Source: Bacteroidales bacterium (lineage in GTDB: Bacteria; Bacteroidota; Bacteroidia; Bacteroidales; UBA12077). From it: a stretch of DNA of 64,000 nucleotides. The notes under the pieces were generated by a model. It was not told where the DNA came from and did not search any database. It worked only from the letters and a program-made list of their open reading frames with translations. Below are positions 1 through 64,000 of this stretch, one piece after another (the stretch's first letter is position 1; every line of letters begins with the position of its first letter). The position numbers were made by a program, and so were the translations under genes. Location: NCBI GenBank assembly GCA_028282785.1, contig JANQHE010000024.1, positions 73,612-137,611 of the forward strand. The letters run 5' to 3'.

Positions 1-1051
1 AGTAGATGCCAATATGAACACTCTTTCTTATGAACTAAAGGTTCATCTTCCTTCAGATGAAAAATCGGAGTACATTATAGGAATACAGGGTGAAGACAGA
101 AAAAACGTTAATCATGACGCCCCTGTGCAAGTAATTCCCGATGCAACTGTTAATGGATTTTCTTTATTTGCTTTTGCGCAACGGACAATTTTTGGGTGTT
201 TAAAAACACAGGGAGGAATTCGTTATGATCGTAGGATATTAAAAACAACAACAAGAGATAATAATGAGGAAATTAATAAAAAATATGGAAATATAAGTGC
301 CTCTTTTGGTACAACTTACACTTTAAATGAAAATATTCTGTTTAAAGTAAACTTAGCTTCTGCATATCGCACACCGAATATAGCTGAGTTAACACAAGAC
401 GGTTGGCACGGAGTGCGCTATGAACAAGGTGATCCAAATCTAAAGGCTCAGAAGAATTATGAAATGGACTTTAGTTTTCAACTTAATAATCAATACTTAC
501 GAATTGACGCTTCCGGATTTTACAATTACGTACAAGATTATATTTATATGGCTCCTACAAGTGATACTTTATCAACAGGAGATAAAATATACAGGCATTC
601 CCAGAGTAATGCTGTTCTTTATGGGGGAGATGTTTCTTTAGATTACATTCCGACTGATTGGATTCAATATCAAATTACATATTCTTATTTAAGGGCAAAG
701 AAACAAGATGGAAGCTATCTACCGTTCATTCCTCCCGGTAATTTGATACTTAATACCAAAGTAAAAAAGAAACAGTGGCTTTTTATGCAAAATACCTACA
801 TGCTGTTGGGAGTTGAAATTGTTGAAAAGCAGAACAGACCGGCAATGTTTGAGACAAAGACGGATGGATATTGTTTGTTTAATATTGGATTTGGTACAGA
901 AATACAGTTAGCAAGACAAGAAATTAATCTTGGCATATTCGTAAATAACTTGTTTAACGAAAATTATTATGACCATTTATCCACCTTAAAAGAATTAGGT
1001 TTTTATAATCCCGGAAGAAACTTAAGCGTCTTAGTTAGTATCCCTTTCTAA
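1..1051 (+). CDS. TonB-dependent receptor, C-terminal beta-barrel part (5' end outside window)
   Basis: Reading frame of ORF 14..1051 stays open to the window edge. Alternating beta-strand pattern, ASAYRTPNIAEL motif, and a C-terminal GRNLSVLVSIPF ending in an aromatic residue, as in TonB-dependent outer-membrane barrels. Confidence 0.75.
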   Translation, partial: VDANMNTLSYELKVHLPSDEKSEYIIGIQGEDRKNVNHDAPVQVIPDATVNGFSLFAFAQRTIFGCLKTQGGIRYDRRILKTTTRDNNEEINKKYGNISASFGTTYTLNENILFKVNLASAYRTPNIAELTQDGWHGVRYEQGDPNLKAQKNYEMDFSFQLNNQYLRIDASGFYNYVQDYIYMAPTSDTLSTGDKIYRHSQSNAVLYGGDVSLDYIPTDWIQYQITYSYLRAKKQDGSYLPFIPPGNLILNTKVKKKQWLFMQNTYMLLGVEIVEKQNRPAMFETKTDGYCLFNIGFGTEIQLARQEINLGIFVNNLFNENYYDHLSTLKELGFYNPGRNLSVLVSIPF

Positions 1052-1187
1052 ATGATATCTTTTAATAATAGATTAAAATTTGAAAACTAGTATTTAACGA
1101 AATTTATTTAGAATGATTAAAAATAAGTTGGATAATTAAAATATTAAAAATATATTTGCGTGCGCATACAATTTAAATTTACTGAAT

Positions 1188-1607
1188 ATGTTGAATACAA
1201 AATGTAGAACAAATTGTTTCTGGGAATTCCCTTTATGTAAGCTATATAGAAATGTAGGCTTTCATGCAAAAATTATGGGATTAACACAATTGCAAGCTAA
1301 TATACTTTTGAGTATCTATAAAAATCAACCGTTTAGTTTTGATGACTTCTCTAAGATAATAGAGCTTAATACGGATAGTTTGGGTGCTACAAAATACCTA
1401 TTTGGAGAACAATACATTACTATTAATGATAAATCTCAAAACATCATACAAGTGACCATAAAAGGAATAAATACATGCGAAAAAATTAATAGGCTATATA
1501 AGCAAAACAAAAATATTATGCAGGGCCACTTTACAAAAACTCAATTGGGAGAATTGAATAAATCATTTAAAATACTGGCATTTACTATTAAAAATCAAAA
1601 AGTATAA
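1188..1607 (+). CDS. MarR-like winged-helix transcriptional regulator (divergent)
   Basis: 139 aa. LTQLQANILLSIY...FSFDDFSKII...VTIKGINTCEKI follows the MarR pattern (helix-turn-helix plus wing). First gene of a co-directional operon. Confidence 0.5.
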   Translation: MLNTKCRTNCFWEFPLCKLYRNVGFHAKIMGLTQLQANILLSIYKNQPFSFDDFSKIIELNTDSLGATKYLFGEQYITINDKSQNIIQVTIKGINTCEKINRLYKQNKNIMQGHFTKTQLGELNKSFKILAFTIKNQKV

Positions 1608-1610
1608 ATC

Positions 1611-1955
1611 ATGGAAAAGAATTATAAAGAATTAAACGAGAGGATTAACTCTCTATTAGCAGAATTTGGTAAAGAAAATCAAGGTATAATGAAAGGCTTT
1701 ATGCAAATGCATAAAACCATGGATAACTCCGAAGCATTAAGCCCTAAAACAAAAGAGTTAATGGCTATTGCTATTTCTGTAGTAAAACAATGCGAGGGGT
1801 GCATTGCCTACCATATAAACAGGGCATTAAAATGTGGAGCTACCCGTTCCGAAATAACGGAAACAATTGGAGTATCTGTTTTTATGGGAGGAGGGCCTTC
1901 TTTGGTTTATGCCTCAATTGCTTTGAAAGCTTTGGGTGATTTTGAAAATGAATAA
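1611..1955 (+). CDS. carboxymuconolactone decarboxylase (AhpD-like) family protein
   Basis: 114 aa with the CMD-family CxxC motif (QCEGCIAYH). Starts 4 nt after the previous stop. Confidence 0.8.
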   Translation: MEKNYKELNERINSLLAEFGKENQGIMKGFMQMHKTMDNSEALSPKTKELMAIAISVVKQCEGCIAYHINRALKCGATRSEITETIGVSVFMGGGPSLVYASIALKALGDFENE

Positions 1956-2000
1956 GTTTTATTCGGCTAAAAGAATAAAGTTTATAAAATAGAATTTAAT

Positions 2001-5000
2001 ATGAAAACTTATAGTTTGGGAATAGATGTCGGGTATTCTTCAATAAAAGTAGTTTTAATAAATAATCTGGATGAAATAGAATACGATAATTATGTATTAC
2101 ACAAAAGTAAGATAAAGAAAACATTAGAAAGTATCCTACTTGATATATCCGGGAAATTCAAACTTTCATCAATAGTAACCGGAGCGATTACCGGTTCTGT
2201 TGGGAAACAGCTTTCAAATAAGTTATCAATAAAAAAGGTATATGAAGTTATCTCAATTATTGAAGGTTGCCGGTATTTAAATATAGAAGCAAAATCCATA
2301 ATAGAGATAGGAGGGCAAAGTGCAAGGTATATTACAGGTTTTAACAGTAGTAAAAAAAATGCTTTGAAAATATCCTCAAATAATGATTGTGCAGCAGGAA
2401 CCGGATCTTTTATAGAAGAACAGGTATCCAGGTTAAATATAAAGATTGAGGAATTTGCTTCATATGCTCAAAAAGCTTCCACTATACCACGTATAGCTGG
2501 CAGGTGCAGTGTTTTTGCAAAAACAGATATTATTCATCATCAGCAAGAAGGAGTGTCTTTTCAGGATATATTGAAAGGACTATCCTATGCAATAGTAAAA
2601 AACTACAAAAATGCTGTTATTAAAAGGTCACCTGTTGAAAATCCAATATTATTTATAGGTGGAGTGGCTCATAACCAGGCAATAGCTGATGCACTTAGGG
2701 ATGTGTTGGATAAAAGTGAAAAAGAACTTATCATCCCTGAATATTTTAGTCATGCTGCGGCTATTGGCACAGCTTTAATTGCTAAAAGAGAAAAGCATAA
2801 GCTCGTGTTCCATAGTATGGTTAGTGATTTCCTGTTTTTAGATGAGGTAGGTTCTCAGCAAATCAACGAAGAAACCTTACCGGCCCTGCGTTCTGTTGGA
2901 AATGATACCATTGAAAGCAAACATAGTTTACAAAATTCCTCCGGGAACATCACTGATGAAGGTTTCTTTCTAGGAATAGATATTGGTTCTACCAGCACTA
3001 ATTTGGTTTTAATAAATAAGGAAAAAGAAATTTCAAATTATAAGTATGTTAGAACCAGGGGAAATCCTTTAGAAGCAGTTTACGAAGGCTTCAAACAAAT
3101 TCAAACAGAGATAAATGGTAAAATCAACATTGTTGGAGTTGGTATAACCGGTTCGGGCCGCCATATGATCGGGAAGGTAATAGGCGCTGATGTAATTAAG
3201 GATGAAATTACAGCACAAGCCAAAGCAGCTGTTAAGTTTGTTCCGGATGTAGATACAATATTTGAAATTGGGGGCCAGGATTCGAAATATATAAGTATTA
3301 CCAATGGAGCCATTACAGATTTTCAAATGAATAAAATCTGTGCGGCCGGAACAGGTTCTTTTCTGGAAGAACAAGCAAAAAAGTTCAATATTCCACTGAA
3401 TAAACTTGGAGAACTAGCTCTAAAAGGCCGACATCCTGTTAATCTGGGGGAAAGATGTACCGTTTTCATCGAATCCAGTGTTGCATCAAGTCTCTCGAAC
3501 GGCAAAAAAACAGAGGATATAGTTTCGGGATTATGTTATTCTATTGCAAAAAATTATTTGCACAGGGTAGTTGGGCAAAAAAAGATTGGAAAAAAAATAT
3601 TACTGCAAGGAGGAATAGCCTATAATCAGGGAGTTGTTAATGCAATGCGAATATTAACAAAAAAGGATATAACCATCACCCCGTATTTTAGTGTTACAGG
3701 AGCCTATGGAGCAGCTTTAATTGCACACGAAGAAATAAAAGAAGGAAAAACAAAGTTTGTAGGATTTGAAAATCTAAACCAACTAACTCTTTCTGTTGAA
3801 AAACAAAGTCATAAAAACAAAAAATCCAATCTTGATAAATACAACAAAAAAATAGAAGAAATAATATTTGAGGACTATGCTAACTCAATTGATCAAAATA
3901 AAAAGACCGTAGGTATTCCCAGGGCGTTGTTTACTTATGGTATGTTTCCAATGTTCAATGCAATATTTAAGAGCCTGGGATTTAATGTTTTGTTGTCTGA
4001 GTGGAGTGATGAAAATACGATCAAACTCGCTCAGGAATTTGCTCTTGAAGAAACTTGTTTCCCGGTAAAATTAATTCTGGGGCATGTTGCTGAACTGGCC
4101 TCCAAAGGTGTTGATTATATCTTTTTCCCTGATCTGTATACAGGAAATCACTCGGGTTGTAAATCAAGACAAAGCTATGGTTGTGCATATATGCAATTAG
4201 CATATAAAATAATAAACCAAGCAATGGAATTAGAAAAAAAAGGGATTAAGATAATTGCTCCAACCATAGCATTTAGTCTTGGTAAGAAATTTATGGATAA
4301 ATCTTTTTTCTCAATAGGAGAAACTCTTGGTAAAAGTAAAGATGCAACTGAGTTAGCAATTAAAAAAGGTTTTGAAGCAGCACAACGCTATATGCAAACA
4401 ATTGAACTAAATGGTAAAAAAACAATTAAAGAACTTGATCAGAATAAAATAACTTTTGTGATCATATCTAAAATTTACGGTGTTTCCGACCCCGTACTAA
4501 ATTTGGGGATTCCCTCCAAATTAATGGATATGGGGTATCAAGTTGTACCATTTTTTGATTTACCCAAAGGTGCAAATGTTTCAAAAGAGCATCCAAATAT
4601 GTATTGGCCATTTGGACAACAAATACTTGAACCGGCATATTTAGTAAGAGAGCATCCTAATATTTACGCTATTCTGTTAACTCATCATGGTTGTGGCCCC
4701 GACTCCGTACTGATACACTATTTTAAAGAAATAATGGGTAATAAACCATATCTCAACATTGAGATAGATGAGCATGCATCGCAGATTGGTGTTAATACTA
4801 GAATTGAAGCATTTGTAAATAGCCTGAAAAGTAGTAAACAAAATACGCCAAGGGAATTAAAGACCTATTTGAAAAATATCAGCTATAATAATTTAAACAT
4901 TAAGAATAATTTAACGGACCTAAATCCGGAAACTAAGATTTACATCCCTAATGTTTATCCCTATTCGGATTTATTTAAAGAAGTTTTGATCCAAAAAGGT

Positions 5001-6005
5001 TTTGATACGGAAGTTCTTACAACAAATAGTCATACAATTGAGTTAGGGCGAAAGCATACAATAAACAATGAATATTACTCTCTGACTTCATTACTTGGAG
5101 ATTGCTTTAGTATAATTGATGGTAGTTATGACGATCAGAATATTTCATTTTTTATACCTCAGACAGAAGGAGCAGAAGTAGAAGGACAATACAACAGAAT
5201 ATTAAGGACAAAGTTAGATGAGAACAAACATAACAAAATTAATATTATCGCTCCCTATTTAGAGGATCTCATTAAAATAGAATTAAGTGAACTAAAACTT
5301 ATTTTTTACTGCATATTGTCCGGAGATATTATAAGAACTGCAAATCAGAAAGACAGGAATAAATACCTCTTACAGATTAAAAAACTGATTCGGAACAGAA
5401 ATCTGGATATCCTAAATCTCAAAGAAATTGCAAGAGATGTTTATAAAAGCGTAAGGAAAAAATCATATGCAAAGAGAATTTTAGCTATTGGTGAACCGAT
5501 GGTGTTATTTAATGATTTTTTAAATGATAATACATTTAAAACCATTGAAGAACAAAGTAACAAGGTTATTTATTCTTCCTTTTCAGAAACAATATGGGTT
5601 TTTTGGAAGGACCACATTACTACAAATAAAAAACTCGGTTCAGTTGCATTCAAAAATAGATTATTGTATTTGAAAGAGGATATGGAACAAATTTCTAAAC
5701 AATTAAAAGAAGAAAGTCCATTTACTCCAAATATAGATGATCTCATAAAAAAAGCAAATAAAACCATTGGATATTACGCCGGAGGTTTTGCACGTTACAG
5801 ACAAGCTAAGGCTCTGTGCAACTCTATAAAAATCGATGGAATTATTACAGCATCATCCCTTTATGAAAACACTGGAATTTCTCTGAATATTTTGCATAAA
5901 GGTTTTTCAACAGAGAATTCAAAACCGTTACTTAACCTGACTTTTGACGGGAATAGCAATGAAAATAATAAAAGTAAAATAGAGTCATTCATGTATTATC
6001 TATAA
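2001..6005 (+). CDS. BadF/BadG/BcrA/BcrD-type double ATPase (2-hydroxyacyl-CoA dehydratase activase-like) fused to a large C-terminal dehydratase-related domain
   Basis: 1334 aa. Two tandem ASKHA ATPase modules start at GIDVGYSSIKV and GIDIGSTSTNL. Each carries the cluster-ligand motifs DCAAGTGSF/RCSVFA and KICAAGTGSF/RCTVFI, followed by GG(V/I)A.NQ. About 700 aa of C-terminal extension. Confidence 0.8.
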   Translation: MKTYSLGIDVGYSSIKVVLINNLDEIEYDNYVLHKSKIKKTLESILLDISGKFKLSSIVTGAITGSVGKQLSNKLSIKKVYEVISIIEGCRYLNIEAKSIIEIGGQSARYITGFNSSKKNALKISSNNDCAAGTGSFIEEQVSRLNIKIEEFASYAQKASTIPRIAGRCSVFAKTDIIHHQQEGVSFQDILKGLSYAIVKNYKNAVIKRSPVENPILFIGGVAHNQAIADALRDVLDKSEKELIIPEYFSHAAAIGTALIAKREKHKLVFHSMVSDFLFLDEVGSQQINEETLPALRSVGNDTIESKHSLQNSSGNITDEGFFLGIDIGSTSTNLVLINKEKEISNYKYVRTRGNPLEAVYEGFKQIQTEINGKINIVGVGITGSGRHMIGKVIGADVIKDEITAQAKAAVKFVPDVDTIFEIGGQDSKYISITNGAITDFQMNKICAAGTGSFLEEQAKKFNIPLNKLGELALKGRHPVNLGERCTVFIESSVASSLSNGKKTEDIVSGLCYSIAKNYLHRVVGQKKIGKKILLQGGIAYNQGVVNAMRILTKKDITITPYFSVTGAYGAALIAHEEIKEGKTKFVGFENLNQLTLSVEKQSHKNKKSNLDKYNKKIEEIIFEDYANSIDQNKKTVGIPRALFTYGMFPMFNAIFKSLGFNVLLSEWSDENTIKLAQEFALEETCFPVKLILGHVAELASKGVDYIFFPDLYTGNHSGCKSRQSYGCAYMQLAYKIINQAMELEKKGIKIIAPTIAFSLGKKFMDKSFFSIGETLGKSKDATELAIKKGFEAAQRYMQTIELNGKKTIKELDQNKITFVIISKIYGVSDPVLNLGIPSKLMDMGYQVVPFFDLPKGANVSKEHPNMYWPFGQQILEPAYLVREHPNIYAILLTHHGCGPDSVLIHYFKEIMGNKPYLNIEIDEHASQIGVNTRIEAFVNSLKSSKQNTPRELKTYLKNISYNNLNIKNNLTDLNPETKIYIPNVYPYSDLFKEVLIQKGFDTEVLTTNSHTIELGRKHTINNEYYSLTSLLGDCFSIIDGSYDDQNISFFIPQTEGAEVEGQYNRILRTKLDENKHNKINIIAPYLEDLIKIELSELKLIFYCILSGDIIRTANQKDRNKYLLQIKKLIRNRNLDILNLKEIARDVYKSVRKKSYAKRILAIGEPMVLFNDFLNDNTFKTIEEQSNKVIYSSFSETIWVFWKDHITTNKKLGSVAFKNRLLYLKEDMEQISKQLKEESPFTPNIDDLIKKANKTIGYYAGGFARYRQAKALCNSIKIDGIITASSLYENTGISLNILHKGFSTENSKPLLNLTFDGNSNENNKSKIESFMYYL

Positions 6006-6033
6006 AAGCGGTAATTGGTTTAAAAAATAAATA

Positions 6034-6543
6034 ATGAAAAAAGGAAATAAAATGTTAACAACCACAATATTAATGGGCATCATAGCCCTAATCCTTACCA
6101 TATACTCATACGTTAAAGGGACTTATATTACCGGTTTAAATAATGCTTTTAAAACTATGCTAAGTATTTTACCGATATTGATCCTGGCATTTATAATTAT
6201 CGGGATGTTGCATAGCCTTGATATGGCAAATAATGTAAAAGCAATATTAGAAAATCAAACCGGAATAAAAGGAATCAGCATTGCAACATTAGGAGGTATG
6301 TTAACACCCGGGGGCCCATTTGTTGCCCTTCCGTTAGCAGCCATATTATTGAAATCAGGTGCAGGTATCGGTCATGTGGTTGCTTATACAACAGCTTGGT
6401 CAACCTGGGAGATAATGCGAACACCATTTGAACTAAGCTTTTTAGGATGGAAATATGTTTTAGTAAAATGGAGCTGCATCTTTATTCTACCCATTATAAG
6501 CGGATTAACTGCTCAATTATTATTCTCATGGATTAAATTTTAA
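6034..6543 (+). CDS. small polytopic membrane protein, half-size permease-like
   Basis: 169 aa with 4-5 hydrophobic segments. GGMLTPGGPFVALPLAAILLKSGAG resembles permeases of the COG0701/ArsP-like type, but this is a weak recollection. Confidence 0.45.
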   Translation: MKKGNKMLTTTILMGIIALILTIYSYVKGTYITGLNNAFKTMLSILPILILAFIIIGMLHSLDMANNVKAILENQTGIKGISIATLGGMLTPGGPFVALPLAAILLKSGAGIGHVVAYTTAWSTWEIMRTPFELSFLGWKYVLVKWSCIFILPIISGLTAQLLFSWIKF

Positions 6544-6554
6544 AACGATCAACT

Positions 6555-8339
6555 ATGTTTAAAAATAAGTCATTAAACTTTTTAATAGATATTTCAAAAA
6601 AAGGAAAATATCGTTTGGTTATATCAGGCATACTTATCTTTTTTAGTTCTATTTGTGCACTTGGGCCCTATTATATTACCTACTTAATTATCGATAAAAT
6701 AATACACCCTCCGTTTATCATGCACGACCTGTTGATACTTGGCGCTATTGCTGCCACGTTTATTGTCGGGCAGATGATCTTTTCAGGTATTGCAATGACC
6801 CAATCTCATATAGCTGCATATAATATTTTATTCGACTTACGTGTAGCTGTTGCTAATAAGTTAACAAAATTACCACTAGGTTATTACTCCGATACCAGTT
6901 CAGGGAAAATCAAAAAAATTATGATGGGGAATATTGAAGCAATTGAAGAATTTATAGCCCATAATTTAGTTGATTTAATTTCGGTTATTTTTCTTCCGGT
7001 TATCATTTTTTCATGGTTAGCTTCTCTAAATCTTACATTGGCGTTTTTAAGTATTTTCCCTGTTTTTCTTGGTGTAGCATTACAACGATTCAGGATGAAA
7101 ATAGAGGCAGGTAATATCCGCAAATTTTTCAAAATAAAATCAGATATGAACACTACAATTATTGATTTTATAAAAGGAATGCCTGTAATTAAAGCATTTA
7201 ATTTGTCGGTTTTTTCTTTTAAAAAATACAAAGAAGAAGCTGACAGATATAGTCAGTACTGGATTAATATGAATAAAAATGCGGCAGCATTTTTTGCAAC
7301 GTATGCTCTTTTGATGGATTGCGGTGTATTGATATTATTGCCGGTGGGAGGTTATATGTACGCAGTTGGTAAAATCACACTTTCTGCTTTTTTAATGTTC
7401 ATGTTTATTGGAATAGGGCTCTCCCGTTTTATGAAACAGCTTACCAACTTTGGTTCAAACCTAACCCAGATTTTTAAAGGTGTTGATGAAATAAGGGAAA
7501 TTTTTAAAACAAAAGAAATTGTTAACAACGGAAAAGTTTCCAAACTGGAAAATTATGATGTGGAATTTAACCATGTTTCATTTTCTTATGGTGACCAGCT
7601 CGTACTCGATGATGTAAATTTTAAATTAAAACAGGGAACAATTACGGCATTGGTCGGACCGTCCGGAGCCGGAAAAACTACTATTGCCAGGTTAATACCG
7701 CGCTTTTGGGATGTCACAAAAGGAGAAATTACCATAGGAAATCATAACCTAAAATCGATTCAGGGCGATGAATTAATGAAGAATGTTGGTTTTGTGTTCC
7801 AGGATATTTTCATGTTCAATGATACTGTAATTGAGAACATCCGCATGGGAGACACATCTGTTTCAGAAGAAAAAGTAAAAGAAATTGCCAAACAGGCCCA
7901 GGCTGATGAATTTATTCAAGGATTAAAAGACGGATATCATACGGTTATCGGCCCTACAGGTGTTCATCTGAGTGGAGGAGAACAACAACGCATTGCCATC
8001 GCCCGGGCGTTGGTTAAAGATTCACCTGTTATTGTGTTAGATGAGGCAACCAGTTATGCAGATACAGAAAATGAAGATAAAATTCAAAAAGCACTGAATG
8101 CACTTCTAAAAAACAAAACCGTAATAGTAATTGCGCACAGGCTCTCTACCATTCAAAATGCCAATCAGATACTCTATATCGAAAAAGGAAAAATCAGGGA
8201 ACAAGGTAACCACAAACAATTAATCAATGAGAACGGTAGGTACAAGCAAATGTGGGATCTGCATATGGATGCAGCTCAGTGGGGGATTAAACAAACCGGG
8301 GGATCATTGACAAACAGAAAGGAGGAAGTAACATGTTAG
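6555..8339 (+). CDS. ABC transporter permease/ATP-binding protein (exporter half-transporter)
   Basis: N-terminal 6-TM domain. Walker A GPSGAGKTT, signature LSGGEQQR, Walker B VIVLDEATS, H-loop IAHRLST. Confidence 0.9.
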   Translation: MFKNKSLNFLIDISKKGKYRLVISGILIFFSSICALGPYYITYLIIDKIIHPPFIMHDLLILGAIAATFIVGQMIFSGIAMTQSHIAAYNILFDLRVAVANKLTKLPLGYYSDTSSGKIKKIMMGNIEAIEEFIAHNLVDLISVIFLPVIIFSWLASLNLTLAFLSIFPVFLGVALQRFRMKIEAGNIRKFFKIKSDMNTTIIDFIKGMPVIKAFNLSVFSFKKYKEEADRYSQYWINMNKNAAAFFATYALLMDCGVLILLPVGGYMYAVGKITLSAFLMFMFIGIGLSRFMKQLTNFGSNLTQIFKGVDEIREIFKTKEIVNNGKVSKLENYDVEFNHVSFSYGDQLVLDDVNFKLKQGTITALVGPSGAGKTTIARLIPRFWDVTKGEITIGNHNLKSIQGDELMKNVGFVFQDIFMFNDTVIENIRMGDTSVSEEKVKEIAKQAQADEFIQGLKDGYHTVIGPTGVHLSGGEQQRIAIARALVKDSPVIVLDEATSYADTENEDKIQKALNALLKNKTVIVIAHRLSTIQNANQILYIEKGKIREQGNHKQLINENGRYKQMWDLHMDAAQWGIKQTGGSLTNRKEEVTC

Positions 8340-10060
8340 AAGTTATAAAACTAATAGCAGGGAAATATCGTAGCCGTATGGTGAGGGTTACCCTTATATC
8401 GGTTTCAGAAGCTATTTTTGGGGCTGTGCCATTTGTCGTATTGTATTTTCTTTTATGCAACGTTATCGACAATACATTTACCGTACAAAAACTTTGGACC
8501 TATATATATATTATAGCAGGTAGCGCTATTTTTCGAATGTTGTTTTCATACCTGAGTGTTACCCGTTCGCGTGCAGATGGAACAAATATGGTTAAAGACT
8601 TAAGGTTAAGGTTGGGCGAACATATCCGAAAACTTCCTTTAGGTTTTTTTTCCAGCCACGATACCGGTGAATTGTCAAATAAAACACTGGATAATGTTAA
8701 TAAAGTGGAACAAATCATTACCATGCTTTTACCCGAGTTTATTTCAACACTTGTGCTGAGCATGTTAGTAGCTACAGGTTTGTTTTATATCGACTATCGA
8801 ATGGCAATTGCAACCATTATAACCATGCCGGTTGCTTTGAGCCTGCTTATTTGGGCAAAAAAAATAATGCATGTAAGAGGAAAAGCGTTGTATCAATCTT
8901 CATCGGATTTAGCAAATGGTATTATCGAATTTGTTAGTGGTATCAAGTTTATCAAATCTTTTAATAATTCTCAGAAGAAATTTGATGACCTGGTTGAAAA
9001 AATGGACGATTTCAAAAAGCGAAGCTTGAAAGTTGAAGGCACTTTAAGTCCTGTTATGACATTGTCTGGTATCTCAATTGATTTTGGATTGGTCATGTTG
9101 ATATTGATGGGCTCATATTTTATTGTTGGTGGCAGCCTGAGTGGAAAGACATTCATCATTTTTATTATAATCAGTTCCCGTTTTTTTGAGAATCTTAAAA
9201 CCATATCGATCAATTATGTGAAGATTAGATACCTGTTAATTGCCGGTCAATCCATTCAAAATTTATTCAATGAAAAACAACTTTCAGGAAAGAAATCTGA
9301 CTTGGATTTAAAAAAGCAAAATATTGTTTTCAACAACGTTTCGTTTGGATATAATGGAACAAAAGTATTAAAGGAGATTAACGTTACTATTCCTCACAAT
9401 TCATTAACTGCATTGGTTGGCCCTTCCGGTTCAGGAAAATCTACAATGGCAAACCTTATAGCAAGGTTCTATGATGTGGACAATGGTGATATTTGTATTG
9501 GACCGTATAACCTTAAAAATGCAGAACCGGGAAGAATTCTTCAACAGGTAAGCATGGTATTTCAAAAAGTTATCCTTTTTAAAGATACCATATATAACAA
9601 TATTAAGGTAGGTAAAAATGATGCAACCGAACAAGAGGTGATAAATGCAGCCAAAAAAGCAAACTGTCATGATTTTATTTCAAAACTGCCGAATGCTTAT
9701 GAAACCATGGTTGACGAAAATGGAACAAACCTCTCAGGGGGAGAACAACTCAGGCTTTCAATTGCACGGGCGATGTTAAAAGATGCCCCTATTGTTCTAC
9801 TCGACGAAGCCACTTCTTCTCTCGACCCTGAAAATGAGTTTTTTATACAAGAGGCTATTTCAAACTTGCTGAAAAACAGAACAGTTGTAGTTATTGCTCA
9901 CCGCCTTAAAACCATTAAAAATGCAGATAAAATAATTGTTCTTAATGATGGCCGGATTTATGAAGAAGGAACCCATCGCGATTTATTGACAAAACAAGGT
10001 TTATATAGTAAAATGTGGCAAACCCAGGAAAGTACGGTTGGCTGGCAGCTTACAAACTAA
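8333..10060 (+). CDS. ABC transporter permease/ATP-binding protein (exporter half-transporter, partner of 6555..8339)
   Basis: Start overlaps the upstream stop by 7 nt. Walker A GPSGSGKST, signature LSGGEQLR, Walker B IVLLDEATS, IAHRLKT. Confidence 0.9.
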   Translation: MLEVIKLIAGKYRSRMVRVTLISVSEAIFGAVPFVVLYFLLCNVIDNTFTVQKLWTYIYIIAGSAIFRMLFSYLSVTRSRADGTNMVKDLRLRLGEHIRKLPLGFFSSHDTGELSNKTLDNVNKVEQIITMLLPEFISTLVLSMLVATGLFYIDYRMAIATIITMPVALSLLIWAKKIMHVRGKALYQSSSDLANGIIEFVSGIKFIKSFNNSQKKFDDLVEKMDDFKKRSLKVEGTLSPVMTLSGISIDFGLVMLILMGSYFIVGGSLSGKTFIIFIIISSRFFENLKTISINYVKIRYLLIAGQSIQNLFNEKQLSGKKSDLDLKKQNIVFNNVSFGYNGTKVLKEINVTIPHNSLTALVGPSGSGKSTMANLIARFYDVDNGDICIGPYNLKNAEPGRILQQVSMVFQKVILFKDTIYNNIKVGKNDATEQEVINAAKKANCHDFISKLPNAYETMVDENGTNLSGGEQLRLSIARAMLKDAPIVLLDEATSSLDPENEFFIQEAISNLLKNRTVVVIAHRLKTIKNADKIIVLNDGRIYEEGTHRDLLTKQGLYSKMWQTQESTVGWQLTN

Positions 10061-10072
10061 ATATTACTAATT

Positions 10073-10831
10073 ATGTTAAAAATTAATAATCTTCATGTAA
10101 ATATCGAAAATAAAGAGGTGTTGAAAGGAGTAAACCTGGAAATTCCTCACAATGAAGTACACTCCTTATTTGGGCCTAATGGATCAGGTAAAAGCGTTTT
10201 AATCTCTACAATTATGGGATATCCTGAATATGAAATTACCGGTGGTGAAATATTATTCAACGGGCAAAATATTAACCAACTAAGCATTGATGAAAGGGTT
10301 AAGCTTGGTATTGGGGTTTCCGAACAACGCCCTCCCACAATAAAAGGTGTAAAATTAAGAAACCTGATCGAATTACTGATGCCAGGGGAAATACAGGATG
10401 AAACATTCAGGAAGGGAATGTTAGAGCGATTTAATATGGATAAGTTTCTGGATCGAAACATAAATGATGGCCTTTCCGGTGGAGAAACAAAAAAGTCGGA
10501 ATTATTCCTTTTAATGTTGGCTAGGCCAGAGTTTCTTATTCTTGATGAACCAGATTCCGGAGTCGACCCTGAGCATCTTAAGAAAATAGGAGCAATGATA
10601 AATGAAACATTACAAAAAAAAATCCAGGGAAATGAGTTGTGTAATCCCTATGGAAGGAATTCAGGGTTGATAGCAACACATTCTGCTGTAATCTTGGAAT
10701 ATGTCCATACTGATAAGGCTCATATCATGCTTGATGGGAAAATACACTGTAGTGGAAATCCTGCAGTTATGATGGATCAAATAAAATCAAATGGCTATAG
10801 TTATTGTATTAATTGCCACCAAAATATATAG
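10073..10831 (+). CDS. sufC: SufC-like Fe-S assembly ATPase
   Basis: MLKINNLHV...EVHSLFGPNGSGKS...GYPEYEITGGEILFNG...LSGGETKKSE...LILDEPDSGVD follows SufC closely. The tail is atypical and contains CINCH. Confidence 0.75.
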   Translation: MLKINNLHVNIENKEVLKGVNLEIPHNEVHSLFGPNGSGKSVLISTIMGYPEYEITGGEILFNGQNINQLSIDERVKLGIGVSEQRPPTIKGVKLRNLIELLMPGEIQDETFRKGMLERFNMDKFLDRNINDGLSGGETKKSELFLLMLARPEFLILDEPDSGVDPEHLKKIGAMINETLQKKIQGNELCNPYGRNSGLIATHSAVILEYVHTDKAHIMLDGKIHCSGNPAVMMDQIKSNGYSYCINCHQNI

Positions 10832-10842
10832 GAGTACATGTT

Positions 10843-12048
10843 ATGAGTGATTTTTTAAATAAAGATAATAACATAGGAAAGATAAATATCGATTATTCCG
10901 AATTTTCACAAATTGAGAATGAAACAAAAGCAATAAACTCAATTAGTGAACTAAAAGAAGATGAAATAGAAACTTTACATTCAGTTGGGATCAATTTTCA
11001 AGATTACTCTGATACTGGAAAGTTTCTTATGTATGGAGTGGATGTTTTTTCATTAACTCCAAAAATTCCGGGAGTAGAAATAATTCCATTAAAAGCAGCA
11101 TTATTAATTTATCCGGAAATTAAAGAAAAGTATTATTTTAAAGCTGTTAATAAGGATCAGGATGAATTTACTAAAACAGCTTTTGAAAAAGAACAGAACG
11201 GATATTTTATCCATGTTAAAAAGAATGTTAAAGTAAAAGATCCATTACATACTGCATTGTTTATGCATCGGGAAATGAGTACCATGTGTATCCATAATAT
11301 TGTAGTATTAGAAGAAGGTGCGCAGCTACATTTAATTACCGGGTGTGCTTCTGGATGTACTATACAAGGAGGGTTACATATAGCTGTAAGTGAGCTATTT
11401 GTAGGTAAAGGAGCCAAATTAATTAGTACAATGATACATAACTGGGGCCCTGACTTCGTTGTGCAGCCCAGAACGGCAACTATAGTTGAGAAAAGTGGGA
11501 CATTTGTTAGTAATTATTATTCTGTAAAGCCTCCTAAAGTTATTCAAACTAATCCGTTTACCCACTTAAAAGGAAAAAATTCCAATGCAAAATACATGAC
11601 AGTAATTGCATCTTTACCAGATACCTATAACGATATTGGAGGAACGGTACTTATGGAGGGAGAAAATTCAGGTGCTGAACTTGTTGCAAGGGCTGTAAAT
11701 CATGGTGGTACAGTTATTCAAAATGGTTTATTAATAGGGGCCGCAAAAAATGCGAGAGCCCACGTCGATTGCTCGGGGTTAATGTTGAGCGATAGGGGTT
11801 ATATAGAAGCTATTCCCGGACTAAGAGCAGTACACCCTGATGCTCGCATGTCACATGAAGCCGCGATTGGCAAAATTGACATTGGAGAAGTAAATTATTT
11901 ACAGTCAAAAGGGTTAGATGAAATGCAAGCTATTGCACTAATAGTTAGAGGGTTTCTTGATATTGGGATTGAAGTAGAAGGGCTCGAACCTGAACTTGAA
12001 AAAACCATACAGGAAATTGCTGAACTTTCAGGGCATGGAGAAGAATAA
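10843..12048 (+). CDS. SufB/SufD-family Fe-S assembly scaffold protein
   Basis: C-terminal SHEAAIGKIDIGEVNYLQSKGLDEMQAIALIVRGFLD matches the SufB/D signature. The ORF track starts at TTG 10813. ATG 10843 follows an AGGAG and the sufC stop, so I prefer it. Confidence 0.75.
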   Translation: MSDFLNKDNNIGKINIDYSEFSQIENETKAINSISELKEDEIETLHSVGINFQDYSDTGKFLMYGVDVFSLTPKIPGVEIIPLKAALLIYPEIKEKYYFKAVNKDQDEFTKTAFEKEQNGYFIHVKKNVKVKDPLHTALFMHREMSTMCIHNIVVLEEGAQLHLITGCASGCTIQGGLHIAVSELFVGKGAKLISTMIHNWGPDFVVQPRTATIVEKSGTFVSNYYSVKPPKVIQTNPFTHLKGKNSNAKYMTVIASLPDTYNDIGGTVLMEGENSGAELVARAVNHGGTVIQNGLLIGAAKNARAHVDCSGLMLSDRGYIEAIPGLRAVHPDARMSHEAAIGKIDIGEVNYLQSKGLDEMQAIALIVRGFLDIGIEVEGLEPELEKTIQEIAELSGHGEE

Positions 12049-12076
12049 TTTAATAGCAGAATAAATATTATTAACA

Positions 12077-12697
12077 ATGAGAAATAAAATGAAATGTAGA
12101 CAAGAAGATCCAAGAGATTCTTCTTTACAAAAAACTAAGAGAAAACATGGACCGACAAGTACCCATTTACATTCTCCGGAAACAGTCTTTAAAGAAATAA
12201 AAATTTTAAACGGAGATATCTTTCTAGATATAGGGTGCGGAATAGGTGAGTATTCTATGTTTGCATCAAATTTAGTTGGGGAAGCAGGGAAAATTTATTC
12301 TCTGGATATTAATGAAGTGGTTATAGAAAATCTACAAAATGAGATCAGAGACAAAGGCATATATAATATGGAAGCTTTTGTTGCAGATATAACTGAAATA
12401 ATACCTCTGGAAGATCAGAGCGTTGATATATGCTTCATGGTTACTGTTTTACACTCAATTAATTTGAGCGAATATGAAGAAAAAATATTCAACGAAATTC
12501 GCCGAGTTTTAAAACCTAATGGTAGGTTAATTACGATTGATTGTAAAAAAGAACTGTCACATTTTGGCCCTCCTGCGCATTTAAGAATATCAGAAAAAGA
12601 ATTAATTGACATGGCGGCTAAATATAGTTTTAAAAATACAAACTATACCGACCTGACATATAATTATATGCTTCAGTTTGATGTGTTAAAACCATAA
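12077..12697 (+). CDS. class I SAM-dependent methyltransferase
   Basis: Motif I FLDIGCGIGEYS, post-I YSLDIN, motif III LKPNGRLI. 206 aa. Confidence 0.75.
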   Translation: MRNKMKCRQEDPRDSSLQKTKRKHGPTSTHLHSPETVFKEIKILNGDIFLDIGCGIGEYSMFASNLVGEAGKIYSLDINEVVIENLQNEIRDKGIYNMEAFVADITEIIPLEDQSVDICFMVTVLHSINLSEYEEKIFNEIRRVLKPNGRLITIDCKKELSHFGPPAHLRISEKELIDMAAKYSFKNTNYTDLTYNYMLQFDVLKP

Positions 12698-12711
12698 AAA
12701 TTGAATAGAAA

Positions 12712-14238
12712 ATGGCATACATTCAAAATTGGCAAGACAGAATCATTAAACAAGATGAAATTGAAAAATACTTGATTAATGGAAAAGATTTTATCGATGA
12801 GAATAAAATTACGACTCACTTAGAAACAAATAAAAATCCGGATAAAAATAAAATCAGGGATATAATCCAAAAAGCAATTTCAATTGAACGGCTTGAACCT
12901 AACGAAGTGGCATCACTTTTAAATGTTACCGATAATGAATTGTGGGAAGAAATATACGAAGCGGCAATTATTATTAAACGAAAAGTTTATGATAACAGAA
13001 TTGTATTTTTTGCTCCTCTCTACTGTTCTAACCTATGTGTTAATTCATGTTTGTATTGCGGATTTAGAAGAGAAAACGGTAAAATTGACCGCAGGTTACT
13101 TAACATGGAGGAAGTAAAAAACGAAACTCGTGCTATAACCAGGGTAGGACATAAAAGGATGATTATTGTTTTCGGGGAACATCAGTTTAGCGATATCGAT
13201 TATATGATAGAAGCTATCCAAAATGTTTACTCGGTTAAAGAGAAAGCTCAGAATAACGATAAAATGGGAGAAATTCGCAGGATAAATGTTAACGCAGCTC
13301 CTATGGAAATATCGAAACTTAAAAGGCTTTATAATGCAGGTATAGGAACCTACCAGGTTTTTCAGGAAACATATCATAAACCAACGTATAACTTGGTTCA
13401 TCCAAAAGGCATTAAATCAAATTATCGCTGGCGCCTTTACGCTCTTCACAGAGCTATGGATGCCGGAATTGATGACCTTGCAATTGGAGCGTTATTTGGG
13501 ATCTATGATTGGAAATTTGAAGTAATGGGATTACTTTATCACGCCATTGATTTAGAAAGACAATTTAACATTGGCCCTCATACCATTTCGTTCCCAAGAT
13601 TAACACCCGCTATTGATTCTGATTACAGCGCAAACTCCAAATACCTTGTTAACGATAATGATATGAAAAAACTTGTCGCTGTACTTCGATTAGCAGTACC
13701 TTATTCAGGATTAATCTGTACGGTAAGAGAAAAGCCGGATATCCATATGGAATTATTAAAGATAGGTTGTACACAGACCGATGCTTCCAGTAACATTGGT
13801 ATAGGCGGATATACGGAAGCGATGCAAAATGAAGCAATACATCAAAAAGAATATCTGAAAAATGGCAAGAATAAAGGTCAGTTTACTTTAAACGATAACA
13901 GAAGTTTAGATGAAATGATACGAGAAATAGCTAAACTTGGAATGATTTCTTCATTCTGCACAGCCGGTTATCGTTGTGGTCGTACAGGAGACAAAATAAT
14001 GAGTCTCTTAAAAACCGGTACCGAAGGTAAATTTTGTAAGTTAAATGCGGTACTTACATATAAAGAATTTTTAGATGATTATGCTTCGGAAGAAACACGT
14101 GTTATAGGTGAAAAGATAATTATAGATGAACTTGAGGAAATAGAGAAAATGCCATTTTATAAAAAAGGGAAACTATATAATAATTTCATTGAGAAGTACA
14201 TTAAAATTAGTGGTGGAGAAAGAGATATTTATATATAA
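12712..14238 (+). CDS. HydG-like (ThiH/HydG family) radical SAM tyrosine-lyase-type enzyme with C-terminal cluster domain
   Basis: RIVFFAPLYCSNLCVNSCLYCGFR (CX3CX2C at nt 13036-13059) and GHKRMIIVFGEH. C-terminal QFTLNDNRSLDEM...SFCTAGYRCGRTGDKIM...FCKLNAVLTYKEFLDDY parallels the HydG auxiliary-cluster domain. Confidence 0.8.
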   Translation: MAYIQNWQDRIIKQDEIEKYLINGKDFIDENKITTHLETNKNPDKNKIRDIIQKAISIERLEPNEVASLLNVTDNELWEEIYEAAIIIKRKVYDNRIVFFAPLYCSNLCVNSCLYCGFRRENGKIDRRLLNMEEVKNETRAITRVGHKRMIIVFGEHQFSDIDYMIEAIQNVYSVKEKAQNNDKMGEIRRINVNAAPMEISKLKRLYNAGIGTYQVFQETYHKPTYNLVHPKGIKSNYRWRLYALHRAMDAGIDDLAIGALFGIYDWKFEVMGLLYHAIDLERQFNIGPHTISFPRLTPAIDSDYSANSKYLVNDNDMKKLVAVLRLAVPYSGLICTVREKPDIHMELLKIGCTQTDASSNIGIGGYTEAMQNEAIHQKEYLKNGKNKGQFTLNDNRSLDEMIREIAKLGMISSFCTAGYRCGRTGDKIMSLLKTGTEGKFCKLNAVLTYKEFLDDYASEETRVIGEKIIIDELEEIEKMPFYKKGKLYNNFIEKYIKISGGERDIYI

Positions 14239-14346
14239 ATTCTTTTCTAATCAATTTATTATTGTGTTATTATAAGCTATTTGAACAGGAGAAATCACAA
14301 TTTTTATAAGGAAATTTTGGTTTTTAAAAAAAACTAATTATTTTTG

Positions 14347-14365
14347 TCAACCAATCGGTTGGTTA
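14347..14365. promoter_or_regulatory. candidate TetR operator, copy 1 (TCAACCAATCGGTTGGTTA)
   Basis: Imperfect palindrome 13 nt upstream of the tetR ATG. 17/19 identical to the copy at 14978..14996. Confidence 0.4.
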
Positions 14366-14377
14366 AAATAAATAAGT

Positions 14378-14959
14378 ATGCCAAAAATTGATGGATATTT
14401 AACAAAAGAAAAGATTTTAAATGTTGCTGAAAAATTATTTTCTGAAGTAGGTTACGATGCTGCAAGTATCAGCACAATATCAAAATTAGCAGGAATAAAT
14501 AAAGCAACAATATATTTTCATTTTAAAAATAAGCAGAGTGTTTTACACGAATTATTCTTTAATATGATTGAGCAAATGGAAAACAGGCTACTGCCTGTTG
14601 AAGAATCCGGGCTTAATTTAAAGGATAAACTTAGAAAAGAAATAGATTTTTTAAGGGAAAAGAAAGATATAATTTCTATTCTTTTAATGGAATCAATTAA
14701 GACCAACACCAGGGATGATTCACTTTTCCAGATTGCTTATTCAGAGATTTACAATAAAAAAAGCAGATTAACAGAATTAGCAAATTCTAAAAAGAACTTG
14801 TTCCTTGCTCATGAATTTTTTACCGGTTTTATACCAATATTAAACTTTGTTGTGCTTGAAGATAAGTACCGGAATTTTTTTAAGCTAGACGAAGAAAGTG
14901 TAATTGATAACTTTATCGATGTTATAATAAAGTCTCATTATAATACACATATCATATAA
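14378..14959 (+). CDS. TetR/AcrR family transcriptional regulator
   Basis: N-terminal HTH: ILNVAEKLFSEVGYDAASISTISKLAGINKATIYFHFKNK. Confidence 0.85.
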   Translation: MPKIDGYLTKEKILNVAEKLFSEVGYDAASISTISKLAGINKATIYFHFKNKQSVLHELFFNMIEQMENRLLPVEESGLNLKDKLRKEIDFLREKKDIISILLMESIKTNTRDDSLFQIAYSEIYNKKSRLTELANSKKNLFLAHEFFTGFIPILNFVVLEDKYRNFFKLDEESVIDNFIDVIIKSHYNTHII

Positions 14960-14977
14960 ATTTTTTTAAATTTTAAA

Positions 14978-14996
14978 TCAACCGAACGGTTGGTTA
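14978..14996. promoter_or_regulatory. candidate TetR operator, copy 2 (TCAACCGAACGGTTGGTTA)
   Basis: Lies between the tetR stop and the next gene. Contains the AACCG-AA-CGGTT palindrome. 17/19 identical to copy 1. Confidence 0.4.
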
Positions 14997-15010
14997 TAAA
15001 AAATAGCAAC

Positions 15011-15217
15011 ATGAAAAAAATAATAACAATCTTATTAATGATCTCAACGATAGGGATACTGTCAACAGGTATTGCAATACCTGAAGGTGATAACCCGGAT
15101 ACAGCATTATCAGAATTGCATAGTATATTATCTCTTCTATTTAGCATTTGTCTTTTTATACATGTAAAAAAACATTTTAAATCATTCATTCATTCTTTTA
15201 AAATCTTAAAAAGATGA
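15011..15217 (+). CDS. small membrane protein, unknown function
   Basis: The ORF track begins at TTG 14990. ATG 15011 gives MKKIITILLMIS... with two hydrophobic helices. The stop overlaps the next start. Confidence 0.4.
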   Translation: MKKIITILLMISTIGILSTGIAIPEGDNPDTALSELHSILSLLFSICLFIHVKKHFKSFIHSFKILKR

Positions 15218-15660
15218 ACGTATTAGTTAAGTCCCCCCCGCTATACTTTTTTGGGAGTATTTTTTTATGTTTGGTGGGTTATTTTATTATTCCATCAGCA
15301 AAGCTTTCTCTCTTCCCTTTTAATTTATTGGGTTTCTTACTTATTATATCCGGTTTAATAATCTTAAGGGGAGCCTCAATGATCTTTAATGAAAAAGGAA
15401 CCACTTTTATATTGGAAAAACCAACAAAACTTGTTAAGGAAAGATATTTTAGAGTAAGTCGAAATCCTATGTATTTGGGTAGCTTAATATTTATAGCAGG
15501 AATCTCTTTACTATTACCCAGCTTTATTGGATTTGCTTCAATTCTTCTGTTTTATTTAGCAATAAATTTTTTGTGTATCCCATCTGAAGAAAAGTTAATG
15601 GAGAAAACATTTGGGAGCGAATATCTTGATTATAAAAAAAATGTACGAAGATGGATTTAA
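15214..15660 (+). CDS. isoprenylcysteine carboxyl methyltransferase (ICMT)/phospholipid methyltransferase family membrane protein
   Basis: 4 TM segments. VSRNPMYLGSLIF and C-terminal EEKLMEKTFGSEYLDYKKNVRRW are typical of this family. Confidence 0.7.
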   Translation: MNVLVKSPPLYFFGSIFLCLVGYFIIPSAKLSLFPFNLLGFLLIISGLIILRGASMIFNEKGTTFILEKPTKLVKERYFRVSRNPMYLGSLIFIAGISLLLPSFIGFASILLFYLAINFLCIPSEEKLMEKTFGSEYLDYKKNVRRWI

Positions 15661-15926
15661 AAACAAAAAACGAACTTAAAGAAATGGATACCGAAATAAC
15701 GGATCTACCCATAATTGATTTGAGAAAATGTAGCGGGTGCAACAAATGTATAATTGCATGCGATCACAATGCTTTAGAATTAATTGATATTAATAAAGAG
15801 AGAAATAAACATGGTTTTTTCGCATGGAAAAAACTTAAAGCTGTTATAAAATATCCTATAAATTGCATTGGGTGTAAAGCTTGTTACTCAGTATGCAAGC
15901 ATAAAGCAATAAAATTTAAAAATTAA
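15651..15926 (+). CDS. 4Fe-4S dicluster ferredoxin-domain protein
   Basis: Two CxxCxxCxxxC-type motifs: CSGCNKCIIAC and CIGCKACYSVC. Confidence 0.8.
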   Translation: MDLKTKNELKEMDTEITDLPIIDLRKCSGCNKCIIACDHNALELIDINKERNKHGFFAWKKLKAVIKYPINCIGCKACYSVCKHKAIKFKN

Positions 15927-15937
15927 AATACGGAAAA

Positions 15938-16687
15938 ATGAAAACAGCAAGAAATTTAATAATTATTATTTGTATGATGATGACAACAATTAATATTTAC
16001 TCAAACGAATTATCTGATACGTTGAGTTTGGAAAAAGCTATTCAGATTGGTATGAATAAGAATTGTACCGGGAACGACACAGTAGATTTGGCCAAAAATG
16101 AAACTGAACTAATTACGGAAATTTATTCCAAATATTACTCTGTACTTTTTAACCAGGTATGTTATTCCTCAATAAAAAGAACAAAAGAATATATTGATAG
16201 CATAATAATAAGAAAAAATATAAAAGAGGAAGACAGGGAACTACATAATTTAAATATTCAGTCAATTAGAATTAATATATTTATTTTATTGCACAAGCAA
16301 CGAGAAAAAATAAACGAATCTAAGATCCAATTATGCAAAATATTAGGAATAGATAATTATTATGATGTTTATCTGTCTGATTTTTTTGAAGGCAACTATG
16401 TTATTATTGATTCGCTTCCTGCTTATAATGGGTATAAAGAAAATGATTTAGTATTCAAAAAAAAGAAGGAGGATTATAATAGCCAGATTTCTTTATTGCA
16501 GCTTTTAAGTTTAAAAAAGAAGATATCAAAAGAAAAATTAGAGATTCAACTTGAAAAAGACAAACTGAATTATTCCGGATTACAAACTGCAGTCGAAAAC
16601 TACATAACTGAGCAACTAAAGTATCTTTCACACTTAATGGAATTGAAAGAGTTGTATGCTGCTTTATTAAAGCCGCTAATATTATAG
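15938..16687 (+). CDS. TolC-like outer-membrane efflux protein, roughly half normal length
   Basis: Signal peptide followed by LSLEKAIQIGMNKN, a typical TolC-family opening. Coiled-coil-like remainder. Only 249 aa. Confidence 0.4.
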   Translation: MKTARNLIIIICMMMTTINIYSNELSDTLSLEKAIQIGMNKNCTGNDTVDLAKNETELITEIYSKYYSVLFNQVCYSSIKRTKEYIDSIIIRKNIKEEDRELHNLNIQSIRINIFILLHKQREKINESKIQLCKILGIDNYYDVYLSDFFEGNYVIIDSLPAYNGYKENDLVFKKKKEDYNSQISLLQLLSLKKKISKEKLEIQLEKDKLNYSGLQTAVENYITEQLKYLSHLMELKELYAALLKPLIL

Positions 16688-16852
16688 AATTATAACCTGT
16701 ATTTACAAATTCGGGTTTTTATCGGAAAGAATATATATTATCGCAAGAAAACAAGGATTATAATTCAGAGTGGCAGTACATTTAAAAGTACTAAAATCAT
16801 CTTATAATTAGGATGGTATATTTAAAGGAAAAAAGTAGAAGTTAATCTGCAT

Positions 16853-17254
16853 TCAAACTACAATTAAATTCTTAAACGTATCATAACTAATAGGTAGGTT
16901 TAATAAATGATAAGCACCTTTCATGGTTGAACAAATTTTTCTGTTGGGCAATTCAAGACAGAAAATTTGTAAATAAGCAGTTTCGATTGGAGAATTTACT
17001 ATATAAACAACGCATTCCAAATTATCCAATTCACAATACTTATAGACTAACTCTAATAATTCTCTAAACATGGATTCTTTTAAATCAAACTTACAACCTC
17101 TTAAATCGACAATTTGATATCGTATTTTTGAGAAATTTTTATCTTCCCGAATTAATTTAGCTAGTTCGAATAATTCCTTAAAAGTTTTATACCCGGGATT
17201 AAAAATCGCAACTCCAAAATTTAAAACCGGGTATATTTTATATTCATAATCCAT
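16853..17254 (-). CDS. hypothetical protein (last gene of the MarR-ABC unit)
   Basis: 133-aa ORF with an ATG start, 36 nt downstream of the ABC gene. I recognise no family. Confidence 0.45.
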   Translation of the reverse strand: MDYEYKIYPVLNFGVAIFNPGYKTFKELFELAKLIREDKNFSKIRYQIVDLRGCKFDLKESMFRELLELVYKYCELDNLECVVYIVNSPIETAYLQIFCLELPNRKICSTMKGAYHLLNLPISYDTFKNLIVV

Positions 17255-17290
17255 GTAATCTCATTTAAACCTGTTCTTTGTAAATACTAT

Positions 17291-19039
17291 TTAATGGATG
17301 GCTACAGGTTTGTTCAATCTGATTTGATCTGTTTTTTCTTCAGAATACCATAAATTAAAATACAAACCTTTATTGAGTAATAATTCTTCGTGTTTCCCGC
17401 TTTCCATAATTTTACCATTGTTTAATACGATAATTTGGTCTGCATTTTTTATGGTTTTTAAATGATGAGCGATAACAATTACAGTTCTTTCTTGCACAAG
17501 ATTGGAAATAGCCATCTGTAAATTTCTTTCATTTATAGGATCAATATTACTTGTGGCTTCATCCAGAATAAGAATCGGAGCATCTTTGATCAAAGCCCTT
17601 GCAACGGATAAACGTTGTTTTTGGCCTCCCGATAAACCAGCGCCTCCTTCTCCTAACATGGTATCATATTGTTGAGGTAGTGTCATTATAAAATCATGGA
17701 TCATTGCTTTTTTTGCTGCTTGAATAACCTGTTGTTTTGTCGCTGATTTATTTCCTATTTTTATATTCTCATATATCGTGTCCGATAATAAAACCACGTT
17801 TTGCATAACAATGGAGATATTAGATAATAAACTATTATATTCTATATCTCTAAGTTCCGATCCTCCAATTTTGATGGTTCCATTATTAATATCCCAAAAT
17901 CGGAGTAAAAGATTTGTAATGGTTGATTTTCCGGAACCGGAAGGGCCAACCAAAGCAATCATTGATTTTTCAGGAATATTTATTGAAATATTGTTAAGAG
18001 AGAATCCATCATTCTCGTAAGAAAAACAAACTTCATTAAATTGGATGTCCGAACTTACAGGGAAACTTGATGTTCCTTCGTTTTTTACTTCCGGGGAGTC
18101 TTTTATTTTACAAATTCTTGCATAACTATCTCTGGCAGTAATGTATAAAAGCCAATGTTTATCTGCTTGATAGAAGGGTTTATAGAATTCAAGCCCAAGT
18201 ACAATAAACAAAAGAAAATGAAAGATCTCAATTTGATGTGTCCAGACTAACAATGCGCCTATGGAAATAATAAACAGATAGCTTAACTCTAAAAACATAA
18301 AATAACTTCCGGTTATTCTTGCGGTAATTTTTGCTGTTTTATAAGAACTCCCACTTAAATCATTAATAGAACTATTTAATTTATTTATAAACCCGGGATT
18401 TTCATAGAATGATTTTAGAACCGGGATTCCTTTTGTATATTCAACAAATAAACTTGCCATATCAGCCAATTTATTTTGACTTTTGGTATTTATTTTTTCT
18501 GTTTTTTGAGTACCCTTTATTAATATAAAAATCCCGAAAGGCAAGAATGCTATCATAGCTAATCCAAGTTTCCAATTAAAAATAAACAGTGCTGTTCCTA
18601 AAATTAACGAAGTAATTATATCTGCAGAAATTCTGGTCCATAAATGACCTACAATTCCCTCAATATTATTTACGTCCTTATGTATTATGGTACCTATTTC
18701 ACCGATCCGCTCTTTAGAAAAAAACTCAAGCGAGAATTTCTTTAATTTAAGCAACATATCTTTTCTAATTCTTTTAGATATTCTAAAACCTGCATAATGT
18801 TCAAATAAATCAGCTGTACAATCGCAAATAGCACGAAATATAATTAAGCCACCTATATAAAACCAATAAAAATTAAGTTGTGTGTTCACAGTCGAGCCAG
18901 GAGATATATTTTTTATTAGCTTTAGGATTATTAATACCAGGGCAACACCGGCAAGGCCTTTCAGTACGAATAGAAAACTTGCTGAAAACAAATATAATTT
19001 TTCTTTTGGCTGTATTTCTTTAAATATTTTGGTTTTCAT
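17291..19039 (-). CDS. ABC transporter permease/ATP-binding protein (exporter half)
   Basis: 6-TM domain. GPSGSGKST, LSGGQKQR, ILILDEATS, IAHHLKT. Confidence 0.9.
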   Translation of the reverse strand: MKTKIFKEIQPKEKLYLFSASFLFVLKGLAGVALVLIILKLIKNISPGSTVNTQLNFYWFYIGGLIIFRAICDCTADLFEHYAGFRISKRIRKDMLLKLKKFSLEFFSKERIGEIGTIIHKDVNNIEGIVGHLWTRISADIITSLILGTALFIFNWKLGLAMIAFLPFGIFILIKGTQKTEKINTKSQNKLADMASLFVEYTKGIPVLKSFYENPGFINKLNSSINDLSGSSYKTAKITARITGSYFMFLELSYLFIISIGALLVWTHQIEIFHFLLFIVLGLEFYKPFYQADKHWLLYITARDSYARICKIKDSPEVKNEGTSSFPVSSDIQFNEVCFSYENDGFSLNNISINIPEKSMIALVGPSGSGKSTITNLLLRFWDINNGTIKIGGSELRDIEYNSLLSNISIVMQNVVLLSDTIYENIKIGNKSATKQQVIQAAKKAMIHDFIMTLPQQYDTMLGEGGAGLSGGQKQRLSVARALIKDAPILILDEATSNIDPINERNLQMAISNLVQERTVIVIAHHLKTIKNADQIIVLNNGKIMESGKHEELLLNKGLYFNLWYSEEKTDQIRLNKPVAIH

Positions 19040-19089
19040 GATATATTAGATTTTGTAAAGTATTATGTTTTCCAATTTTATTTTGAGAT

Positions 19090-20841
19090 TTAGAAAACTG
19101 GTTTTGTTTCTTTTTTTATTGTCCATCTGTCTACTTCGTTTTGAGCACTAAACATTTCAACATATGTTTCAGATTCAGTAATTAGCTCATTATGCGTACC
19201 CTTTGCTAAGATCTCTCCATCTTCTAATAGTACTATTTGATCTGAATCAACTATGGTGTGCATGTTATGAGCAATAATTATTAATGTCCTGTTTTTTCTA
19301 AGCTCCCTGATCGCCTGATGTATTAAAAATTCATTATGGGGATCAATTGCTGATGTCGCTTCATCGAGTATAATAATTGGAGAATCTTTTAACATTACCC
19401 GGGCAATGGAAATGCGTTGTTTTTCTCCACCTGATAGCTTTGCTCCCCCTTCTCCCACAATGGTATCAAGGCCCTTAGGTAAAGATGTTATTAATGATGT
19501 AAGTTGTGCTTTCTTAATTACTTCAAATAGTTCTTGTTCAGTTGCATTTTTTTTACCTAAAGCGATATTTTCGCGAATCGAAGTATTAAATAAGAATACA
19601 TCCTGTTGAACTATTGATACGAGTGAGGTTAGATCCTCTTCTTTAATATTACTTATTTCCACATTGTTAATTGTAACAGAGCCATTATAGGACTGAACAA
19701 ATCCCAGAAGTATGTGAGCTAAAGTGGTTTTACCCGAACCGGAACTGCCTATTAAAGCTGTTGTGGTATGCTTTTTTATTTTAAGATTGACATTCTTAAG
19801 AACTTCTGTTTCTTCATAAGAATAGGAAAGATTTTTTATTTGGATCTCCCCGTTATTTATTTTAGCGGAATCTGTTTTTTTATTTTCGTTAACCGGTTTT
19901 TCCGAAAGAATGCTGTTTATCCTGCTTTTGGAAGTGTTAAAGGTCATTAATGAATGATGCATTCTCATTAACCTTGTTAAAGTAGTATTAAAAAAGATAG
20001 ACATAACCACGGATATTATGAAAATGTTCGTCGATATTAGCTCTTTAAATAATAAAGTCGAACCAACAATAATAGTTATAAATAATCCAACGTCTTGAAG
20101 AATAGCAAGTATTGAACCACCGTATGCTGAAATTGATACCGAGATTTTTCTGAGCCATTTTTCGTATACCTCCATTTTACCCAGCACTTGTTTAGTTTTC
20201 TTTTCACTCTTATTAAAGGCTTTAATTACGGTTATTGATGATATATATTCGATTATTTCTTCGTTTAGTTCTTTAGTGTCTTTAGCATATCTGTCGGAAA
20301 AAGGTTTAAGTACTTTATTAAATATTAAAAAGAATATAAAAATTAAAGGCAGGGATGAGATAATACATAATCCCAGGCGCCAGTCCAGCAATGTTACAAA
20401 AGTGAATATAAGTAAGGGAACTGCCGAAGACAATATAAGATCGGGCAAAGCATGCCCAACGTATAATTCTACTTGTTCAACATCATGATTAACTATATTT
20501 GATAGATCTCCAATCTTACGTTTCTTAAAAAATGAGAGTGGTAAAGAGCGCATATGTTTTATTAACCTGAGCCTTATATTAGCTAAAACCGAAAATGCAT
20601 TTTTATGCGAATGCGATATCGTAATCGAAGAGAATACAACTTTTATTGTTAATAACAAGAGAATAATTATTAACCTGCCAATGATAAACTCTTTGCTTCT
20701 CGCTTCAGAAACTAAATTTGCAAGTATTTGCATAACAAATAAAAAAGAAATATATCCTGCAGCAACACCAGATGCCGATATTATCCCGGAGCGTAATGCC
20801 TTGCGTTTCTCCTTTTTACTAAAAATTGATGTTTTATTCAT
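19090..20841 (-). CDS. ABC transporter permease/ATP-binding protein (exporter half)
   Basis: 6-TM domain. GSSGSGKTT, LSGGEKQR, IIILDEATS, IAHNMHT. Confidence 0.9.
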   Translation of the reverse strand: MNKTSIFSKKEKRKALRSGIISASGVAAGYISFLFVMQILANLVSEARSKEFIIGRLIIILLLLTIKVVFSSITISHSHKNAFSVLANIRLRLIKHMRSLPLSFFKKRKIGDLSNIVNHDVEQVELYVGHALPDLILSSAVPLLIFTFVTLLDWRLGLCIISSLPLIFIFFLIFNKVLKPFSDRYAKDTKELNEEIIEYISSITVIKAFNKSEKKTKQVLGKMEVYEKWLRKISVSISAYGGSILAILQDVGLFITIIVGSTLLFKELISTNIFIISVVMSIFFNTTLTRLMRMHHSLMTFNTSKSRINSILSEKPVNENKKTDSAKINNGEIQIKNLSYSYEETEVLKNVNLKIKKHTTTALIGSSGSGKTTLAHILLGFVQSYNGSVTINNVEISNIKEEDLTSLVSIVQQDVFLFNTSIRENIALGKKNATEQELFEVIKKAQLTSLITSLPKGLDTIVGEGGAKLSGGEKQRISIARVMLKDSPIIILDEATSAIDPHNEFLIHQAIRELRKNRTLIIIAHNMHTIVDSDQIVLLEDGEILAKGTHNELITESETYVEMFSAQNEVDRWTIKKETKPVF

Positions 20842-20856
20842 ACGTTATATTTTAGT

Positions 20857-20872
20857 GTATACACTGTATACG
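20857..20872. promoter_or_regulatory. candidate MarR operator (GTATACACTGTATACG)
   Basis: GTATAC..GTATAC motif 16 nt upstream of the ABC start codon. Related to the sites at 20952 and 21494. Confidence 0.4.
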
Positions 20873-20951
20873 TTTATGTTAAAAAAATTGATCTTTATAT
20901 TTTATTGCTAATCCTTTCAAAATAGTAAAGCTTACATTTGAATATCTATTT

Positions 20952-20970
20952 GCGTATATGGTATATACGC
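20952..20970. promoter_or_regulatory. candidate MarR operator (GCGTATAT-GGT-ATATACGC)
   Basis: Perfect 8-bp inverted arms around a 3-nt centre, between marR and the ABC genes. Confidence 0.45.
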
Positions 20971-21024
20971 TCCAAAGATTAAAAAAGCCTGATTAACAGG
21001 CGAACATTGTTTACGAAGCTTAGC

Positions 21025-21471
21025 TCAAAAGTGCCGTTCTACAAAGCGATTAGCTTTTTTCAAAAAAGCTTCGATTGTTTCAGTTTCTTTTTTATTAAGT
21101 TTATTTAAGTAATCGAACATTTCTTTATCCTTTTTTTGATGATATTTTCTATGGCCTGAAAAACAAATCTTTCCGGCTTCAGTTAAAGTAACCAAAATCC
21201 TGGATTGATTTTTAGGATCTGCTATTTTTTCAATCAATCCCTTTCTTTTTAAAACTTTCATTCTTTGTGATATGGCTCCTTTTGTAACACCCATTTCTCT
21301 GGCTATTTCAGAGATATGAATTCCATTCGTTCGGCCTATTATTTCTATAGTATGAATTTCACTTCGATACAATAAAATATTGTTACCATAATCAGTCTTA
21401 ACCTTGTTGGTTTGTGCAGCCTTATCTGTAAGGCTCATAAATAATTCTATAATTGGCCCAAAATCTTTCAT
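21025..21471 (-). CDS. MarR family transcriptional regulator
   Basis: ISEIAREMGVTKGAISQRMKVLKRKGLIEKIADPKNQSRILVTLTEAG is a classic MarR wHTH. The ORF track starts at TTG 21489. I prefer ATG 21471. Confidence 0.85.
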   Translation of the reverse strand: MKDFGPIIELFMSLTDKAAQTNKVKTDYGNNILLYRSEIHTIEIIGRTNGIHISEIAREMGVTKGAISQRMKVLKRKGLIEKIADPKNQSRILVTLTEAGKICFSGHRKYHQKKDKEMFDYLNKLNKKETETIEAFLKKANRFVERHF

Positions 21472-21493
21472 AACTATCAACAATTTCAATAAG

Positions 21494-21510
21494 CGTATAC
21501 ATTATATACG
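21494..21510. promoter_or_regulatory. candidate MarR autoregulatory operator (CGTATACATTATATACG)
   Basis: 6-bp inverted arms CGTATA/TATACG directly upstream of marR. Confidence 0.4.
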
Positions 21511-21700
21511 GTACAAATATAAAATTATTTGATTCAAAACAATAATTATTTGGATTAAATAATTATTGAGATTTCGGGTGTTAATACATCATTGTTGTAA
21601 AATACAGAAAATAGCAAGTAAACATGTTTTTAATTAATTTGTTGTAAATATCTTATTACCATTTTTTGAAGTACTTGAATAGTAAAAGTGGAAGTGAAAA

Positions 21701-21776
21701 CGTGCAAAATACCTTATACCGGCTGGATTTTATAACTGTAATTCCATTCTCATTTTTCTGGACCTTCCTAAAATCA
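21701..21776. repeat. intergenic repeat module R2, copy a (CGTGCAAAAT...TTCCTAAAATCA)
   Basis: Shares CGTGCAAAAT and TTCCTAAAATCA blocks with 22787..22830. Confidence 0.5.
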
Positions 21777-21990
21777 AATAGGAAATAATTTAATTGTATC
21801 AGTTAAGTTATAGATTCCATATTGTATTCCTTTACATATAATAAAAAAGTTACAGGATAACGAAAAGCCTTTCACCTCATTTAACAAGGCCTCTACACAA
21901 AAATTCCCGTTGCCCGATATCATATTTAGGGATTAAGCTGTATTGAAATTGACTTCGGAAATTGATAACTTTGAAATAAACAAAATCATC

Positions 21991-22614
21991 ATGAAACAAA
22001 TCGTTATAAGCCTGGTAATGTTATTTATTTTGACAAATTGTCAAGAAAATAAAACTGTAAGACAAGAAAAAACAGTCGAAGATCATATCAATATTGAATT
22101 AGCCAAAAACATAAAGAATGAGACCATACTTTTAGGATTAAAGTTTGGAATGGGAGGCGAAGAAGTTCATAATTATTTTAAAGATCTGGTAAACCATAAA
22201 AAGCTTCTTTTGTTACCACATGAGTATCTTTCAGACAAGGGCAAAATATATATATACCCCTTTGAATTTGGCGATGAAAATCCTGCATTACAAAATGTGA
22301 TGGGAACGTTTAAAACCTATTATATAAAAGATAAGCTTTACAAACTAAGAATCTCGGCAGAATCAGAAAAGGACACACCCGTTAATCTATTAAAATCAAA
22401 GTTTAAGGAAGTTTATATTCAAAAATACGGGGAGAATTATATCACGCGGGAAAGCATTTATAATAACAGTGAAGTTTACGTTTGGATCAATGGCAATACG
22501 ATGATTGAAATAAGTGAAGGACTTAGCAATAATATTTTGATCATTTATTCGGATTTAATTGCATTAAAAGATAGCAAAGAAAAACCTGCTGAGAAGTTAA
22601 TGAGGGAGATATAA
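21991..22614 (+). CDS. hypothetical lipoprotein
   Basis: ATG 21991 gives MKQIVISLVMLFILTNC (lipobox-like). The ORF track start at 21943 is TTG. Confidence 0.5.
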   Translation: MKQIVISLVMLFILTNCQENKTVRQEKTVEDHINIELAKNIKNETILLGLKFGMGGEEVHNYFKDLVNHKKLLLLPHEYLSDKGKIYIYPFEFGDENPALQNVMGTFKTYYIKDKLYKLRISAESEKDTPVNLLKSKFKEVYIQKYGENYITRESIYNNSEVYVWINGNTMIEISEGLSNNILIIYSDLIALKDSKEKPAEKLMREI

Positions 22615-22786
22615 GATATTTTCCACTATAAGGAGGTTTTAAGTACTAGATTTTCATGAAGATTTAAGAGTTGACCTTTGCTAAGCTTCATATTCGCAAA
22701 GCGAATAATGCAAAGAAAATAAGTGTATTAAGAATAGGATAGATTATTAATTTCCAAACTAAAGGCAGGTTTAAAAGAGCGAGAAC

Positions 22787-22830
22787 CGTGCAAAATTGCG
22801 GGCCATACGTCCCGGTATTTCCTAAAATCA
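22787..22830. repeat. intergenic repeat module R2, copy b
   Basis: CGTGCAAAATTGCGGGCCATACG...TTTCCTAAAATCA. The 17-mer GCAAAATTGCGGGCCAT (22790..22806) recurs exactly at 59607..59623. Confidence 0.6.
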
Positions 22831-22938
22831 GCAAATTAAAATAACAAAGAGATTAAACTTTAAAAAATAGTGTAAAAGAACACAAATAAAAGAATATATT
22901 TACGCAAAGAATTAGAATGAATACATAAAGGAAATTAA

Positions 22939-23523
22939 ATGAAATATCAGATACAGGTAGTACTTCCTTTTCTTAGTTTTTTCCTGGCGGTTATCAATCT
23001 AAATGCACAGGAAAAAGTGGAAGAAGAATACAGGGTGAAAGAAAGTGAGGTTCCTGTCCAAGCTCAAAAGTGGATCCACGGAACTTTTGGTGAAATGAAA
23101 GGAATAAAGTGGTACTATGAGAAATCTTCAGGAAAAGCCAGCTATGAAGCAAAGTTAAAATCTGATCGTAAGGTTTACAGTATTGAATTCGATACAATGG
23201 GTGTAATTGAAGATGTTGAGCAAAAATATGAGTGGAATGAACTGGAATCGGATATTAAAACCAATCTAACCAAGTATTTTAGATCCAATTATATCAAATA
23301 TAAGATCATTAAAATTCAAAAACAATATGTAGGCACGGCTACAGATTTAAAGAATTATATCAGGCAAAATGAGAAGGAAGGAATTACCGTGAATTATGAG
23401 ATTGAGTTTCACGGTAAAACGCAAACAGAAAACGAATTATGGGAATGTCTTTTCAGCTCCAATGGAGAGTTGCTTCAAAAAAAGAAAATCATTCTTAAAC
23501 CTGCCAATAACCTTGAATTTTAA
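22939..23523 (+). CDS. PepSY-like (DUF2874-type) periplasmic protein
   Basis: Signal peptide. Repeated units ASYEAKLKSDRKVYSIEFDTMGVIEDVE and VNYEIEFHGK...FSSNGELL are typical of PepSY-like repeats. Confidence 0.5.
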   Translation: MKYQIQVVLPFLSFFLAVINLNAQEKVEEEYRVKESEVPVQAQKWIHGTFGEMKGIKWYYEKSSGKASYEAKLKSDRKVYSIEFDTMGVIEDVEQKYEWNELESDIKTNLTKYFRSNYIKYKIIKIQKQYVGTATDLKNYIRQNEKEGITVNYEIEFHGKTQTENELWECLFSSNGELLQKKKIILKPANNLEF

Positions 23524-24197
23524 TGAGATTACGTTTTTTATTCATACTGTTTTTCCTTTCCGGGATTATTATGGCTCAGGATTCAGAATCCTACCTGGGT
23601 GTAGTTCCTGAAATTAATCTAAGCTATAAATTGAAAACGATTAAATTCAATCTGAAAGCAGAGTCCTTTCAGTTGTTTCATACAAATGCAGATAATCCGG
23701 CATGGGATTATCAATATGAACAAACTGACATACAGCTTTTTGTAAGCAAAAAGATAAATCCTTTTATCTTTTTAGCCTTGGGTTATCAGTACGGTATTGA
23801 GGCTAATGATAAAAACACGCACCGAAGCATACAACAATTTTCCTATGTTTTTAAACCAGGTAATTTAAAATGGGGACACAGGGTAAGAACAGATCAAACA
23901 TTTTATCAAAGTAAGGCGGCCAAATTTCGGTTTCGTTATCGGCTATCCTTAAAAATTCCATTACAAGGACAATCCATTGATTATAATGAATTTTATATGG
24001 TTACTTCCGATGAATTTCTTTATGCTTATCAGAATAAGGATCAAGAATATGAGAATCGCCTGGCCTTGTATATAGGTTATTTATTTGAGAATAGCAGTAA
24101 GCTGCAGTTAGGTATAGATTATAGAACTGATTTTTCGAGCGAACCCCTGGTTCATAATTATTGGATTCGTTTGGGTTATCTTGTTAATTTGCAGTGA
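23523..24197 (+). CDS. DUF2490-like outer-membrane protein
   Basis: Signal peptide. Alternating aromatic/polar beta-strand pattern. RFRYRLSLKIPL ... ENRLALYIGYLF ... WIRLGYLVNLQ resembles DUF2490. Confidence 0.45.
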   Translation: MRLRFLFILFFLSGIIMAQDSESYLGVVPEINLSYKLKTIKFNLKAESFQLFHTNADNPAWDYQYEQTDIQLFVSKKINPFIFLALGYQYGIEANDKNTHRSIQQFSYVFKPGNLKWGHRVRTDQTFYQSKAAKFRFRYRLSLKIPLQGQSIDYNEFYMVTSDEFLYAYQNKDQEYENRLALYIGYLFENSSKLQLGIDYRTDFSSEPLVHNYWIRLGYLVNLQ

Positions 24198-24297
24198 TTT
24201 ATTGTGTTTGTTTAATTGTTTTTATTAATTTAATAACAAAAAATAAATAAAGCATGAACATTCAATTATAATTGATGTTTATTCAAAAAATATTATT

Positions 24298-25206
24298 ATG
24301 AAAAAAGAATTACAAAATATATTGGTTCCGGTTGATTTTAGAGATTCCTCCTTTAAAGCGGTCAAGTTTGCTTTCCGGGTAGCAAAAAAGATAGAAGCTA
24401 ATTTGGTGCTTTTAAATGTAATTGAAATTTCTGGAGTGTTAATAGATTTGTTTTCGTCCGGAGATGAGTTGGTAAAAATTACAGGCAAAACCAAAGATAA
24501 GCTTCAGGAACTAACCGAAAAATTAAAGAAAGAAGATGATGAGGTTCACATTCAAACCAGGGTAGAAAGAGGTAAACCTTATAAGAAAATTCTGGAAATA
24601 GCGGATGAAATTAGGGCACGAATTATTATCCTGGGTGAAAACCATCAGGGGGAGTTAAAATCCAAAAACCTGGGAAGCACAGTTTATCAAGTTACCTTAA
24701 AATCGCCCGTTCCCGTTATAACTTACAAAGGTTCTCATGAAAATGTAGTTAATAAAATTGTTGTACCACTTGATTTAACAAAGCAAACAAAAAAACAAAT
24801 TGGTAGTGCGTTGGCTTATGGTCGCAATTACAATTCCAAGATATATCTGGTTTCAGCATTAATTGGTGGCATAAAACTTAAAGAAAGCCGAATTTATAAG
24901 AAATTAAAACAGGCTAAAGAAACATTGGATAAGAATAATGTAGAATGCGAGATCAAACTTTTTGAGCGCTCGGAGATTGAACCTTTTCAAAGGGTGTTGG
25001 ATTATACCAATGAAGTAAATGCCGATATGATTTTGGTAATGACACACCAGGAAGGGTATACCTACGACAACTACATAGGGGCATTTGCGCACCACATTAT
25101 TAACCAATCCGATGTTTCTGTAATGAGTTTAACATCATCGGCAACAAGCGTAGATTTTAAAAGCCTCTTAGGGCCAATTGTAGACCCATTTACCATTTTT
25201 AAATAA
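24298..25206 (+). CDS. universal stress protein (tandem USP domains)
   Basis: NILVPVDFRDSS... and a second VVPLDLTKQTK... module. GSTVYQVTLKSPVPV. Confidence 0.8.
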   Translation: MKKELQNILVPVDFRDSSFKAVKFAFRVAKKIEANLVLLNVIEISGVLIDLFSSGDELVKITGKTKDKLQELTEKLKKEDDEVHIQTRVERGKPYKKILEIADEIRARIIILGENHQGELKSKNLGSTVYQVTLKSPVPVITYKGSHENVVNKIVVPLDLTKQTKKQIGSALAYGRNYNSKIYLVSALIGGIKLKESRIYKKLKQAKETLDKNNVECEIKLFERSEIEPFQRVLDYTNEVNADMILVMTHQEGYTYDNYIGAFAHHIINQSDVSVMSLTSSATSVDFKSLLGPIVDPFTIFK

Positions 25207-25215
25207 ATAATTTTA

Positions 25216-27513
25216 ATGCAGAATATCTTACTCATATACTTCCTGTTTTCATTGGGAATCTTTGTCATTCCAGTTAAGGTTTTTAAATACAAAGCCATCG
25301 TTCTGGCTTTGGTTCAGGTAGGTGCATTTATATATTTTGCATCAAAGATTCCAATCATAACAGATGGCGAAACCATTAATTCGATCCTTAACTGGATTCC
25401 GGAGTTAGGATTAAATTTATCCTTTATCCTTAATGGTCTAAGCCTTGCATTTGCGTTACTAATTACTGGAATTGGAGCCTTGGTATTTATATATGCCCAT
25501 GCTTATATGAAAAGTTATGCAAATACAGATAGGTTCTTTTTCTTCCTGTTCCTGTTTAGCGGTGCCATGTTGGGTTTGGTTCTTTCTGAGAATTTAATTC
25601 AGCTCTTTATTTTTTGGGAACTTACCAGCTTTCTGTCTTTTTTGTTAATTGCATTTTTCCACGAAAAGGAACCGGCACGAAAAGCTGCCTTTCAGTCGTT
25701 ATTTATTACTGGATTTGGGGGCTTAATCTTATTAACAGGGATCATACTTATTGGCAGCGTTGCCCAAAGTTATTCTTTAACCGAATGGATTCTAAAGGCA
25801 GATGAAATACGAAGTAGTGCATTTTATGTGCCCGGTTTAATTTTGATACTGATCGGTGCCTTTACCAAATCGGCCCAGTTTCCTTTTCACTTTTGGTTGC
25901 CAGGTGCTATGCAGGCACCTACTCCTGTGAGCTCTTATTTGCATTCTGCTACTATGGTAAAAGCAGGGTTCTTTTTACTCGCAAGCTTAAACCCGGTTTT
26001 GAGCGGAACCATAGAGTGGACATACATCATTCCATTATTCGGGGTTATTACCATGTTGGTTGGAGCTTATTTTGCCATTACACAAACAGATATAAAGGCA
26101 ATACTGGCTTACACAACCATTACAGCTTTAGGAATTTTAATATTACTGATAGGGGTTGATACGAAACTATCCATTAAAGCCGCTATTTTATTTTTATTCA
26201 TTCATGCCTTTTATAAGGCTACTCTGTTTATGGTGGCTGGATTAATCGATAAGAAAACAGGCACACGCGATCTATCAAAACTGGGAGGTTTGGCTCATTA
26301 CATGCCTATAACTTTTATAGTGGCATTGTTGGCATTATTTTCTATGGCTGGCTTCCCTCCAATGCTTGGATTTTTAGGTAAAGAATTGGTTTACGAAGCT
26401 AAAGTTCAATCACCCGGAATAGCATCCCTGATTTTAATATTTGGTGTGGCAGCAAATGTTTTAATGATTGCCGTTTCTTTATTTTTTTTAAAAAAAGTAT
26501 TTCTTGGAAAAAAGAATAATTACAGTAAAAATCCAAACGAAAAGGGTTTATTTATTGTTGGCCCGGCCTTGTTAGCAACCTTGAGCTTGTTCTTTGGACT
26601 GTTCCCAAATATTTTAGGTAATTCAATAATCGAACCGGCAATACAAAGTATTTTTCTAGAAACCTACCATGTTAAACTAAAACTATGGCATGGGTTCAAT
26701 AAAGTTTTCTTTTTAAGCCTGTTTACAGTTGCATCAGGTATTTTATTATTTTATTTAATTGATAAATACCCTAAACTTCTTGAGAACTGGAGAAAACTAA
26801 ACAATAAAATATTTACCATAAAGTTAGCCGATGTATTTTCCAATGGCTTGGATAACTTTATTGAGTTTTCTAAGCGAAATACCAGGGTCATTCAGCATGG
26901 ATACCACAGGTATTACCTATTAACTATTATAGTTGTTACGGCACTCTTATTATGGTTCCAAGTATTTGTTACACGGGGTTGGGAGCTGCCAACCAAATTA
27001 TCTTTTAACCCGTTTTACATTTCAGGTTTAATAGGTATCATTATAATATCAACAATTTTTAGCGCAATAAATAAGTCTCGTATAGCAACCATTATTGCAA
27101 TGGGTGTTGCCGGTTACGGGATATCGCTTATATTTTTATATTACAGTGCTATCGATTTGGCTATTACCCAAATCATCGTTGAAACTCTCACTGTGGTAAT
27201 GTTTGTGATTGTATTGCAGAAACTACCACGTTTTGCTAAACTCTCATCCAAAGTAACCAAAATACGTGATTTAGCCATTGCATTGGTTTTTGGGTCTGTA
27301 ATGACAATTTTGGCCCTTAAAGCGGTTCAGGTAGAATTTAACCACACAATTTCTGATTTCTTTGTTGAGAATAGCTATTTAAAAGCTTATGGAAAAAATG
27401 TAGTTAACGTAATATTAGTCGACTTTAGAGCACTGGATACATTAGGTGAAATTACGGTGTTAACCATTGCTGCCTTAGGTGTATTTGTTTTACTTAAAAA
27501 GAAAAAAGCATGA
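25216..27513 (+). CDS. mrpA: Na+/H+ antiporter Mrp/Mnh subunit A
   Basis: 765-aa NuoL-like polytopic protein (WELTSFLSFLLI, KSAQFPFHFWLPGAMQAPTPVSSYLHSATMVKAG) with a C-terminal MnhB-like extension. First of a 7-gene mrp operon. Confidence 0.9.
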   Translation: MQNILLIYFLFSLGIFVIPVKVFKYKAIVLALVQVGAFIYFASKIPIITDGETINSILNWIPELGLNLSFILNGLSLAFALLITGIGALVFIYAHAYMKSYANTDRFFFFLFLFSGAMLGLVLSENLIQLFIFWELTSFLSFLLIAFFHEKEPARKAAFQSLFITGFGGLILLTGIILIGSVAQSYSLTEWILKADEIRSSAFYVPGLILILIGAFTKSAQFPFHFWLPGAMQAPTPVSSYLHSATMVKAGFFLLASLNPVLSGTIEWTYIIPLFGVITMLVGAYFAITQTDIKAILAYTTITALGILILLIGVDTKLSIKAAILFLFIHAFYKATLFMVAGLIDKKTGTRDLSKLGGLAHYMPITFIVALLALFSMAGFPPMLGFLGKELVYEAKVQSPGIASLILIFGVAANVLMIAVSLFFLKKVFLGKKNNYSKNPNEKGLFIVGPALLATLSLFFGLFPNILGNSIIEPAIQSIFLETYHVKLKLWHGFNKVFFLSLFTVASGILLFYLIDKYPKLLENWRKLNNKIFTIKLADVFSNGLDNFIEFSKRNTRVIQHGYHRYYLLTIIVVTALLLWFQVFVTRGWELPTKLSFNPFYISGLIGIIIISTIFSAINKSRIATIIAMGVAGYGISLIFLYYSAIDLAITQIIVETLTVVMFVIVLQKLPRFAKLSSKVTKIRDLAIALVFGSVMTILALKAVQVEFNHTISDFFVENSYLKAYGKNVVNVILVDFRALDTLGEITVLTIAALGVFVLLKKKKA

Positions 27514-27926
27514 ACTCGGTGATTCTGCAAATAGCAGCCAGGTATATTAAAGCATTGTTAGTACTTTTTGCAATGATTGCTTTATTACGGGGGCATAATT
27601 ACCCGGGAGGCGGCTTTATTGGTGGCTTGTTGGCAGCATTGTCAGTTATTTATTATGGTTTTGCATTCAATGTAAGGCAAGTTCGCGAAAAACTAAAAGT
27701 TAACCCGGCAACTTATATAGCGATAGGATTATTTTTAGTCGTTTTAAGCTTTATTCCTTCTATATTAAATCAGTTAGAACTGATGCAAGGAGTATGGCTT
27801 AAAGTTCAGATACCGGTTCTGGGCGAGTTAAAATTAGGAACACCTTTCTTGTTCGATATGGGTGTGTTTTTAACAGTGATAGGTGTTACATTTTTATTTT
27901 TTTTCTCATTAACAAAAGTTGAATAA
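27510..27926 (+). CDS. mrpB: Na+/H+ antiporter subunit B
   Basis: 138 aa. GHNYPGGGFIGGL motif. ATGA overlap with mrpA. Confidence 0.85.
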   Translation: MNSVILQIAARYIKALLVLFAMIALLRGHNYPGGGFIGGLLAALSVIYYGFAFNVRQVREKLKVNPATYIAIGLFLVVLSFIPSILNQLELMQGVWLKVQIPVLGELKLGTPFLFDMGVFLTVIGVTFLFFFSLTKVE

Positions 27927-28270
27927 TGGAGATTTTATTAGCCATATTGGTTGGAATATTATACACCGCCGGTGTTTATATGATACTTCGTCGAAGCATT
28001 GTAAAATTTATTATTGGGATTATTTTCTTGAGCAATGCTACAAATCTATTGGTTTTTCTCGCTTCGGGAGTAGTTTCGGGAAAGCCGGTATTTGTGGGCG
28101 AAGAACCGGCCAATGCATCTCAAATGGCAGACCCGTTGCCTCAGGCTTTAGTTTTAACAGCAATTGTTATCGGTTTTGGAATAGTAGTTTTTACATTGGC
28201 ACTAAAATATAAGTTTTTTGAGCTTACCGGAACCGACGATTTGGATCAATTGAAAAAAACAGATAATTGA
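27926..28270 (+). CDS. mrpC: Na+/H+ antiporter subunit C (NuoK-like)
   Basis: 114 aa, 3 TM. DPLPQALVLTAIVIGF motif. Confidence 0.85.
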   Translation: MEILLAILVGILYTAGVYMILRRSIVKFIIGIIFLSNATNLLVFLASGVVSGKPVFVGEEPANASQMADPLPQALVLTAIVIGFGIVVFTLALKYKFFELTGTDDLDQLKKTDN

Positions 28271-28271
28271 T

Positions 28272-29753
28272 ATGACCATTACTGCACTTCCCATATTAAT
28301 TCCTTTTGTACTGATAATTATTTTGATTATCTCAAGGTCTTTGGTATTTTCTAAAATAACGAGTATAGTCGGGAGCTTTGGTTTATTGATTTTATCAATG
28401 ATCATATTTTACAAGGTTAATAAACTGGGATTCCTGGTGCTTAATATGGCGGGATGGAAATCGCCTTATGGAATTACACTGGTGATTGATTTTATGAGTA
28501 GTCTAATGCTCATGGTTTCATCTGTTATAGTTTTTGCCATTGCAATATATGCATACAGATCGTTAAACGAAGAGAAACAGGTTACTAAGTTTTATGTGTT
28601 CTTTTTTTCATTAATAATGGGAGTGAATGGAGCCTTTATTACTGGTGATGTTTTCAATCTTTACGTTTGGTTCGAGGTTATGCTTATTTCGTCCTTTGTT
28701 TTAATAACCTTCGGAAAATCGAAAGAACAGCTCGAAGGCGGAATCAAATATTTGGCACTGAACCTATTGGGGTCATTATTCTTTTTGGCAGGCTTAGGAT
28801 TGCTGTACGGCAAAACGGGCACTTTAAATATGGCTCATCTGGCAGATATACTTAGAAATGACCATCAGGCAATATTGATGAATACCTCAGCCATTTTGTT
28901 TTTTATTGCATTTGGAATTAAAGCAGCTGTTTTTCCATTATTTTTCTGGTTGCCTGCATCATACCATACAGCCAATATAACCATCTCATCTTTGTTTGCA
29001 GGCTTATTAACCAAGGTAGGAGTTTATGCATTTATTCGTTTTTTTACACTGTTTTTTGTACACGACCAGGCCTTTTGGCATCAGTTTTTATTAATCATTG
29101 CAGGCTTTACTATGATTATTGGTGGTATGTCCGCATCAGTACATTACGATACAAGAAAAATTTTATCCTATCATATTATTAGTCAGATCGGATATATGAT
29201 TATGGGATTAGGCATATATACTCCTTTGGCAATTGCAGGAGCAATATTTTTTACCATACACAATATGATAGCTAAAACGAATACATTTATAGTGGCTGGA
29301 TTAATTTATAAATTAAAAGGATCTTTTTATCTGAAAGACGTGGGTGGAATCATAAAACAAAACCCTGTGTTGGCAATTTTATTTGTAATACCGGCTTTCG
29401 CTTTAGCCGGAGTGCCGCCTATATCCGGGTTCTTCGCGAAATTTATCCTTATAAAAGCAAGTATAGATGATAGTCATTTTGTAATTGCAATAATAGCTGT
29501 ACTTACTGCCTTACTTACGCTATATTCTATGATAAAAATATGGAACGAAGCGTTCCTTAAAAAACAGCCTGATAATGAATTTTCAGGCCAAAACACAAGC
29601 TTAAGCTTTCTGGATATGTTGCCATCTATAATTTTAGGGACTATAAGTATTTTAATGGGAATATTTGCATTTAAAGTGTTTGATTTTACAATGCAGGCAG
29701 CAGATCAATTGATAGAAGGAACGAGTTATATTAATAATGTTTTAAATAGGTAG
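28272..29753 (+). CDS. mrpD: Na+/H+ antiporter subunit D (NuoM/N-like)
   Basis: 493 aa. FFWLPASYHTANITISSLFAGLLTKVGVYA matches the proton-pumping antiporter-like fold. Confidence 0.9.
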   Translation: MTITALPILIPFVLIIILIISRSLVFSKITSIVGSFGLLILSMIIFYKVNKLGFLVLNMAGWKSPYGITLVIDFMSSLMLMVSSVIVFAIAIYAYRSLNEEKQVTKFYVFFFSLIMGVNGAFITGDVFNLYVWFEVMLISSFVLITFGKSKEQLEGGIKYLALNLLGSLFFLAGLGLLYGKTGTLNMAHLADILRNDHQAILMNTSAILFFIAFGIKAAVFPLFFWLPASYHTANITISSLFAGLLTKVGVYAFIRFFTLFFVHDQAFWHQFLLIIAGFTMIIGGMSASVHYDTRKILSYHIISQIGYMIMGLGIYTPLAIAGAIFFTIHNMIAKTNTFIVAGLIYKLKGSFYLKDVGGIIKQNPVLAILFVIPAFALAGVPPISGFFAKFILIKASIDDSHFVIAIIAVLTALLTLYSMIKIWNEAFLKKQPDNEFSGQNTSLSFLDMLPSIILGTISILMGIFAFKVFDFTMQAADQLIEGTSYINNVLNR

Positions 29754-29759
29754 ATTGAA

Positions 29760-30092
29760 ATGCAGATATTAAAGAAAATATATTATGTGGTGGAATTTGT
29801 GCTTTTCTATTTTTTAAAACTAGTGCAATCCAATATTTATATTGCATACGATATATTAACACCTAATCTGAAAAGTTTTCCCGGAATTGTGAAAGTACCT
29901 TTGTACATCAGTTCCGATTTTGGCATATTGGCTTTTGCTAATTTACTCTCTATGACTCCAGGTACTTTGACAATAGATGTCAGCGAGGATAAAAAAGAAA
30001 TTGTAGTGCATGTTTTATATAGTAAAAATAAGGAAGCTGTGATGTTTGAAATAGGCCAGGTACAACAAAAAATAAATAAAATCTTTAGTTAG
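29760..30092 (+). CDS. mrpE: Na+/H+ antiporter subunit E (short form)
   Basis: Position in the operon. SMTPGTLTIDVSEDKKEIVVHVL matches the MnhE core. 110 aa. Confidence 0.7.
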   Translation: MQILKKIYYVVEFVLFYFLKLVQSNIYIAYDILTPNLKSFPGIVKVPLYISSDFGILAFANLLSMTPGTLTIDVSEDKKEIVVHVLYSKNKEAVMFEIGQVQQKINKIFS

Positions 30093-30094
30093 TT

Positions 30095-30367
30095 ATGGAA
30101 ACAGGTTTTCCAAATATAAGTTTAATTATATCCTTTCTATTATTGTTAGGAGCATTGATCATTACCTTATTTAGGTTAATAACAGGCCCGACAATTTACG
30201 ACCGGATCGTTTCTCTTGATTTAATTGCTTCGATCGTAATGGGGTTTATCTTATTGTACAGTATAGTTGTAAATAAGGCCGTTTATTTTGATGTAGTAAT
30301 AGTTATTTCATTAATAGCTTTTATTGGAACCGTTTCAATTTCAACTTATTTAAAAACAAAGAAATGA
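30095..30367 (+). CDS. mrpF: Na+/H+ antiporter subunit F
   Basis: 90 aa, 3 TM. GPTIYDRIVSLDL motif. Confidence 0.8.
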   Translation: METGFPNISLIISFLLLLGALIITLFRLITGPTIYDRIVSLDLIASIVMGFILLYSIVVNKAVYFDVVIVISLIAFIGTVSISTYLKTKK

Positions 30368-30651
30368 CTGATATAATTATTTCAATATTAATACTTTTAG
30401 GAACTGCTTTTATATTTATAGCATCATTAGGGTTATTCCGTTTTAGTGATATATATAGCAGGATGCATGCCAGTACAAAAGCTACTTCATTTGGGATCTT
30501 ACTAATTATAATTGGAATTGGATTATTTTTTAACACCGCAATTATATGGCTTAAAGCACTTTTAGTGGTGGTATTTATATATTTAACAGCACCACTTTCA
30601 GCGCATTCCATTGCCAAATCTTTCGGAGATAGAGAAAAGAATAATAATTAG
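30364..30651 (+). CDS. mrpG: Na+/H+ antiporter subunit G
   Basis: 95 aa. FRFSDIYSRMHASTKATSFG and TAPLSAHSIAKS motifs. Confidence 0.85.
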   Translation: MTDIIISILILLGTAFIFIASLGLFRFSDIYSRMHASTKATSFGILLIIIGIGLFFNTAIIWLKALLVVVFIYLTAPLSAHSIAKSFGDREKNNN

Positions 30652-31082
30652 GGCAATTTTTCTTTTCTTTTAAGTTTGATTTTAAAATCTGCTTTTTTTA
30701 TCAGAAAATAAGTTACACCTAAAGCTACTATCATTCCTGCCAGGCTGATTAACTCTTCCGTGGAATATTTTTTGAAATCCCAAATAATGACTTTTCTTGA
30801 AATAGCTATGATAGCTACCAGTATAATAAATTCTACATGTACAATGTCATCTTTAAGGTATGCCTTAATGGTTTCTAATAGCTCTAACCCAATGAGCAAT
30901 ACCAAAAATAAACTAAACAAGTTCATTAAACCATTGGCATCAATAATAAACATGGGTTTTTTAACAATTTCCTGTATTATTTCGTAAATGATATCAATGA
31001 ATGCTAACAGTATAATAGTTAGCATAACAATTAGGATCCCCCAAATTAATAACTTCTCTGTGTTTTTAATAAACTTTAACAT
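30648..31082 (-). CDS. PsiE-like (phosphate-starvation-inducible E family) membrane protein
   Basis: 144 aa, 4 TM. LIGLELLETIKAYLKDDIVHVEFIILVAIIAISRKVI resembles PsiE. Confidence 0.45.
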   Translation of the reverse strand: MLKFIKNTEKLLIWGILIVMLTIILLAFIDIIYEIIQEIVKKPMFIIDANGLMNLFSLFLVLLIGLELLETIKAYLKDDIVHVEFIILVAIIAISRKVIIWDFKKYSTEELISLAGMIVALGVTYFLIKKADFKIKLKRKEKLP

Positions 31083-31168
31083 TTCGTTTAAAGAATCATT
31101 TTAATTGATAAACATATGTTAAAATTAATTGTTTAATTTTCTAATAACAATTATTAATGGAAATTATC

Positions 31169-32314
31169 ATGAAATTATTGGATAATATATTATTACCAAT
31201 CGATTTTAGCGACTCATCGGAAAAAGTTGTTGATGCTTCGGTTCAGTTAGCCAAAACCTTTAAATCAAGGATTACTTTGTTGCATGTGTACTCAGAAGAA
31301 CATTTTCCCGAAAAAACAGAAAGATTCCTTGAAATTGCAATTAAAGATAACCTGGAAAAAGTTAAAACTAAAATTACAGAGGCTGATATTGAGGTAGCAG
31401 AAATAATGATGGAAAGAGGTGTAGCATTTGAAAAGATTATTCAAATTGCCCAGGATAGGGATGTTAACGTAATTATGGTTGGCTCCGGTAGTAAAAAAGA
31501 AAATGATAATTTTAAGTTAGGCACAACAGTCGAAAAACTTATGCGCAAAAATCAGATACCACTTTGGGTTGTTAAAAACGGAGCGATTAAACCCATTCAA
31601 AAGATCGTTTGTCCGGTTGATTTTTCGAACTCTTCCATACGAGCATTTCAAAATGCTGTTACCTTAACTGAAAGGTTTGATGCTGAGTTGAATCTCATAC
31701 ATGTTTTTGAACCGGTTATGAGTACTTCAGCAAGGCTAAGCGTAAACGCTGAAGAAGAAAACAAAAAACGGAAAGAACTAAAAGAAAAAGAACTAAATGA
31801 TTTTTTAGCAAATTACCAACTTGATCATATAAGATTAACTAAAGATTTATTAATGGGAGTTCCATTTTTGGAAATACTTAGGTATATCAAACGAAATAAT
31901 TCCGATTTATTGATCATGGGTACAACAGGGAAAACTGGTTTAAGTAAACTTTTAATGGGTAGTGTTACCGAAAAAGTTACCAGGGAGCTACCTTGTAGTT
32001 TTATTACTACAAAAGCCAAAGATATAACCGATAATTACCTTGAAAGTAATTTGAAAGGAATAGAATCAATATTAAATCCGGCAAAATCTTTGCTTAAAAA
32101 AGGAAAATATGAGCAATCCATTGAAAAGTTTTTAATTGGAATAAAACAATATCCGGATAATATTCCGATGTTAAAAGGAATAATAGAAGCATATGAGGCT
32201 TTAGGAAATGAAAAGAAAGCTAGTTATTACAAAGACTATATTACGGAAGTTGTAAAAAGGATTTGGGGTGAGGAATATCTCCATATGATCAATTTAGATA
32301 AAAAGATTAAATAG
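31169..32314 (+). CDS. tandem universal stress protein with C-terminal TPR-like tail
   Basis: Two USP modules (LLPIDFSDSS, VCPVDFSNSS, MGTTGKTGLSKLLMGSVTEKV) plus KGKYEQSIEKFLIGIKQYPDN. Start chosen by alignment with the paralog at 35888..36994. The ORF track start is 31157. Confidence 0.8.
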   Translation: MKLLDNILLPIDFSDSSEKVVDASVQLAKTFKSRITLLHVYSEEHFPEKTERFLEIAIKDNLEKVKTKITEADIEVAEIMMERGVAFEKIIQIAQDRDVNVIMVGSGSKKENDNFKLGTTVEKLMRKNQIPLWVVKNGAIKPIQKIVCPVDFSNSSIRAFQNAVTLTERFDAELNLIHVFEPVMSTSARLSVNAEEENKKRKELKEKELNDFLANYQLDHIRLTKDLLMGVPFLEILRYIKRNNSDLLIMGTTGKTGLSKLLMGSVTEKVTRELPCSFITTKAKDITDNYLESNLKGIESILNPAKSLLKKGKYEQSIEKFLIGIKQYPDNIPMLKGIIEAYEALGNEKKASYYKDYITEVVKRIWGEEYLHMINLDKKIK

Positions 32315-32495
32315 ATAGATATAAAAAATAACACGATTCTTCGCCAATAGGTGCCCACATTCCGTTCTCTTATTCTCCATTCAGTCGTGAGACTGCTTTC
32401 CATAATAAATCAATGAAGGAGAAGTAAACTATTCAACACAAATCTCTAAGATGCGAATAAATAGCAAGTTGGATTTTAGAAATAAGTGCGAAATT

Positions 32496-32518
32496 ACCTG
32501 CCTGTTCGGCAGACAGGT
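32496..32518. repeat. CCTGCC..GGCAGG-type hairpin repeat (variant copy)
   Basis: ACCTGCCTGTTCGGCAGACAGGT forms a stem with one mismatch. Same family as the hairpins at 54552, 54989 and 59726. Confidence 0.45.
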
Positions 32519-32542
32519 TGATAATCTTCATGTAACCTTGAC

Positions 32543-35500
32543 TTAAAATAACTTCATTTGCTGTTCGGGCAGCCTGATTTTTTTTGTAGTTTCAAAATTC
32601 GTTGGTTGTAAATGGTTCTGATCAAATTCGCTCAGGAAACGCGACGCTAACATTTCTTTTTCCTGGCCGTAAAGTTTTCTTTTTTTTGCATGAACTAGTT
32701 GTAACTCATCTTTTGCACGTGTCATGGCTACATAAAATAGCCTTCGCTCTTCTTCAATATCAGTATTTTTTCTCTCCAGAGGAGATATTCCCTCTTCAAC
32801 ACCGGCAATAAACACTACAGGAAACTCCAGTCCTTTGGCTGCGTGAAAAGTCATCAGGCGTACACCTCCGCTATTTAACCTTCCTGTATCTGTATAAGGA
32901 GATAAGATATACTTTTGTAAAAAATTATTAGGATGATCGTCTGACTCGGCCGCTAACTTAATAAGCATTTCACTTTTAACCTGATCCTGAGGAGACAATA
33001 CTGATTCAGGAAGAAAGAAATCGAGTAATTGCCTGATCGTATGAATAAGCTTGTTTTTCTCAAAATCAGCATGCAGGCGGTTGTACAGAGCTATCCATTT
33101 TTTCCAGTTTTCGTGCTGTGAGATGTTTTCCATATCAATCTCTTTTTCAACAAACCTCTTTAACAGGTCTTGTTTTTGAACGGCATTTAATTCCAGGAGT
33201 TTGTCTGCTAAACCTGAAAAAGCAATCACATTTCTTTTGTTTTGAAATAGTTGCAAGGCGTTTGCAATAATATCAAAAGGAGGTTCTGAGAAAAATGAAG
33301 TCGCATCACTTAACAAAACAGGAATACCTTTTAGTTTTAATAGGTTGGCAATTTCACCGGCGATACGGTGCGTCCGGTATAAGATTGCTATATCGGAGAA
33401 AGCATAATTATAATCCGACCTGGCTCGGCCTGTACTCATGGAATCTACACCTCCCACATAATTAAGAACCTGGTCGGCAATATATGCTGCTTCCTGTTTA
33501 GAATCTTCTGCCAGGAAATATTTGATACGGATATCCTGCGTTTTTACTGCTTCAGGATTTACTTTGGACCTAAGTTGATTGCATTCTATTAGCATATTGC
33601 TCGCATTCAGTATATTGGGAGGAGTGCGGTAATTCTTTCGTAAAAAGATTTCCGTAGCTTTTAGGTCATCCTTTGCCTGGTAAAACAGCTTAACGTCTGA
33701 GCCCCTGAACCCGTAGATAGATTGATTTGGGTCACCAATGGCAAACACATGTTTATTTTCTGAAACAAGTTTAATGAACTTATATTGAACCGGATTGATA
33801 TCCTGAAATTCATCAATGGCCAGGCATTTATATTTACTCGTTATATCAGAGGAGCCAGGTTTAATCAACTCATTTACCTTACTGATGATTGCTGAAAGGT
33901 CGACAGCATTATTTTCGACAAGATATTTATCATATATTTCAAAACAAGCCTGAAATTCTTTTTCTTCCGGCAAGCGATTTTGTTCATAATATTCTTCGTA
34001 AGCATGCGAAAGTTTCCGTGTATTTATCTTATGGTCATGAAAAAGTATATTAAATAGGCTTATCCTGTTACTTTTATCATAAATAGATCCGGTTGCGGGT
34101 TTTACCTCTTTCAAAAACCGGTAAGCAACCGAGTGGAACGTACCAATAAGTACGTCTTCTGCTTTTATCCCGATTTGTTTCAGGAGGCGGTTCCTTAATT
34201 CGTCAGCAGCTTTATTAGTAAAAGTGATTGCTATTATTTCTGCAGGATCGGTTCCTTTTTCTACAATCTGATGGACAATCCATTGAATAAGGGTGTTTGT
34301 TTTACCAGTGCCTGGTCCTGCAGTTACCAACACATTTTCCTGATATTGAATGGCACTGTTTTGCTCTTCATTTGGTTTTATCTCCGGATTTTCCTCTTTA
34401 TCAGCTTGAACAACTTGTTTCATAGTCCTGTTTTTGGACTTTCTCTGAGCCATTTTTTCAATCATTCCTCCTCCAAAAATATCGGTTTGCCCGATTATCT
34501 GATTTATTTCTCCCGGATTAAATATCGAAATTATACCGAATTCTCCGTCAAATCCACTTTGTGGTTTTACCTCATGTCTACGCAACCGGCGTATAGCTTC
34601 TGCCAACAATTCGCCCGACTTAGATTTTATTTCCTCATAAGGAATTGTATGCAGTAAGTCAAACTCATTTCCAAAAGTTGAGATGATCTGTGTAAAGGCT
34701 TGTTGTACTGTTTTTGTTGTTGGTGCTGTACCCGTAAATTCCGCAATAATTTCAGGCAAAGGGATAATGTATTCAAACCCGGGAGAATTCATTGGTTTTT
34801 GTGGTTTTTCTCTGTCTGCCAATTTTTCGACCCTGTGTAATACTCCTATGGTTAAAGGTTTTCCACATTTCGGGCAAATATTGTTAAGCTTAAGACTCTC
34901 CTGTGGCTCCAGGCAAATATCGCATTTCCTGTGCCCATCCATATGGTATTTTCCTTCTTCAGGGAAAAACTCGTATGTTCCCAGAAAACCTTTCTTTGTC
35001 TTCAATGCCTCAAAAATAGCGTAATAAGACATTTCAGTATCAAAAATATTGGCTTCCCTTCCCAGTTTCCGGGGCGAATGTGCATCGGAATTCGAAACCA
35101 GCGCATATTTATCCAAAGAGGATAGTTTCCAGTTCATAGTCGGGTCGGAAGACAAACCTGTTTCCAATGCAAAGATATATTCCGACAGATCCCGAAAACA
35201 TTCTTCAATACTGTCGTATCCGGCCTTCGATCCAAGAGTGGAGAACCAGGGTGTCCAAACATGAGCAGGAATAAGATGAGCATCTTCCGACACTTCAAGT
35301 ATAATCTCCAGCAGGTCTCGTGACTGTAATCCCAATATTGGCCTGCCGTCGGAAGCCAGGTTGCCGATCTCGCTTAACCGTGCATTGATCTTTTTTACGG
35401 TATCAATATCTGGAGCTAATACGATATTATGATTTTTTCTAACCTTTTCGCCATATTTATAAATAGATGAGATTTCTGTACTAAGGCAAAAAAATATATC

Positions 35501-35749
35501 AATGTCCCTGGTTTTAATATTTGGTAGGCCTTGCTCTTTTGGTGGATTTTTTAATCGAAACAGTCCATTTCCAACCGGTTCGAGTTTTTCTTCCAATTCC
35601 TGTATCCATGCAGGATGTGTAAAATCGCCTGTACCTATAACATTTATACCTTTTATTTTAGCCCATTGATAAAGCGATTCAAGATTAAGATCTTTACTCG
35701 TAGCCCTTGAATGATAAGAGTGGAGATGAAAATCTGCAAAATACCTCAT
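32543..35749 (-). CDS. EndoQ-like PHP-domain nuclease fused to UvrD/PcrA-type SF1 helicase
   Basis: N-terminal FADFHLHSYHSRATS, GTGDFTHPAW, PAHVWTPW, SNSDAHS (PHP metal ligands) and the Zn ribbon CDIC...CPKCG (nt 34865-34924). From about aa 470: helicase motifs AGPGTGKT, DEFQD, GDPNQSIYGFRG, TFHAAKGLEFPVVF, YVAMTRAK. Confidence 0.8.
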   Translation of the reverse strand: MRYFADFHLHSYHSRATSKDLNLESLYQWAKIKGINVIGTGDFTHPAWIQELEEKLEPVGNGLFRLKNPPKEQGLPNIKTRDIDIFFCLSTEISSIYKYGEKVRKNHNIVLAPDIDTVKKINARLSEIGNLASDGRPILGLQSRDLLEIILEVSEDAHLIPAHVWTPWFSTLGSKAGYDSIEECFRDLSEYIFALETGLSSDPTMNWKLSSLDKYALVSNSDAHSPRKLGREANIFDTEMSYYAIFEALKTKKGFLGTYEFFPEEGKYHMDGHRKCDICLEPQESLKLNNICPKCGKPLTIGVLHRVEKLADREKPQKPMNSPGFEYIIPLPEIIAEFTGTAPTTKTVQQAFTQIISTFGNEFDLLHTIPYEEIKSKSGELLAEAIRRLRRHEVKPQSGFDGEFGIISIFNPGEINQIIGQTDIFGGGMIEKMAQRKSKNRTMKQVVQADKEENPEIKPNEEQNSAIQYQENVLVTAGPGTGKTNTLIQWIVHQIVEKGTDPAEIIAITFTNKAADELRNRLLKQIGIKAEDVLIGTFHSVAYRFLKEVKPATGSIYDKSNRISLFNILFHDHKINTRKLSHAYEEYYEQNRLPEEKEFQACFEIYDKYLVENNAVDLSAIISKVNELIKPGSSDITSKYKCLAIDEFQDINPVQYKFIKLVSENKHVFAIGDPNQSIYGFRGSDVKLFYQAKDDLKATEIFLRKNYRTPPNILNASNMLIECNQLRSKVNPEAVKTQDIRIKYFLAEDSKQEAAYIADQVLNYVGGVDSMSTGRARSDYNYAFSDIAILYRTHRIAGEIANLLKLKGIPVLLSDATSFFSEPPFDIIANALQLFQNKRNVIAFSGLADKLLELNAVQKQDLLKRFVEKEIDMENISQHENWKKWIALYNRLHADFEKNKLIHTIRQLLDFFLPESVLSPQDQVKSEMLIKLAAESDDHPNNFLQKYILSPYTDTGRLNSGGVRLMTFHAAKGLEFPVVFIAGVEEGISPLERKNTDIEEERRLFYVAMTRAKDELQLVHAKKRKLYGQEKEMLASRFLSEFDQNHLQPTNFETTKKIRLPEQQMKLF

Positions 35750-35887
35750 ACCAAATGAATTTAATAAAAACTTAAAAGTAAAGACATACGAATCGAAACA
35801 AAACTTTTATATTGTTTTCTTTTAAACAAGATATAAACCGTTATGTTTTATGTAATTCATATATTGTATTTTAATAACTTCAATGCC

Positions 35888-36994
35888 TCATATATCCCAA
35901 TAGCGTTTTAAAATCTCATTTTTGTAGGCTGTATAAAATTTCACTTTTTGTTGATTTTCTATGGATGTATATGAATTTATTAACCCATTAATAATAGGAA
36001 CATTATCAGGATATTGCCTAAGCCCCATTAGGTATTTATCTATTGCTTCGTTATACTTTCCTTTTTTTAATAGTTCTTTTGCAGGAATAAGAATTGATTC
36101 TACCCCTTGTAAGTGACTTTCCAGAAAATCATCGGTAATATCCTGCTCTTTAGTTGTTACTAAACTACAAGGCAGCTCCCTGGTAACTTTTTCGGTAGTA
36201 CTTCCCATTAATAATCTACTAATACCGGTTTTTCCTGTAGTGCCCATAAGTAATAAATCCGTTTTTTGTTTTTCAATAGTTTTAATAATTTCAACATTAG
36301 GATTCCCTTTTAATAATTCTTTTGTGTAAGCTATTGATTTTAAATTGAAATGGGCCAGGAAATCAGAAAAAGCAGCTTTTCTTTCTTTATAAAGCTTTTC
36401 ATTCTGTACATTTATATGCGAACCCAGCCTGATTGAATTTCCCGCGTAAGGTGTAAATATATGTATTATAGATAAATTTGCATTGAACGACCTGGCAAGA
36501 GTAATTGCGTTTTGCAATGCACGTTTGGAAGGGCTTGAAAAGTCAACCGGGCATAAAATACTTTTTATGGGTTTCACCGGTTCATTTTTTACAACCCAAA
36601 GCGGTATCTGATTCTTCCGCATAAGTTTTTCGACGGTTGTTCCTAATTTGAATTTATTATCATGCGATTTTGAACCAGATCCAACAATAATAACATTTAC
36701 ATTTTTCTTTTGAGCAACCTGGATAATTTTTTCAAAAGCTATTCCTTTTTCTATGATAACTTCCGGGATATCAAGATTCTCTTTAAAAATTTTTACTTTT
36801 ATTTCGGAGATCCTATTATAGGTATAAATTTCAATTTTTCTTTCTGTTTCCTTGGTGAGGGTTTCATCTGATGATACATGTATTATTGAGATACTGGAAT
36901 TAAATACTTTTGCTAATTGAATTGAAACATCAATTGCCCTATCAGAAGGTTCGCTAAAATCTACTGCTACTAATATGTTTTTAAGTAATTTCAT
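35888..36994 (-). CDS. tandem universal stress protein with C-terminal TPR-like tail (paralog of 31169..32314)
   Basis: Collinear with the other copy along the full length. Identical blocks include KLGTTVEKLMRKNQIPLWVVKN, MGTTGKTG and TEKVTRELPCS. Confidence 0.8.
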   Translation of the reverse strand: MKLLKNILVAVDFSEPSDRAIDVSIQLAKVFNSSISIIHVSSDETLTKETERKIEIYTYNRISEIKVKIFKENLDIPEVIIEKGIAFEKIIQVAQKKNVNVIIVGSGSKSHDNKFKLGTTVEKLMRKNQIPLWVVKNEPVKPIKSILCPVDFSSPSKRALQNAITLARSFNANLSIIHIFTPYAGNSIRLGSHINVQNEKLYKERKAAFSDFLAHFNLKSIAYTKELLKGNPNVEIIKTIEKQKTDLLLMGTTGKTGISRLLMGSTTEKVTRELPCSLVTTKEQDITDDFLESHLQGVESILIPAKELLKKGKYNEAIDKYLMGLRQYPDNVPIINGLINSYTSIENQQKVKFYTAYKNEILKRYWDI

Positions 36995-37274
36995 CGCTAT
37001 CTGTTTTAGTTATAATACGAATTAAAAGAAATATGACACTGGCAATAGCTAAATGAGTAAAAATCCATAATTGCATAAGATTAACTGAAAAAGTAAAGGC
37101 GAGGATTAGTCCACAATACACAAAAAGATATAGATAATACTTTATTGCATTCCTAATTTCAATTAAAGAAGTTGTTGCAGGTATAAACTTAAAGATGGCA
37201 ATCAAGGATATAGCTACACTAATTTTATTAAGTAGTTTGGAATTTCCGGAATTTATACAAAATAATAACATCAT
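36981..37274 (-). CDS. hypothetical small membrane protein
   Basis: ATG 37274 (the ORF track TTG is 37292). Three hydrophobic segments. Overlaps the USP start by 14 nt. Confidence 0.3.
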   Translation of the reverse strand: MMLLFCINSGNSKLLNKISVAISLIAIFKFIPATTSLIEIRNAIKYYLYLFVYCGLILAFTFSVNLMQLWIFTHLAIASVIFLLIRIITKTDSDEIT

Positions 37275-37324
37275 TTTAGTTAGTAGTTTCAATCTAGAAA
37301 CGCTATTAAACAGAACTTATTTAG

Positions 37325-37339
37325 TTAAATAATATTTAA
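37325..37339. promoter_or_regulatory. 15-bp perfect palindrome TTAAATAATATTTAA (candidate XRE-cupin operator)
   Basis: One of four copies, all with 1 mismatch or none, in the two intergenic regions flanking the regulator gene. Confidence 0.45.
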
Positions 37340-37444
37340 TTAGCCAGATAAAAAAATAGATGCTATCTATTTTGTTGTGTAATTATGTCAAATTATTTTT
37401 TGTAATAACTTTGTAATTGTATAATAAAATATTTGCAAATATAA

Positions 37445-37459
37445 TTAAACATTATTTAA
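37445..37459. promoter_or_regulatory. operator-like palindrome copy (TTAAACATTATTTAA, 1 mismatch)
   Basis: 50 nt upstream of the regulator ATG. Confidence 0.4.
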
Positions 37460-37508
37460 TTTGTGAAATTATATTTAATTATTAATTTTTAATGATAAGA
37501 TTAGTATA

Positions 37509-38063
37509 ATGCATAGAATGGGTGATAGAATCAAAAAAATTAGGGAGAACTTAAACATTCAAACGAATGATTTAGCAAAAGAAGTAGGTGTTACTTCCAG
37601 TTTAATTTCTCAAATAGAAAGAGCAAAAGCTTTCCCATCTATAATTACCCTGAAAAAAATTGCAGATGCTCTTCAAACTACGGTTGGAGAACTGATAGGC
37701 GAAACAGAAACCTTAATAGAAAACCCATTACTGAAATATAAAGAAAGAAAGTTTGTTAAGGAAAATGGCAATGGAGCCAGGTTGTTTCTATTATCACATC
37801 ATGATCCACATAAGCACATGGATCCCTTTATCATTGAGTTTAATAAGGATGCAGATTCTAAGGATATAATGACTACCATTAATCCTTGTCAGGAATATTG
37901 TTTTGTAATTAAAGGAAGTTTTGAAGTGCTATTGAGTAACCGAAAATATATGTTAAATGAAGGTGACAGCTTTTATTTTAATTCAAACCAATATCATTTA
38001 TTTACAAATGTAAGTAATGAAGATGCTCAATTATTATGGGTTGTAAATCAAAATACAACTTAA
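37509..38063 (+). CDS. XRE-family HTH regulator with C-terminal cupin sensor domain
   Basis: IKKIRENLNIQTNDLAKEVGVTSSLISQIERAKAFPSIITLKKIADAL (HTH_3), then a cupin-like EYCFVIKGSFEVLLSNRKYMLNEGDSFYFNSNQYH. Confidence 0.85.
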   Translation: MHRMGDRIKKIRENLNIQTNDLAKEVGVTSSLISQIERAKAFPSIITLKKIADALQTTVGELIGETETLIENPLLKYKERKFVKENGNGARLFLLSHHDPHKHMDPFIIEFNKDADSKDIMTTINPCQEYCFVIKGSFEVLLSNRKYMLNEGDSFYFNSNQYHLFTNVSNEDAQLLWVVNQNTT

Positions 38064-38077
38064 AAAATTTATGTATA

Positions 38078-38098
38078 TAATTAAATAATATTTAATTA
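38078..38098. promoter_or_regulatory. 21-bp perfect palindrome TAATTAAATAATATTTAATTA (contains the 15-bp operator core)
   Basis: Between the regulator stop and purE. The core at 38081..38095 is identical to 37325..37339. Confidence 0.5.
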
Positions 38099-38173
38099 AA
38101 GAAAAAATACTTAAATGAGAAGAATAATATAATAAAAATTGATAAAGAATGTAAAATTTTTTTATATGATATA

Positions 38174-38188
38174 TTAAATAATACTTAA
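38174..38188. promoter_or_regulatory. operator-like palindrome copy (TTAAATAATACTTAA, 1 mismatch)
   Basis: 24 nt upstream of the purE ATG. Confidence 0.4.
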
Positions 38189-38211
38189 TAAACTAAAATA
38201 AATTTAATAAA

Positions 38212-38694
38212 ATGGAAAAAGTAGTTATTATAATGGGGTCAAAAAGTGATCTTGATTGGGCAAAAAAAATATCTAATACATTAACAAAGCTTGAAATAAA
38301 AAGCGCAATACATGTTGCATCGGCTCATAAAGTTCCTTTAAAATGTTACGACTTAATAAAGGAGTATGAAAAAGAAAATGTGGTTTTCATAACAATTGCA
38401 GGTATGAGTAATGCGCTTAGCGGATTTTCCGATGCGCAAACCTATTGTCCGGTAATTGCTTGTCCTCCATACAGTGACAAATTTGGCGGTGCTGATTTGT
38501 TTTCAAGTGTTCGTATGCCATCGGGTGTTGCTCCCTTAACCATTCTAAGTCCGGAGAATGCTGCTCTGGCTGCGGCTAAAATAATAGGCTTAAAAAATAC
38601 CGATATACAAAAAAAGGTTACTGAATATCAAGCCAAAAAAAGAGAAGAATTGGAAAAAGCCGATGAGGAGTTACAGAAAAGTAAGGAGAGTTAA
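38212..38694 (+). CDS. purE: class II PurE-type AIR carboxylase (phosphoribosylaminoimidazole carboxylase catalytic subunit)
   Basis: IIMGSKSDLDWAKK, ASAHKVP, and IAGMSNALSGFSDAQTYCPVIACPP...RMPSGVAPLTILSPENAALAAAKIIGL. This parallels the eukaryote/class II motif AGRSNGLGP...PVISCPP rather than class I GGSAHLPG. Confidence 0.75.
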   Translation: MEKVVIIMGSKSDLDWAKKISNTLTKLEIKSAIHVASAHKVPLKCYDLIKEYEKENVVFITIAGMSNALSGFSDAQTYCPVIACPPYSDKFGGADLFSSVRMPSGVAPLTILSPENAALAAAKIIGLKNTDIQKKVTEYQAKKREELEKADEELQKSKES

Positions 38695-38697
38695 ATT

Positions 38698-39723
38698 ATG
38701 GGAAGCGTAAAAGATTTAGAAGTGATACAAGCACCTGAAAAAGATTCTTCAGGTGTTGGTGTATTTAATTTTTCTGACCGGTATTCTGTTTTTGACTGGG
38801 GCGAGATGCCAGACACTATACCTCACAAAGGTGCTGCTACTGCCATACTTGGAGCTTTCTTTTTTGAAAAGATCGAGAAGCTTGGAATTGAAACCCACTA
38901 TATGGGGCTTCTGGAAAACAATGTTCCAAATAAGTTAAAAGATATCACCACTCCGTCAAATCTCATGATGATTGACATGGTTAACGTACATCAACCGGTT
39001 ATTAAAAATGATATCTATAATTATAGTGTTTACAAAAAGTTAACAGGCAATTTTCTTATTCCGCTGGAAATTATTTATCGTAATACTTTACCTGCGGGAA
39101 GTAGTGTTTTTAAAAGACTATCCAGAGGAGAACTGAAATTTTCTGATTTAGGATTAAATTCGGAACCCCAACCTGATACAAAGTTAGCTGTTCCATTTAT
39201 CGATTTTTCAACAAAACTGGAAATAACCGATCGATATATACCTCAACTTGAAGCACAGGAAATTTCGGACATGGATAATTTTGAGATAGATATTTTAGCA
39301 GATATAGCCTTGAAAATCAATGAAATTATTTCTTCGGAATATTCGAAAATCAATGCTGTTAACCTTGATGGTAAAATAGAAACAGCATTCAATACAAAAA
39401 GAAAAATAATGCTTGTAGATGTATTGGGTACTCTGGATGAATGCAGGTTTGAATTAAACGGTTTACACTTAAGTAAAGAAGTTGCACGCATCTATTACAG
39501 AAATTCTGACTGGTATCATGAAACAGAAAGGGCAAAAGAAAAAGACAGGCAAAATTGGAAAAAAGAATGTAAACTGCAACCGGAACCTCTACCGGCAAGA
39601 TTTAGAGATCTGCTTTCTTTCATGTATTGTAAGGTTACTAACGAAATTACAGAAAAGCAATGGTTTGATGTACCTATGACTCTTAATGAAATTACGAAAG
39701 AAATAAAAACCTATATCAAATAA
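38698..39723 (+). CDS. purC: SAICAR synthetase family protein (long form)
   Basis: GSVKDLEV, FSDRYSVFDWG, IPHKGAA, IPLEIIYRNTLPAGSS, NLDGKIETAF...MLVDVLGTLDECRF correspond to PurC motifs. 341 aa. Confidence 0.65.
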   Translation: MGSVKDLEVIQAPEKDSSGVGVFNFSDRYSVFDWGEMPDTIPHKGAATAILGAFFFEKIEKLGIETHYMGLLENNVPNKLKDITTPSNLMMIDMVNVHQPVIKNDIYNYSVYKKLTGNFLIPLEIIYRNTLPAGSSVFKRLSRGELKFSDLGLNSEPQPDTKLAVPFIDFSTKLEITDRYIPQLEAQEISDMDNFEIDILADIALKINEIISSEYSKINAVNLDGKIETAFNTKRKIMLVDVLGTLDECRFELNGLHLSKEVARIYYRNSDWYHETERAKEKDRQNWKKECKLQPEPLPARFRDLLSFMYCKVTNEITEKQWFDVPMTLNEITKEIKTYIK

Positions 39724-39755
39724 ATTAATTGAATACCATCAAGGCAGAAAACAAA

Positions 39756-41321
39756 ATGTTAAAAACAAATACAAGTAACATTCAGTCATCAGATATAGAA
39801 AAAATGATGGAACGTTATCAGTTCTCTGAAGAAATTGTTTCAATTCTTGAAATAGAAAACCTTATCCCCGCAAGGCTGTTAAGCAGGTTACACAATGTTT
39901 ACCCACAACATTCAGGTATCTTAACTTTATCAGAATTTCTATTTAAGAGGAAAAATCATTATGCGGGTTTAAACGGGTTCAGAGAGATAGTAGAAATACT
40001 GCAAAAAAATGGAATTGAAATTGGGTATTTAGAAGAACGTGAGCTTTTTATAAAGGTTTACCGCTTTTTAGCAACAAAGCATGTTCTAAATTCTATTAAC
40101 TGGCAGGATTTTAATAACGATTCAATTTTTCAATTAGTTTTCCCACAGCCCGGAATGATAAAACATGAAGTAGTTAAAACCTATAGTAATGCAAAGGATG
40201 AAGATGAAAGAAAAAAAGTTGTTGAAGATTACATAAAAGAAACAAATCCTCATGATGGTAAACAAAAATTAAACAGGCCGTGCTTTGAAAATCAGGGAGG
40301 GGTTGTTGAGGTAGTAGAAGGAGGTCAGCACAAATATCCTCAATGCCACCTGATATTCGATAAAACTACTCAAAATTGCTTTGCGTTCTGTACATATTGC
40401 TTTAGACATGCACAAGTTCGTGGCGACGAAGATATGTTTTTACAAAAGGATGCCAATCAGGTTCATGAGTATTTAAAAATACATAAAGAAATTACAGATG
40501 TGCTCATTACGGGTGGCGACGCTGGTTATATGCCATATGAACGGCTTAAACAATATGTTCTGCCTATTATTGATGACCCTGAATTATCGCATATAAAAAC
40601 ATTGCGACTGGGATCACGTGCTTTGACTTTTCATCCTGAATTAATTCTAACCACTGAATACACTAAAATACTGGGTCTATTTAAAAAGATGATAGATAAT
40701 GGGATTCAGGTTGCATGGATGACACATTTTTCTACTCCTCGGGAAGTGCTTAATATTAGTACAATAGCTGCTATTCGTCGCTTAAGAAAAAGAGGGATAG
40801 TAGTAAAAAGCCAAAGTCCGGTTATGAACCATATTAGCATTTTTACAAACCCGGATGGAACAATTGATGTGGACAAATCTGCTCAAAACTGGATAGACCT
40901 CGGGAACATTTTTGCCATGTTAACAATTGGGTTTCACTCAATGTATTGTGCCCGGCCAACAGGCGAACATCATTATTTCACGGTTCCATTAGCTGATATG
41001 AACAAGGTATTTAGCAAAGTCTACAGGTCACTGCCATCAATCAGCCGGCCCTCAAGGTATATTACAATGACTTCTTCCGCAGGGAAAACTTCTTTGCTTG
41101 GTGTTACAGAAGTTAATGGTAAAAAAGCCTTTGCTCTTAAATTTAATGAAAGTAGAAATATGGAATGGATGGATAAAGTTTATCTGGCAATCTATGATGA
41201 GAAAGAAAACACAATAGAAAGACTTAAACCATTTGATTCTGAAAAATATTTTTACGAAGAAGAACTGGGAAATCTTGAAAAAATACTTGAAGAAGCTCTA
41301 ACGAATCAACTGCAAAAATAA
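39756..41321 (+). CDS. KamA-family radical SAM aminomutase-like protein (lysine 2,3-aminomutase family)
   Basis: CFAFCTYC (nt 40377-40400), ITDVLITGGDAGYM, LRLGSRALTFHPE and MTHFSTPREV parallel KamA motifs. Long N-terminal extension. The ORF track start at 39729 is TTG, so I prefer ATG 39756. Confidence 0.8.
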   Translation: MLKTNTSNIQSSDIEKMMERYQFSEEIVSILEIENLIPARLLSRLHNVYPQHSGILTLSEFLFKRKNHYAGLNGFREIVEILQKNGIEIGYLEERELFIKVYRFLATKHVLNSINWQDFNNDSIFQLVFPQPGMIKHEVVKTYSNAKDEDERKKVVEDYIKETNPHDGKQKLNRPCFENQGGVVEVVEGGQHKYPQCHLIFDKTTQNCFAFCTYCFRHAQVRGDEDMFLQKDANQVHEYLKIHKEITDVLITGGDAGYMPYERLKQYVLPIIDDPELSHIKTLRLGSRALTFHPELILTTEYTKILGLFKKMIDNGIQVAWMTHFSTPREVLNISTIAAIRRLRKRGIVVKSQSPVMNHISIFTNPDGTIDVDKSAQNWIDLGNIFAMLTIGFHSMYCARPTGEHHYFTVPLADMNKVFSKVYRSLPSISRPSRYITMTSSAGKTSLLGVTEVNGKKAFALKFNESRNMEWMDKVYLAIYDEKENTIERLKPFDSEKYFYEEELGNLEKILEEALTNQLQK

Positions 41322-41358
41322 GCTTGGAATTATCGATTCATGTTTTAACTATTTAGTA

Positions 41359-42072
41359 ATGATCAATAAGATAGTAAAATCAACTTCTGAAGCAGTCAAA
41401 GATATTTTTGATGGTGCTGTTATTATGATTAGCGGATTTGGCGAAGCAGGTAGTCCAATTGAATTAATTCATGCCCTCATTGATCAAGGTGCTAAAGATT
41501 TGACAATAATAAGTAATAATACAGGAAGCGGACATGTTGGATTAGCTGCCCTAATAGAATGCAAAAAGGTTAGAAAGATGGTTTGTTCTTTTCCCAGGAC
41601 AGCTAATTCGACTGTTTTTCCCGAACTATATTCAAAAGGAGATATTGAACTTGAATTAGTACCACAGGGAACTTTAGCCGAAAGAATAAGGTCCGGAGGT
41701 GCAGGGATTCCCGCTTTTTATACATCTACATCGGTAAATACTCCATTGGCTGAGGGAAAAGAAATTCGTGTGTTCGATAACACTCAGTATGTAATGGAAT
41801 ATGGTATTAAAGCCGACTTCGCATTAATAAAATGCGAGGCTGCAGATCGCCATGGTAATCTAATATACAACAAAACTGCCAGAAATTTTGGCCCGATTAT
41901 GTGTACGGCAGCAGAAAAAACAATTGTTCAGGCAAAACGAATTGTTGAGTTAGGAGAAATTGACCCTGAATCTATTGTTACTCCGGGCATATTTGTAAAA
42001 AGAGTTGTAGAAGTCAGTAATCCTGCTGATGAATCAACACTTGTAAAAGAAAACAGGAGGTATCCATGGTAG
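41359..42072 (+). CDS. 3-oxoacid/acetoacetate CoA-transferase subunit A
   Basis: IMISGFGEAGSPIELIHALIDQGAKDLTIISNN, PQGTLAERIRSGGAGIPAFYT. Confidence 0.85.
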   Translation: MINKIVKSTSEAVKDIFDGAVIMISGFGEAGSPIELIHALIDQGAKDLTIISNNTGSGHVGLAALIECKKVRKMVCSFPRTANSTVFPELYSKGDIELELVPQGTLAERIRSGGAGIPAFYTSTSVNTPLAEGKEIRVFDNTQYVMEYGIKADFALIKCEAADRHGNLIYNKTARNFGPIMCTAAEKTIVQAKRIVELGEIDPESIVTPGIFVKRVVEVSNPADESTLVKENRRYPW

Positions 42073-42722
42073 AAAAAAAAATAAAAAAAGGATGGAGCCG
42101 AAATGAGATGGCACAAAAGGTGGCACTGGATATTCCCGATGGCTCTTATGTAAATCTTGGAATAGGAATTCCTGAACTGGTTGCTGATTTTGTCCCTGAA
42201 GGTCGTGAAGTAATATACCATACCGAGAATGGCTTACTTGGTATGGGACCGGCACCTGAGAAAGGACAAGAAGATCCCGAACTTATAAATGCAGGTAAAA
42301 AAAATATAACAGCTATTAAGGGTGCTTGTTTTTTTCATCATGCCGATAGTTTTACTATGATAAGAGGAAAACATATTGATATCTGCGTTTTAGGAGCATT
42401 TGAAGTTTCCGAAAAAGGCGATCTTGCAAACTGGTCGACCGGAGAACCTGGTGCTGTACCTGCTGTAGGTGGCGCTATGGACCTGGTTGCAGGAGTAAAA
42501 AACATCCTGGTTATAACACAGCATACAACAAAAAACGGTAAACCAAAAATTGTTGAAAATTGCACCTACCCTCTAACTGGTAAAGGAGTTGTTAACCGTA
42601 TTTATACAAATCTTGCAATAATTGATATCACTGAAGAAGGGCTTATTGTTAAAGAATTAGCCAAGGGCATTAATTTTGAATATGTGCAGGAAAGAACAGG
42701 AGCAAAACTTAGGATGTCATAA
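42066..42722 (+). CDS. 3-oxoacid/acetoacetate CoA-transferase subunit B
   Basis: YVNLGIGIPELV, the catalytic-Glu motif HTENGLLGMGP, and VPAVGGAMDLVAG. Overlaps subunit A by 7 nt. Confidence 0.85.
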   Translation: MVEKKIKKGWSRNEMAQKVALDIPDGSYVNLGIGIPELVADFVPEGREVIYHTENGLLGMGPAPEKGQEDPELINAGKKNITAIKGACFFHHADSFTMIRGKHIDICVLGAFEVSEKGDLANWSTGEPGAVPAVGGAMDLVAGVKNILVITQHTTKNGKPKIVENCTYPLTGKGVVNRIYTNLAIIDITEEGLIVKELAKGINFEYVQERTGAKLRMS

Positions 42723-42744
42723 ATTTTCATAGAGTTTATTTAGT

Positions 42745-44094
42745 ATGGAGCATAGTATTAATACAGAAATAAAAAAACGTACCAACGAAGAAATATACCA
42801 ACAAGCATGTAAAGTTATACCGGGTGGGGTAAGTAGAAATACTGTATTTCATGAACCATACCCGCACTATGTTCACCATGCAAGTGGATGCTATGTTATC
42901 GATATAGATGGTGTTCAGCGAATTGATTTTGCCAATAATATGGCAGCATTAATCCATGGGCATGCTTTCACACCAATAGTAGATGGTGTTATTGAACAAA
43001 TTAAAAATGGTACGGCTTATACCATGGCTACAGAGGTAGAAGTGGATTTTGCACAATTATTATGTAACAGGGTTTTAGGATTTGAAAAGATTAGGTTTGT
43101 TAACTCAGGCACCGAGGCTGTTATGGCTATGATAAAGGCTTCCCGGGCATTTACTGGAAAACCTAAAATAGCAAAGGCCGAAGGTGCCTACCATGGAACT
43201 TATGATTTTGCAGAAGTAAGTCAATTTGCCGATCCAACTAATTGGGGCGATATTAACAAACCGAACAGTGTTCCATTGGCATATGCGACACCACAAGGAG
43301 TTTTAGATGATGTAATAATTTTTCCGTACAATGATATCAAAAGGACAATCTCTATTTTGGACCAATATGCAGATCAGATCGCTTGTGTTCTTATAGACCC
43401 AATACCCCACAGAGTTGGTTTATTAAAAGGGTCAACTGAATTTATGGAAGCATTATATAAATGGACGCGTAAGAATAAAGCTTTACTTGTATTCGATGAA
43501 GTTGTAACCTTCCGGACTAATTACAGTGGTGCCCAGGAATATTATTCCGTAAAGCCGGACCTTACGGCTTTAGGTAAAATAATAGGAGGAGGTTTTCCTG
43601 TTGGTGCATTTGCAGGGCGTTCGGATATAATGAGTATACTTGACCCTACTGGGAGCAAGTTGCTATTTCCACACTCAGGTACTTTTTCTGCAAATCCTGT
43701 TACTATGACAGCCGGACGAATTGCTATGGAGTTTTTTGACAAAGAGGCCATCCTGAAACTAAATACATTAACCCAAAAGGCTATTAATCAAATTGAAGAA
43801 GCTATTAAAATAGCAGGTGTACCGGTATCAATTACGGGAGCAGGGTCAATGTTTCGTATTCATTTAAGGTCATTGCCTCCAATTACCTATCGTGAAGCTT
43901 ACCAGTCAAAAGAAAAAAAAATCATCATCAACGAAATACTGGATTATCTTTTTTATAAAGAAAACATTATGATGATAAATACATGTGCTTGTATGTTTTC
44001 AACAGCCATAACACAAATTGAAGTTGACAGGCTTTCTGAAGGTATGTTGAATGCATTCAAGTTAATTAAACCAAAACTTGGAAGATTACAGTAA
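42745..44094 (+). CDS. class III (HemL-like) PLP-dependent aminotransferase/aminomutase
   Basis: NSGTEAVMAMIKASRAFTG, LVFDEVVTFR, and the PLP-lysine motif DLTALGKIIGGGFPVGAFAGR. Confidence 0.85.
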   Translation: MEHSINTEIKKRTNEEIYQQACKVIPGGVSRNTVFHEPYPHYVHHASGCYVIDIDGVQRIDFANNMAALIHGHAFTPIVDGVIEQIKNGTAYTMATEVEVDFAQLLCNRVLGFEKIRFVNSGTEAVMAMIKASRAFTGKPKIAKAEGAYHGTYDFAEVSQFADPTNWGDINKPNSVPLAYATPQGVLDDVIIFPYNDIKRTISILDQYADQIACVLIDPIPHRVGLLKGSTEFMEALYKWTRKNKALLVFDEVVTFRTNYSGAQEYYSVKPDLTALGKIIGGGFPVGAFAGRSDIMSILDPTGSKLLFPHSGTFSANPVTMTAGRIAMEFFDKEAILKLNTLTQKAINQIEEAIKIAGVPVSITGAGSMFRIHLRSLPPITYREAYQSKEKKIIINEILDYLFYKENIMMINTCACMFSTAITQIEVDRLSEGMLNAFKLIKPKLGRLQ

Positions 44095-44111
44095 CATATG
44101 AAAAATTAATT

Positions 44112-45314
44112 ATGAAAGAAGTATATATATGTGATGCCATAAGAACTCCCGTTGGTCGTTATGGAGGATCTCTTTCGCCGGTAAGAGCCGATGATCTGGC
44201 GGCAATTCCTCTCAAGGCACTAATGGAAAGAAACCCGGGTATTAATTGGCTGGATACTGATGATGTTATGTTAGGCTGCGCAAACCAGGCCGGGGAAGAT
44301 AACCGGAACATCGCTAGAATGTCTTTATTGCTTGCCGGCTTATCTGAAACTATTTCCGGTGTAACTATTAACAGGCTTTGTGGTTCGGGAATGGATGCGA
44401 TTGGTACTGCTGCAAGGGCAATTAGGTCAGGAGAAGCAGATTTGATTCTTGCCGGTGGAGTTGAAAGCATGTCAAGGGCCCCTTTTGTAATGAGTAAAGC
44501 AACCAGTGCATTTTCCCGATCTAATGAAATGTATGACACAACAATTGGGTGGAGGTTTATTAATCCATTGTTCGATAAAAAATATGGTACGGAATCAATG
44601 ATTCAAACCGCTGAGAACATTGCGACTGATCTTAATATTAGCCGGGAAGATCAGGATAAATTCGCATTTCAGAGTCAGAAGAAAGCACATTTTGCGCAAT
44701 TAAACGGTTTACTTGAACAAGAAATAAATCCTGTGATAATTCCACAACGAAAAGGTGATGATGTAGTTATTGAAACAGATGAACACCCAAGATCAACTAC
44801 GATTGAAAAACTGGCTGCATTAAAACCAATAATACCAAAAAAGGGGACTATAACTGCAGGAAATGCTTCAGGAATAAACGATGGAGCTGCAGCATTAATA
44901 ATTGCATCTGAGAATGCGGTAAAACAATATAATTTAAAACCAAAAGCAAAGATTCTGGGAATGAAAACAGCAGGTGTTCTCCCCCGTATTATGGGCATGG
45001 GGCCAGTTTCTGCAACCCGGAAACTTTTGGAACATTTAGGGTTAAGCTTAAAAGATATTGATATTATTGAATTAAATGAAGCCTTTGCTGCGCAAGCTTT
45101 AGGTTGTATTCGCGAGCTTGGCCTGCAGGACGACGATCCAAGAATAAACCCCCTGGGAGGAGCAATTGCTTTAGGACACCCACTGGGTATGAGTGGAGCA
45201 CGGCTGGTTACTACAGCCACATATCAATTGATGCGGTCGAATTCAAAGAAAGCCCTTTGCACTATGTGCATAGGAGTTGGGCAAGGTATAGCTGTTATAC
45301 TCGAAAAAGTTTAA
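44112..45314 (+). CDS. acetyl-CoA C-acetyltransferase (thiolase II)
   Basis: INRLCGSGMDA (nucleophilic Cys), NEAFAAQ, GGAIALGHPLGMSGAR, CIGVGQGIA. Confidence 0.9.
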   Translation: MKEVYICDAIRTPVGRYGGSLSPVRADDLAAIPLKALMERNPGINWLDTDDVMLGCANQAGEDNRNIARMSLLLAGLSETISGVTINRLCGSGMDAIGTAARAIRSGEADLILAGGVESMSRAPFVMSKATSAFSRSNEMYDTTIGWRFINPLFDKKYGTESMIQTAENIATDLNISREDQDKFAFQSQKKAHFAQLNGLLEQEINPVIIPQRKGDDVVIETDEHPRSTTIEKLAALKPIIPKKGTITAGNASGINDGAAALIIASENAVKQYNLKPKAKILGMKTAGVLPRIMGMGPVSATRKLLEHLGLSLKDIDIIELNEAFAAQALGCIRELGLQDDDPRINPLGGAIALGHPLGMSGARLVTTATYQLMRSNSKKALCTMCIGVGQGIAVILEKV

Positions 45315-45335
45315 TAGTAAAAAAGTATTTCATTA

Positions 45336-46295
45336 ATGACAAAAAAAAACCATATAAAAAAAGCTGCAAAAATTATTCAGGATGGAGGCCTTGTTGCTTT
45401 TCCAACTGAAACTGTTTATGGGTTGGGAGCCAATGCTCTTAATCCCGATGCTGTCATAAAGATTTTTGAAGCAAAACAAAGGCCATCGTTTGACCCTTTG
45501 ATTGTACACATTTGTGATATTAAAGATATCGACTGTTTATGTTTAAATGTTGATGAAAGAGTATATAAGTTAGCAAAAAGGTTTTGGCCGGGCCCCTTAA
45601 CAATTATTTTACCAAAAAAAGATATTGTGCCTGATATTGTTACCTCAGGATTATCAACCGTAGCTATTAGGATGCCAGCCCATGATGTTGCACTTCAGTT
45701 AATTGATAAAGCCGGTTGCCCCATTGCTGCACCAAGCGCTAATAAATTTGGTAAACTTAGCCCAACAAAAGCAGAACATGTAATGAAACAACTTTCGGAT
45801 GTTGATTTGATAATCGACGGTGGAAAAACAACGGTTGGAATTGAATCAACTGTTATATCTTTAAGCCCGGCAGGGTTTAAAATTCTAAGGCCCGGTGTAA
45901 TAACCGAGGAAGAAATCGAGTTTATTATTCCTCGGGATAATTCTATTAAAATAAATGATGGCAGTTTGGTATCTCCGGGCCTTTTAAAATCTCATTACAG
46001 CCCAATTAAGCCACTATCTATCTTTAAAGATGGTGATTATTATCCCGAATCAAAGAAAATCGGATACCTTGCTTTTCAAAAAAACAATTTGACTCTCCAT
46101 TACAGTACTGTAGAAATCCTATCCGAAAAAGGAGACTTAAAAGAAGCTGCGGTAAACCTTTTTGGAGCCCTACACCGTCTGGAAGATTCGGATGTTGATA
46201 TGATTGTTGCGGACCCTGTTCCTGAAGTAGGAGTTGGAGTTGCAATCATGGATAGATTAAGAAAAGCATCTTATACAAAAAACGAAAAATATTAG
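45336..46295 (+). CDS. tsaC: L-threonylcarbamoyladenylate synthase (YrdC domain plus Sua5 C-terminal domain)
   Basis: GGLVAFPTETVYGLGANA, KQRPSFDPLIVH, PGPLTIIL, APSANKFGKLSPT, followed by a Sua5-type C-terminal domain. Confidence 0.85.
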   Translation: MTKKNHIKKAAKIIQDGGLVAFPTETVYGLGANALNPDAVIKIFEAKQRPSFDPLIVHICDIKDIDCLCLNVDERVYKLAKRFWPGPLTIILPKKDIVPDIVTSGLSTVAIRMPAHDVALQLIDKAGCPIAAPSANKFGKLSPTKAEHVMKQLSDVDLIIDGGKTTVGIESTVISLSPAGFKILRPGVITEEEIEFIIPRDNSIKINDGSLVSPGLLKSHYSPIKPLSIFKDGDYYPESKKIGYLAFQKNNLTLHYSTVEILSEKGDLKEAAVNLFGALHRLEDSDVDMIVADPVPEVGVGVAIMDRLRKASYTKNEKY

Positions 46296-46316
46296 AAGAA
46301 TATAAAAATTAAATAG

Positions 46317-47204
46317 ATGAAAGCAGACAGAAAAGATATTCTTGTACCAGTTGATTTTGGAGAAAATACAAAAAATGTACTGAAATATGCTTGTAAAATT
46401 CAAGATAAATTAAAGGGGAAGTTGCATTTGTTACATGTAGTATTTAAAGAATCCTGGTGGGCAAAATCAGTATTAACTGATGAAGTTACTCATTATGCAA
46501 AGGAAAAATTACAACGTTATATAAAACGGTATGATTTAAATGAAGATACCATTATTCAGGTAAAAACCGGAAAAAGGCATAAAGTGATTTTGGAATACGC
46601 AAGTTCTATAAATCCTGCTTTTATAATCTTATCAGATAAATATCCTTCAAATAAAGGAGTGAAAAAGTTGGGCTCAACACTGTCGCAAATAATTATTTCA
46701 TCAAAGTTCCCCGTAATTGTAACAAAATCTGAAACGAGAACTGTATTTAAGAATGTATTATTACCCTTGGATTTAATGCAAGATTGTCAGCTTAAGCTCA
46801 GGAATTCAATTTCCATTGCTTTGAACTTTAATTCAAAAATACATCTGGCATCAGTGCTATTTGGTAACTCCAGGGTAAATTGGAAAAAGATCAATGAAAA
46901 ACTTGAGGACTATAAGAATAACTATTTGGAAAGAGGTATTGGTTATTCGGTACAACTTTTACAGAAAAGGAAAGAAATGGCTTATAAGGAAATACTAAAT
47001 ATAGCCGAAGAAAAAGAATATGATGCTATTCTCATCATGACCCATAATGAAAAAGGTATTGATAATTATTTAGGAGCTTTTGCTCAACACATAATAAATG
47101 AATCAACTATACCTGTGATTAGTATAACAAAACAGGCTGCAAAAGAAAAGTATGGAAACTTCTTTAAAGCAGTAATGGATCCGTTAGGCGTTATTAAATA
47201 CTAG
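46317..47204 (+). CDS. universal stress protein (tandem USP domains)
   Basis: DILVPVDFGENTKN and LLPLDLMQD modules. Same C-terminal architecture (GAFAQHIINESTIPVISIT) as 24298..25206. Confidence 0.75.
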   Translation: MKADRKDILVPVDFGENTKNVLKYACKIQDKLKGKLHLLHVVFKESWWAKSVLTDEVTHYAKEKLQRYIKRYDLNEDTIIQVKTGKRHKVILEYASSINPAFIILSDKYPSNKGVKKLGSTLSQIIISSKFPVIVTKSETRTVFKNVLLPLDLMQDCQLKLRNSISIALNFNSKIHLASVLFGNSRVNWKKINEKLEDYKNNYLERGIGYSVQLLQKRKEMAYKEILNIAEEKEYDAILIMTHNEKGIDNYLGAFAQHIINESTIPVISITKQAAKEKYGNFFKAVMDPLGVIKY

Positions 47205-47227
47205 ATATATATGTAATTAAGAACATT

Positions 47228-48286
47228 GTGAACAACACTAAAACAACAAATATTCTATTATTAACCATAGTAATTACGGTTGTATTTTATTTCTTAAAGA
47301 TATTATCTTTTATTTTTGTCCCGCTTATACTATCAATGTTTATAGCATTGATGTTTTTACCGGTAAAACGATGGTTAAATAAGCATGGTGTACCAAGGCC
47401 GGTTAGCGTTTTGATAATTGTCCTGTTAATCGGTGGCATCTTAAAAGTTGGTTTTGAATTAATTCAACTTACCAGTAAAGAAATTCTTGCGGACACCAGC
47501 TTAATCGAAAGAATGGAATTAAAGTTTGTTGAATTAATTGTTTTAATCGAAAACTTTTTTGGAATACAACGTCTTGAGGGTGAAAATGTAATCTTACATT
47601 ATTTTCGAAAAAGTAGTATCATAAATAATTTTGGTTCAACAATTGAATTTATTGGTGATACTCTTACCATGACTTTAATGACTGTTTTTTTTACCATTCT
47701 TTGGCTTTCAGAATCCATAAATTTTCAGAAGTTATTAAATCATACCATTCTTAAGCAAAAATTTTCCTCAATAAAAGTTTTTATGAGGATAGAGAAAGAT
47801 CTGATAAAGTTTGTAATCGTTAAGTTCTTTATTAGTCTGTTAACAGGTATAGGATTCACTTTTACTTGCCTGTTATTTGATGTCAGCTGGCCTGTTTTTT
47901 GGGGCCTGTTTGCATTTGTATTTAATTTTGTTCAGATGGTAGGCTCTTTTGTTTCGGTTATTATAGCATCTTTATTTGCTTTTGTTGAGCTTGATTCTAC
48001 AGGAACTTTGTTATTTTTTATAATAGTATTAACAGGCATTGAGGTTTTAATGGGTGGAATTTTAGAACCCGTTTTTATGGGGAGGTCCTTTTCAATAAAT
48101 GTGATTGCAATTTTGGTTATGTTGATGTTCTGGAGCTATTTATGGGGTGTTCCTGGCTTGATCATGTCCATACCGATAACCGTTTTCTTAAAAATTATTT
48201 TGGAGCAATTTCCTGGAACAAAGGTTATTGCCGAATTATTATCCGGTAATGAGGAAAATCTGAACTTTGTGCGGTTTAAAAAATAA
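47228..48286 (+). CDS. AI-2E (PerM/YhhT) family transporter
   Basis: 8 TM segments. The C-terminal block LEPVFMGRSFSINVIAILVMLMFWSYLWGVPGLIMSIPITV is characteristic. GTG start. Confidence 0.8.
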   Translation: MNNTKTTNILLLTIVITVVFYFLKILSFIFVPLILSMFIALMFLPVKRWLNKHGVPRPVSVLIIVLLIGGILKVGFELIQLTSKEILADTSLIERMELKFVELIVLIENFFGIQRLEGENVILHYFRKSSIINNFGSTIEFIGDTLTMTLMTVFFTILWLSESINFQKLLNHTILKQKFSSIKVFMRIEKDLIKFVIVKFFISLLTGIGFTFTCLLFDVSWPVFWGLFAFVFNFVQMVGSFVSVIIASLFAFVELDSTGTLLFFIIVLTGIEVLMGGILEPVFMGRSFSINVIAILVMLMFWSYLWGVPGLIMSIPITVFLKIILEQFPGTKVIAELLSGNEENLNFVRFKK

Positions 48287-48338
48287 CTAACCAAACATAA
48301 GAATACGTATTAGCAGTTATACAATTAATTTATTGAAA

Positions 48339-48626
48339 ATGATTTTACTTACGATTATAACAAAAACGCCGGAACAAAGCAAAGAAATAATTGAGTTATT
48401 ATTTGAGGAATTATTAGTGATGGATGTTCTTAAACTGGATAATAATGAATATTACAGGTTAGATGAAAATAAAAATGTTATAGAGGCAAAATCATCTGTT
48501 TTGAAATGCATAACACATTATAATCTTTATAAGAATATTAAAAGCCTGCTAATAAAAAAATATAAAGAAAAAGTAACTGTACTATATTCGACCGTTATTG
48601 ATGAGATTATTTGGGAATATTCATAA
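48339..48626 (+). CDS. hypothetical small protein (weak CutA-like resemblance)
   Basis: 95 aa from ATG 48339 (the ORF track TTG is 48333). The resemblance to CutA1 topology is weak. Confidence 0.3.
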   Translation: MILLTIITKTPEQSKEIIELLFEELLVMDVLKLDNNEYYRLDENKNVIEAKSSVLKCITHYNLYKNIKSLLIKKYKEKVTVLYSTVIDEIIWEYS

Positions 48627-48748
48627 ATCCGCCTTCAGTAAGGTTATTGTTTATGATATTGAAAGAATTTTAAATTATAAGTATCAAAAGTAAAATTAAG
48701 ATTTACACTAGTTGAGAATGGCTTAGTTTTACTTAGGACTTTGATAAA

Positions 48749-48770
48749 AAGTAGGATTGAAAGGTTGTAA
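48749..48770. repeat. left arm of a 22-bp imperfect inverted repeat
   Basis: AAGTAGGATTGAAAGGTTGTAA matches the reverse complement of 48858..48879 (AAGTAGGGTGAAAAGGTTGTAC). Confidence 0.5.
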
Positions 48771-48857
48771 GGGTTTTATAACTCGAACTCTCCAATGGTG
48801 GTTTATAATTATTTGTTTTTGAGTTAAAAATCCCTAATATATCCGGAGGAACCGGAA

Positions 48858-48879
48858 GTACAACCTTTTCACCCTACTT
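48858..48879. repeat. right arm of a 22-bp imperfect inverted repeat
   Basis: GTACAACCTTTTCACCCTACTT. Partner at 48749..48770, 87 nt away. Confidence 0.5.
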
Positions 48880-49202
48880 CTCGGTTTAAACCTTGCACCT
48901 ATCGATGAATCCACAAGGCAAACCTTGAATAAATAATTATTAATAAAAGCATTGCAACAATTATTAATAAAAACCGAATAAAACTATTCTTATTAAGAAA
49001 AGCTAATATCTTGGCAAAATACATAAGAAGTCTGATTATGTTATTAATTTTAAATACTTTGTTATTATTCATACCGGGCAAAAGGTTTTAATTTAAATAA
49101 ACACTTTCACCCTGAATCTGCAGAGAAACAAAAGTTTTATACGTACTAACCTTATTAAGCTAAGATTAGCATATTGAGATAAGTCAAAGAAAGTTTAACT
49201 AA

Positions 49203-49499
49203 TCAAGAAGCCTTTGGAGGGTCCCAAATAGTATAAACTAATTTGTTTGGAAAAAAACTATAATACATGAAATCAATATCGTTTATTGAAATATTAAAAG
49301 CCATTTTTTTAATATGTTCTCCAAAAAACAACTCTTCTTCGGAAATAGTTTCCTTATTTTCTTGAGGTTCGGTATTAAAAGAAGTAAGTTCTATATGTGT
49401 GAATTGAGAATTAAAGATATTCAGGACATTTTCATTAAAATAGCCTGTAATCAAAAGTGAAAACACAAAATATAATAATACGTTTTTGTATTTTTTCAT
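49203..49499 (-). CDS. hypothetical secreted protein
   Basis: ATG 49499 gives MKKYKNVLLYFVFSLLITGYF (signal peptide). No recognised family. Confidence 0.4.
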   Translation of the reverse strand: MKKYKNVLLYFVFSLLITGYFNENVLNIFNSQFTHIELTSFNTEPQENKETISEEELFFGEHIKKMAFNISINDIDFMYYSFFPNKLVYTIWDPPKAS

Positions 49500-49654
49500 T
49501 AGACACGCCATCATTTATTTAAATACATATAAAAAGTCAATTTTAACTATAAATACTTTTTTCTGCACGCCATTCTGTATTTTTGCCATTTTATATGAAT
49601 ATTCCCTGGAGAAAAAAATACGTAAAATAATTTATAATCAAATTATATTATAAT

Positions 49655-51163
49655 TTACGGATAATATAAACCGGAATCGGGTCCGAGAGGCCAACCCAAT
49701 GCCAACCAAATTATCAGAATAATTGCCCAGATAATAAAAAAGAAAAAAGTATACGGGAGCATAGTAGCTACAATTGTGCCAATTCCGGCTTTTTTGTCAT
49801 AACGTTGAAAGAAGGCCACAATTAATGCGAAATATGCCAACATTGGAGAAATAATGTTGGTTACGGAATCGCCGATCCGATAAGTGTTTTGGACAAGCTC
49901 CGGCGAGTATCCCAGGATCATAAACATAGGAACAAAAGCAGGAGCCAATATGGCCCACTTTGCCGAGGCACTTCCCATAAATAAGTTTAGAATTCCAACC
50001 AGAATAATAAAAGCGATCATTAATGGAATAGAACCTAGATTCAGAGTCTTAATAAAACCAGCAGATTCAATGGCAAAAATCAACCCGATATTGGTCCATT
50101 TAAAATATGCAACAAACTGGGCAGCAAAAAAGGTTAGTACTATGTAAATACCTAATGTTTCCATTGCTTTACCCATTCCATTCATTATATCTGTATCACT
50201 TTTATAGGTACGTGCACCGATTCCATAGGCGATACCCAAAACTGCAGCAACGATAAATATAATGGCTACAATTCCCATTAAAAATGGCGAACGTAAAATA
50301 TCTCCGTTTTCACCTCTTAAAAACCCTTCTTGTGGGATTACTCCCAACAAAATGATCACAAAAACTATTACACCGGCAATTGCAGAAAATCGCAACCCCC
50401 TTTTTTCCAGTTTTGATAACTTTTGAAGTTCTTCAGGTTTTTCTTCACCTTTATAAGTTCCGAGCCTTGGTATCACAAATTTTTCTGTGATCCACGTTCC
50501 TGCCAGGGCAATAAAAAGGGTAGAAACAAACATGAAATAATAGTTGGCAGCAGGATTTACAAGGTAATCGGGCTCAATAATTTGGGCTGCTTCTTCTGTT
50601 AAACCTGCCAACAATGGATCAATGGTCCCTAAAAGTAAATTAGCACTGTACCCTCCTGAAACTCCGGCAAAGGCAGCTGCCATTCCGGCTAGCGGATGAC
50701 GGCCCACAGATAAGAATATAATGGCTCCCAGAGGAACAAGTAAAACGTAACCAACTTCGCTCGCCGTATTCGATAAAATAGCCGAGAATACAACCACAAA
50801 AGTAAGTAAACGTTTAGGTGCCGATGTCACTAACAGGCGCAAAACAGTCCCAATAAACCCACTGCTTTCTGCAATCCCGATTCCAAGCATAGCAACTAAA
50901 ACCGTACCTAATGGAACAAAACCTGTAAAATTGGTTACCATTTCTTTCAGGATCCTCCCAAGCCCTTCCTTTGACATCAGGTTTACCGGTGCGATCATTT
51001 CACCTGTTCGCGGATGAGCAGCCTGAATGTCGAATAAACTTAAAAATCCGGATAGAAGAATTACTAAAAAGGAAAAAATGGCAAATAAAGTAGCAGGGTG
51101 AGGTAAAGCATTCCCTCCTTTTTCTACTATATTTAGGAATTTGGCAAAAAATCGATTTTTCAT
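49655..51163 (-). CDS. AbgT family transporter (p-aminobenzoyl-glutamate/antimetabolite transporter family)
   Basis: N-terminal [18 protein letters not shown] plus a polytopic 502-aa body, typical of AbgT. Confidence 0.85.
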
Positions 51164-51407
51164 AATTTCTATTAAAAAATTATTTATTATTTGTTTAACT
51201 CGAAATTAAATAGCTGATTCACATATAGGCTTGATTTTCAGCCTCATAAAAGATGAGCAGCAAAAATAAAGTGACTAAATAAAAACAACGGATAGATAGG
51301 CAGAAAATTGTTCCCAAAGTAGTTATTAAAGAAAAAAAAACAACTTATACAACCTGTTATATTTATTGTACAATTTTAGGGCTATTCACCTCGTTTTCTA
51401 AATGGTG

Positions 51408-52478
51408 TCAGGAGATATTTTTATCATTACCTGTTTTTTCCAATAAGTTATATTTGGCTTGCCTTGCTTTCCATCTTTGTTTTGCGTATTCCTGCATATC
51501 CGTTATGGTATCTTTTTCATCAACAATCTCAAGACCCAGCAAGGTTTCAATAATATCTTCCATGGTAACAATTCCGTCCAAACCTCCATATTCATCTACA
51601 ACTAAGGCAATATGCTCTTTTTTTTCCAAAAGCTTTTCCCACAAAGTAAATAAAGCCGTAGAATGCGGAACAATAATTATATCCCTTTTAATATCTTTCA
51701 ATTTCAATTTATGTTGATCTTCCGCAAGTTTCGCAAAAACCGATTGACTAAAAACATACCCTGTTATGTTTTCATCATTTTCAGAAAATATCGGGATGCG
51801 CGAGAACTTAAGGAAATCTTTGTTTTTTAGGAAATTACTTAGATGCATTTCTTCGTCAGCAGCTGTTACAACAACCCTGGGAGTCATTATTTCCGTTACC
51901 CTTACATTTTTAAGCCTCAGTAGATTTTGAATTATTTTATGTTCTTTACTGGAGAAAATTCCTTCATCCGCACCAATATTTGCTAATGCAGCTATTTCTT
52001 CCCGGCTTGTTGTTTTCTCATGCTTGTTTTTTGAGATCAACTTTGTAATGATCGCAGACATAATAACCAAAGGGTAGGTAATAACTATCATACCTTTTAT
52101 GATCAGGGATGAGATCATTGCCAGATTTCTCCAATACTGGGCCCCAATGGTTTTAGGAATAATTTCGGTAATGACTAAAATTAGTATGGTAAGAATTGCT
52201 GACACGATCCCAAAAGAAGTTTCACCAAACACTTTAATAGCCTGTGCTCCGACTCCGGCTGCGCCTACGGTATGGGCTACCGTATTCAATGATAAAATGG
52301 CAGACAAAGGCTTATCAATATTCGTTTTCAGGTCAATAAATGTTTTAGCCCAAACATTTCCTTTTTCGTGTTTAGCCATCAGGAAAGATTGGGGTGTCGA
52401 AAGAAGCACCGCTTCCATAATGGAACAGATAAACGATACAAAAAGTGCCAGGAACAAATAAAATAGAAGTAATATCAT
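51408..52478 (-). CDS. CNNM/DUF21 membrane domain plus CBS-pair protein (hemolysin C/CorB-like)
   Basis: N-terminal 4-TM DUF21 (AVLLSTPQSFL, LNTVAHTVGAAGVGAQA), then CBS-pair sequences (VTEIMTPRVVV, DEYGGLDGIVTMEDIIETLLGLEI). Confidence 0.85.
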   Translation of the reverse strand: MILLLFYLFLALFVSFICSIMEAVLLSTPQSFLMAKHEKGNVWAKTFIDLKTNIDKPLSAILSLNTVAHTVGAAGVGAQAIKVFGETSFGIVSAILTILILVITEIIPKTIGAQYWRNLAMISSLIIKGMIVITYPLVIMSAIITKLISKNKHEKTTSREEIAALANIGADEGIFSSKEHKIIQNLLRLKNVRVTEIMTPRVVVTAADEEMHLSNFLKNKDFLKFSRIPIFSENDENITGYVFSQSVFAKLAEDQHKLKLKDIKRDIIIVPHSTALFTLWEKLLEKKEHIALVVDEYGGLDGIVTMEDIIETLLGLEIVDEKDTITDMQEYAKQRWKARQAKYNLLEKTGNDKNIS

Positions 52479-52584
52479 TTTTTCTTTTATTAATGATTTA
52501 TTTAAGATGATGCCTTTCTTACATTGACACCTAAAGGTTAATATAAAATGCCATTTAATTCAATTTACACAATGCAACAAATAT

Positions 52585-52950
52585 TTATTTTTTGGGAGGT
52601 TTGGGTTTTAAACTTTTTACATATTCCAAACTTGTTGTTAAAACCTCCTTTAAACGATCCACATCATTCAACAAGTGATCGGGAATTGTAACATATTCTT
52701 TCAGCAATGGTCCGGGTTCGGGCTTATACAAGCTCGTTTGATATTTTTCTAAAAAATGTTCTCTTTCTTCTTTAGGTAATCGAATGCCCACATAACCACT
52801 TTTTGATAACAACGAAAACATATGGCCATTCAGCGAAGTATAAGGAAAACCAAAATTCTCATTAATTTCTAATCCGGGAATACTTTTTACTAATATTTCG
52901 TAAAGTTTCCGTTTTTCTTCCGGGATTGATTTTTTTTCTTTTTTAGCCAT
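52585..52950 (-). CDS. TfoX N-terminal-domain-like protein
   Basis: 121 aa. LYEILVKSIPGLE...NGHMFSLLSKSGYVGIRLPKEEREHFL resembles the TfoX/Sxy N-domain pattern. Low certainty. Confidence 0.35.
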   Translation of the reverse strand: MAKKEKKSIPEEKRKLYEILVKSIPGLEINENFGFPYTSLNGHMFSLLSKSGYVGIRLPKEEREHFLEKYQTSLYKPEPGPLLKEYVTIPDHLLNDVDRLKEVLTTSLEYVKSLKPKPPKK

Positions 52951-53195
52951 ATATTCCTTTTTTAATAAGCATATTCTATGGATTTGCTATGTAACAAATA
53001 TAATCAAAAAGCATATAATTAATGCCTTTGAAGTTTGTAAGCATTATTTATATGAACCGCTATATTAATTATTTTGAAATGAAGCCCATTTGAACTTCAT
53101 GAACAGCCTTTCGTTTAAAGTTTTCATTATAAATTATTGATCCTGGCATAAGTTTACTTTTTGTATAAACCTATTTCAGGACAAGACACATTACT

Positions 53196-53228
53196 CTCCC
53201 TTTTTTAAAAGGGGGATACAGGGGGATT
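53196..53228. repeat. repeat module M1, copy A (CTCCCTTTTTTAAAAGGGGG-n5-GGGGGATT)
   Basis: Same module at 54725..54754 with a 2-nt spacer. Internally palindromic (CCCTTTT/AAAAGGG). Confidence 0.7.
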
Positions 53229-53344
53229 AAAAGGGTTGAAAAATATCCCTCACACGGGTTTATAATGCGTGCAACAAGAGAAAGAAAGGAAAAAGAATTT
53301 GTGTCAACTAAGCGAAGCGATCTCATGAGCAAAGCGAATAACAC

Positions 53345-53397
53345 AAAAAAAGTATAGTTAAAAGACTTAGACTGCATACGAAATCAAATTCGACGTA
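53345..53397. repeat. repeat module M2, copy A (53 nt)
   Basis: AAAAAAAGTATAGTTAAAAGACTTAGACTGCATACGAAATCAAATTCGACGTA. 51/53 identical to 54662..54714, same strand. Confidence 0.85.
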
Positions 53398-53490
53398 GGT
53401 TTTAATAAATTTATCAGTGGCTGGTTCATTGCTTTTTTTCTTTGTGTGGTAGGCAAAGAAAAAGAAAGAATTTAATACCATAGAAAATTT

Positions 53491-53529
53491 TGATTATTCC
53501 CACTGGTCATGAAAATAGTTCTTTGTTTC
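53491..53529. repeat. repeat module M3, copy A
   Basis: TGATTATTCCCACTGGTCATGAAAATAGTTCTTTGTTTC compared with 54581..54619: 36/39 identical, same strand. Confidence 0.8.
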
Positions 53530-53621
53530 ATTCCTTTTAGGAAGGAAAAAAAATAAGATTAAACACTCCATACCATGTCTATTTAGCCATTCTTAGAGCA
53601 GAAAAAAACTTCTTTACTTTA

Positions 53622-54332
53622 TTAATGCAAAATAATACTTCCCCAACCAGAATAGTCAAAATCAATAATATTTGGGTTCCAGCCATGGCTTACATTTTCT
53701 ATGGGCGAATCGGCTTCTATTTTTACCGGCCAATAATTTTCATGGTGGTCAATCAAAATATTTGAAATTAAAGCTTCTTTGGCAAGAGCTTTTTTTATGG
53801 GGTTTATTCCTAAACTATTTAATGAAATTGCCATCTCATTATGCGTTTCCTCTGCCATAGGTACCGTGCTGGCTACCCATCCATTTTCCATCATATAGGT
53901 GTTGATAGCTTCCTTTAACTCACTTTCACTTGCATTACGAACAAAACTACCTCTCATTTCCCAATGATACTTTTTTGTACAAACCCAAAGCTTATGAGCT
54001 TCGTCATACTCATACACAGCCAACCCTAATGAATAGGATGCATGAAAAACATACATTCTGTTGTTTATAATGAAATGTACATTTCCAATAATAGAATTTC
54101 TGGCAACGTATAAATTGTATTCATCATACTTTAAGTAAATAGAGGTGGTATCAGTTAATTTTAGTTCATAAGCATCGTTCCATTCATTTTCTGATATCTT
54201 TCCATCAATAACCGGAACACTGCCTTTTTTAATTTTTATTACAGAACTGTCTGAAAATTCAACACGTGCATTTGCCAAATTAATGGTAAGGCAATAAATT
54301 ACTATTACAAAAAGGAGTATTATTTTTCTCAT
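53622..54332 (-). CDS. secreted protein with CBM9/DOMON-like N-terminal signature
   Basis: ATG 54332 gives MRKIILLFVIVIYCLTINLANA (signal peptide). VPVIDGKISENEWNDAYEL resembles the carbohydrate-binding family 9-like opening motif. Confidence 0.45.
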   Translation of the reverse strand: MRKIILLFVIVIYCLTINLANARVEFSDSSVIKIKKGSVPVIDGKISENEWNDAYELKLTDTTSIYLKYDEYNLYVARNSIIGNVHFIINNRMYVFHASYSLGLAVYEYDEAHKLWVCTKKYHWEMRGSFVRNASESELKEAINTYMMENGWVASTVPMAEETHNEMAISLNSLGINPIKKALAKEALISNILIDHHENYWPVKIEADSPIENVSHGWNPNIIDFDYSGWGSIILH

Positions 54333-54551
54333 AGTCAAAACATTTAGTTTATAAATTTATACTGCATTTAATACGTAAAGTAAACATTATTTATTGTTTT
54401 TTAGAAATATTTCCCCTTTGTGTGTGGGGCACCATATCTCCAGGCCCTGAAAAAGGTAGAAAGAAACCTGCATTTATTCCTTTCTGCCATGATCCCTATA
54501 GTTATTGGGACGCTTTGCTACATTGAGAAATTTGGGTGAAAAACAAGCTTG

Positions 54552-54568
54552 CCTGCCGGACGGGCAGG
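54552..54568. repeat. CCTGCC-n5-GGCAGG hairpin repeat
   Basis: CCTGCCGGACGGGCAGG has a 6-bp stem. Flanks are similar to the other copies (GCCTGCC...GGCAGGATT). Confidence 0.55.
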
Positions 54569-54580
54569 ATTCATTTCGGT

Positions 54581-54619
54581 TGATTATTCCCTCCGGTCAT
54601 GAGAATAGTTCTTTGTTTC
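54581..54619. repeat. repeat module M3, copy B
   Basis: See 53491..53529. Confidence 0.8.
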
Positions 54620-54650
54620 TTTCTCATCAAGAAGAAAGAAACAAAGAACT
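54607..54650. repeat. perfect 18-bp stem / 8-nt loop hairpin
   Basis: AGTTCTTTGTTTCTTTCT-CATCAAGA-AGAAAGAAACAAAGAACT. The left arm is part of module M3 copy B. Confidence 0.8.
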
Positions 54651-54661
54651 TAATTAAGGAC

Positions 54662-54714
54662 AAAAAAAGTATAGTTAAAAGACCTAGACTGCATACGAAA
54701 CCAAATTCGACGTA
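54662..54714. repeat. repeat module M2, copy B
   Basis: See 53345..53397. Confidence 0.85.
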
Positions 54715-54724
54715 AAAAAAACTA

Positions 54725-54754
54725 CTCCCTTTTTTAAAAGGGGGCCGGGGGATT
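54725..54754. repeat. repeat module M1, copy B
   Basis: See 53196..53228. Confidence 0.7.
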
Positions 54755-54988
54755 TGATAAATTAAGTTTTACCCCCCTCATTTTCCCTGTTCTAAAAAAG
54801 AGAAGGGATAAACTTCCTTAATCCGCAAAAATCTATTCTGGAAACCGTTTAATATTGTATGCCTTACACAATAACAGCTTGGGCGCAATAAAAGATGCTA
54901 ACGCCTTAAATAACTCAATAACAAACACTTGATTTCGGGCGTTTTATTTCGTATATTTATTCTACTTTATTCGTTCTCCGAAGTACTG

Positions 54989-55004
54989 CCTGCCTATCGG
55001 CAGG
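54989..55004. repeat. CCTGCC-n4-GGCAGG hairpin repeat
   Basis: CCTGCCTATCGGCAGG has a 6-bp stem. Confidence 0.55.
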
Positions 55005-55045
55005 GTTTGCGAAGGAGACCCCCACTAAGGCATCCTGCTTAAGTG

Positions 55046-55078
55046 GCAGAAGAACGTATACTTTTGGCTTCGGAATGG
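55046..55078. repeat. shared upstream element R3, copy 1 (GCAGAAGAACGTATACTTTTGGCTTCGGAATGG)
   Basis: Resembles 60004..60038 (AAGAACGTA identical, then about 14/20). Contains a Bacteroidetes -7-like TACTTTTG. Confidence 0.5.
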
Positions 55079-56103
55079 GGTTAATTAATATTAACAAATA
55101 CCTTAATTCTTATAATATGCTTAATAATCCGGCTCTTGATATTGCGATAGGTTTAGTCTTTATCTATGCCATTTATAGTTTGCTTGCGACAACATTAACG
55201 GAATTAATAGCAACCCTTATCGGCTTAAGAGGAAAAAACCTAAGAAAAGGAATCAAACGAATGTTAGATGATGATTCGATATCAATTGAATCATCATCTA
55301 AATTAAGTGAAATCTTTATTGGAAGACCAGAAATAAAATTTTTAGGAAAAGGGAAGAATATAAGAGGAAAAGAAAAATTTCCATCCTATATTAAATCCAA
55401 AACATTTGCTAAAGGATTAATAAACAGCCTAGAAGATGTTCACAACTTCAATAAAGATTTAAATAAATTGAAAGAGAGTCTTAAGGAAAAAGAAACTCCT
55501 ACAAATATCTTTATTGCAAACCTAATAGATGAAGCCAATTCTAATATAGAAAGGTTTAAATCACTGGCGGAGGATTGGTTTAATGAAACCATGGACCGAG
55601 TTGGTGGATGGTATAGAAAACATATTAGTCTTTTAACCTTCATAACAGGTTTCCTAATCGCATTAACATTAAATGTAGATACTCTTTCCATAAGTAAAAA
55701 GCTGAGTCAGGACAAAGAATCCAGGTTGGCGTTAGTTGAAGCAGCATCAGGATATGTGAGCAGTTTTGAAGCTAATGATTCTTTAAGTAAAGACGATTAT
55801 GAAAAATTTGAAATTCTAAACAATAGGATTGATTCACTTTTAGTTCAGGATGAAATAATAGGTACAATCATAGATTGGTATCCTCCTGAAAATTTTGGAT
55901 TGATTTGCGAAACTAAAGAGATTCTAGCAGAATCATGGGCTTTTATATTAAAATACATTTTTGGTTGTTTGATTACGGCTATAGCTCTTTCATTAGGTTC
56001 TTCCTTTTGGTTTGATCTATTGAATAAATTGATAAAACTAAGGGGAACTGGCACTAAGGAAAAGACCAATTTAAAAGTATCAAAAAGCAAACCCGTTGGA
56101 TAG
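55075..56103 (+). CDS. 3-TM membrane protein of unknown function (first gene of the trio)
   Basis: TM helices near aa 20-52, 184-201 and 289-317, with a charged coiled-coil-like middle and a C-terminal GSSFWFDLLNKLIKLRGTG. ATG 55075 lies inside repeat R3, so ATG 55117 (MLNNPALD...) may be the real start. Confidence 0.6.
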   Translation: MGLININKYLNSYNMLNNPALDIAIGLVFIYAIYSLLATTLTELIATLIGLRGKNLRKGIKRMLDDDSISIESSSKLSEIFIGRPEIKFLGKGKNIRGKEKFPSYIKSKTFAKGLINSLEDVHNFNKDLNKLKESLKEKETPTNIFIANLIDEANSNIERFKSLAEDWFNETMDRVGGWYRKHISLLTFITGFLIALTLNVDTLSISKKLSQDKESRLALVEAASGYVSSFEANDSLSKDDYEKFEILNNRIDSLLVQDEIIGTIIDWYPPENFGLICETKEILAESWAFILKYIFGCLITAIALSLGSSFWFDLLNKLIKLRGTGTKEKTNLKVSKSKPVG

Positions 56104-56137
56104 TCACCCATTTAATTAATAACCAAAAAAACCTCAG

Positions 56138-57256
56138 ATGAAAGTAAAATCAGATAAAGAAGTACATATCAGGGAAGGAACTCCTTATCAAAACAATAAT
56201 AATAAAAAAGGAGTACTCTATACCGGCTTTGAAATTGAAGTAGTTGAACAGGTTGAAGGACAAAATATCGATGACAATAACATATGGTTTAAAGACAGAA
56301 ATGGAGACTATTATTGGAGTGGTGGGTTTGAAGGTTATTCAAAAAAAACTGATCTAATAAAAAATAAATCATTTCAAGAGTTTATTGAAGGGCGTTTTAA
56401 TCGAAGTACTAAAAAGCTTCTGGGGTCAATTAATTATAATGAGTTATTAAATATTAGTGATAGCATTAAAAAAACCAAAGGTGTAGATACGAAGGTTGCA
56501 ATTTTAGATTATCCAATAAAAAAGTGGGGTGAGATTTTTAACTCAAGAATATTTGATGATGATTTTGATATCAAAAGAATCGGTGGATCTCATGGCACTT
56601 TATTAGCAAGCATTATTGGAGCTAATCAAAGAGCTAATATTGGTATAACTGGAATAGCTCCACTTTGCAATCTTATACAACTTCCAATATTTTATAGTTA
56701 TAAAGGTAAAAACATAGATGAAGATCAAATTCTAACCTTTTTAAATAAACATTTTAAAAACGAAAAAATAATTATTAATGCAAGTTTGGCATATGTAGAA
56801 AATGAAATTACTGATAACATTATATCTTTCTACAATAACTTTGCTAAAAAACATATAATTGTTGCAAGTGCCGGAGAAAATAAGCAGTTATTAACTGCAC
56901 ATCAGTTGCAGTTTCCATCAAGATTGACAGATATAATTTCTGTTGGAGTGATCAATCAAGAATTTTTAGAAGAAAATGAAAATCCAATATTTAGTAATGA
57001 ACTTGATATAATTATTAAAGACTTTACCTACATTGGAATTACGCACAAAATGAATAATTTTTATGACGTTATTCAACGAGATAGTGCAGCAACAGCCATC
57101 GTTTCAGGTGTCATTAGTCTTTTACTTTCTTCATTAAATGAAGATACAAATTCTTTGAATAAAAAAAATATACTTAAAAAACTCCTTGAACATTGTATTT
57201 CCATAAAAGAAGCAAAAAATAACCACCAGTTAACACTAATAAATCCCAAATTATGA
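56138..57256 (+). CDS. SH3b-like domain fused to a divergent S8 (subtilisin-like) serine peptidase, no signal peptide
   Basis: N-terminal VHIREGTPY...IWFKDRNGDYYWSGGF (SH3b-like). Candidate triad D124 (VAILDYP), H152 (GGSHGTLLASIIGAN) and S316 (RDSAATAIVSGV), with subtilisin-like spacing. ASAGEN stands at the oxyanion position. Confidence 0.65.
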   Translation: MKVKSDKEVHIREGTPYQNNNNKKGVLYTGFEIEVVEQVEGQNIDDNNIWFKDRNGDYYWSGGFEGYSKKTDLIKNKSFQEFIEGRFNRSTKKLLGSINYNELLNISDSIKKTKGVDTKVAILDYPIKKWGEIFNSRIFDDDFDIKRIGGSHGTLLASIIGANQRANIGITGIAPLCNLIQLPIFYSYKGKNIDEDQILTFLNKHFKNEKIIINASLAYVENEITDNIISFYNNFAKKHIIVASAGENKQLLTAHQLQFPSRLTDIISVGVINQEFLEENENPIFSNELDIIIKDFTYIGITHKMNNFYDVIQRDSAATAIVSGVISLLLSSLNEDTNSLNKKNILKKLLEHCISIKEAKNNHQLTLINPKL

Positions 57257-59451
57257 AAAAAGTACTTTACCTTATCGCGTTTTTTTCAATTTTATCATCA
57301 AATTGTTTAGGCCAATTTGCACATAACGATGCTTTTAAAATAGTTGATGATGATTTTCATTTTTATGATAAAAATAATAACCTAAAAATAACGCCTGATG
57401 ATGATGCATTAAAAATATTAGGAAATTATGTTAATAAAAAAAATATGACCAGGGCTGATATTCAGAATGCATTCAGTAAAAATCCCTTTTTTCAAATAGA
57501 AACAATTACAAAAGATCCACAAGATAATATTAACCTTGATGAAATTGATGTAAAAAACCTTGCGGGTTTAGACGTTACCTCACTTTCACAAGGACTATCT
57601 CAATTTATGATAGAACGTGCAAAGGAAGAGTTGAATGTTGCCTTCTTCGAAAGGTTTAAAAAATTCACTGAAGAGAATGATGAAATAAAATTACTATTTC
57701 CAATAACAACCCAACGATTAAGTAATATGTTGTCATTTCATTATTCGCAAATGTTAACACAGCTGAGAGAGGCATTCTATGAAGATTTAAATAATTTACC
57801 TGATAATGTCATAAAACTTCTTGAGGAAGGTGGGAATTTTAAAGAGTTAAATAAATTACCTGAGGTAGTTATAGCCATAAATAGCATTAAACTTATTAGG
57901 CAAATAGAGTATCTTTCACCGCCAGACCTAATAAAGCAGCTACCTCAATTATATTCAAAAATCGATGCTAGCGATTTTAGCACTGCCCAAAAACAAAATC
58001 TTGAAAATTTTAAAACTTCGGTTGAACTTGCTGTAGTTTTTTCTGAATCGTTAACTCATTTATCAGATGATAGATATTGGGTATCTTCTTCTGATTTTTA
58101 TAGTAATGTGTTAAAAAATGATACTACAACATTAATATTTCTTGGATTGGTATATCAACAAATCGAAAGAGAATCCTTAAAAATAAATGATACATTAATA
58201 ACTGAACGTATAAAAAACGATAAAGATATTCAATGGTACAAAAATAGAATTAAAGAATTTATCTATTTAATCAATAAGATAGATAATACGGTATATGAAA
58301 TAAACCAGGCAAAGAAAGAAAATATAAAGGTAGATAATAATCAGGTCTATTCTTACATCAATACGTTTCTTGAAATAGCATCATTCGGGAATGAATTTAT
58401 CATGTATTATAATTCCAATAAAACAGCCTATAATGATTACCTTGAATATGCAGGATATGCTAATGAAATATATAAATATACTTATCAACAGCAATATTCT
58501 TCTGCAGTAATGTCTTCGGTTGAGTTGTTTAAAGCTATTTTACCTAACATTAAAAAAACTGCTGATATTCCTGATAATGAATTTGATATTATCAATACCG
58601 CGAAGTACGTTACCGGTTATATAAAATCAGACGAATTTAATATTTTACTGAAGAAAGAAAAAAGGCAAATATGCAGAGTAAAGCGCGATGTTAAAAGAAA
58701 GATAAGAAAAGAAAAACAGTATTATATAAAAACTGAACGGGCAAAGATTCCTCCTACTAGCTCTAGAGCTGAATTGAGAAAATCTTTTATAGAAAATTAT
58801 CCTGAAGAAGATGTGAAAAAACTTATACAAGATTACGCTGTTGTAGAGCAGAATGAGCTAAAATGGTTAGAAGATTTAGTAAAATACGGCAACTTTATGG
58901 CTGGGCTGGTTGATGCGGATACGCCGGAAGAAGCAAAAAACTTAATTCAGTCTGTTGCTTTACCCTCAGGGAGTACTACTATTAAAAAGAATTCAAACTT
59001 TAACGTAAGTATTAATGGATATCTTGGTGCTAGTTACAGGTTTGATTATGATTCAAAAGCAGAAATAGCATGGAATGCGCAATGGGCGGTTTCTGCTCCA
59101 ATTGGAATATCTTTAAGCACAGGTTTCGGAAAAGGTGGGTCCTTATCACTTACAGGCGTTTTAATTGATGTTGGAGCAATTGTAGATTACCAGTTATCCA
59201 ATGATAGTACTTATATCAATAGTAAAATAACCTTTGGCAACTTATTTTCTCCCGGTGGGTATATTGTTTACGGAATGGCATGGGATTTTCCTATATCAAT
59301 TGGAGTAGGAGCCCAATACGGGCCTGGATTAACCTCCATTGATTCTGGCAATAATACAGTTGTAAATTCTCCGAACTGGAGGTTTGGTGCATTTATTTCA
59401 GTTGATATTCCATTCTTCAATATTTACAATAAACCAAAAAGGAAATTTTGA
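57253..59451 (+). CDS. large exported protein of unknown function with beta-barrel-like C-terminus
   Basis: ATGA overlap with the peptidase gene. Signal peptide MKKVLYLIAFFSILSSNCLGQ. Helical middle with the basic patch KKEKRQICRVKRDVKRKIRKEK. The last approximately 170 aa are Gly/Ser/aromatic-rich alternating strands ending FFNIY. Confidence 0.6.
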   Translation: MKKVLYLIAFFSILSSNCLGQFAHNDAFKIVDDDFHFYDKNNNLKITPDDDALKILGNYVNKKNMTRADIQNAFSKNPFFQIETITKDPQDNINLDEIDVKNLAGLDVTSLSQGLSQFMIERAKEELNVAFFERFKKFTEENDEIKLLFPITTQRLSNMLSFHYSQMLTQLREAFYEDLNNLPDNVIKLLEEGGNFKELNKLPEVVIAINSIKLIRQIEYLSPPDLIKQLPQLYSKIDASDFSTAQKQNLENFKTSVELAVVFSESLTHLSDDRYWVSSSDFYSNVLKNDTTTLIFLGLVYQQIERESLKINDTLITERIKNDKDIQWYKNRIKEFIYLINKIDNTVYEINQAKKENIKVDNNQVYSYINTFLEIASFGNEFIMYYNSNKTAYNDYLEYAGYANEIYKYTYQQQYSSAVMSSVELFKAILPNIKKTADIPDNEFDIINTAKYVTGYIKSDEFNILLKKEKRQICRVKRDVKRKIRKEKQYYIKTERAKIPPTSSRAELRKSFIENYPEEDVKKLIQDYAVVEQNELKWLEDLVKYGNFMAGLVDADTPEEAKNLIQSVALPSGSTTIKKNSNFNVSINGYLGASYRFDYDSKAEIAWNAQWAVSAPIGISLSTGFGKGGSLSLTGVLIDVGAIVDYQLSNDSTYINSKITFGNLFSPGGYIVYGMAWDFPISIGVGAQYGPGLTSIDSGNNTVVNSPNWRFGAFISVDIPFFNIYNKPKRKF

Positions 59452-59606
59452 CCATATAAATTGACTGCTTTATACATTGCAGGCATAATGTCCGTGCTAT
59501 ATTATGTAAGCCACATTTTTAAATTCATCCCCCTAACCACTTTCTCCAAGGGGGAAAGATATTTTCCCAATACGACAGAGAATTTGTAAAAAGAGGGGTA
59601 GGCCAT

Positions 59607-59623
59607 GCAAAATTGCGGGCCAT
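59607..59623. repeat. exact 17-mer GCAAAATTGCGGGCCAT (repeat R2, copy c)
   Basis: Identical to 22790..22806. The flanks are also similar. Confidence 0.7.
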
Positions 59624-59725
59624 GCGCCTGCATGAATTGACAATTATTTGAAATAGCAATAAAGGGGTTTATCCTACTTTATTAGTTATTTCAATGATTG
59701 GCAAGAGTGGGGTGAAGCATTCTTG

Positions 59726-59740
59726 CCTGCTGCAAGCAGG
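59726..59740. repeat. CCTGCT-gca-AGCAGG hairpin repeat
   Basis: 6-bp stem. Flank GCCTGC...GCAGGATTTTGC is like the other copies. Confidence 0.5.
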
Positions 59741-60003
59741 ATTTTGCAAAAGACTTTTTTGCTACTTTTTTGGTCTCTCAAAAAAGTATGAAGAAACATG
59801 CCAACTTCCTTAACCCACCCCAAAAACCTCCATTTCTTTAAAATAGCAAAACCTTTATTTAAAACCATTATCACAATACCGGACAATAACGTCTTTTATA
59901 TTGTAAACCAAACACTTGGTAATTTAAAATATTATTTTAATTTAACAAAATTAGTCCGCTGAAGACATGGCAGAGGAGGGCACTTACCAACTGCTTCTAA
60001 TAA

Positions 60004-60038
60004 GCAGTTAAGAACGTACATTTTGAACTTCGAAATGG
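60004..60038. repeat. shared upstream element R3, copy 2
   Basis: GCAGTTAAGAACGTACATTTTGAACTTCGAAATGG. Here the embedded ATG opens only a 4-codon ORF. Confidence 0.5.
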
Positions 60039-60218
60039 AGAAATTATAGTTATTTAATATTTTATTACATAATAGAAATTAGAAAACTATGCCAAGATTG
60101 AATGGAGGTAGAATTTCATAACTATTATTATGAGAAAAATAATTATATTGATATTAATATAGTTTATATAATGCAAAAACGTAAGTTAATATTTATCACG
60201 CACTAAAAATTAATTACA

Positions 60219-60542
60219 ATGAAAACAAGAATCAAAATTATTTTAACGGCGTTTTTATTTATTTTTGTTATGACTTCATTTTTATATGCACAAAATCAAA
60301 AGGAGTCAACTAAAGAAAGATATGGACTTGAACCCGTTGAATTAATTAAAAAAATTAAGATGAAAATTCTTAAATCCGAACCTGCAACTATAGAATGCGA
60401 CCATTATTCTGTGGTCATCAAATGTCAATTTACTTGTTGCTATTGTGGAACACTATTAGAAGCAATAGGTGGTTACGGAAATGCAAGTAACCCTAAAGGA
60501 GATTGCCCTTCATGTGGTTCTGATATTTCAGGGTGCAATTGA
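60219..60542 (+). CDS. small secreted cysteine-rich protein
   Basis: 107 aa. Signal peptide (..SFLYA-QN). 8 Cys in the last 49 aa (ECDH..KCQFTCCYCG...GDCPSCGSDISGCN). Confidence 0.55.
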   Translation: MKTRIKIILTAFLFIFVMTSFLYAQNQKESTKERYGLEPVELIKKIKMKILKSEPATIECDHYSVVIKCQFTCCYCGTLLEAIGGYGNASNPKGDCPSCGSDISGCN

Positions 60543-60664
60543 TAACTTGAAACATGTTTCGATATTATTTAACTAACCGTAAAAAGATTATTCTTGAAAT
60601 ATGATAGCCAATTTACGGGTAGATTAGTATTGGATGATATATGAAATTAATAATCTGTTAGAAT

Positions 60665-62311
60665 ATGTCTAAACATTCAGAAATCAAGTTTGGAAGAATA
60701 AAGTTTTTTACAGTAAATACTATGTTAACAATGATTATTGTATTATTGTTTCTTTTTATTTGCACTAATAACATTTATACTCATCCGCACCCTGATCGGT
60801 TCAATTTAAAAAATGAACAGGATGTTATAAAAAATATGGAAGCTTCCCTTCCTGTAATATCATTGAAGGAAGGGAAGGCATTTATAAAAGGGGAAGTGTA
60901 TGGATATAATCCTGTTTCAAACAGCAGCGTTAGAATAGCATACAACAACCCAATAATGAATGAACCCGAAGCATTTGTTGTCGAGATTTCCAGAAATGGT
61001 AAGTTTTTTATGGAGGTGCCAATTCTTTCGAATGCTACATGCCTTTTTATTTCTGATTATTACAAAGAATATATTTTATTATCAACTGGCGATACTTGTT
61101 ATATATATATAGATGCTAAAAAAATTAGGGAGATAAATGAGTTTGACCCTAGAAAAAGAGGCAATATAGATAACCAATATGTCCGTTTTAGCGGAGCTTT
61201 CGCGGAAATAAATAATGAATTGAATTATTTACGTTTTTGGTCAAATAGTATTAATCTTTTTAGCTATAAAAATGAATATAAAAATGTAGCTCAATACAAA
61301 GCATATATACTATCTACATTAGAAAAATCATTAAAGGAATTCCTTCACGCAAACATATCAAAACCGACAAAAGAATTAATTACAATAAACCTCCAACAGC
61401 AAGCGATACGTTGCTTGCTAAATAATAATAATTTACTGGAAACCCATTTCGATAACGGAGATTTATCAATACCTGCTGTTGACATAGGCTATTTTTCATT
61501 TTTAGAAGAAATGAATATAAATTCCCTCTATTCTTTTTACGGACGTTTCTATTCTAATATAATTAATGAATGTCAGCAAATAGAACATTATATTATGCCT
61601 TTAAGAGAGCTAATAAAAAAAAAGGGTATGCCCAAGAAAGCATTGGTTTACGAAGATATAAAAAGACAGAAAAATTATTTAGTTCGGATTTTAAAGGAAA
61701 ATAATGGGCCTGCATTCGATTTATTGGAAGTGTTAAATTTTACGTCAAAGATAAAACAAGAAATGACTTTAGATGAATGGGAAATTGAGAATTTAATGCA
61801 GTTAAAAGAGCTGGTATATTATAATTATGTAATAAGAAAAAACGAATTGTTATCATCAAATTTAAAAGACCTTAGAAAAAATTCTACTTCGATTATTTTT
61901 GATGTTTCAGCTGAAAAAAAAGACAATTATTTTGAAGACATATTGTCTTCATATGAAGGGGATATTATCATGGTTAATTATTGGTCTATGGGATGCCAAG
62001 CTTGCCATATTGCAATAGAAAATATTGAACCATTAAAAATGAAATATAAAAATAGGAAAGTGGTTTTTATTTATTTAACGGATGATAGTTTTTTATACCC
62101 AAGTTGGGAGAATAAAGCGGTTCAGATTGAAGGGATTCACTATAGGCTAAATAAAAAGCAAATAGATTATATCCTTTCTAAGTATAAGATGATGAACTCA
62201 ACGCCAAGTTTCCTAGTCTTTGATAAAAAAGGAGAGTGCATATTTAATCAAAAAGGATATTCAGAAAATGCGGTAAAGGATATTTTTGATACTATGGATA
62301 AAGAGTTATAA
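60665..62311 (+). CDS. TlpA-like thioredoxin-fold thiol-disulfide oxidoreductase with a large N-terminal domain
   Basis: N-terminal anchor/lipoprotein-like segment (LLFLFICTNN). C-terminal thioredoxin fold IIMVNYWSMGCQACH...TPSFLVFDKKGE. Confidence 0.7.
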   Translation: MSKHSEIKFGRIKFFTVNTMLTMIIVLLFLFICTNNIYTHPHPDRFNLKNEQDVIKNMEASLPVISLKEGKAFIKGEVYGYNPVSNSSVRIAYNNPIMNEPEAFVVEISRNGKFFMEVPILSNATCLFISDYYKEYILLSTGDTCYIYIDAKKIREINEFDPRKRGNIDNQYVRFSGAFAEINNELNYLRFWSNSINLFSYKNEYKNVAQYKAYILSTLEKSLKEFLHANISKPTKELITINLQQQAIRCLLNNNNLLETHFDNGDLSIPAVDIGYFSFLEEMNINSLYSFYGRFYSNIINECQQIEHYIMPLRELIKKKGMPKKALVYEDIKRQKNYLVRILKENNGPAFDLLEVLNFTSKIKQEMTLDEWEIENLMQLKELVYYNYVIRKNELLSSNLKDLRKNSTSIIFDVSAEKKDNYFEDILSSYEGDIIMVNYWSMGCQACHIAIENIEPLKMKYKNRKVVFIYLTDDSFLYPSWENKAVQIEGIHYRLNKKQIDYILSKYKMMNSTPSFLVFDKKGECIFNQKGYSENAVKDIFDTMDKEL

Positions 62312-63217
62312 AATATAAACTGAAAATAGGTTAAATATGAGAGAGGGTATATGAGTCGTTATAATGCTATATTTTTTTATTGTTTTAGCCAACCATCATA
62401 TTTAACCAAAAAATCTGTTAAAAACAACATAATAAGAGAATAGTACGGAAAGGAAATAGTATTTCCGAAGGATATAGGCAGGTCATAGGTAAAGAGAATG
62501 CGAGTAATGACCTTCTCCTTAAAAATTATAAAATTATTATTTATAAAGATTCATCAACTTATAACAAATTCAATTTATGCCTCGCTGAATGGAAAAATTT
62601 TATTTATATACAAAAACGAGACACTTTCGTATCTTTCCGTTAGACGTAATTTGTAATTGCACTTTCTTTTTTGTCGAATTTATAATTCGGCATAATGCAA
62701 AGTATTATAAATTTGATAATTTTATTATTAGAATGAAAAATATGATTTTTTCAAAGAAATATGCGAAAATACAATTTCCGTTTACCGGTAAGTAGTGACT
62801 GACTGGGTTTACGAATTTTTCCATATTTCTAATTATTTGAAAGTAAAATAAAGGTAATAAATTGCTAGGGAAATATTCAAAAAGACTCCTAGTTTATAGC
62901 TTTAAAATTTGATTAATACTTGGTAAATTTAATACTTATGTTCAAAGCATTAGTAAATAATGAACTAAGCTACAAAGCAGCTAAAAGTAAATGTCCTCAT
63001 TGTGAATCAGATACGTTTGCTAAATGTGGTAGCGTTAAAGTAAATCGCTGGGAACATAAGAATAGTGAAGAGTGCGATTCTTGGTGTGCTTTTTAATCTT
63101 TTCTGATCAATTATTACCCGTTAGTACCATTTAATTTTTAATCAAGATATCCTTATATGAGTCTTGACATCTTGTAATAGAATAAAAAATTTACTGGTAA
63201 TGTATATGTTAAATTAT

Positions 63218-63667
63218 TTATTGTTCATTCACATACTTTTCCAGTTGAGAAAATGCTCCTTTCCAGGCATTAATAAAGTACTGCCTTGCCTGTTCCCATT
63301 CATCCGTGTCTCTCCAGCCGGTATGAATCAAGGTTACAAGTATCCGGTCGCCTTGTTCGGTAAAAATAACGGTTACATTTGTCAATGGCCGTACATCGTT
63401 CATAAAATGCTTAAATTGTTTGGGCCCTTTCCATTCGAAATTTAAAAAATTTGGACTATCAATCGCAAGAATTTTACAACCTATTGTACTGTTATTTTCA
63501 GGGTCATCAGGTTCCCAAAACAGTTCGTATTTACCTCCAATCTTTGCTTCAGCATTTGCTTTTGCAGTCAACCAGTTTTCTAAATTCTTGTTGGTTGTGA
63601 ACATTTCAAACGCCTTGTCTTTTGTTGAAAAGTTAAGCACTGCGGTTTCTATTATTATTTTGTCCAT
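63218..63667 (-). CDS. SRPBCC/AHSA1 (Aha1-like) domain protein
   Basis: From ATG 63667: ...AFEMFTTNKNLENWL...GGKYELFWEP...NFLNFEWKGP...VTLIHTGW is typical of AHSA1/SRPBCC. The ORF track start at 63802 is TTG with a non-homologous 45-aa leader. Confidence 0.7.
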   Translation of the reverse strand: MDKIIIETAVLNFSTKDKAFEMFTTNKNLENWLTAKANAEAKIGGKYELFWEPDDPENNSTIGCKILAIDSPNFLNFEWKGPKQFKHFMNDVRPLTNVTVIFTEQGDRILVTLIHTGWRDTDEWEQARQYFINAWKGAFSQLEKYVNEQ

Positions 63668-63907
63668 ATTGTTTTGTTTTTCTATTGTTTGTGTTGAAAA
63701 AAGGATTTGTTCCGTTGATATCGAATATTCTTCATCACATCTCAATAAGCTCAAATAAACTGTTTTCGCTTTTTTATCAGCGTCAATATAGCTTGAAATC
63801 AAATTTCGTAAGCTATAATTTTAATACTGTCAAGTTTAGTTTTTTATTAATAAATAAGTTCTAAATTTTCTTACTAACTATCTAAGGTTCTCAGCTGATA
63901 ATAGTCT

Positions 63908-64000
63908 TTATTTTTTGGTCATTTGATCCATCATTTTGATGGCATTCGTATTATTCGGATTTAATTCTAATGATTTTTTGTAAAACCTGATAGCATTTGA
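63908..64000 (-). CDS. 3' end of a TPR-repeat protein gene (the rest lies outside the window)
   Basis: The minus-strand frame is open from the window edge: ...SNAIRFYKKSLELNPNNTNAIKMMDQMTKK-stop. SLELNPNN is a TPR-like signature. Confidence 0.45.
   Translation of the reverse strand, partial: SNAIRFYKKSLELNPNNTNAIKMMDQMTKK

Follow-up and report, generated by a model that had tools for sequence, protein, structure and literature searches.

We assign a probability of about 0.5 to the reading that the operon described here is a conserved accessory Fe-S cassette with a bona fide hydG at its 3' end, which supplies clusters and iron to this hydrogenase maturase. An iron-hungry enzyme that is kept supplied is more likely than a route to a new cofactor. 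The operon lies in a 64-kb stretch of Bacteroidales DNA, called the window below, and contains a SufC/SufB pair of the minimal SUF (SMS) type.

Operon organization and boundaries

The ORF run from 1188 to 14238 is co-directional on the (+) strand (Table 1), with successive intergenic gaps of 3, 45, 28, 11, −7, 12, 11, 28 and 14 nt. Ten ORFs were counted in the run rather than the eleven genes of the initial annotation, and the gaps are too small for another one. The short gaps (3–45 nt by our count) and the ABC1/ABC2 overlap (8333/8339) described there were confirmed, whereas the sufC/sufB overlap occurs only with an alternative TTG start at 10813, in which case −19 replaces the second 11. The ATG at 10843 gives a 401-aa SufB*, the same as the database protein P0121, after a gap of 11 nt. 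The domain assignments were correct throughout (AhpD/CMD, two-activase fusion, half-permease, two ABC halves, SufC-like, SufB-like, methyltransferase and HydG-type radical SAM). With its co-directional genes and tight gaps, the run looks like the single transcription unit that had been proposed, and hydG starts only 14 nt after the methyltransferase gene with no terminator in between, which argues for its co-transcription with the upstream genes.

Scans of the window for sigma-70 promoters and terminators, which are ill-suited to Bacteroidota, gave matches at chance level only. A TAnnTTTG-type motif is located before the first ORF (1151–1158) and another before the TetR unit (14339–14346); both positions are consistent with the proposed operon boundaries, the count of this motif in the window being not above chance. 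No Rfam match was found in the whole window. In contig L103, the upstream TonB-dependent receptor (TBDR) is complete, with 739 aa, and the window copy is 40% identical to the TBDR preceding p148-HydG in contig L085.

Table 1. Features of the operon and its flanks (positions in the window)
Feature	Position	Strand	Evidence or remark
TBDR, C-terminal part, upstream neighbour	14..1051	+	Pfam TonB_dep_Rec_b-barrel 7e-29
Candidate operon promoter, Bacteroidetes-type -7 motif TATATTTG	1151..1158	+	30 nt 5' of first ORF
139-aa ORF, function unassigned	1188..1607	+	No significant Pfam, NCBIfam or PDB match
AhpD/CMD-family redox protein, C61-E-G-C64 motif	1611..1955	+	PF02627 5.8e-20, TIGR00778
1334-aa fusion: two BcrAD/BadFG archerase ATPase domains and DUF2229/HGD-D dehydratase-like half	2001..6005	+	PF01869 4.8e-73 (two stretches), PF09989 3.4e-55, PF06050
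Half-size ArsP_1-family permease, 169 aa, without Cys pair	6034..6543	+	PF03773 5.4e-11
ABC exporter half-transporter 1 (TMD-NBD)	6555..8339	+	PF00664, PF00005
ABC exporter half-transporter 2, 7-nt overlap with ABC1	8333..10060	+	PF00664, PF00005
SmsC/SufC-type ATPase, Walker A G34PNGSGKS, H203, C-terminal triad C226-x18-C245-x2-C248	10073..10831	+	TIGR01978 195.7 bits (cut-off 212.8); PDB SufC 2D2E 6e-45; MJ0035 1e-38
SufB*/SmsB-type scaffold, 401 aa	10843..12048	+	PF01458 1.3e-34; PDB 4DN7 4e-78; MJ0034 1.5e-20
Class I SAM methyltransferase, 206 aa, module-specific family	12077..12697	+	PF13847 1.9e-23; PDB 3DH0 4e-23
HydG, 508 aa, radical SAM C109-x3-C113-x2-C116, His277, auxiliary Cys C416-x5-C422-x19-C442	12712..14238	+	TIGR03955 433.6 bits (cut-off 312.15); 4WCX 4e-130 over residues 25-507
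Next-unit boundary: TATTTTTG then palindrome AACCAATCGGTTGGTT	14339..14364	+	Directly 5' of TetR gene
TetR gene, next unit	14378-14959		TetR_N 2.7e-15

The SufC/SufB pair as a minimal SUF/SMS scaffold

In archaea, minimal SUF/SMS systems dispense with a cysteine desulfurase and assemble [4Fe-4S] clusters from free sulfide and iron. Sequence features strongly indicate that the SufC/SufB pair of the window is a bacterial scaffold of this kind, with sulfide-dependent assembly as a prediction. In SufB*, C168, C310 and H338-E339 were invariant in 112 homologues and are the equivalents of C254, C405 and E434 of Ec SufB and H360 of SufD. The C-to-H spacing of 28 corresponds to Group-1 SufB*, for example C313/H341 of M. 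thermoacetophila. The Cys triad at the C terminus of SmsC, which ligates the [4Fe-4S] cluster in systems of this type, was kept in 12 loci and matches C218/C239/C242 of M. jannaschii SmsC (PMC12192291). The functional SufB* residues and the SmsC triad are all present, and the earlier assignment to Fe-S scaffold-type proteins was borne out.

Within 64 kb, the pair forms a two-gene unit without SufD, SufS, SufE or SufU; no second SUFBD gene was found in the window, and a scan of about 45 ORFs of these 64 kb revealed no class V aminotransferase. A canonical SufBC2D system was rejected (TIGR01980 SufB, 151.9 against 346.4; no SufD in the window). The curated NCBIfam cut-offs were missed for NF052511 SmsB (164.5 against 650), a narrow 'exception' model, and for TIGR01978 SufC.

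HydG belongs to the canonical clade

By its sequence, the HydG of the window is canonical. It can be aligned with T. italicus HydG (4WCX) over its full length and has the radical SAM motif C109-VNS-C113-LY-C116; H277 falls opposite the 'YHA' histidine of 4WCX, which we take to be the dangler-iron ligand in that structure. Moreover, all 156 positions with a conservation of at least 95% among 57 HydGs adjoining hydA, hydE, hydF or TM1266 are kept. Because every conserved feature of hydrogenase-linked HydGs is kept, the enzyme is expected to act as a tyrosine lyase and to assemble the Fe(II)(Cys)(CO)2(CN) synthon at the dangler iron of its auxiliary cluster.

The auxiliary motif is CX5CX19C, compared with the classical CX2CX22C; the three Cys span the same 26 residues, and the spacing is common to all 86 related loci, including those linked to HydA/E/F. 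A CTAGYRC motif was dropped as a mark of a non-canonical paralogue, since all hyd-linked relatives have it. Assignment to ThiH was also rejected (TIGR02351, 253.6 bits against 380), the 508-aa protein having an extra C-terminal domain, whereas ThiH is about 370 aa long and lacks the cluster domain.

In the phylogeny, the HydG sub-clade is sister to the Bacteroidales HydGs linked to TM1266 (100% bootstrap). Relatives at 54–74% identity adjoin TM1266 (26 loci), HydA A6 with NuoE/F (24) and HydF (20), and HydE lies beside many of them. One HydG per genome is usual in the clade, each of 80 GTDB loci coming from a different assembly. The NCBIfam equivalog, the alignment and the phylogeny all place the protein in the canonical HydG clade, contrary to the initial annotation of a 'HydG-like' enzyme outside the hydrogenase system.

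Other genes of the operon

The best Pfam match of the 139-aa ORF was sub-threshold (DUF3568, E 0.0087; 16.6 bits, with the cut-off at 23.2), neither a signal peptide nor a lipobox was seen on inspection, and its single-sequence AlphaFold model was of low confidence (pLDDT 39) and unusable. A MarR-like winged helix was considered for this ORF and found unsupported. The ORF always accompanies the AhpD gene in two other contigs (L103 and L104) of the same organism.

The ATPase domains of the fusion match TIGR00241 (303 bits) and contain the pairs Cys130/169 and Cys447/486. Its C-terminal half has Cys at 686, 720, 728, 898, 1035, 1104 and 1273, with a spacing that is not that of the double-cubane motif; the seven-Cys [8Fe-9S] motif is absent, NF040772 gave no match, and a PDB sequence search with the C-terminal 734 aa found no relative. 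Orthologues of the fusion (60–65% identity) are the first gene of the cassette in L083, L087 and L088. The permease has orthologues in L083, L088, L090, L099 and L102. ABC1 has orthologues with 81–83% identity in L083, L088 and L090, and those of ABC2 show 81–85%. The 206-aa methyltransferase consists of a Rossmann domain only, in which C119, C156-K-K and FGPP were invariant in an alignment of 8 module copies. Membership of the organoarsenical ArsM/ArsP families, judged by score and by the Cys motifs expected of ArsP and ArsM, was rejected (PRK11873, 74.1 against 263; permease with TPGGPF and neither Cys pair nor CSC motif).

Conservation of the cassette and its linkage to hydG

Two further Bacteroidales genomes (L083 and L099/L100) share the order activase-permease-ABC-ABC-SufC-SufB-methyltransferase-HydG, and L084 has it in part, so the conservation of the neighbourhood, which had been proposed as a check, was found. 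The same order minus HydG occurs in an Ignavibacteria MAG. The eleven-gene 'pathway' suggested earlier thus comprises at least two units, the seven upstream genes forming a cassette without HydG in other phyla. A tblastn search of 80 GTDB loci with the operon proteins as queries did not detect this conservation, a misleading result because the sub-clade is missing from those species representatives; the conserved copies were found by exact-protein look-ups. A metagenome scan with SufB* gave 9 loci only.

In all six HydG lineages of the sub-clade, TM1266 is missing and hydG is located within or next to genes of the SMS module. Three architectures were found: SufB*-MT-HydG at the end of the longer cassette (window, L083 and L099), SufC-SufB*-HydG (L084), and TBDR-p148-HydG-...-MT (L085/86). 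Related modules also encode the Fe-S carrier ApbC/Mrp and a TudS-related putative desulfidase. Because six lineages without TM1266 adjoin SMS genes in three architectures, we argue that the HydG-SMS coupling is real, and its simplest form would be the supply of clusters and iron to HydG.

Hydrogenase genes

No homologues of HydA, HydF or TM1266 were found by tblastn in the 64 kb, a search of the window with its own HydG gave no second, HydE-like copy, and Pfam identified no hyd proteins among about 35 further window ORFs. The lack of hydA, hydE and hydF in the window noted initially was therefore confirmed. Additionally, hydA, hydE, hydF and TM1266 were absent within 10 kb of HydG in all six sub-clade lineages, and in the closest outgroup, TM1266 alone adjoins hydG. 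Missing hydA/E/F in one 64-kb window is weak evidence, because hyd genes are routinely dispersed in Bacteroidota. The earlier proposal of a product other than the H-cluster is unsupported, though it keeps a low probability.

A complete 3.98-Mb genome, about 95% identical to L085 around the TBDR, contains HydCBA and the SMS module; the sub-clade HydG is absent at this site, and no HydG of at least about 62% identity was found for the genome. Because this near-identical genome has HydCBA and no HydG at the site, the sub-clade HydG of the L085 lineage may be an extra, acquired copy. HydA was seen only in HydG-less relatives (3,977,863 and 7,442,309 bp), in homologue tables that give the representative's contig only and are thus incomplete.

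Proposed supply of HydG and alternative explanations

HydG loses one iron and one cysteine per product, and its two clusters are labile to oxygen and turnover. Because of these losses, a scaffold made simultaneously, SmsCB co-transcribed with hydG, would keep the enzyme loaded. The synthon would then pass to HydE, HydF and HydA encoded elsewhere in the genome. As a guess, the archerase-dehydratase fusion could provide low-potential electrons, and the ABC pair, half-permease, methyltransferase and AhpD could handle a sulfur or redox by-product. Delivery from SmsCB to HydG is suggested by analogy with the carrier NfuA, which provides dangler iron delivery and cluster maintenance for HydG/E/F in vitro (PMC12501116). 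Two observations given above count against this reading: hydA, hydE, hydF and TM1266 are missing around HydG in all six lineages, and the close relative of L085 has HydCBA but not this HydG. The occurrence of the cassette without HydG in other phyla also counts against it, because a cassette that works there does not need HydG for its function.

This last observation fits a second explanation, which we consider rather unlikely: that no functional link exists, an ancestral hydG having landed 3' of an unrelated operon and been carried along while the two do separate jobs. In clade iii relatives, hydG lies away from the cassette, and the lineages are few and related, so that shared ancestry explains part of the synteny. 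However, the adjacency persists through three rearrangements and a HydG divergence down to 70% identity, which would be surprising if selection did not maintain it; the short distance to hydG (14 nt, without a terminator) and the direct biochemical rationale for cluster and iron supply also speak against chance placement.

In a sharper form of the earlier proposal, which we consider unlikely, the sub-clade would be an accessory paralogue that accompanies the SMS module and hands the Fe(CO)2(CN) synthon, or CO, CN or dehydroglycine, to a non-hydrogenase acceptor. Candidate acceptors would be the dehydratase-like half of the fusion or SmsCB, and the outcome an organometallic or modified Fe-S cofactor or an exported compound. 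TM1266 disappears and SMS neighbours appear together at the base of the 100%-supported clade, module genes flank HydG on both sides in L083 and L085, hyd genes are near no sub-clade member, and HydG is polymorphic in its presence relative to a close relative that already has HydCBA. However, none of the conserved positions carries a clade-specific substitution, the only six signature positions all fall in variable columns, and the branch lengths are unremarkable. Moreover, the cassette has no substitute for HydE and HydF, which are required for use of the synthon, it is complete without HydG in Ignavibacteria and others, and dispersed hyd genes are normal in Bacteroidota. Quite improbable is the further proposal that this monophyletic sub-clade is a horizontally mobile second HydG outside the hydrogenase pathway, feeding Fe-CO/CN or tyrosine-derived CO/CN to a partner in the SMS-archerase cassette for a new organometallic Fe-S cofactor in anaerobic Bacteroidota. 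A hydrogenase-independent HydG, if true, would be of far greater interest.

It is very unlikely that the upstream genes serve metalloid or organometal detoxification by reduction, methylation and export (ArsM/ArsP/SAO type) with SufCB and HydG as bystanders: although Haft and Gwadz tie ArsP-family exporters and activase-dependent double-cubane proteins to organometallic chemistry, the similarities of the methyltransferase to an arsenite methyltransferase subfamily (NCBIfam, 74 bits), of AhpD to an 'arsenosugar biosynthesis-associated peroxidase-like' family (45 bits) and of the permease to SaoE (26 bits) are far under the family cut-offs (263, 120 and 325), the Cys motifs of the permease and the fusion and an NF040772 match are lacking, the methyltransferase is a bare domain, ArsR, ArsC and Acr3 are not nearby, and the partners that stay invariant from genome to genome (SmsCB, ApbC and a TudS-like protein) are Fe-S proteins.

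Comparison with known systems

The HydG of the window shares with those of T. italicus (4WCX) and C. hydrogenoformans (4RTB) the CX3CX2C motif, the TIM barrel and BATS domain, the three-Cys C-terminal cluster domain and the aligned His. Unlike these two, it has the CX5CX19C auxiliary motif, a trait of the whole hyd-linked clade, and CX5C may be used as a marker of this large unstudied HydG clade. In contrast to the usual HydG neighbourhood (TM1266, hydE, hydF or hydA), it adjoins an SMS cassette. The preferred reading, cluster and iron supply, resembles NfuA-assisted HydG turnover in that an Fe-S carrier or scaffold would supply dangler iron and maintain the maturase clusters. However, SmsCB is unrelated to NfuA, a housekeeping carrier for which no genetic linkage to hydG is reported (PMC12501116).

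Like the activases of 2-hydroxyacyl-CoA dehydratase and benzoyl-CoA reductase and like DCCP/DCCP-R, the fusion has two BcrAD_BadFG domains, each with a [4Fe-4S]-bridging Cys pair, here fused to a dehydratase-family half; it differs from DCCP/DCCP-R in the lack of the seven-Cys motif, an NF040772 match and a PDB relative for the C-terminal 734 aa. Comparably long fusions have been noted in the FldB/C family (PMC7317905). The SAO locus (SaoE efflux and double-cubane proteins; Haft and Gwadz) is similar in that an ArsP-family permease adjoins an activase-dependent Fe-S reductase in strict anaerobes, whereas the window is without SaoL/P/B/A, selenoproteins and the CSC motif, and its permease is half-size.

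The closest relatives of the scaffold are the minimal SUF/SMS systems (SmsCB; SufB*C of M. jannaschii, M. thermoacetophila and A. fulgidus; PDB 9H78 and 4DN7), with which it shares the two-gene make-up of SufC and SufB*, the absence of SufD/S/E, the key residues and the Group-1 spacing. Unlike these, the window-type pair is bacterial (Bacteroidota, Ignavibacteriota and Spirochaetota contigs) and embedded in a larger cassette with the archerase fusion, ABC exporters and methyltransferase, to which the cassettes of relatives add ApbC, a TudS-like protein, a radical SAM protein and a TBDR. We know of no earlier description of any of these partners together with SMS. Work on minimal SUF/SMS has until now dealt with archaeal two-gene systems; the pair analysed here is bacterial and belongs to a conserved multi-gene cassette. 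The ATP-driven reductase fusion, exporter pair and methyltransferase of this cassette, together with ApbC, the TudS-like putative desulfidase and the outer-membrane receptor of relatives, are concrete candidates for the SMS inputs that are still missing, those of electrons, sulfur and iron. For [FeFe]-hydrogenase maturation, the repeated linkage to hydG offers a genetic handle on who reloads the sacrificial iron and clusters of HydG in vivo.

Organization of the predicted operon

Ten co-directional ORFs on the forward strand span positions 1188-14238 (see table), rather than the eleven genes counted in the initial annotation, whose description of the gene string was otherwise largely borne out by ORF calling and domain assignment. 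The genes are separated by gaps of 3-45 nt, and ABC1 and ABC2 overlap by 7 nt. The reported sufC/sufB overlap exists with a TTG start, whereas it disappears with the ATG that yields the database protein. A gene encoding a TonB-dependent receptor ends 136 nt upstream of the operon, and on the other side a TAnnTTTG motif and a perfect palindrome precede a TetR gene, which begins 139 nt beyond its end. A terminator scan of the window found no prominent terminator inside the operon. A single transcription unit is a reasonable reading of this layout.

ORF 1 had no significant family match (DUF3568 in Pfam was sub-threshold, E 0.0087), and neither a signal peptide nor a lipobox was seen in its sequence. 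It may start at 1188 or at ATG 1275. In TARA and Logan contigs from this organism, it and the AhpD gene invariably occurred as a pair.

Features of the window and of related loci (L-numbers denote contigs or loci from other genomes)
Feature	Location	Strand	Size or content
ORF 1	1188-1607	+	139 aa
AhpD/CMD protein		+	AhpD/CMD family
Activase fusion		+	1334 aa; two BcrAD_BadFG ATPase domains, DUF2229, HGD-D
ArsP_1 half-permease		+	169 aa
ABC1 and ABC2		+	two ABC half-transporters
SmsC		+	SufC-like ATPase
SmsC C-terminal Cys triad	10748-10816		C226-x18-C245-x2-C248
SufB*	from ATG 10843	+	SufB-like protein, 401 aa
SAM methyltransferase		+	206 aa
HydG		+	HydG-type radical SAM enzyme, 508 aa
HydG C-terminal Cys	13957-14037		residues 416-442
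-7-like motif and palindrome	14339-14364		TATTTTTG, then AACCAATCGGTTGGTT
Downstream unit	14378-16687		TetR, 68-aa membrane ORF, PEMT-family methyltransferase, 2x[4Fe-4S] ferredoxin, 249-aa protein
PEMT/ICMT-family membrane methyltransferase	15214-15660; L083 11611-12168		just downstream of HydG
Second ABC exporter pair	17291-21489	-	heterodimeric, with MarR regulator
Antiporter	25216-30092		Mrp/Mbh-type, multisubunit
Stress genes around antiporter	24298-37000, 46317-47204		four tandem-domain universal stress protein genes, PsiE
CoA-transferase block	39729-45314		530-aa ORF, CoA-transferase A/B, class III aminotransferase, thiolase
ApbC/Mrp gene	L090 4024-4947; L091 12536-13402; L102 6380-7285		Fe-S carrier
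TudS-like gene	L085 9511-9957; L087 11270-11749; L091 11186-11647; L102 18301-18747		148-159-aa family

Several other genes surround the operon. The palindrome AACCAATCGGTTGGTT immediately before the TetR gene probably acts as the TetR operator, with a separate unit beginning there. The PEMT/ICMT-family methyltransferases of the window and of L083 are weakly similar (29% over 68 aa). Additionally, the second exporter pair faces the operon and is 32-34% identical to ABC1/ABC2. The 530-aa ORF had no Pfam match, and the block that it heads could serve amino-acid fermentation.

Identity of the HydG enzyme

The radical SAM enzyme scored 433.6 bits against the HydG equivalog, above its cut-off of 312.15, and only 253.6 bits on the ThiH model, below the cut-off of 380. 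Residues 25-507 aligned with T. italicus HydG (4e-130), and the radical SAM motif is C109/C113/C116. Additionally, the counterpart of His277 in T. italicus HydG is the 'YHA' histidine, which we take to be the dangler-iron ligand in that structure. The three C-terminal cysteines are spaced C-x5-C-x19-C (CTAGYRCGRTG...FC), whereas crystallised HydGs have C-x2-C-x22-C, so that the second cysteine is shifted by three residues.

This spacing raised the suspicion of a divergent paralogue, which was dropped because CTAGYRC also occurs in HydGs linked to HydA, HydE and HydF. It was present in 119 of 119 full-length top homologues and in all 86 fetched loci, among which neighbour clustering placed TM1266 next to HydG in 26, group A6 HydA with NuoE/F-type subunits in 24, HydF in 20 and HydE in many. 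Being common to hyd-linked loci, the C-x5-C variant marks one large, genuine HydG clade. Representatives at 50% identity comprised 7 CX5C and 30 CX2C proteins and, to our knowledge, every biochemically studied HydG is of the CX2C type. Moreover, of the 156 positions with at least 95% conservation among the 57 hyd-linked members, none is altered in the window enzyme, and the residues private to its sub-clade number just six, each in a variable column. By these sequence criteria, the enzyme is classified as a canonical HydG.

Distribution and partners of the cassette

The order activase fusion-ArsP-like permease-ABC-ABC-SmsC-SufB*-methyltransferase-HydG was found again in L083 (HydG 80% identical) and in a 4.86-Mb genome (L099/L100, ENA ERZ21878193 ctg13497c; HydG 72%), which bears out a conserved neighbourhood. 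In the latter genome, a divergent AraC gene precedes the string. An Ignavibacteria MAG carries the seven genes from activase fusion to methyltransferase, plus AraC, without HydG. Meanwhile, Marinilabiliaceae JC017 has activase-SmsC-SufB* followed by the 148-aa TudS-related protein p148, and in a spirochaete SmsC-SufB* adjoins the ABC pair.

Further copies of the module include an ApbC/Mrp (NUBPL) Fe-S carrier (284 bits), whose gene separates the two ABC exporter genes or directly follows the module, and add a 312-aa radical SAM protein, DUF4491, a TonB-dependent receptor and PepSY_TM. In addition, a family with a relationship to TudS desulfidases (68 bits on NF045597, below cut-off) and with three conserved cysteines (PxC, LPCP and SPxCG), recurs beside SmsCB, receptor and methyltransferase and is a candidate sulfide donor for the minimal SUF (SMS) system. 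Neither the ApbC/Mrp nor the TudS-like gene is present in the window. The module methyltransferase forms a module-specific family with invariant C119, C156-KK and FGPP. Since the recurrent identifiable partners are Fe-S proteins, a role of the module in Fe-S biogenesis is more plausible than one in metalloid detoxification. Detoxification was set aside as improbable: similarities to ArsM, SaoE and arsenosugar peroxidase were far below cut-off, and the ArsP-like permease lacks the Cys pair.

Probable coupling of HydG to the cassette

In a neighbour-joining tree, the window HydG groups with those of L083, L084 and L085/L086 (clade iv), to which P0008/L099 was assigned by identity. Its sister, clade iii, comprises nine Bacteroidales/Prolixibacteraceae HydGs, and both clades and their union had 100% bootstrap values. 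In clade iii, TM1266 lies immediately upstream of HydG in seven of nine cases and hydA/E/F are nearby in none of the nine; in other Prolixibacteraceae, a less closely related HydG immediately follows hydCBA. Scattered hyd genes are therefore the norm in Bacteroidota, and finding no hydA/E/F in the 64-kb window says little.

All six clade-iv lineages lack TM1266 and have HydG amid genes of the module, in one of three layouts. It closes the eight-gene string in the window, L083 and L099, and immediately follows SmsC-SufB* in L084; SmsC-SufB*-HydG is the layout of the complete 3.94-Mb genome ENA ERZ21878193 ctg13493c. In L085/L086, it lies downstream of the receptor, with the TudS-like gene on one side and the methyltransferase on the other. 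Module genes lie on both sides of HydG in L083 and L085. This adjacency, kept through rearrangement at 70-80% HydG identity, argues for selection on co-expression.

The initial annotation had proposed a pathway to something other than the H-cluster. We consider it improbable that HydG serves such a pathway, because the enzyme itself, as a canonical HydG, does not support the claim, its active-site residues are unchanged in clade iv, the cassette contains no substitute for HydE or HydF, and each of the 80 GTDB matches (80/80) has one HydG locus per assembly. In its favour, the clade-iv HydG of the L085 lineage could be an acquired extra copy. Among the HydA matches listed (at least 76% identity), the only module-bearing genomes were two that lack a clade-iv HydG. 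One of the two, a complete 3.98-Mb genome (ENA ERZ21831104 ctg97505c) with hydCBA and the module, is ~95% identical to L085 across receptor and p148, and no HydG of at least ~62% identity was found in it. Comparison of L085 (9511-14628) with L102 (18301-19377) places an insertion between p148 and the methyltransferase in L085/L086, containing HydG, a stop-riddled p148 duplicate, a BT_3928-family gene and GTP cyclohydrolase II, with transposases nearby. We read the L085 site as one of recent gain or loss of hydG.

Most likely, a canonical HydG has been recruited to a bacterial SMS-based Fe-S supply cassette. Each synthon costs HydG one iron and one cysteine. That iron can be provided in vitro by the carrier NfuA, which also sustains the clusters of HydG, HydE and HydF, raises HydG turnover and restores the dangler-iron EPR signal (PMC12501116). 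The iron and cysteine loss, together with this precedent, would provide a direct biochemical reason for the coupling. In the literature searched, we found no description of the cassette or of its link to hydG.

Comparison with known SMS systems

SufB* shares only 22-23% identity with canonical SufB and scores below the cut-off of the SufB equivalog. Among solved structures, 4DN7 was the best match (4e-78) and M. jannaschii SmsB came next (1.5e-20). Residues C168, C310 and H338-E339, invariant across 112 homologues, are the counterparts of E. coli SufB C254, C405 and E434 and SufD H360. The equivalents of C405, E434 and H360 are essential in SufB*, whereas substitution of the C254 equivalent (Mj C108) has only a modest effect, and the residues are spaced as in the M. 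thermoacetophila and A. fulgidus Group-1 proteins (10.1101/2024.03.20.586028). The window pair is accordingly typed, from these residues, as a putative minimal SUF/SMS system; such systems take their sulfur from sulfide, not cysteine (10.1101/2024.03.20.586028; PMC12192291). Moreover, the SmsC triad, kept in 12 related loci, matches the [4Fe-4S] cluster ligands C218/C239/C242 of M. jannaschii SmsC (PMC12192291), and the SMS assembly site therefore appears to exist in bacteria.

Follow-up and report, generated by a model that had tools for sequence, protein, structure and literature searches.

A second HydG of a Bacteroidales bacterium belongs to a widespread subtype with a shifted auxiliary-cluster cysteine

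Results

The window analysed here, a 64,000-nucleotide stretch of a Bacteroidales bacterium genome, contains a hydG gene that very probably encodes a HydG of a long-established subtype whose chemistry, by analogy with canonical HydG, would be normal. The CX5CX19C spacing of its auxiliary-cluster cysteines is that of a widespread and already published branch of HydG, and not that of a new enzyme. This reading draws on the sequence, family, fold, conservation and gene context of the protein, and on the sole-copy status of the subtype in other genomes.

The window gene is assigned to the HydG family

In a profile search the window protein scored 433.6 bits against the HydG model TIGR03955, above the equivalog cut-off of 312.15, and 253.6 bits against the ThiH model TIGR02351, below the cut-off of 380. 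Its best solved relative was the HydG of T. italicus, 4WCX (E 4e-130), and an AlphaFold2 model of the window protein with a mean pLDDT of 90.2 matched this structure with a TM-score by target of 0.96, a Z score of 52.8 and an rmsd of 1.4 over 453 residues. The radical-SAM CX3CX2C motif is found in the translation, and the match to 4WCX confirms the TIM-barrel fold. The two proteins are about 44–47% identical and share the fold, the radical-SAM motif and a histidine, H290 in the window protein and His265 in T. italicus, where it is a ligand of the dangler iron (PMC8162317). Compared with 4WCX, the window protein has an N-terminal extension of about 20 residues and an insertion near residues 372–388 that was predicted with low confidence. 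The coordinates of these and the other features are collected in Table 1.

With ThiH (7PD1; about 27% identity) the window protein shares the tyrosine-cleaving radical-SAM barrel, but ThiH is without the C-terminal cluster domain, and this genome's own ThiH, encoded on contig C7, is shorter. As the score fell under the ThiH cut-off and the C-terminal cluster domain is present, ThiH identity was rejected. Several relatives carry the annotation 2-iminoacetate synthase. On the basis of family score and predicted fold, the window gene is assigned as encoding HydG, a maturase that helps to build the iron centre of iron-iron hydrogenases, in agreement with the HydG-like identity proposed in the initial annotation.

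Table 1. Features of the hydG gene and of the co-directional genes that precede it (window positions).
Feature	Position	Strand	Basis or remark
Co-directional run ending in hydG	14-14238	+	domain searches
Double BcrAD_BadFG/DUF2229 activase, ArsP_1 permease, two ABC exporter-fold half transporters	2001..10060	+	upstream cassette; order shared with L160 and L161 at 58-85% identity
sufC-like ATPase and sufB-like scaffold (SmsCB-type minimal pair)	10073..12048	+	scores below curated cut-offs
Class I SAM methyltransferase	12077..12697	+	ends 14 nt before hydG
hydG, CX5CX19C subtype, 508 aa radical-SAM H-cluster maturase	12712..14238	+	TIGR03955 and model match to 4WCX
Radical-SAM CX3CX2C motif, C109-C113-C116	13036..13059	+	translation, alignment
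R149, Arg conserved in 243/243 aligned HydGs; aligns with T. italicus R129	13156..13158	+	alignment
H290, invariant in 243 aligned HydGs; aligns with T. italicus His265	13579..13581	+	alignment
C416 (TGC), first auxiliary-cluster Cys; invariant in 243 aligned HydGs	13957..13959	+	translation, alignment
G419 (GGT), at the canonical second-Cys position	13966..13968	+	translation, alignment
C422 (TGT), relocated second Cys, putative replacement ligand	13975..13977	+	translation, alignment
C442 (TGT), third auxiliary-cluster Cys; invariant in 243 aligned HydGs	14035..14037	+	translation, alignment

The shifted cysteine marks a single branch of HydG

The auxiliary-cluster motif of the window protein, at 13957-14037, reads CX5CX19C; the canonical CX2CX22C spacing is absent, as residue 419 is a glycine. 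There are no gaps in the alignment of this segment with 4WCX and the C. hydrogenoformans enzyme 4RTB, the two solved HydGs, both of the canonical type. In this alignment G419 falls on the second canonical cysteine and C422 on a methionine in 4WCX and a lysine in 4RTB, which upholds the proposal that the middle cysteine has been relocated by three residues, and the distance from the first to the last cysteine, C416 to C442, is 26 residues, as had been counted. The positions matching C416, G419, C422 and C442 in the 4WCX chain are C394, C397, M400 and C420. Since that chain has 480 residues and its numbering ends at 466, an offset of 14 residues would make these C380, C383, M386 and C406. The window protein therefore retains the first and third auxiliary cysteines of 4WCX, and differs from it by a glycine in place of the second cysteine and a cysteine in place of Met386.

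The shifted arrangement was highly conserved. All 119 full-length top homologues had Gly, Cys and Cys at positions 419, 422 and 442, as did 79 of 80 GTDB loci, the 80th ending at a contig edge. At further loci the shifted cysteine was found in 88 of 89, accompanied at position 419 by Gly in 83 and Asp in 5, and around a distant member of the subtype it was kept in 120 of 120 proteins (Gly in 107, Asp in 13). On a tree of 123 proteins, built by a quick method with a midpoint root and with long branches flagged, the motif label changed once (SH-aLRT 99), so the motif does define a clade, as had been suggested. The subtype branch spans at least 13 phyla and includes members of the Bacteroidota, Bacillota, Spirochaetota, Planctomycetota, Omnitrophota, Elusimicrobiota, Fibrobacterota, Atribacterota, Chloroflexota, Thermotogota, Thermodesulfobacteriota, Myxococcota, Kiritimatiellota and Marinimicrobia; C422 is fixed throughout it. 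Judged from alignment and tree, the exclusivity of Cys419 and Cys422 reflects one ancestral event, and not many independent ones.

Other positions vary within the subtype. The Asp419 sub-variant, which keeps the shifted cysteine, is represented by loci L093 and L094 (both 10001-11452). An extra cysteine just ahead of the radical-SAM motif, C105 (13024-13026), occurs in 173 of 199 subtype members, and another, C353 (13768-13770), in 174 of 194. Position 436 is a cysteine in 138 of 199 members and a glycine in the window protein.

The subtype occurs with hydrogenase genes and as the only HydG of its genome

Within 10 kb of hydG, 56 of the 80 GTDB subtype loci had a hydA, hydE, hydF or TM1266-like neighbour (hydE at 28 loci, hydA with the H-cluster motif at 24, hydF at 20 and a TM1266-like gene at 25), and several, such as L061, L077, L081, L091 and L095, carried a full hyd set. 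Such a neighbour was also present at 57 of the 89 further loci, while 24 of the 80 GTDB loci were without one. In 46 of 50 genomes, many of them MAGs of unstated completeness, the CX5CX19C protein was the sole HydG match with an E value of 1e-60 or lower, and the other four added a canonical copy. Five genomes, three of them single-contig chromosomes, were also assessed with family models. Each encoded exactly one HydG, of the CX5CX19C subtype, together with HydE, HydF (in one of the five at 304 bits, slightly below the cut-off) and one to three hydrogenase large subunits. Since a sole HydG of this subtype alongside hydA, hydE and hydF must serve maturation, we infer that it is used for H-cluster maturation in these genomes, in the role described for HydG (PMC10114646).

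The initial annotation had read the motif as the mark of a paralog with altered cluster chemistry. That reading does not hold, as most carriers lie in hyd clusters or are the sole HydG of their genome; the variant is thus present in what are by context bona fide maturation HydGs.

The surroundings of the subtype showed further regularities. In Odoribacter laneus (L048) and a related MAG (L046), in both of which the CX5CX19C hydG is the sole copy, a suf operon of sufB-, sufC- and sufD-like genes and four more genes lies directly upstream of hydG (upstream of 10001 in both loci); HydE, HydF and HydA of O. laneus are encoded away from this suf-linked hydG, and its HydE match (G078 C2 258941-259954) contains one in-frame TGA. 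In Prolixibacteraceae-like genomes (L042, L044, L050-L055, L058-L060, L063 and L071) a nuoE-nuoF-hydA-like run comes before the subtype hydG, and five or six conserved genes (clusters c7-c11) come after it as a block. At 16 loci, including L017-L021, L024, L025 and L167, the 3' end of the subtype hydG is followed or overlapped by a conserved ORF of roughly 100 aa (cluster c5), and the two of these ORFs that were searched had no Pfam match.

The window hydG is a second copy at the end of a conserved cassette

This genome also encodes a canonical CX2CX22C HydG, at C43:83235-84662, making the window gene its second hydG and bearing out its status as a paralog here. Contig C43 carries three HydA genes with the H-cluster motif, and HydE and HydF are encoded on C63 and C3, respectively. 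At the canonical locus (L166, G000 C43 82885-85314) one TM1266-like gene precedes hydG and two small genes that look related follow it, with hydE and hydF on other contigs. Because the CX5CX19C subtype was present in just two of 56 family genomes, this one and G032, because the G032 copy lies outside the lineage of the window gene on the tree of 123 proteins, and because HydG of some kind is present in 30 of 36 genus relatives, our data suggest that the window hydG was gained horizontally. GC content gave no signal of recent transfer (0.31-0.36 in the cassette versus 0.32 in the genome).

The co-directional run that ends in hydG comprises, in order, genes for a TonB receptor, a small regulator-like ORF, a CMD-family protein, the double activase with DUF2229, the ArsP_1 permease, two ABC half transporters, the sufC-like and sufB-like proteins, the methyltransferase and HydG. 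The eight-gene order from activase to hydG is kept in L160 and L161 (1-11527 in each) at 55-85% identity, with the methyltransferase likewise preceding hydG. The sufC-sufB order ahead of hydG is shared by L157, L160 and L161, and L157 keeps sufC-sufB-hydG; in the one remaining relative (L158 and L159) hydG lies between a TonB receptor gene on its upstream side and a methyltransferase gene on its downstream side. The full operon was thus found at three loci only, those of the window, L160 and L161, and no further full cassette was found among 80 GTDB loci, 80 metagenome loci and 9 order-level matches. A promoter scan gave hits at chance level only.

Additional genes border the cassette. The TonB receptor has a full length of 740 aa, of which the window holds the last 345. 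Upstream of the window (L269 7392-14663) are genes for a COX1 heme-copper oxidase subunit I, a likely subunit II, a PepSY_TM protein and a MarR regulator, a run that shares its direction with the TonB receptor gene and leads into it. Two more ABC half transporters, again a pair and of similar general type, are encoded on the minus strand 3 kb downstream, at window 17291-20841.

We considered whether the lineage of the window protein had left hydrogenase maturation. It would then supply CO, CN, p-cresol or Fe(CO)x(CN) to a non-hydrogenase client, with the activase, SufCB and the ABC pair as candidates, or serve metal handling. The four closest relatives of the window protein (72-80% identity) form one branch with it (SH-aLRT 100), giving a five-protein lineage (P0001, P0002, P0003, P0004 and P0008), and no hyd genes lie beside hydG at any of these five loci, where the contexts are instead SufCB, the methyltransferase, the TonB receptor, the ABC pair and the activase. 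The conservation of the eight-gene order in L160 and L161 favours such a recruitment, as does the presence in this genome of a canonical HydG, HydE and a separate ThiH, which would leave this copy redundant for known jobs. However, in the alignments no catalytic or cluster position had changed specifically in this lineage, and there was no private change at highly conserved positions, the changes seen being conservative only; strong purifying selection acts on the lineage (dN/dS of about 0.05-0.11, dS being close to saturation). In two of the four related contexts only part of the cassette is retained. In addition, hydG is often found apart from hydEF, as in the loci without a hyd neighbour described above, and in O. 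laneus the sole hydG likewise comes after a suf operon. We therefore regard it as unlikely that this lineage supplies CO, CN or organometallic iron to a conserved non-hydrogenase cassette in Bacteroidales-like anaerobes. If it did, the shifted cysteine would have been inherited, and would have no part in the functional change. The suggestion that the motif tracks this operon was likewise not sustained, since cassette-like surroundings were confined to the five-protein sub-lineage. A short signature for this lineage was dropped, as the sister clade matched it too.

C422 is the probable second ligand of the auxiliary cluster

A joint alignment of 243 HydGs was used to compare 199 members of the subtype with 44 canonical proteins, a narrow canonical sample drawn mostly from the Bacteroidota with a few Bacillota. 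C422 was present in 199/199 subtype members and 0/44 canonical HydGs, whereas Cys419 was present in 44/44 canonical HydGs and in no subtype member, where position 419 was Gly in 197 and Asp in 2. Cysteines at 419 and 422 are mutually exclusive, in favour of C422 as the ligand in the subtype. The window protein has no cysteine in residues 354-508 other than C416, C422 and C442, so a three-cysteine site in its C-terminal domain requires C422. The loop of residues 421-440 was predicted with only moderate confidence (pLDDT 75 and 72). Taken together, C416, C422 and C442 most likely bind the auxiliary [4Fe-4S] cluster.

A less probable alternative still than recruitment of the lineage is that C422 is not a simple replacement. 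The cubane would then sit on C416, C442 and another group, such as C353, or Asp419 in the sub-variant, where the aspartate could be a fourth or alternative cluster ligand, and C422 would adjust the dangler site or its redox properties, such that the chemistry or product release differs measurably while maturation still works. The subtype does have other fixed differences around the C-terminal site (T354, T356, S359, I429, E438 and L444, all but I429 also noted as fixed changes in the comparison of the window protein with canonical HydG), frequent extra cysteines at 105, 353 and 436, and a minority with Asp at 419. Yet C422 is invariant, whereas the cysteines at 353, 436 and 105 vary, the Asp419 sub-variant retains C422, and the established mode of binding uses three protein cysteines (PMC10114646). 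That the glycine codon stems from an error in sequencing, or from an inactivating mutation private to this protein, has practically no chance of being true: a single base separates GGT from TGT, but Gly419 with Cys422 is common to hundreds of relatives in at least 13 phyla, a close relative uses the synonymous codon GGC, and an error could not also have created C422. The identical window protein is also on record in NCBI, Logan and ENA.

Discussion

Variation in the C-terminal motif of HydG has been described previously (PMC9431212, citing Duffus et al. 2012, BBA 1824:1254). The same study used two patterns, C-x(2)-C-x(22)-C and C-x(5)-C-x(19)-C, to look for HydG, and through the latter assigned CLAU_RS03260 of Clostridium autoethanogenum as HydG bioinformatically. 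Compared by motif description, CLAU_RS03260 and the window protein have the same cysteine spacing, and in both the CX3CX2C motif lies at 109-116. They differ in setting, as CLAU_RS03260 was treated as the HydG of its organism, whereas the window gene accompanies a canonical copy and lies in a non-hyd cassette. Our search of the literature found no biochemical or structural study of the CX5CX19C subtype.

We propose that the second auxiliary-cluster ligand moved once, in the common ancestor of the subtype, from +3 to +6 of the cluster-binding loop, with Gly419 probably giving space for the re-routed loop. By analogy with canonical HydG, the N-terminal CX3CX2C cluster and SAM would cleave tyrosine to p-cresol and dehydroglycine, and the fragment would travel down the barrel to the auxiliary [4Fe-4S] cluster on C416, C422 and C442. 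There, the dangler Fe, held by His290 and free L-cysteine, would collect CO and CN, and Fe(CO)2(CN)Cys would be released to HydE and HydF. In this organism the gene is an extra copy, probably gained horizontally, within a metal-uptake and Fe-S-assembly cassette, where it most likely adds maturation capacity for HydE, HydF and hydrogenases that are encoded elsewhere.

From the conservation and contexts of its carriers, the motif gives no indication of altered function, and the role of the second copy in the cassette is a question separate from the motif. For the family as a whole, motif searches that require CX2CX22C overlook a large branch of genuine HydGs or give them the wrong name, and hydrogenase-maturing organisms are consequently undercounted. 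The subtype is also a natural ligand-shift variant that bears on how far the five-iron site is tied to an exact placement of its middle cysteine. Were the cassette lineage to serve a non-hydrogenase client, this would be new, as a HydG acting outside H-cluster assembly.

Follow-up and report, generated by a model that had tools for sequence, protein, structure and literature searches.

An EndoQ-like nuclease joined to a UvrD-type helicase in a single bacterial polypeptide: a candidate clamp-tethered DNA-repair enzyme

The window, that is, the whole 64,000-nucleotide stretch of Bacteroidales DNA analysed here, carries an open reading frame whose product combines an EndoQ-like nuclease with a UvrD-like helicase (Table 1). 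The start of the frame is shared by 118 full-length homologues, which align at the same first methionine. The presence of an EndoQ-like nuclease and a UvrD/PcrA helicase in one polypeptide had been proposed in the first-pass annotation, and the proposal was confirmed: both halves were matched within one frame of 1068 residues, the motifs quoted for it (HLHSYHS, GDFTHP, HVWTPW, SDAHS, C276xxC279...C292xxC295 and LTIGVLHRVEKLADR) were all found, and both domain assignments are supported by sequence, catalytic residues and fold. The identity of the homologues to the query, calculated per 30-residue block, was 0.75-0.84 in the nuclease half versus 0.25-0.7, the nuclease being the better-conserved half. 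In precomputed Pfam annotations, the family PF27218 is present on all relatives. The AlphaFold model of the whole protein had a pTM of 0.56.

Table 1. Positions of the features of the EndoQ-UvrD fusion gene in the window.
Feature	Position	Strand	Remarks
Whole open reading frame	32543..35749	(-)	1068 aa + stop: EndoQ-like nuclease, linker, UvrD-like helicase, clamp-motif tail
PHP catalytic domain (aa 1-265)	34955..35749	(-)	residues mapped onto PfuEndoQ
Zinc-ribbon domain (aa 266-300)	34850..34954	(-)	counterpart of C249/C252/C268/C271 in PfuEndoQ
EndoQ C-terminal helical domain (aa 301-410), including TIGVLHRVEKLADR	34520..34849	(-)	aligned to PfuEndoQ ~277-382
Linker (aa 411-459)	34373..34519	(-)	disordered at aa 420-456, pLDDT <50
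Internal clamp-type motif G420-QTDIF (aa 421-425)	34475-34489	(-)	in the linker
SF1A UvrD/PcrA-type helicase (aa 460-1050)	32600..34372	(-)	profile and structure matches, motifs
C-terminal beta-clamp-type pentapeptide QMKLF (aa 1064-1068)	32546..32560	(-)	in the disordered tail
Segment deleted in the sister-species orthologue L002 (aa ~464-1064)	32558..34360	(-)	1803 nt; precise, in frame

Over residues 5-409, the query can be aligned with the whole length of the PfuEndoQ structures 5zb8 and 7k30 (E 8e-48). The nuclease half of the AlphaFold model superimposes on 5zb8 with a TM score of 0.87 and an rmsd of 2.7 Å over about 426 columns, and on the DNA-complex structure 7k30 with a TM score of 0.84; in the list of the 50 best-matching folds, the only PHP-type structures were EndoQ entries. 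The comparison with EndoQ structures, named in the first-pass annotation as a check on its assignment, was thus carried out, and EndoQ geometry is present. The three-domain fold is common to the query, the archaeal enzymes (PfuEndoQ PF1551 and TkoEndoQ TK0887; 5zb8, 7k30-7k33) and the standalone Bacillus EndoQ.

The seven metal ligands of the query, H8, H10, E92, H107, H163, D222 and H224, are identical to H8, H10, E76, H84, H139, D193 and H195 of PfuEndoQ and invariant in the 118 homologues. The lesion-pocket residues mapped onto PfuEndoQ are T166, W168, E196, G198, L199, S200 and N220, which are likewise invariant, except N220 (116/118). When the PfuEndoQ pocket was compared (H139, T142, E167, L168, G169, L170, S171 and N191, with the wedge W144), the sole difference was L168T, a main-chain contact. 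Mutation of H8, H10, E76, H84, H139 or D193 in PfuEndoQ abolishes or reduces activity (PMC5961232), and the exclusion of T and A is credited to H139, G169 and S171 in a review (PMC8307549); the equivalents of both sets of residues are identical in the query and invariant in the 118 homologues.

The zinc ribbon described earlier as CxxC...CxxC was upheld in part: the letters are present, but the first CxxC is partly coincidental, since C279 is a cysteine in only 22 of the 118 homologues. The ligands conserved in the family are H273, C276, C292 and C295, arranged as H273-x2-C276...C292-x2-C295, so that the first ligand, C249 in PfuEndoQ, is a histidine in the query, and a His-Cys3 zinc site is plausible for the query family. 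The helical domain that follows is predicted to be folded (pLDDT 72-90 in the AlphaFold model), and T300, G302, V303, R306, V307, L310, D312 and R313 are invariant in this region.

Residues 460-1048 match PcrA, UvrD and Rep (1pjr, E 8e-57), and the Pfam families UvrD-helicase (3e-56) and UvrD_C (2e-43) were detected in the same half. The match to the UvrD-DNA complex 2is6 (TM 0.75, E 2e-41) covers the 1A/1B/2A/2B fold. The full set of SF1 motifs claimed for the C-terminal half was recovered over this span: motif Q (Q463), I (AGPGTGKT, 477-484), Ia, Ib, II (DEFQD, 646-650), III (GDPNQSIYGFRG), IV (YR, 707-708), V, Va and VI (RRLFYVAMTRAK), with the key residues of every motif invariant in the 118 homologues. 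All motifs and the four-subdomain fold are thus common to the query and UvrD/PcrA/Rep (2is6, 1pjr, 1uaa), whereas the identity is only 24-28%, and the alignment with PcrA stops at residue 647 of 724, which indicates that the C-terminal domain of about 75 residues of PcrA/UvrD is absent from the fusion. The fusion scores 294 bits against the PcrA equivalog profile (cut-off 911), while a separate PcrA-like frame of 785 residues in the same genome scores 758 bits and matches the profile end to end. By these profile scores, the helicase of the fusion is an extra paralogue and not the orthologue of the housekeeping PcrA/UvrD.

A UvrD-like SF1A motor and a nuclease also share one chain in AddA, RecB and AdnB, and fold matches of this type reach E~1e-25 in the motor part of the query. 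Only the motor is in common: the nuclease of these enzymes is a C-terminal PD-(D/E)XK domain acting on DNA ends, whereas that of the query is N-terminal, PHP-type and a putative lesion-specific nickase. No PD-(D/E)XK domain of the AddA/RecB type was present among the Pfam and NCBIfam matches, and no partner-subunit gene of that type was found in the gene neighbourhood.

The two halves are separated by a disordered stretch of about 37 residues, and in the predicted model this long linker does not reveal whether nicking or unwinding comes first. Within the internal clamp-type motif, G420 never varies, and Q421 and F425 are conserved at 90% or above; motifs of the QTDIF type were found in 74/118, 71/129 and 34/66 proteins of three fused sets. 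At the other end of the protein, residues 1055-1068 form a tail with pLDDT <50 (AlphaFold), and the pattern Qxx[LIM]F occurs within the last eight residues in 107/118, 83/129 and 47/66 proteins of the fused sets (65-90%). With a per-window chance rate of 0.0016, the terminal motif is enriched several-hundred-fold. QMKLF fits the QL[D/S]LF consensus of Shiraishi 2016. In archaeal EndoQ, a C-terminal PIP box is required for PCNA binding and stimulation (PMC4858679); the query motifs parallel this tether, QTDIF lying like the PIP box in a tail past the helical domain, while the 600-residue SF1 helicase and the second, C-terminal beta-clamp motif distinguish the query from the archaeal and Bacillus enzymes. 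Judged from these patterns, the two short docking motifs probably recruit the enzyme to beta-clamps on DNA. The clamp-type motifs had gone unmentioned in the first-pass annotation.

More than 600 species genomes, spread over about 20 phyla, contain the fusion, so that the range given earlier for EndoQ, Thermococcales and some Bacillus, proved too narrow. Culturable carriers among the loci include Fodinibius roseus, Geobacter argillaceus and Saccharopolyspora hirsuta. Nor is the fusion unusual: the EndoQ domain is fused in 68 of 76 complete loci and is fused to, or located directly ahead of, a helicase in 70. Among bacterial EndoQ domains, the fused form predominates. Its occurrence is nevertheless patchy, with carriers making up 11/401 genomes of the phylum and 7/24 of the genus, and within one genus there are two divergent lineages, with 87% versus ~53% identity. 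The gene itself was found only in coral and marine DNA metagenomes; the query is bacterial and mesophilic, in contrast to archaeal EndoQ. Long bacterial EndoQ homologues of 1008-1244 residues were tabulated by Shiraishi et al. 2016 (Sci Rep 6:25532, Suppl. Fig. S1), in a table that gives clamp motif positions only, without mention of a helicase and with no experiment on these proteins. Judged by their lengths and terminal QLxLF, these homologues, e.g., the Desulfobulbus, Desulfovibrio, Bilophila (QMKLF), Treponema and Spirochaeta proteins, fit the fused family. The literature search for the EndoQ-UvrD fusion returned no experimental study, and neither biochemical nor genetic support for any member of the fused family was found there; the earlier view that the architecture is uncharacterised, with no function already assigned, stands.

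The helicase half has been lost at least 5-9 times. In the sister-species orthologue L002, the deleted segment is flanked by an imperfect 9-nt repeat (GAAGAGCAA / GAACAGCAA), and the product ends with ...KPGNEHQMKLF, so that the nuclease and a clamp motif are kept; the flanking Usp genes are 85-90% identical between the two loci. Because related lineages have deleted the helicase while retaining the nuclease and the clamp motif, it appears to be an accessory and not an obligatory module. A helicase-less orthologue of this type is a natural control construct.

The genes around the fusion encode an Mrp antiporter, PsiE, two Usp proteins, PurE and PurC; these are housekeeping or stress genes and form no defence island; at five distant loci, the neighbours are likewise housekeeping genes. 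No conserved neighbour or operon partner was found in 78 loci from about 20 phyla. The largest neighbour cluster is present in 10 of these loci, and its inspected member looks like a response-regulator/diguanylate-cyclase signalling protein; the next clusters are equally generic in appearance, one of them with an ABC-type ATPase as an example. A UDG gene adjoins the fusion in Geobacter argillaceus, yet does so in just 1-2 of the 78 loci. Given the three UDG-family genes in the genome, the function of the fusion may be redundant. Scans for sigma-70 promoters and terminators around the gene gave results at chance level (17 promoter-like sites versus 19 expected), with a consensus that may not fit the phylum.

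Two known kinds of defence system were considered as identities for the locus. The first was rejected: the models of GajB from Gabija (GajA+GajB) cover only the generic UvrD core, and next to the gene lie Usp, PsiE and genes for an XRE-cupin regulator, not the OLD-family ATPase-TOPRIM nuclease GajA. The Ppl/Wukong type resembles the query in outline, since a single gene of about 1000 codons encodes a PHP nuclease at the N-terminus and an NTPase at the C-terminus, but the NTPase of the query is an SF1 helicase, not an ABC/SMC-like protein, and its nuclease half has no PADLOC match at E<=1 and no match to the NCBIfam models of Ppl/TrlF; Wukong, compared through its published description, is probably different too. 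No CRISPR or defence context was found at the query locus.

On balance, we lean towards the interpretation that the frame encodes a clamp-tethered nick-and-unwind DNA-repair enzyme in a single polypeptide. By homology with EndoQ, a clamp-tethered search for lesions would precede the nick. The nuclease would flip a deaminated base (uracil, hypoxanthine or xanthine) or an abasic site into the pocket beside the Zn site and would cut the strand 5' of the lesion at the phosphodiester bond, so that one end carries a 3'-OH and the lesion a 5'-phosphate. The attached helicase would then load at its own nick, track 3'-5' on the intact strand and peel off the lesion-bearing 5' end, which a polymerase and a flap or 5' nuclease would replace. 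The choice of substrate, the binding to the clamp, the succession of the steps and the polarity of the helicase are all proposed here from homology. UvrD-family helicases start at nicks in mismatch repair, excision repair and rolling-circle replication.

If the N-terminal half were a generic PHP phosphoesterase without EndoQ lesion specificity, the protein would be a UvrD paralogue with an accessory exonuclease, a reading that might be prompted by the TIGR00375 score of 158-162 bits, which lies below the curated cut-off of 326.6 bits (as it does in all 11 matching genomes of the phylum), by the weak PHP_C match of this half in the local Pfam search and by the replacement of one zinc ligand, Cys249, with His. 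We regard it as very improbable, as the EndoQ alignment spans all three domains with a close fold match, the catalytic and pocket residues are kept throughout barring the main-chain contact, the listed top 50 fold matches include no PHP-type structure other than EndoQ, and short relatives that are 60-70% identical are named 'endonuclease Q family protein' by NCBI. The query, with its low TIGR00375 score and ~30% identity to the archaeal and standalone Bacillus enzymes, represents a distinct bacterial subfamily, and its specificity could differ from that of the archaeal enzyme. It is improbable, to a lesser degree, that the gene is a single-gene system against phages or foreign DNA, in which EndoQ would sense uracil, hypoxanthine, modified or deaminated DNA and the helicase would drive processive unwinding and degradation, by analogy with defence proteins that combine a nuclease and a helicase. 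The spread of the gene is patchy and horizontal-looking, and this patchiness, with the two divergent lineages in one genus and the repeated helicase loss, fits an accessory or horizontally moving gene, like defence genes, better than a core repair pathway. The PADLOC models of GajB match the helicase half with values up to 2.7e-76, Bacillus EndoQ may act on uracil-DNA phages and is Ugi-insensitive according to a review citing Shiraishi 2017 (PMC8307549), and 'Wukong' is reported in a 2024 preprint as a single defence protein of ~1026 residues in which a PHP nuclease precedes a C-terminal ATPase (bioRxiv 10.1101/2024.12.27.630466). However, matches to GajB models are expected of any UvrD-family helicase, the account of Wukong names an 'ATPase' rather than a helicase and gives its DNase activity as non-specific, and replication-clamp docking motifs are typical of repair and replication factors. 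The role in defence raised as a speculation in the first-pass annotation finds no support in the gene context, neither in the PADLOC results for the nuclease half nor in the housekeeping neighbours at this and the distant loci, and the 78 loci show neither a conserved partner nor a neighbour resembling cas3. Overall, the protein has the look of a repair factor, not of an anti-phage system.

A repair enzyme could also work in the reverse order, with the helicase acting first as a clamp-tethered translocase that uses ATP to scan DNA at replication forks or in their wake and so moves DNA, single- or double-stranded, past the nuclease site; the motor would then speed the lesion search or clear proteins, and no unwinding from the nick would follow. 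The activity of EndoQ on both duplex and single-stranded DNA, as given in a review (PMC8307549), would be in line with such scanning, as would the clamp motifs, which suggest replisome coupling, the flexible linker, which sets no fixed geometry, and the persistence of the nuclease without a helicase, which fits a motor that boosts efficiency and does not complete a pathway. A single-stranded template cut at a fork would, however, give double-strand breaks, and the loading of UvrD-family helicases at nicks fits the nick-first order, so we consider the reverse order unlikely.

We return to the nick-and-unwind enzyme for its wider meaning. In the EndoQ literature, the enzyme is archaeal with 'a few' bacterial homologues, and the processing of the nick left 5' of the lesion is an open question. 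Here, the domain is found in hundreds of bacterial species from about 20 phyla, nearly always with a UvrD-type helicase and clamp-docking motifs. EndoQ is already a reagent in deaminase (APOBEC) assays, and mesophilic bacterial or helicase-coupled versions could be useful in practice. Tentatively, and short of a firm conclusion, the EndoQ-UvrD fusion, and not the standalone enzyme of archaea or Bacillus, may be the main natural form of EndoQ in Bacteria. It may also represent a 'nick-and-unwind' route for the excision of deaminated and abasic DNA that is coupled to the beta-clamp and needs no glycosylase. On this route, a lesion-specific nickase would hand its own nick to the UvrD-type motor covalently attached to it, and the motor would be an add-on replaceable by host helicases. 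Such a modular design is suggested because repeated natural deletions drop the motor and keep the nuclease and the clamp motif. The near-constant welding of EndoQ to a UvrD-type helicase suggests what the next step may be, namely unwinding from the nick, and the fusion offers a self-contained, one-protein system in which this step can be tested.

The 1068-aa ORF lies on the minus strand of the window, and its translation contains every motif quoted in the first-pass annotation. Residues 5–409 align with Pyrococcus furiosus endonuclease Q (PfuEndoQ; 5zb8, 7k30) over all of its crystallised length, with an E-value of 8e-48 and no large gaps, and residues 460–1048 align with PcrA, UvrD and Rep (1pjr, E 8e-57). 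The Pfam matches of the C-terminal half were UvrD-helicase (3e-56) and UvrD_C (1.7e-43). The AlphaFold2 model, built with 32 homologues as input, had a mean pLDDT of 81; both halves were confident, and values below 50 were restricted to residues 420–456 and 1055–1068. In Foldseek searches against the PDB, the N-terminal half showed the fold of PfuEndoQ (5zb8, TM 0.87, rmsd 2.7 Å; DNA complex 7k30, TM 0.84) and the C-terminal half that of UvrD–DNA complexes (2is6, TM 0.75, E 2e-41). Among the 50 best matches listed, the only PHP-type structures were those of EndoQ. The proposed EndoQ-like domain was thus confirmed, and a generic PHP phosphoesterase is essentially excluded.

The PfuEndoQ residues were placed onto the query via HMMER alignment. 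The Zn ligands of PfuEndoQ are H8, H10, E76, H84, H139 and D193, mutation of which abolished or reduced cleavage, and the lesion pocket comprises H139, T142, E167, L168, G169, L170, N191 and D193 (PMC5961232); according to a review, T and A are excluded by H139, G169 and S171 (PMC8307549). The query equivalents of the ligand and pocket set (H8, H10, E92, H107, H163, T166, W168, E196, G198, L199, S200, N220, D222 and H224) are all identical to Pfu, with the sole exception of L168T, a main-chain contact. The mapped nuclease positions are invariant in 118 full-length homologues (48–97% identity), with N220 present in 116. The homologues also conserve the pattern H273-x2-C276...C292-x2-C295, in which His stands where Pfu has C249. 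Of the CxxC...CxxC zinc ribbon described earlier, the second pair stands, whereas C279 of the first is Cys in only 22/118 homologues; the pattern of this putative His-Cys3 site is new here. The helicase motifs Q, I (AGPGTGKT), Ia, Ib, II (DEFQD), III, IV, V, Va and VI are all present with invariant key residues, which bears out the annotation of a full UvrD/PcrA helicase, although the final ~75 residues of PcrA are missing. The nuclease half is more conserved than the helicase (0.75–0.84 versus 0.25–0.7 identity to the query per 30 residues among homologues). Both domains are identified, and their active sites are intact.

Two candidate beta-clamp-docking pentapeptides were found, both within low-pLDDT segments: QTDIF (G-QTDIF, residues 420–425), immediately past the EndoQ module, and QMKLF, the C-terminal end of the protein. 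The pattern Qxx[LIM]F, expected by chance at 0.0016 per random window, occurs in the final 8 residues of 107/118 close fused homologues, 83/129 fused representatives of 50%-identity clusters and 47/66 fused genome loci from ~20 phyla, most commonly as QL[S/K/G/R/D/E]LF. In archaea, EndoQ contacts PCNA by way of a C-terminal PIP box, which is required for stimulation, and putative beta-clamp motifs of bacterial homologues are located at residues ~1004–1244 (PMC4858679, Suppl. Fig. S1). These positions identify the bacterial homologues as long forms; the word 'helicase' is absent from that paper and its supplement.

More than 7,800 relatives were found with the full-length query, the best 120 of which were all ~1050–1125 aa with full coverage and were annotated no more specifically than as 'UvrD-helicase domain-containing protein', 'PcrA' or 'TIGR00375 family'. 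The nuclease half alone matched 1,060 clusters at E<=1e-30 among 1.84 billion cluster representatives, and 130 of the best 150 were at least 950 aa long. Scanning for two motifs (PAH[IV]WTPW, [LV]ETGLSSDP), with each species represented by one genome, gave at least 597 confirmed matches. The larger phyla among the best 80 loci included Bacteroidota, Rhodothermaceae, Chloroflexi/Caldilineaceae, Desulfobacterota/Thermodesulfobacteriota, Nitrospirae, several Actinomycetota families, Myxococcota, Spirochaetota, Alphaproteobacteria, Planctomycetota and Acidobacteriota; further loci came from Fodinibius, Latescibacterota, KSB1, Omnitrophota, Gastranaerophilales, Aerophobetes, Gemmatimonadetes, Luteolibacter, Fibrobacterota, Binatia, Endomicrobia and Oscillospiraceae. 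This phyletic survey, proposed in the first-pass annotation, showed the fusion to be widespread: among the 76 loci whose 3' end is complete, 68 were fused, two had a separate helicase ORF directly downstream (32–34% identity to the query helicase half) and six were standalone. Within the phylum of the window the gene is patchy (11/401 genomes, every frame 1004–1163 aa), and it occurs in 7/24 species of the genus as two divergent lineages.

Coordinates of the fusion gene, its neighbours and related loci
Feature	Location	Coordinates	Strand	Description
Mrp/Mnh-type cation/proton antiporter-domain ORFs	window	25216-27513, 28272-29753	+	
PsiE-family membrane protein gene	window	30648-31082	-	convergent, just upstream of first Usp gene
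Usp-Usp gene	window	31157-32314	+	two tandem Usp domains, C-terminal extension
Fusion gene	window	32543-35749	-	1068 aa
Usp-Usp gene	window	35888-36994	-	two tandem Usp domains, C-terminal extension
ORF	window	39729-41321	+	530 aa, between purC and CoA-transferase gene; no Pfam match at E<=1e-5
EndoQ ORF	L002, sister species (G417:C130)	1384-2823		479 aa
EndoQ ORF and helicase remnant	L003, another family (G434:C20)	1429-3028		449 aa, then degenerate ~90 aa
Decayed second EndoQ fragment	sister species (G417:C104)	11314-11514		residues 1-67, 51% identity, two in-frame stops
Split genes	L033, Omnitrophota MAG	~7390-8930		standalone ~425-aa EndoQ ORF, then UvrD-like ORF
Split genes	L037, Gastranaerophilales MAG	~7390-8930		standalone ~425-aa EndoQ ORF, then UvrD-like ORF
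UDG-superfamily gene	L036, Geobacter argillaceus	5176-5997	same as fusion gene	stops 3 nt before fusion gene
DEDDh (RNase_T) exonuclease-domain protein	L056, Saccharopolyspora hirsuta	9219-12269		1016 aa, adjoins fusion gene

At the orthologous locus L002, where the flanking Usp genes are 85–90% identical to those of the window, the EndoQ ORF corresponds to query residues 1–463 (83% identity) followed by ...QMKLF. The helicase was removed by a 1803-nt in-frame deletion edged by imperfect 9-nt repeats, GAAGAGCAA (E461-Q463) and GAACAGCAA (E1062-Q1064), so that the clamp pentapeptide is retained. The remnant at L003 matches query residues ~632–723 (tblastn, E 2e-9), and both orthologues retain all nuclease and zinc residues. 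When 150 nuclease domains were placed in a FastTree phylogeny, 9 switches between helicase presence and absence were required, and branches supported at 95% or more make at least 5 of these unavoidable; the clade of the query holds 14 fused and 2 standalone proteins. In NCBI annotation, short relatives already carry the name 'endonuclease Q family protein'. The precise natural deletion that keeps the clamp motif and the count of independent helicase losses are new here. As the helicase was lost repeatedly while the nuclease and clamp motif were kept, it is an accessory module. A separate, conserved ~740-aa class (P0273-P0277, P0283, P0285-P0287; the three members with source names come from one Cyclobacteriaceae and two Chitinophagaceae MAGs) ends uniformly at query residue ~737, keeping the EndoQ module, helicase motifs I–IV and a linker motif, QMNLF, without the 2A/2B domains and the C-terminal clamp motif.

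The neighbours of the fusion gene in the window are an Mrp antiporter, PsiE, two paralogous Usp-Usp genes, an XRE-cupin regulator, purE and purC; short ORFs following the second antiporter ORF are read as further putative subunits. The two Usp-Usp genes (~54% mutual identity) flank the fusion gene, an order preserved at L002; the similarly sized flanking ORFs of L003 had no BLAST match to them at E<=1e-5. Co-transcription with the upstream Usp gene is possible, since it lies 139 nt away on the same strand. Clustering of neighbours across 78 loci found no conserved partner gene; the largest cluster covered 10 loci, and its inspected member, judged by its sequence, resembles a response-regulator/diguanylate-cyclase signalling protein. 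The UDG and DEDDh exonuclease adjacencies are anecdotal, UDG adjoining the fusion in 1–2/78 loci only. The source genome (5.5 Mb, completeness 100%) contains three UDG-family genes as well as a separate PcrA-like helicase of 785 aa; the latter spans the full PcrA profile with 758 bits, versus 294 for the helicase of the fusion.

An anti-phage role, akin to the defence against foreign DNA on which the first-pass annotation had speculated, is an unlikely rival and draws support only from the patchy distribution and from analogy. The chief reservation concerns 'Wukong', a defence protein of ~1026 aa that a 2024 preprint describes as a PHP nuclease plus an 'ATPase' (bioRxiv 10.1101/2024.12.27.630466), compared here by published description. 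However, five distant loci had unrelated housekeeping neighbours, and the PADLOC matches of the fusion were only generic GajB or RT-helicase models, all on the helicase half; the nuclease half matched none at E<=1. No relationship to Ppl/TrlF-type models was seen with NCBIfam models or in this PADLOC search. A Cas3 helicase would be expected to carry both a DExH box and Walker A, and no neighbouring ORF of at least 650 aa among the loci examined had the two together.

The query belongs to a large family annotated only in generic terms. The suggestion that the fusion was uncharacterised holds in that the family appears experimentally unstudied, but its long form had been tabulated in 2016 (PMC4858679). 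Compared with characterised EndoQ, it adds a fused helicase and predicted beta-clamp motifs. In a rival, 'motor-first' scanning mode, the helicase would act ahead of the nuclease. In the mechanism that we infer, with incision leading, beta-clamps would recruit the enzyme, which would cut 5' of dU, dI or AP sites in the manner of EndoQ, and the attached UvrD-like motor would begin unwinding at the nick, allowing the 5' end that carries the lesion to be displaced and replaced.

Follow-up and report, generated by a model that had tools for sequence, protein, structure and literature searches.

A conserved operon of radical-SAM, CoA-transferase, aminotransferase and thiolase genes that may degrade L-2-aminoadipate

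What sequence of reactions is served by an operon that joins a radical-SAM protein resembling lysine 2,3-aminomutase (LAM, KamA) to a CoA-transferase, a class III aminotransferase and a thiolase? The question is raised by a stretch of 64,000 nucleotides (the window) from a Bacteroidales bacterium, in which five ORFs encoding these activities, the CoA-transferase having subunits A and B, lie on the plus strand at 39756-45314 (Table 1). A preliminary description of this DNA had suggested a short fermentation route in which an amino acid is converted to a beta-amino acid, its CoA ester, a beta-ketoacyl-CoA, and finally acetyl-CoA plus an acyl-CoA. The overall concept agrees with our results, with some changes, and the substrate, which had been left unnamed, is now proposed to be L-2-aminoadipate (AAA) on the basis of gene context and the types of thiolase and transferase present. 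AAA arises from lysine by epsilon-deamination or oxidation.

Four of the five ORFs have strong domain calls, and that for the radical-SAM protein is weak by sequence. The genes are separated by 17-37 nt or else overlap. They are where they had been placed, but the transcription unit is longer than the operon first described; it spans about 38212-48286 and also includes, with gaps of 3-32 nt, purE- and purC-like genes on its upstream side and genes for Sua5, Usp and an AI-2E transporter downstream, all of them outside the conserved module. PurE, which is co-transcribed here, accompanies the module only in loci L001, L009, L013 and L015; the accessory PurC-like protein, which is below the equivalog cut-offs, does so only in L001, L009 and L013; and Sua5 adjoins the module in six of 80 loci (L004, L009, L013, L015, L030 and a close relative of the window). 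As had been reported, kamDE, kdd, kce and kal are lacking, in that no domains of these types occur among the 50 larger ORFs scanned in the window.

Table 1. Features of the window around the operon; paired values are bit scores versus model cut-offs.
Feature	Position	Strand	Evidence or remark
Cluster of near-palindromic 18-bp sites (TTAAATAATATTTAATTA), candidate operator	37322..37481	.	Upstream of regulator gene
HTH_3 + cupin transcriptional regulator (PuuR-like architecture)	37509..38063	+	HTH_3 6e-12, Cupin_2 3e-12
Second 18-bp motif cluster	38078..38191	.	Promoter region ahead of purE-like gene
PurE (AIR carboxylase / N5-CAIR mutase family)	38212..38694	+	TIGR01162 151.4 vs 149.6
Divergent long-form PurC-like protein (SAICAR synthetase family)	38698..39723	+	NF010566 274 vs 546; TIGR00081 161 vs 190
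Radical-SAM/PLP KamA-like protein, proposed L-2-aminoadipate 2,3-aminomutase	39756..41321	+	Motifs, invariant residues, AF2 model
3-Oxoacid CoA-transferase subunit A (PcaI/ScoA family)	41359..42072	+	TIGR02429 348 vs 128.5
3-Oxoacid CoA-transferase subunit B (PcaJ/ScoB family)	42066..42722	+	TIGR02428 306 vs 243.6
Class III (GSAM-like) PLP aminotransferase	42745..44094	+	Aminotran_3 2e-49; Schiff-base Lys 'LGK278IIGGG'
3-Oxoadipyl-CoA thiolase (PcaF type)	44112..45314	+	TIGR02430 681 vs 597; NF006551 701 vs 605
Co-transcribed passengers, outside conserved module	45336..48286	+	Domain calls; gaps 21-23 nt
Sua5/TsaC	45336-46295	+	Passenger
Tandem-Usp protein	46317-47204	+	Passenger
AI-2E family transporter	47228-48286	+	Passenger

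The earlier view that the four activities form one unit is borne out by gene neighbourhoods. All five genes are colinear in 64 of the 66 related loci that have at least 5.7 kb of sequence downstream, which is an association far beyond chance. The operon is tightly conserved and its hosts are hundreds of species, mostly anaerobes; a relative of the radical-SAM protein is present in 462 GTDB species. Lineages with the module include Bacteroidota, Cloacimonadota, Ignavibacteriota, Balneolales, Acidobacteria, Desulfuromonadales, SAR324 and Gammaproteobacteria, at identities of 56-75% or more, and the proteins of the Bacteroidales window are 56-75% identical to those of the proteobacterial and Desulfuromonadales loci. 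Cultured hosts exist as well, among them Shewanella sp. KX20019, Photobacterium atrarenae and Geopsychrobacter. The module has probably spread by horizontal transfer. No kamDE/kdd/kce clusters recur across the 80 loci, and no further conserved genes surround the module in the loci compared, save a local regulator, which is an HTH-cupin protein in 21 loci and a LysR protein in the proteobacterial ones.

The HTH-cupin gene is directly upstream of the module in those 21 of the 80 loci. All seven matches to the 18-bp motif in the window (0.24 expected) fall in the two intergenic regions flanking the regulator gene, and the same motif adjoins the regulator or precedes the radical-SAM gene in about 20 other loci. 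The regulator probably controls the module in the window through the palindromic candidate operator.

The radical-SAM protein has 521 amino acids counted from its ATG, the figure of 530 given previously being the ORF counted from a TTG at 39729. It retains the hallmarks of the aminomutase type to which it had been assigned. Its CxxxCxxC motif (C208/C212/C215) aligns with C125/C129/C132 of LAM, and this motif, R217 (the carboxylate-binding R134 of LAM) and K444 (the PLP lysine K337) are invariant in 80 sequences. D293 and D330 of LAM are reported (Lepore et al. 2005) to bind the epsilon-ammonium group of lysine; the first position is occupied here by R400, also invariant in the 80 sequences, and the second by T/S437. 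This replacement would fit a substrate with a distal carboxylate, but it is not specific for AAA, since arginine at the D293 position is common in a wider unclassified KamA-like clade ('xRD-TG').

The AF2 model of this protein (pLDDT 92.2) has LAM (2A5H) as its top structure match (E 3.6e-16, 419 aligned columns, target-normalized TM 0.67), with a far weaker match (7e-5) in second place, and as modelled the protein shares the LAM-type fold. By sequence comparison it is a distant sister family, outside the curated KamA family: its scores miss the cut-offs of all the named KamA subfamily models, and the general model (TIGR00238) gives 73 bits versus 199 and covers residues 195-370 only. It is neither lysine 2,3-aminomutase (KamA/AblA) proper, with 67 bits versus 525 on TIGR03820 and the aspartate pair replaced, nor EpmB, for which the score is the lowest among the KamA subfamilies (TIGR03821, 47 versus 369); its neighbors are catabolic enzymes. 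Members of the family are more than 60% identical to each other. The nearest relatives, at 25-40% identity, are unclassified, and one of these that was looked up lies outside this module.

The thiolase contains Thiolase_N and Thiolase_C domains (3e-73 and 2e-44) and the catalytic Cys/His/Cys motifs 'LCGSG', 'GHPLG' and 'CIGVGQG'. Among solved structures it is nearest to 6PCA-6PCD, which are beta-ketoadipyl-CoA thiolases (about 567 bits, versus about 290-340 for acetoacetyl-CoA thiolases). The PcaF-clade models that it passes presumably may also cover PaaJ-type thiolases, and so they constrain the acyl chain rather than prove it. We propose succinyl-CoA and acetyl-CoA as its products, and the acyl-CoA of the preliminary description is thus predicted to be succinyl-CoA. 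The two transferase ORFs have CoA_trans domains (6e-63 and 8e-43); subunit A is nearest to the succinyl-CoA:3-ketoacid CoA-transferase 3CDK (221 bits, versus 158 for an acetate CoA-transferase), and subunit B has the TENG motif with the catalytic Glu in 'YHTENGLLG'. The proposed activity is succinyl-CoA:3-oxoadipate CoA-transferase, although 3-oxoadipate and acetoacetate are not separable by these comparisons.

The aminotransferase is distinct from true HemL (TIGR00713, 333 versus 527), as had been expected. The solved structures nearest to it are the beta/gamma-amino-acid transaminase 6K8H (383 bits) and ForI (314 bits), both closer than any GSAM (about 195-226 bits), and the beta-Phe enzymes 2YKU and 4AO9 score 177-185 bits. 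We propose that it is a 3-aminoadipate:2-oxoacid aminotransferase that yields 3-oxoadipate. None of the findings that were thought to speak against a degradative module, namely an EpmB-type modifier, a true HemL or genes that do not travel together, was made.

The gene neighborhoods display a pattern that points to the substrate. Genes for enzymes that form 2-aminoadipate from lysine adjoin the module in four lineages only (about nine of about 90 loci); none adjoins it in the Bacteroidales window. For example, in the five Cloacimonadota loci the module is preceded by a split AASS made up of LKR-type and SDH-type genes (265 bits to the LKR domain of human AASS and 314 bits to saccharopine reductase, respectively), at a distance of 14-17 nt in four of the loci; in the fifth, one gene intervenes. 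An amino-acid permease gene is downstream in all four of these loci that extend beyond the thiolase, and no AASA/P6C dehydrogenase adjoins the module in these operons. In loci L086 and L087 the module is accompanied by a Sacchrp_dh gene and by genes for an omega-aminotransferase and an L-piperideine-6-carboxylate (P6C) dehydrogenase (798 bits versus 730). Besides a P6C dehydrogenase (818 versus 730), the SAR324 locus (L079) encodes a basic-amino-acid ABC transporter and an enzyme resembling DadA/pipecolate oxidase. In Geopsychrobacter electrodiphilus, a single strand carries the genes for a P6C dehydrogenase (83% identity to its L086 counterpart) and Sacchrp_dh, the module itself, and genes for a permease and a DAO enzyme. 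Together with the PcaF-type thiolase and the succinyl-CoA:3-oxoacid-type transferase, these contexts suggest L-2-aminoadipate as the substrate.

We therefore favor, at a probability of roughly 0.55, a role for the module in L-2-aminoadipate catabolism via 3-aminoadipate, 3-oxoadipate and 3-oxoadipyl-CoA to succinyl-CoA and acetyl-CoA. The genes present, their conservation as a unit, their families, the catalytic residues retained and the neighbors that form AAA are observed; each substrate, and the order of the transamination and CoA-transfer steps, we infer. By KamA-type chemistry, the radical-SAM/PLP enzyme would turn 2-aminoadipate into 3-aminoadipate, the amino group passing from C2 to C3. 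The GSAM-like aminotransferase would pass the beta-amino group to a 2-oxoacid, and the PcaIJ/ScoAB-type transferase would convert the resulting 3-oxoadipate to 3-oxoadipyl-CoA with succinyl-CoA as the donor. Finally, the thiolase would split 3-oxoadipyl-CoA into acetyl-CoA and succinyl-CoA, the latter being recycled as donor. The net reaction would be AAA + 2-oxoacid + CoA -> amino acid + succinate + acetyl-CoA; such a route would be independent of O2, and the acetyl-CoA could yield ATP via acetate kinase. A literature search found no pathway in which 3-aminoadipate is an established metabolite.

The preliminary description had the second and third steps the other way round; applied to 2-aminoadipate, 3-aminoadipate would then become 3-aminoadipyl-CoA before transamination of the CoA ester to 3-oxoadipyl-CoA and thiolysis. 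That order matches the gene order (radical-SAM protein, transferase, aminotransferase, thiolase) and avoids a free beta-keto acid, and its precedent, a class III 3-aminobutyryl-CoA aminotransferase, is real, since the HemL-like acyl-CoA beta-transaminase Kat is known (PMC3149608). However, the module enzyme is not Kat; it has 28% identity and 148 bits to Kat (CLOAM0809), whose locus is unrelated, versus 383 bits to 6K8H, which transaminates free beta- and gamma-amino acids. The transferase, moreover, passes the 3-oxoacid family cut-offs, and PcaIJ is generally known to take free 3-oxoadipate in the beta-ketoadipate pathway. We consider the CoA-ester order unlikely and, because the closest solved relative acts on free beta- and gamma-amino acids, transamination probably precedes CoA transfer.

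A different acidic amino acid, chiefly glutamate, might enter instead and pass through beta-glutamate, 3-oxoglutarate and 3-oxoglutaryl-CoA to malonyl-CoA and acetyl-CoA. Glutamate is abundant for protein fermenters, R400 and T437 would suit any distal carboxylate, and a glutamate 2,3-aminomutase has been reported (Ruzicka & Frey 2007) in which the residues at the positions of LAM D293 and D330 are basic or neutral. Such a substrate is nonetheless quite improbable given a PcaF-type (3-oxoadipyl-CoA) thiolase, a succinyl-CoA-type transferase, a radical-SAM protein with 61 bits versus 650 on the Glu-aminomutase equivalog, and recurrent neighbors that form 2-aminoadipate rather than glutamate-specific intermediates.

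All four reactions are in principle reversible, and the Cloacimonadota neighbors are similar to fungal LYS9 and LYS1, which would be consistent with synthesis of 2-aminoadipate from succinyl-CoA and acetyl-CoA via 3-oxoadipate and 3-aminoadipate, to supply a secondary metabolite or lysine synthesis of the saccharopine type. However, there is no 2-aminoadipate reductase nearby, the neighboring P6C dehydrogenase oxidizes an aldehyde in a practically irreversible reaction, and the module also adjoins amino-acid permeases, LysR/GntR-type catabolic regulators and the basic-amino-acid ABC transporter, all of which makes a biosynthetic direction very unlikely. Hardly to be expected at all is a shortened lysine fermentation (beta-lysine, 3-oxo-6-aminohexanoate, its CoA ester, then 4-aminobutyryl-CoA and acetyl-CoA), which all the characterized neighbors, in suggesting lysine catabolism, and the JGI annotation of the radical-SAM protein as lysine 2,3-aminomutase might seem to favor, but against which stand the loss of both epsilon-ammonium aspartates (R400, T437), the 67 bits versus 525 noted above, the adjoining LysDH/LKR-SDH/P6CDH genes, which take off the epsilon-amine first, and the dicarboxylate (PcaF) type of the thiolase.

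No match to the proposed 2-aminoadipate route was found in the literature search or in curated protein-family models, but its parts have known counterparts. LAM from Clostridium subterminale (2A5H), which belongs with the arginine and glutamate enzymes and EpmB to the KamA family of radical-SAM/PLP aminomutases, is matched in fold over its whole chain and has the CxxxCxxC motif, R134 two residues beyond the third Cys, and K337 in common with the module protein, which is only about 18% identical, is about 85 amino acids longer at its N-terminus and has Arg/Thr in place of D293/D330. In the lower beta-ketoadipate pathway (PcaIJ and PcaF), whose PcaF, pcaI/scoA and pcaJ/scoB models the module proteins pass, 3-oxoadipate comes from aromatic ring cleavage, whereas in the module it would derive from an amino acid via a beta-amino acid; the module is without upstream pca or cat genes, and its hosts are largely anaerobes. 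The GSAM-like beta-transaminases (the Sphaerobacter thermophilus omega-TA 6K8H and the Mesorhizobium and Variovorax beta-Phe enzymes 2YKU and 4AO9) convert free beta-amino acids to beta-keto acids and have been studied as biocatalysts on aromatic and aliphatic substrates; we know of no dicarboxylic substrate or pathway role for them.

A variant lysine fermentation with the 3-aminobutyryl-CoA aminotransferase Kat has been described (Perret et al. 2011, PMC3149608). Like the module, it combines a CoA-transferase, a thiolase and a HemL-like class III beta-transaminase; it occurs in uncultured anaerobes, Cloacimonadota among them, and deaminates a lysine-derived beta-amino compound, as we propose for the module. 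The Kat pathway requires kamA, kamDE, kdd and kce, classical genes that are absent from the module, and Kat itself is encoded elsewhere in Cloacimonas-type contigs, where its neighbors are CTP synthase and a thiolase of the acetoacetyl-CoA type (41% identity).

Homologs of the upstream enzymes of the saccharopine, pipecolate and LAT routes (AASS LKR/SDH; AmaA/AmaB; LAT and P6C dehydrogenase) adjoin the module in the four lineages mentioned above. To our knowledge, 2-aminoadipate is then converted to 2-oxoadipate, from which glutaryl-CoA is formed, or 2-hydroxyglutarate in the case of Pseudomonas putida; the module would skip 2-oxoadipate entirely. With odds slightly better than even, the radical-SAM protein would be the first 2-aminoadipate 2,3-aminomutase and the module an unrecognized, O2-independent end of lysine catabolism in at least 460 species of about ten phyla, and, if so, 3-aminoadipate would become a genuine metabolite of a central pathway.

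The five genes that a preliminary description had grouped as a module are present and closely packed at window 39756-45314 on the plus strand. The radical-SAM, KamA-like protein encoded by the first of them (here rSAM) has 521 residues when counted from the ATG; the 530 residues given for it earlier are obtained from an upstream TTG at 39729. The transcription unit in the window extends beyond the module. Gaps of 3-37 nt or overlaps run from a gene for an HTH-cupin regulator through one for an AI-2E transporter, and the unit includes a PurE gene, a divergent PurC-like gene, the module, Sua5 and a tandem-Usp protein. None of the 50 larger ORFs of the window encodes a kamDE-, kdd-, kce- or kal-type protein by Pfam scans, and the same scans found no saccharopine dehydrogenase or aldehyde dehydrogenase. 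The window comes from an uncultured Bacteroidales bacterium, and the nearest other locus is 90% identical.

Features of the module and its surroundings in the window
Feature	Position	Strand	Remarks
Radical-SAM protein, 521 aa	ATG 39756	+	first module gene; KamA-family match weak, partial
CoA-transferase subunit A	41359-42072	+	Pfam and NCBIfam, unambiguous
CoA-transferase subunit B	42066-42722	+	Pfam and NCBIfam, unambiguous
Class III aminotransferase	42745-44094	+	Pfam and NCBIfam, unambiguous
Thiolase	44112-45314	+	Pfam and NCBIfam, unambiguous
HTH-cupin regulator	37509-38063		upstream of PurE gene
Copies of TTAAATAATATTTAATTA	37322-37481, 38078-38191		two intergenic regions
PurE and divergent long PurC-like genes	38212-39723		between regulator and module, apparently one transcript
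Sua5/TsaC family (threonylcarbamoyl-AMP synthase)	45336-46295		directly adjoins module
Tandem-domain Usp	24298-25206
Tandem-domain Usp	31157-32314
Tandem-domain Usp	35888-36994	-
Tandem-domain Usp	46317-47204
Mrp/Mnh-type cation:proton antiporter operon	25216-30092		multisubunit
CoA-enzyme activase-type fusion, 1334 aa	2001-6005
Second radical-SAM protein, 508 aa	12712-14238		BATS domain
AbgT-family transporter	49655-51163	-	642 bits

The rSAM protein belongs to a very tight family. In a search of 5.8 billion proteins the 120 best matches were 66-81% identical over the full length, most of them unnamed or labelled 'hypothetical protein' or 'lysine 2,3-aminomutase', and relatives occur in 462 GTDB species representatives. 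We examined 88 loci; in 66 of them the sequence continues for at least 5.7 kb on the downstream side of the rSAM start, and 64 of these 66 have all five genes in identical order, so the neighborhood conservation that the preliminary description had left to be checked is present. The two exceptions are loci L019 and L032; in L019 a B12-binding radical-SAM gene (14660-16291) occupies the expected thiolase position. Such a gene also follows the module in L086 (13913-15268) and L087 (10909-12264); two unrelated lineages are represented. The carriers include Bacteroidales, Saprospirales, Balneolales, Rhodothermaceae, Ignavibacteriota, Cloacimonadota, Acidobacteria, Elusimicrobia, Edwardsbacteria, SAR324 and Desulfuromonadales, as well as an Aliivibrio MAG and the cultured Geopsychrobacter electrodiphilus, several Shewanella and Photobacterium species, Motiliproteus and Gallaecimonas. 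The module proteins of the window are 56-75% identical to those of the proteobacterial and Desulfuromonadales loci. A more distant rSAM relative, P0124 (39% identical), has an unrelated gene context. Judged from this single relative, the module goes with the rSAM family above 60% identity and not with KamA-like proteins at large.

Clustering of all ORFs from 80 loci revealed only one other conserved partner, the HTH-cupin regulator (21 loci), which is replaced by a divergent LysR regulator in the proteobacterial and Desulfuromonadales loci. The 18-bp near-palindrome TTAAATAATATTTAATTA occurs seven times in the window (0.24 expected), with all seven copies flanking the HTH-cupin gene, and about 20 other loci also have it, either beside the regulator or ahead of rSAM. 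This distribution suggests that the motif is a candidate operator of the regulator. The other flanking clusters in the 80 loci (among them miaA, CCA-adding enzyme, carbonic anhydrase, lipoate ligase and cysteine desulfurase) are housekeeping genes that stay syntenic inside a clade, and they carry no information here. The PurE protein of the window carries the motif 'SAHK', which we take to be class II-like, and a comparable insertion (PurE with or without PurC, plus Sua5) is found in L001, L009, L013 and L015. Sua5/TsaC adjoins the module, on either side, in several Bacteroidales (L004, L009, L013, L015 and L030) and may be a passenger or an unrecognized link. Of about 90 loci, only 4-6 have PurE-like, PurC-like or Sua5 genes with the module, and we treated these genes as passengers rather than as pathway members.

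The thiolase passes both the PcaF equivalog (681, cut-off 597) and the 3-oxoadipyl-CoA thiolase subfamily model (701, cut-off 605). Its nearest solved structures are the beta-ketoadipyl-CoA thiolases 6PCA-6PCD at about 567 bits, compared with about 290-340 for acetoacetyl-CoA thiolases. Both CoA-transferase subunits score above the cut-offs of their models, pcaI/scoA and pcaJ/scoB; the catalytic TENG motif is present in subunit B, and the nearest relatives are succinyl-CoA:3-ketoacid CoA-transferases (221 bits; 158 for acetate CoA-transferase).

The genes next to the module in other genomes bear on the substrate, and in four independent gene contexts the module lies directly beside enzymes that lead from lysine to 2-aminoadipate. 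In five Cloacimonadota loci the two genes upstream of rSAM encode a saccharopine-reductase/SDH-type protein (314 bits to 1E5L and 270 bits to the SDH domain of human AASS) and an LKR-type protein (265 bits to the AASS LKR domain). They lie 14-17 nt from rSAM in four of the five, one gene being inserted in the fifth, and beyond the thiolase, in the four loci that reach that far, comes a 740-aa amino-acid permease. The product of L-piperideine-6-carboxylate dehydrogenase (P6CDH) is L-2-aminoadipate, and genes for this enzyme occur in the other three contexts. In L086 and L087 an opine-dehydrogenase-like gene, an ornithine-type omega-aminotransferase, a 365-aa Sacchrp_dh protein and P6CDH (NF050084, 798 against a cut-off of 730) are followed by a LysR gene and the module. 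In SAR324 (L079) the module is preceded by a class III aminotransferase, P6CDH (818, cut-off 730), a DadA/pipecolate-oxidase-like flavoenzyme, a polar-amino-acid ABC transporter with a Lys/Arg/Orn-type binding protein, and GntR and LysR genes. In G. electrodiphilus a P6CDH homologue (83% identical to the L086 enzyme), a 362-aa Sacchrp_dh protein, the five module genes, an amino-acid permease and a DAO-family oxidase are on one strand; the best solved match of this Sacchrp_dh protein is PH1688 (3ABI), an L-lysine dehydrogenase. Just upstream of this operon (L089, 1133-5092) are three more Sacchrp_dh-family paralogs of 402, 392 and 444 aa and an EamA transporter; the extra paralogs may reflect further opine or polyamine-type substrates.

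These gene contexts and family placements, together with residue conservation and co-conservation, lead us to propose a substrate, which the preliminary description had left unnamed; each substrate assignment below is inferred. We predict that rSAM would convert 2-aminoadipate to 3-aminoadipate, that the aminotransferase would form 3-oxoadipate, that the CoA-transferase would activate it to 3-oxoadipyl-CoA with succinyl-CoA as donor, and that the thiolase would release succinyl-CoA and acetyl-CoA. We put the probability that the module breaks down 2-aminoadipate by these steps, in this order, slightly above even, at roughly 0.55.

The preliminary description had placed CoA transfer before transamination, so that the aminotransferase would act on a beta-aminoacyl-CoA (3-aminoadipyl-CoA for the substrate proposed here), with a 3-aminobutyryl-CoA aminotransferase (Kat) as precedent. 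That activity is real: the HemL-like CLOAM0809 of 'Ca. Cloacimonas acidaminovorans', which has a thiolase neighbor, is a 3-aminobutyryl-CoA aminotransferase (Perret et al., PMC3149608). We recovered the gene by a metagenome scan with its published PCR primer. It encodes 414 aa and lies between a different thiolase and CTP synthase (L082, 1170-5590), with no CoA-transferase or aminomutase within the 12 kb read. The two aminotransferases are only 28% identical and the thiolases 41%; this low identity and the different neighbors indicate that the window enzyme is not a Kat ortholog and therefore that the module is not the Kat system. Nor is the window enzyme a true HemL: it is GSAM-like, but scores 333 against a cut-off of 527. 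Its best solved relatives, the Sphaerobacter thermophilus omega-transaminase 6K8H (383 bits) and ForI (314 bits), both outscore GSAMs and beta-phenylalanine aminotransferases, and 6K8H is active on free beta- and gamma-amino acids (PMC10589169). We consider the CoA-first order less likely than transamination of the free beta-amino acid.

The remaining alternatives concern the first enzyme and the direction of the pathway. The rSAM protein matches the KamA-family model TIGR00238 at 73 bits (cut-off 199), over residues 195-370 only. It falls far under the cut-offs for lysine, arginine and glutamate aminomutases and EpmB; EpmB scores lowest, and we rejected the EpmB-type assignment. Glutamate as the substrate is a doubtful proposal to which we give little chance, and it is even less probable that the module runs in the biosynthetic direction. 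A first AlphaFold2 model of rSAM from 15 close homologues was poor (pLDDT 67.5) and was replaced by a confident one (pLDDT 92.2, pTM 0.92) from a 38-sequence alignment that included distant relatives. Its sole strong structural match is lysine 2,3-aminomutase (LAM, 2A5H; E 3.6e-16, runner-up 7e-5), with 419 aligned columns for a chain of 410 residues. LAM residues 86-368 were reconstructed from alignments and aligned with the rSAM family. By this alignment, LAM C125/C129/C132 correspond to rSAM C208/C212/C215, R134 to R217, and K337, the PLP lysine, to K444. D293 and D330, which hold the epsilon-ammonium of lysine, are replaced by R400 and T437. The roles of R134, D293, D330 and K337 are reportedly described in the 2A5H paper of Lepore et al. 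from 2005. Six of the rSAM residues (C208, C212, C215, R217, R400 and K444) do not vary among 80 family members, whereas position 437 holds either Thr or Ser. The invariant cysteines, R217 and K444 therefore indicate that rSAM retains the catalytic apparatus of a PLP/radical-SAM 2,3-aminomutase. An arginine and a hydroxyl residue in place of the two aspartates would suit a substrate that carries a distal carboxylate, with the caveat that many members of the wider, unclassified KamA-like clade also have Arg at the D293 position. Direct use of lysine is the least probable reading, because the Asp pair is not conserved.

Other genes of the window are recorded here as observations. The four tandem Usp paralogs are spread over about 23 kb, and two of them flank the operon region. 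The antiporter operon has the order fused MrpA with MbhD and MbhE domains, MnhB, 4L-like subunit and MrpD-like subunit. The 1334-aa fusion contains two BcrAD/BadFG ATPase domains, DUF2229 and an HGD-D fragment, an activase-type architecture known from 2-hydroxyacyl-CoA dehydratase systems. The second radical-SAM gene follows ABC-transporter and SufBD-like genes and has no relation to the module. The AbgT-family gene (p-aminobenzoyl-glutamate transporter family) is about 1.4 kb downstream of the operon.

In the openly accessible literature we found no description of a pathway of the type 2-aminoadipate to 3-aminoadipate to 3-oxoadipyl-CoA, and nothing relevant on 3-aminoadipate, on an aminoadipate aminomutase, or on saccharopine together with an aminomutase and a 3-oxoadipyl-CoA thiolase. 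As of June 2026 no NCBIfam model names rSAM, and its labels in public sources are hypothetical protein or lysine 2,3-aminomutase. We infer that enzymes of known kinds (KamA-type aminomutase, beta-transaminase and PcaIJF enzymes) are joined in an undescribed catabolic route. If this is true, it would fill a gap in amino-acid catabolism, the disposal of 2-aminoadipate without 2-oxoadipate/glutaryl-CoA, in anaerobes and many facultative bacteria, and radical-SAM aminomutases would gain a new substrate class and a new sequence family. It would also correct a widespread mis-annotation in hundreds of bacterial genomes from digesters, sediments and marine settings, in which the module genes carry the names 'lysine 2,3-aminomutase', 'hypothetical protein', 'HemL' and 'acetyl-CoA acetyltransferase', and would provide enzymes that interconvert C6 dicarboxylates and succinyl-CoA plus acetyl-CoA, of interest in the biocatalysis of adipate and beta-amino acids. 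The module is strongly conserved across a wide range of hosts, and cultured Shewanella, Photobacterium, Geopsychrobacter, Motiliproteus and Gallaecimonas make direct testing possible.

Compared with known systems, the module differs from Kat in its partners: Kat lies beside a thiolase and CTP synthase, whereas the module aminotransferase shares its operon with the transferase, rSAM and a PcaF-type thiolase. The proposed last two steps are the self-priming loop of the classical beta-ketoadipate pathway, and so the route, if correct, would link amino-acid fermentation to the lower part of that pathway.
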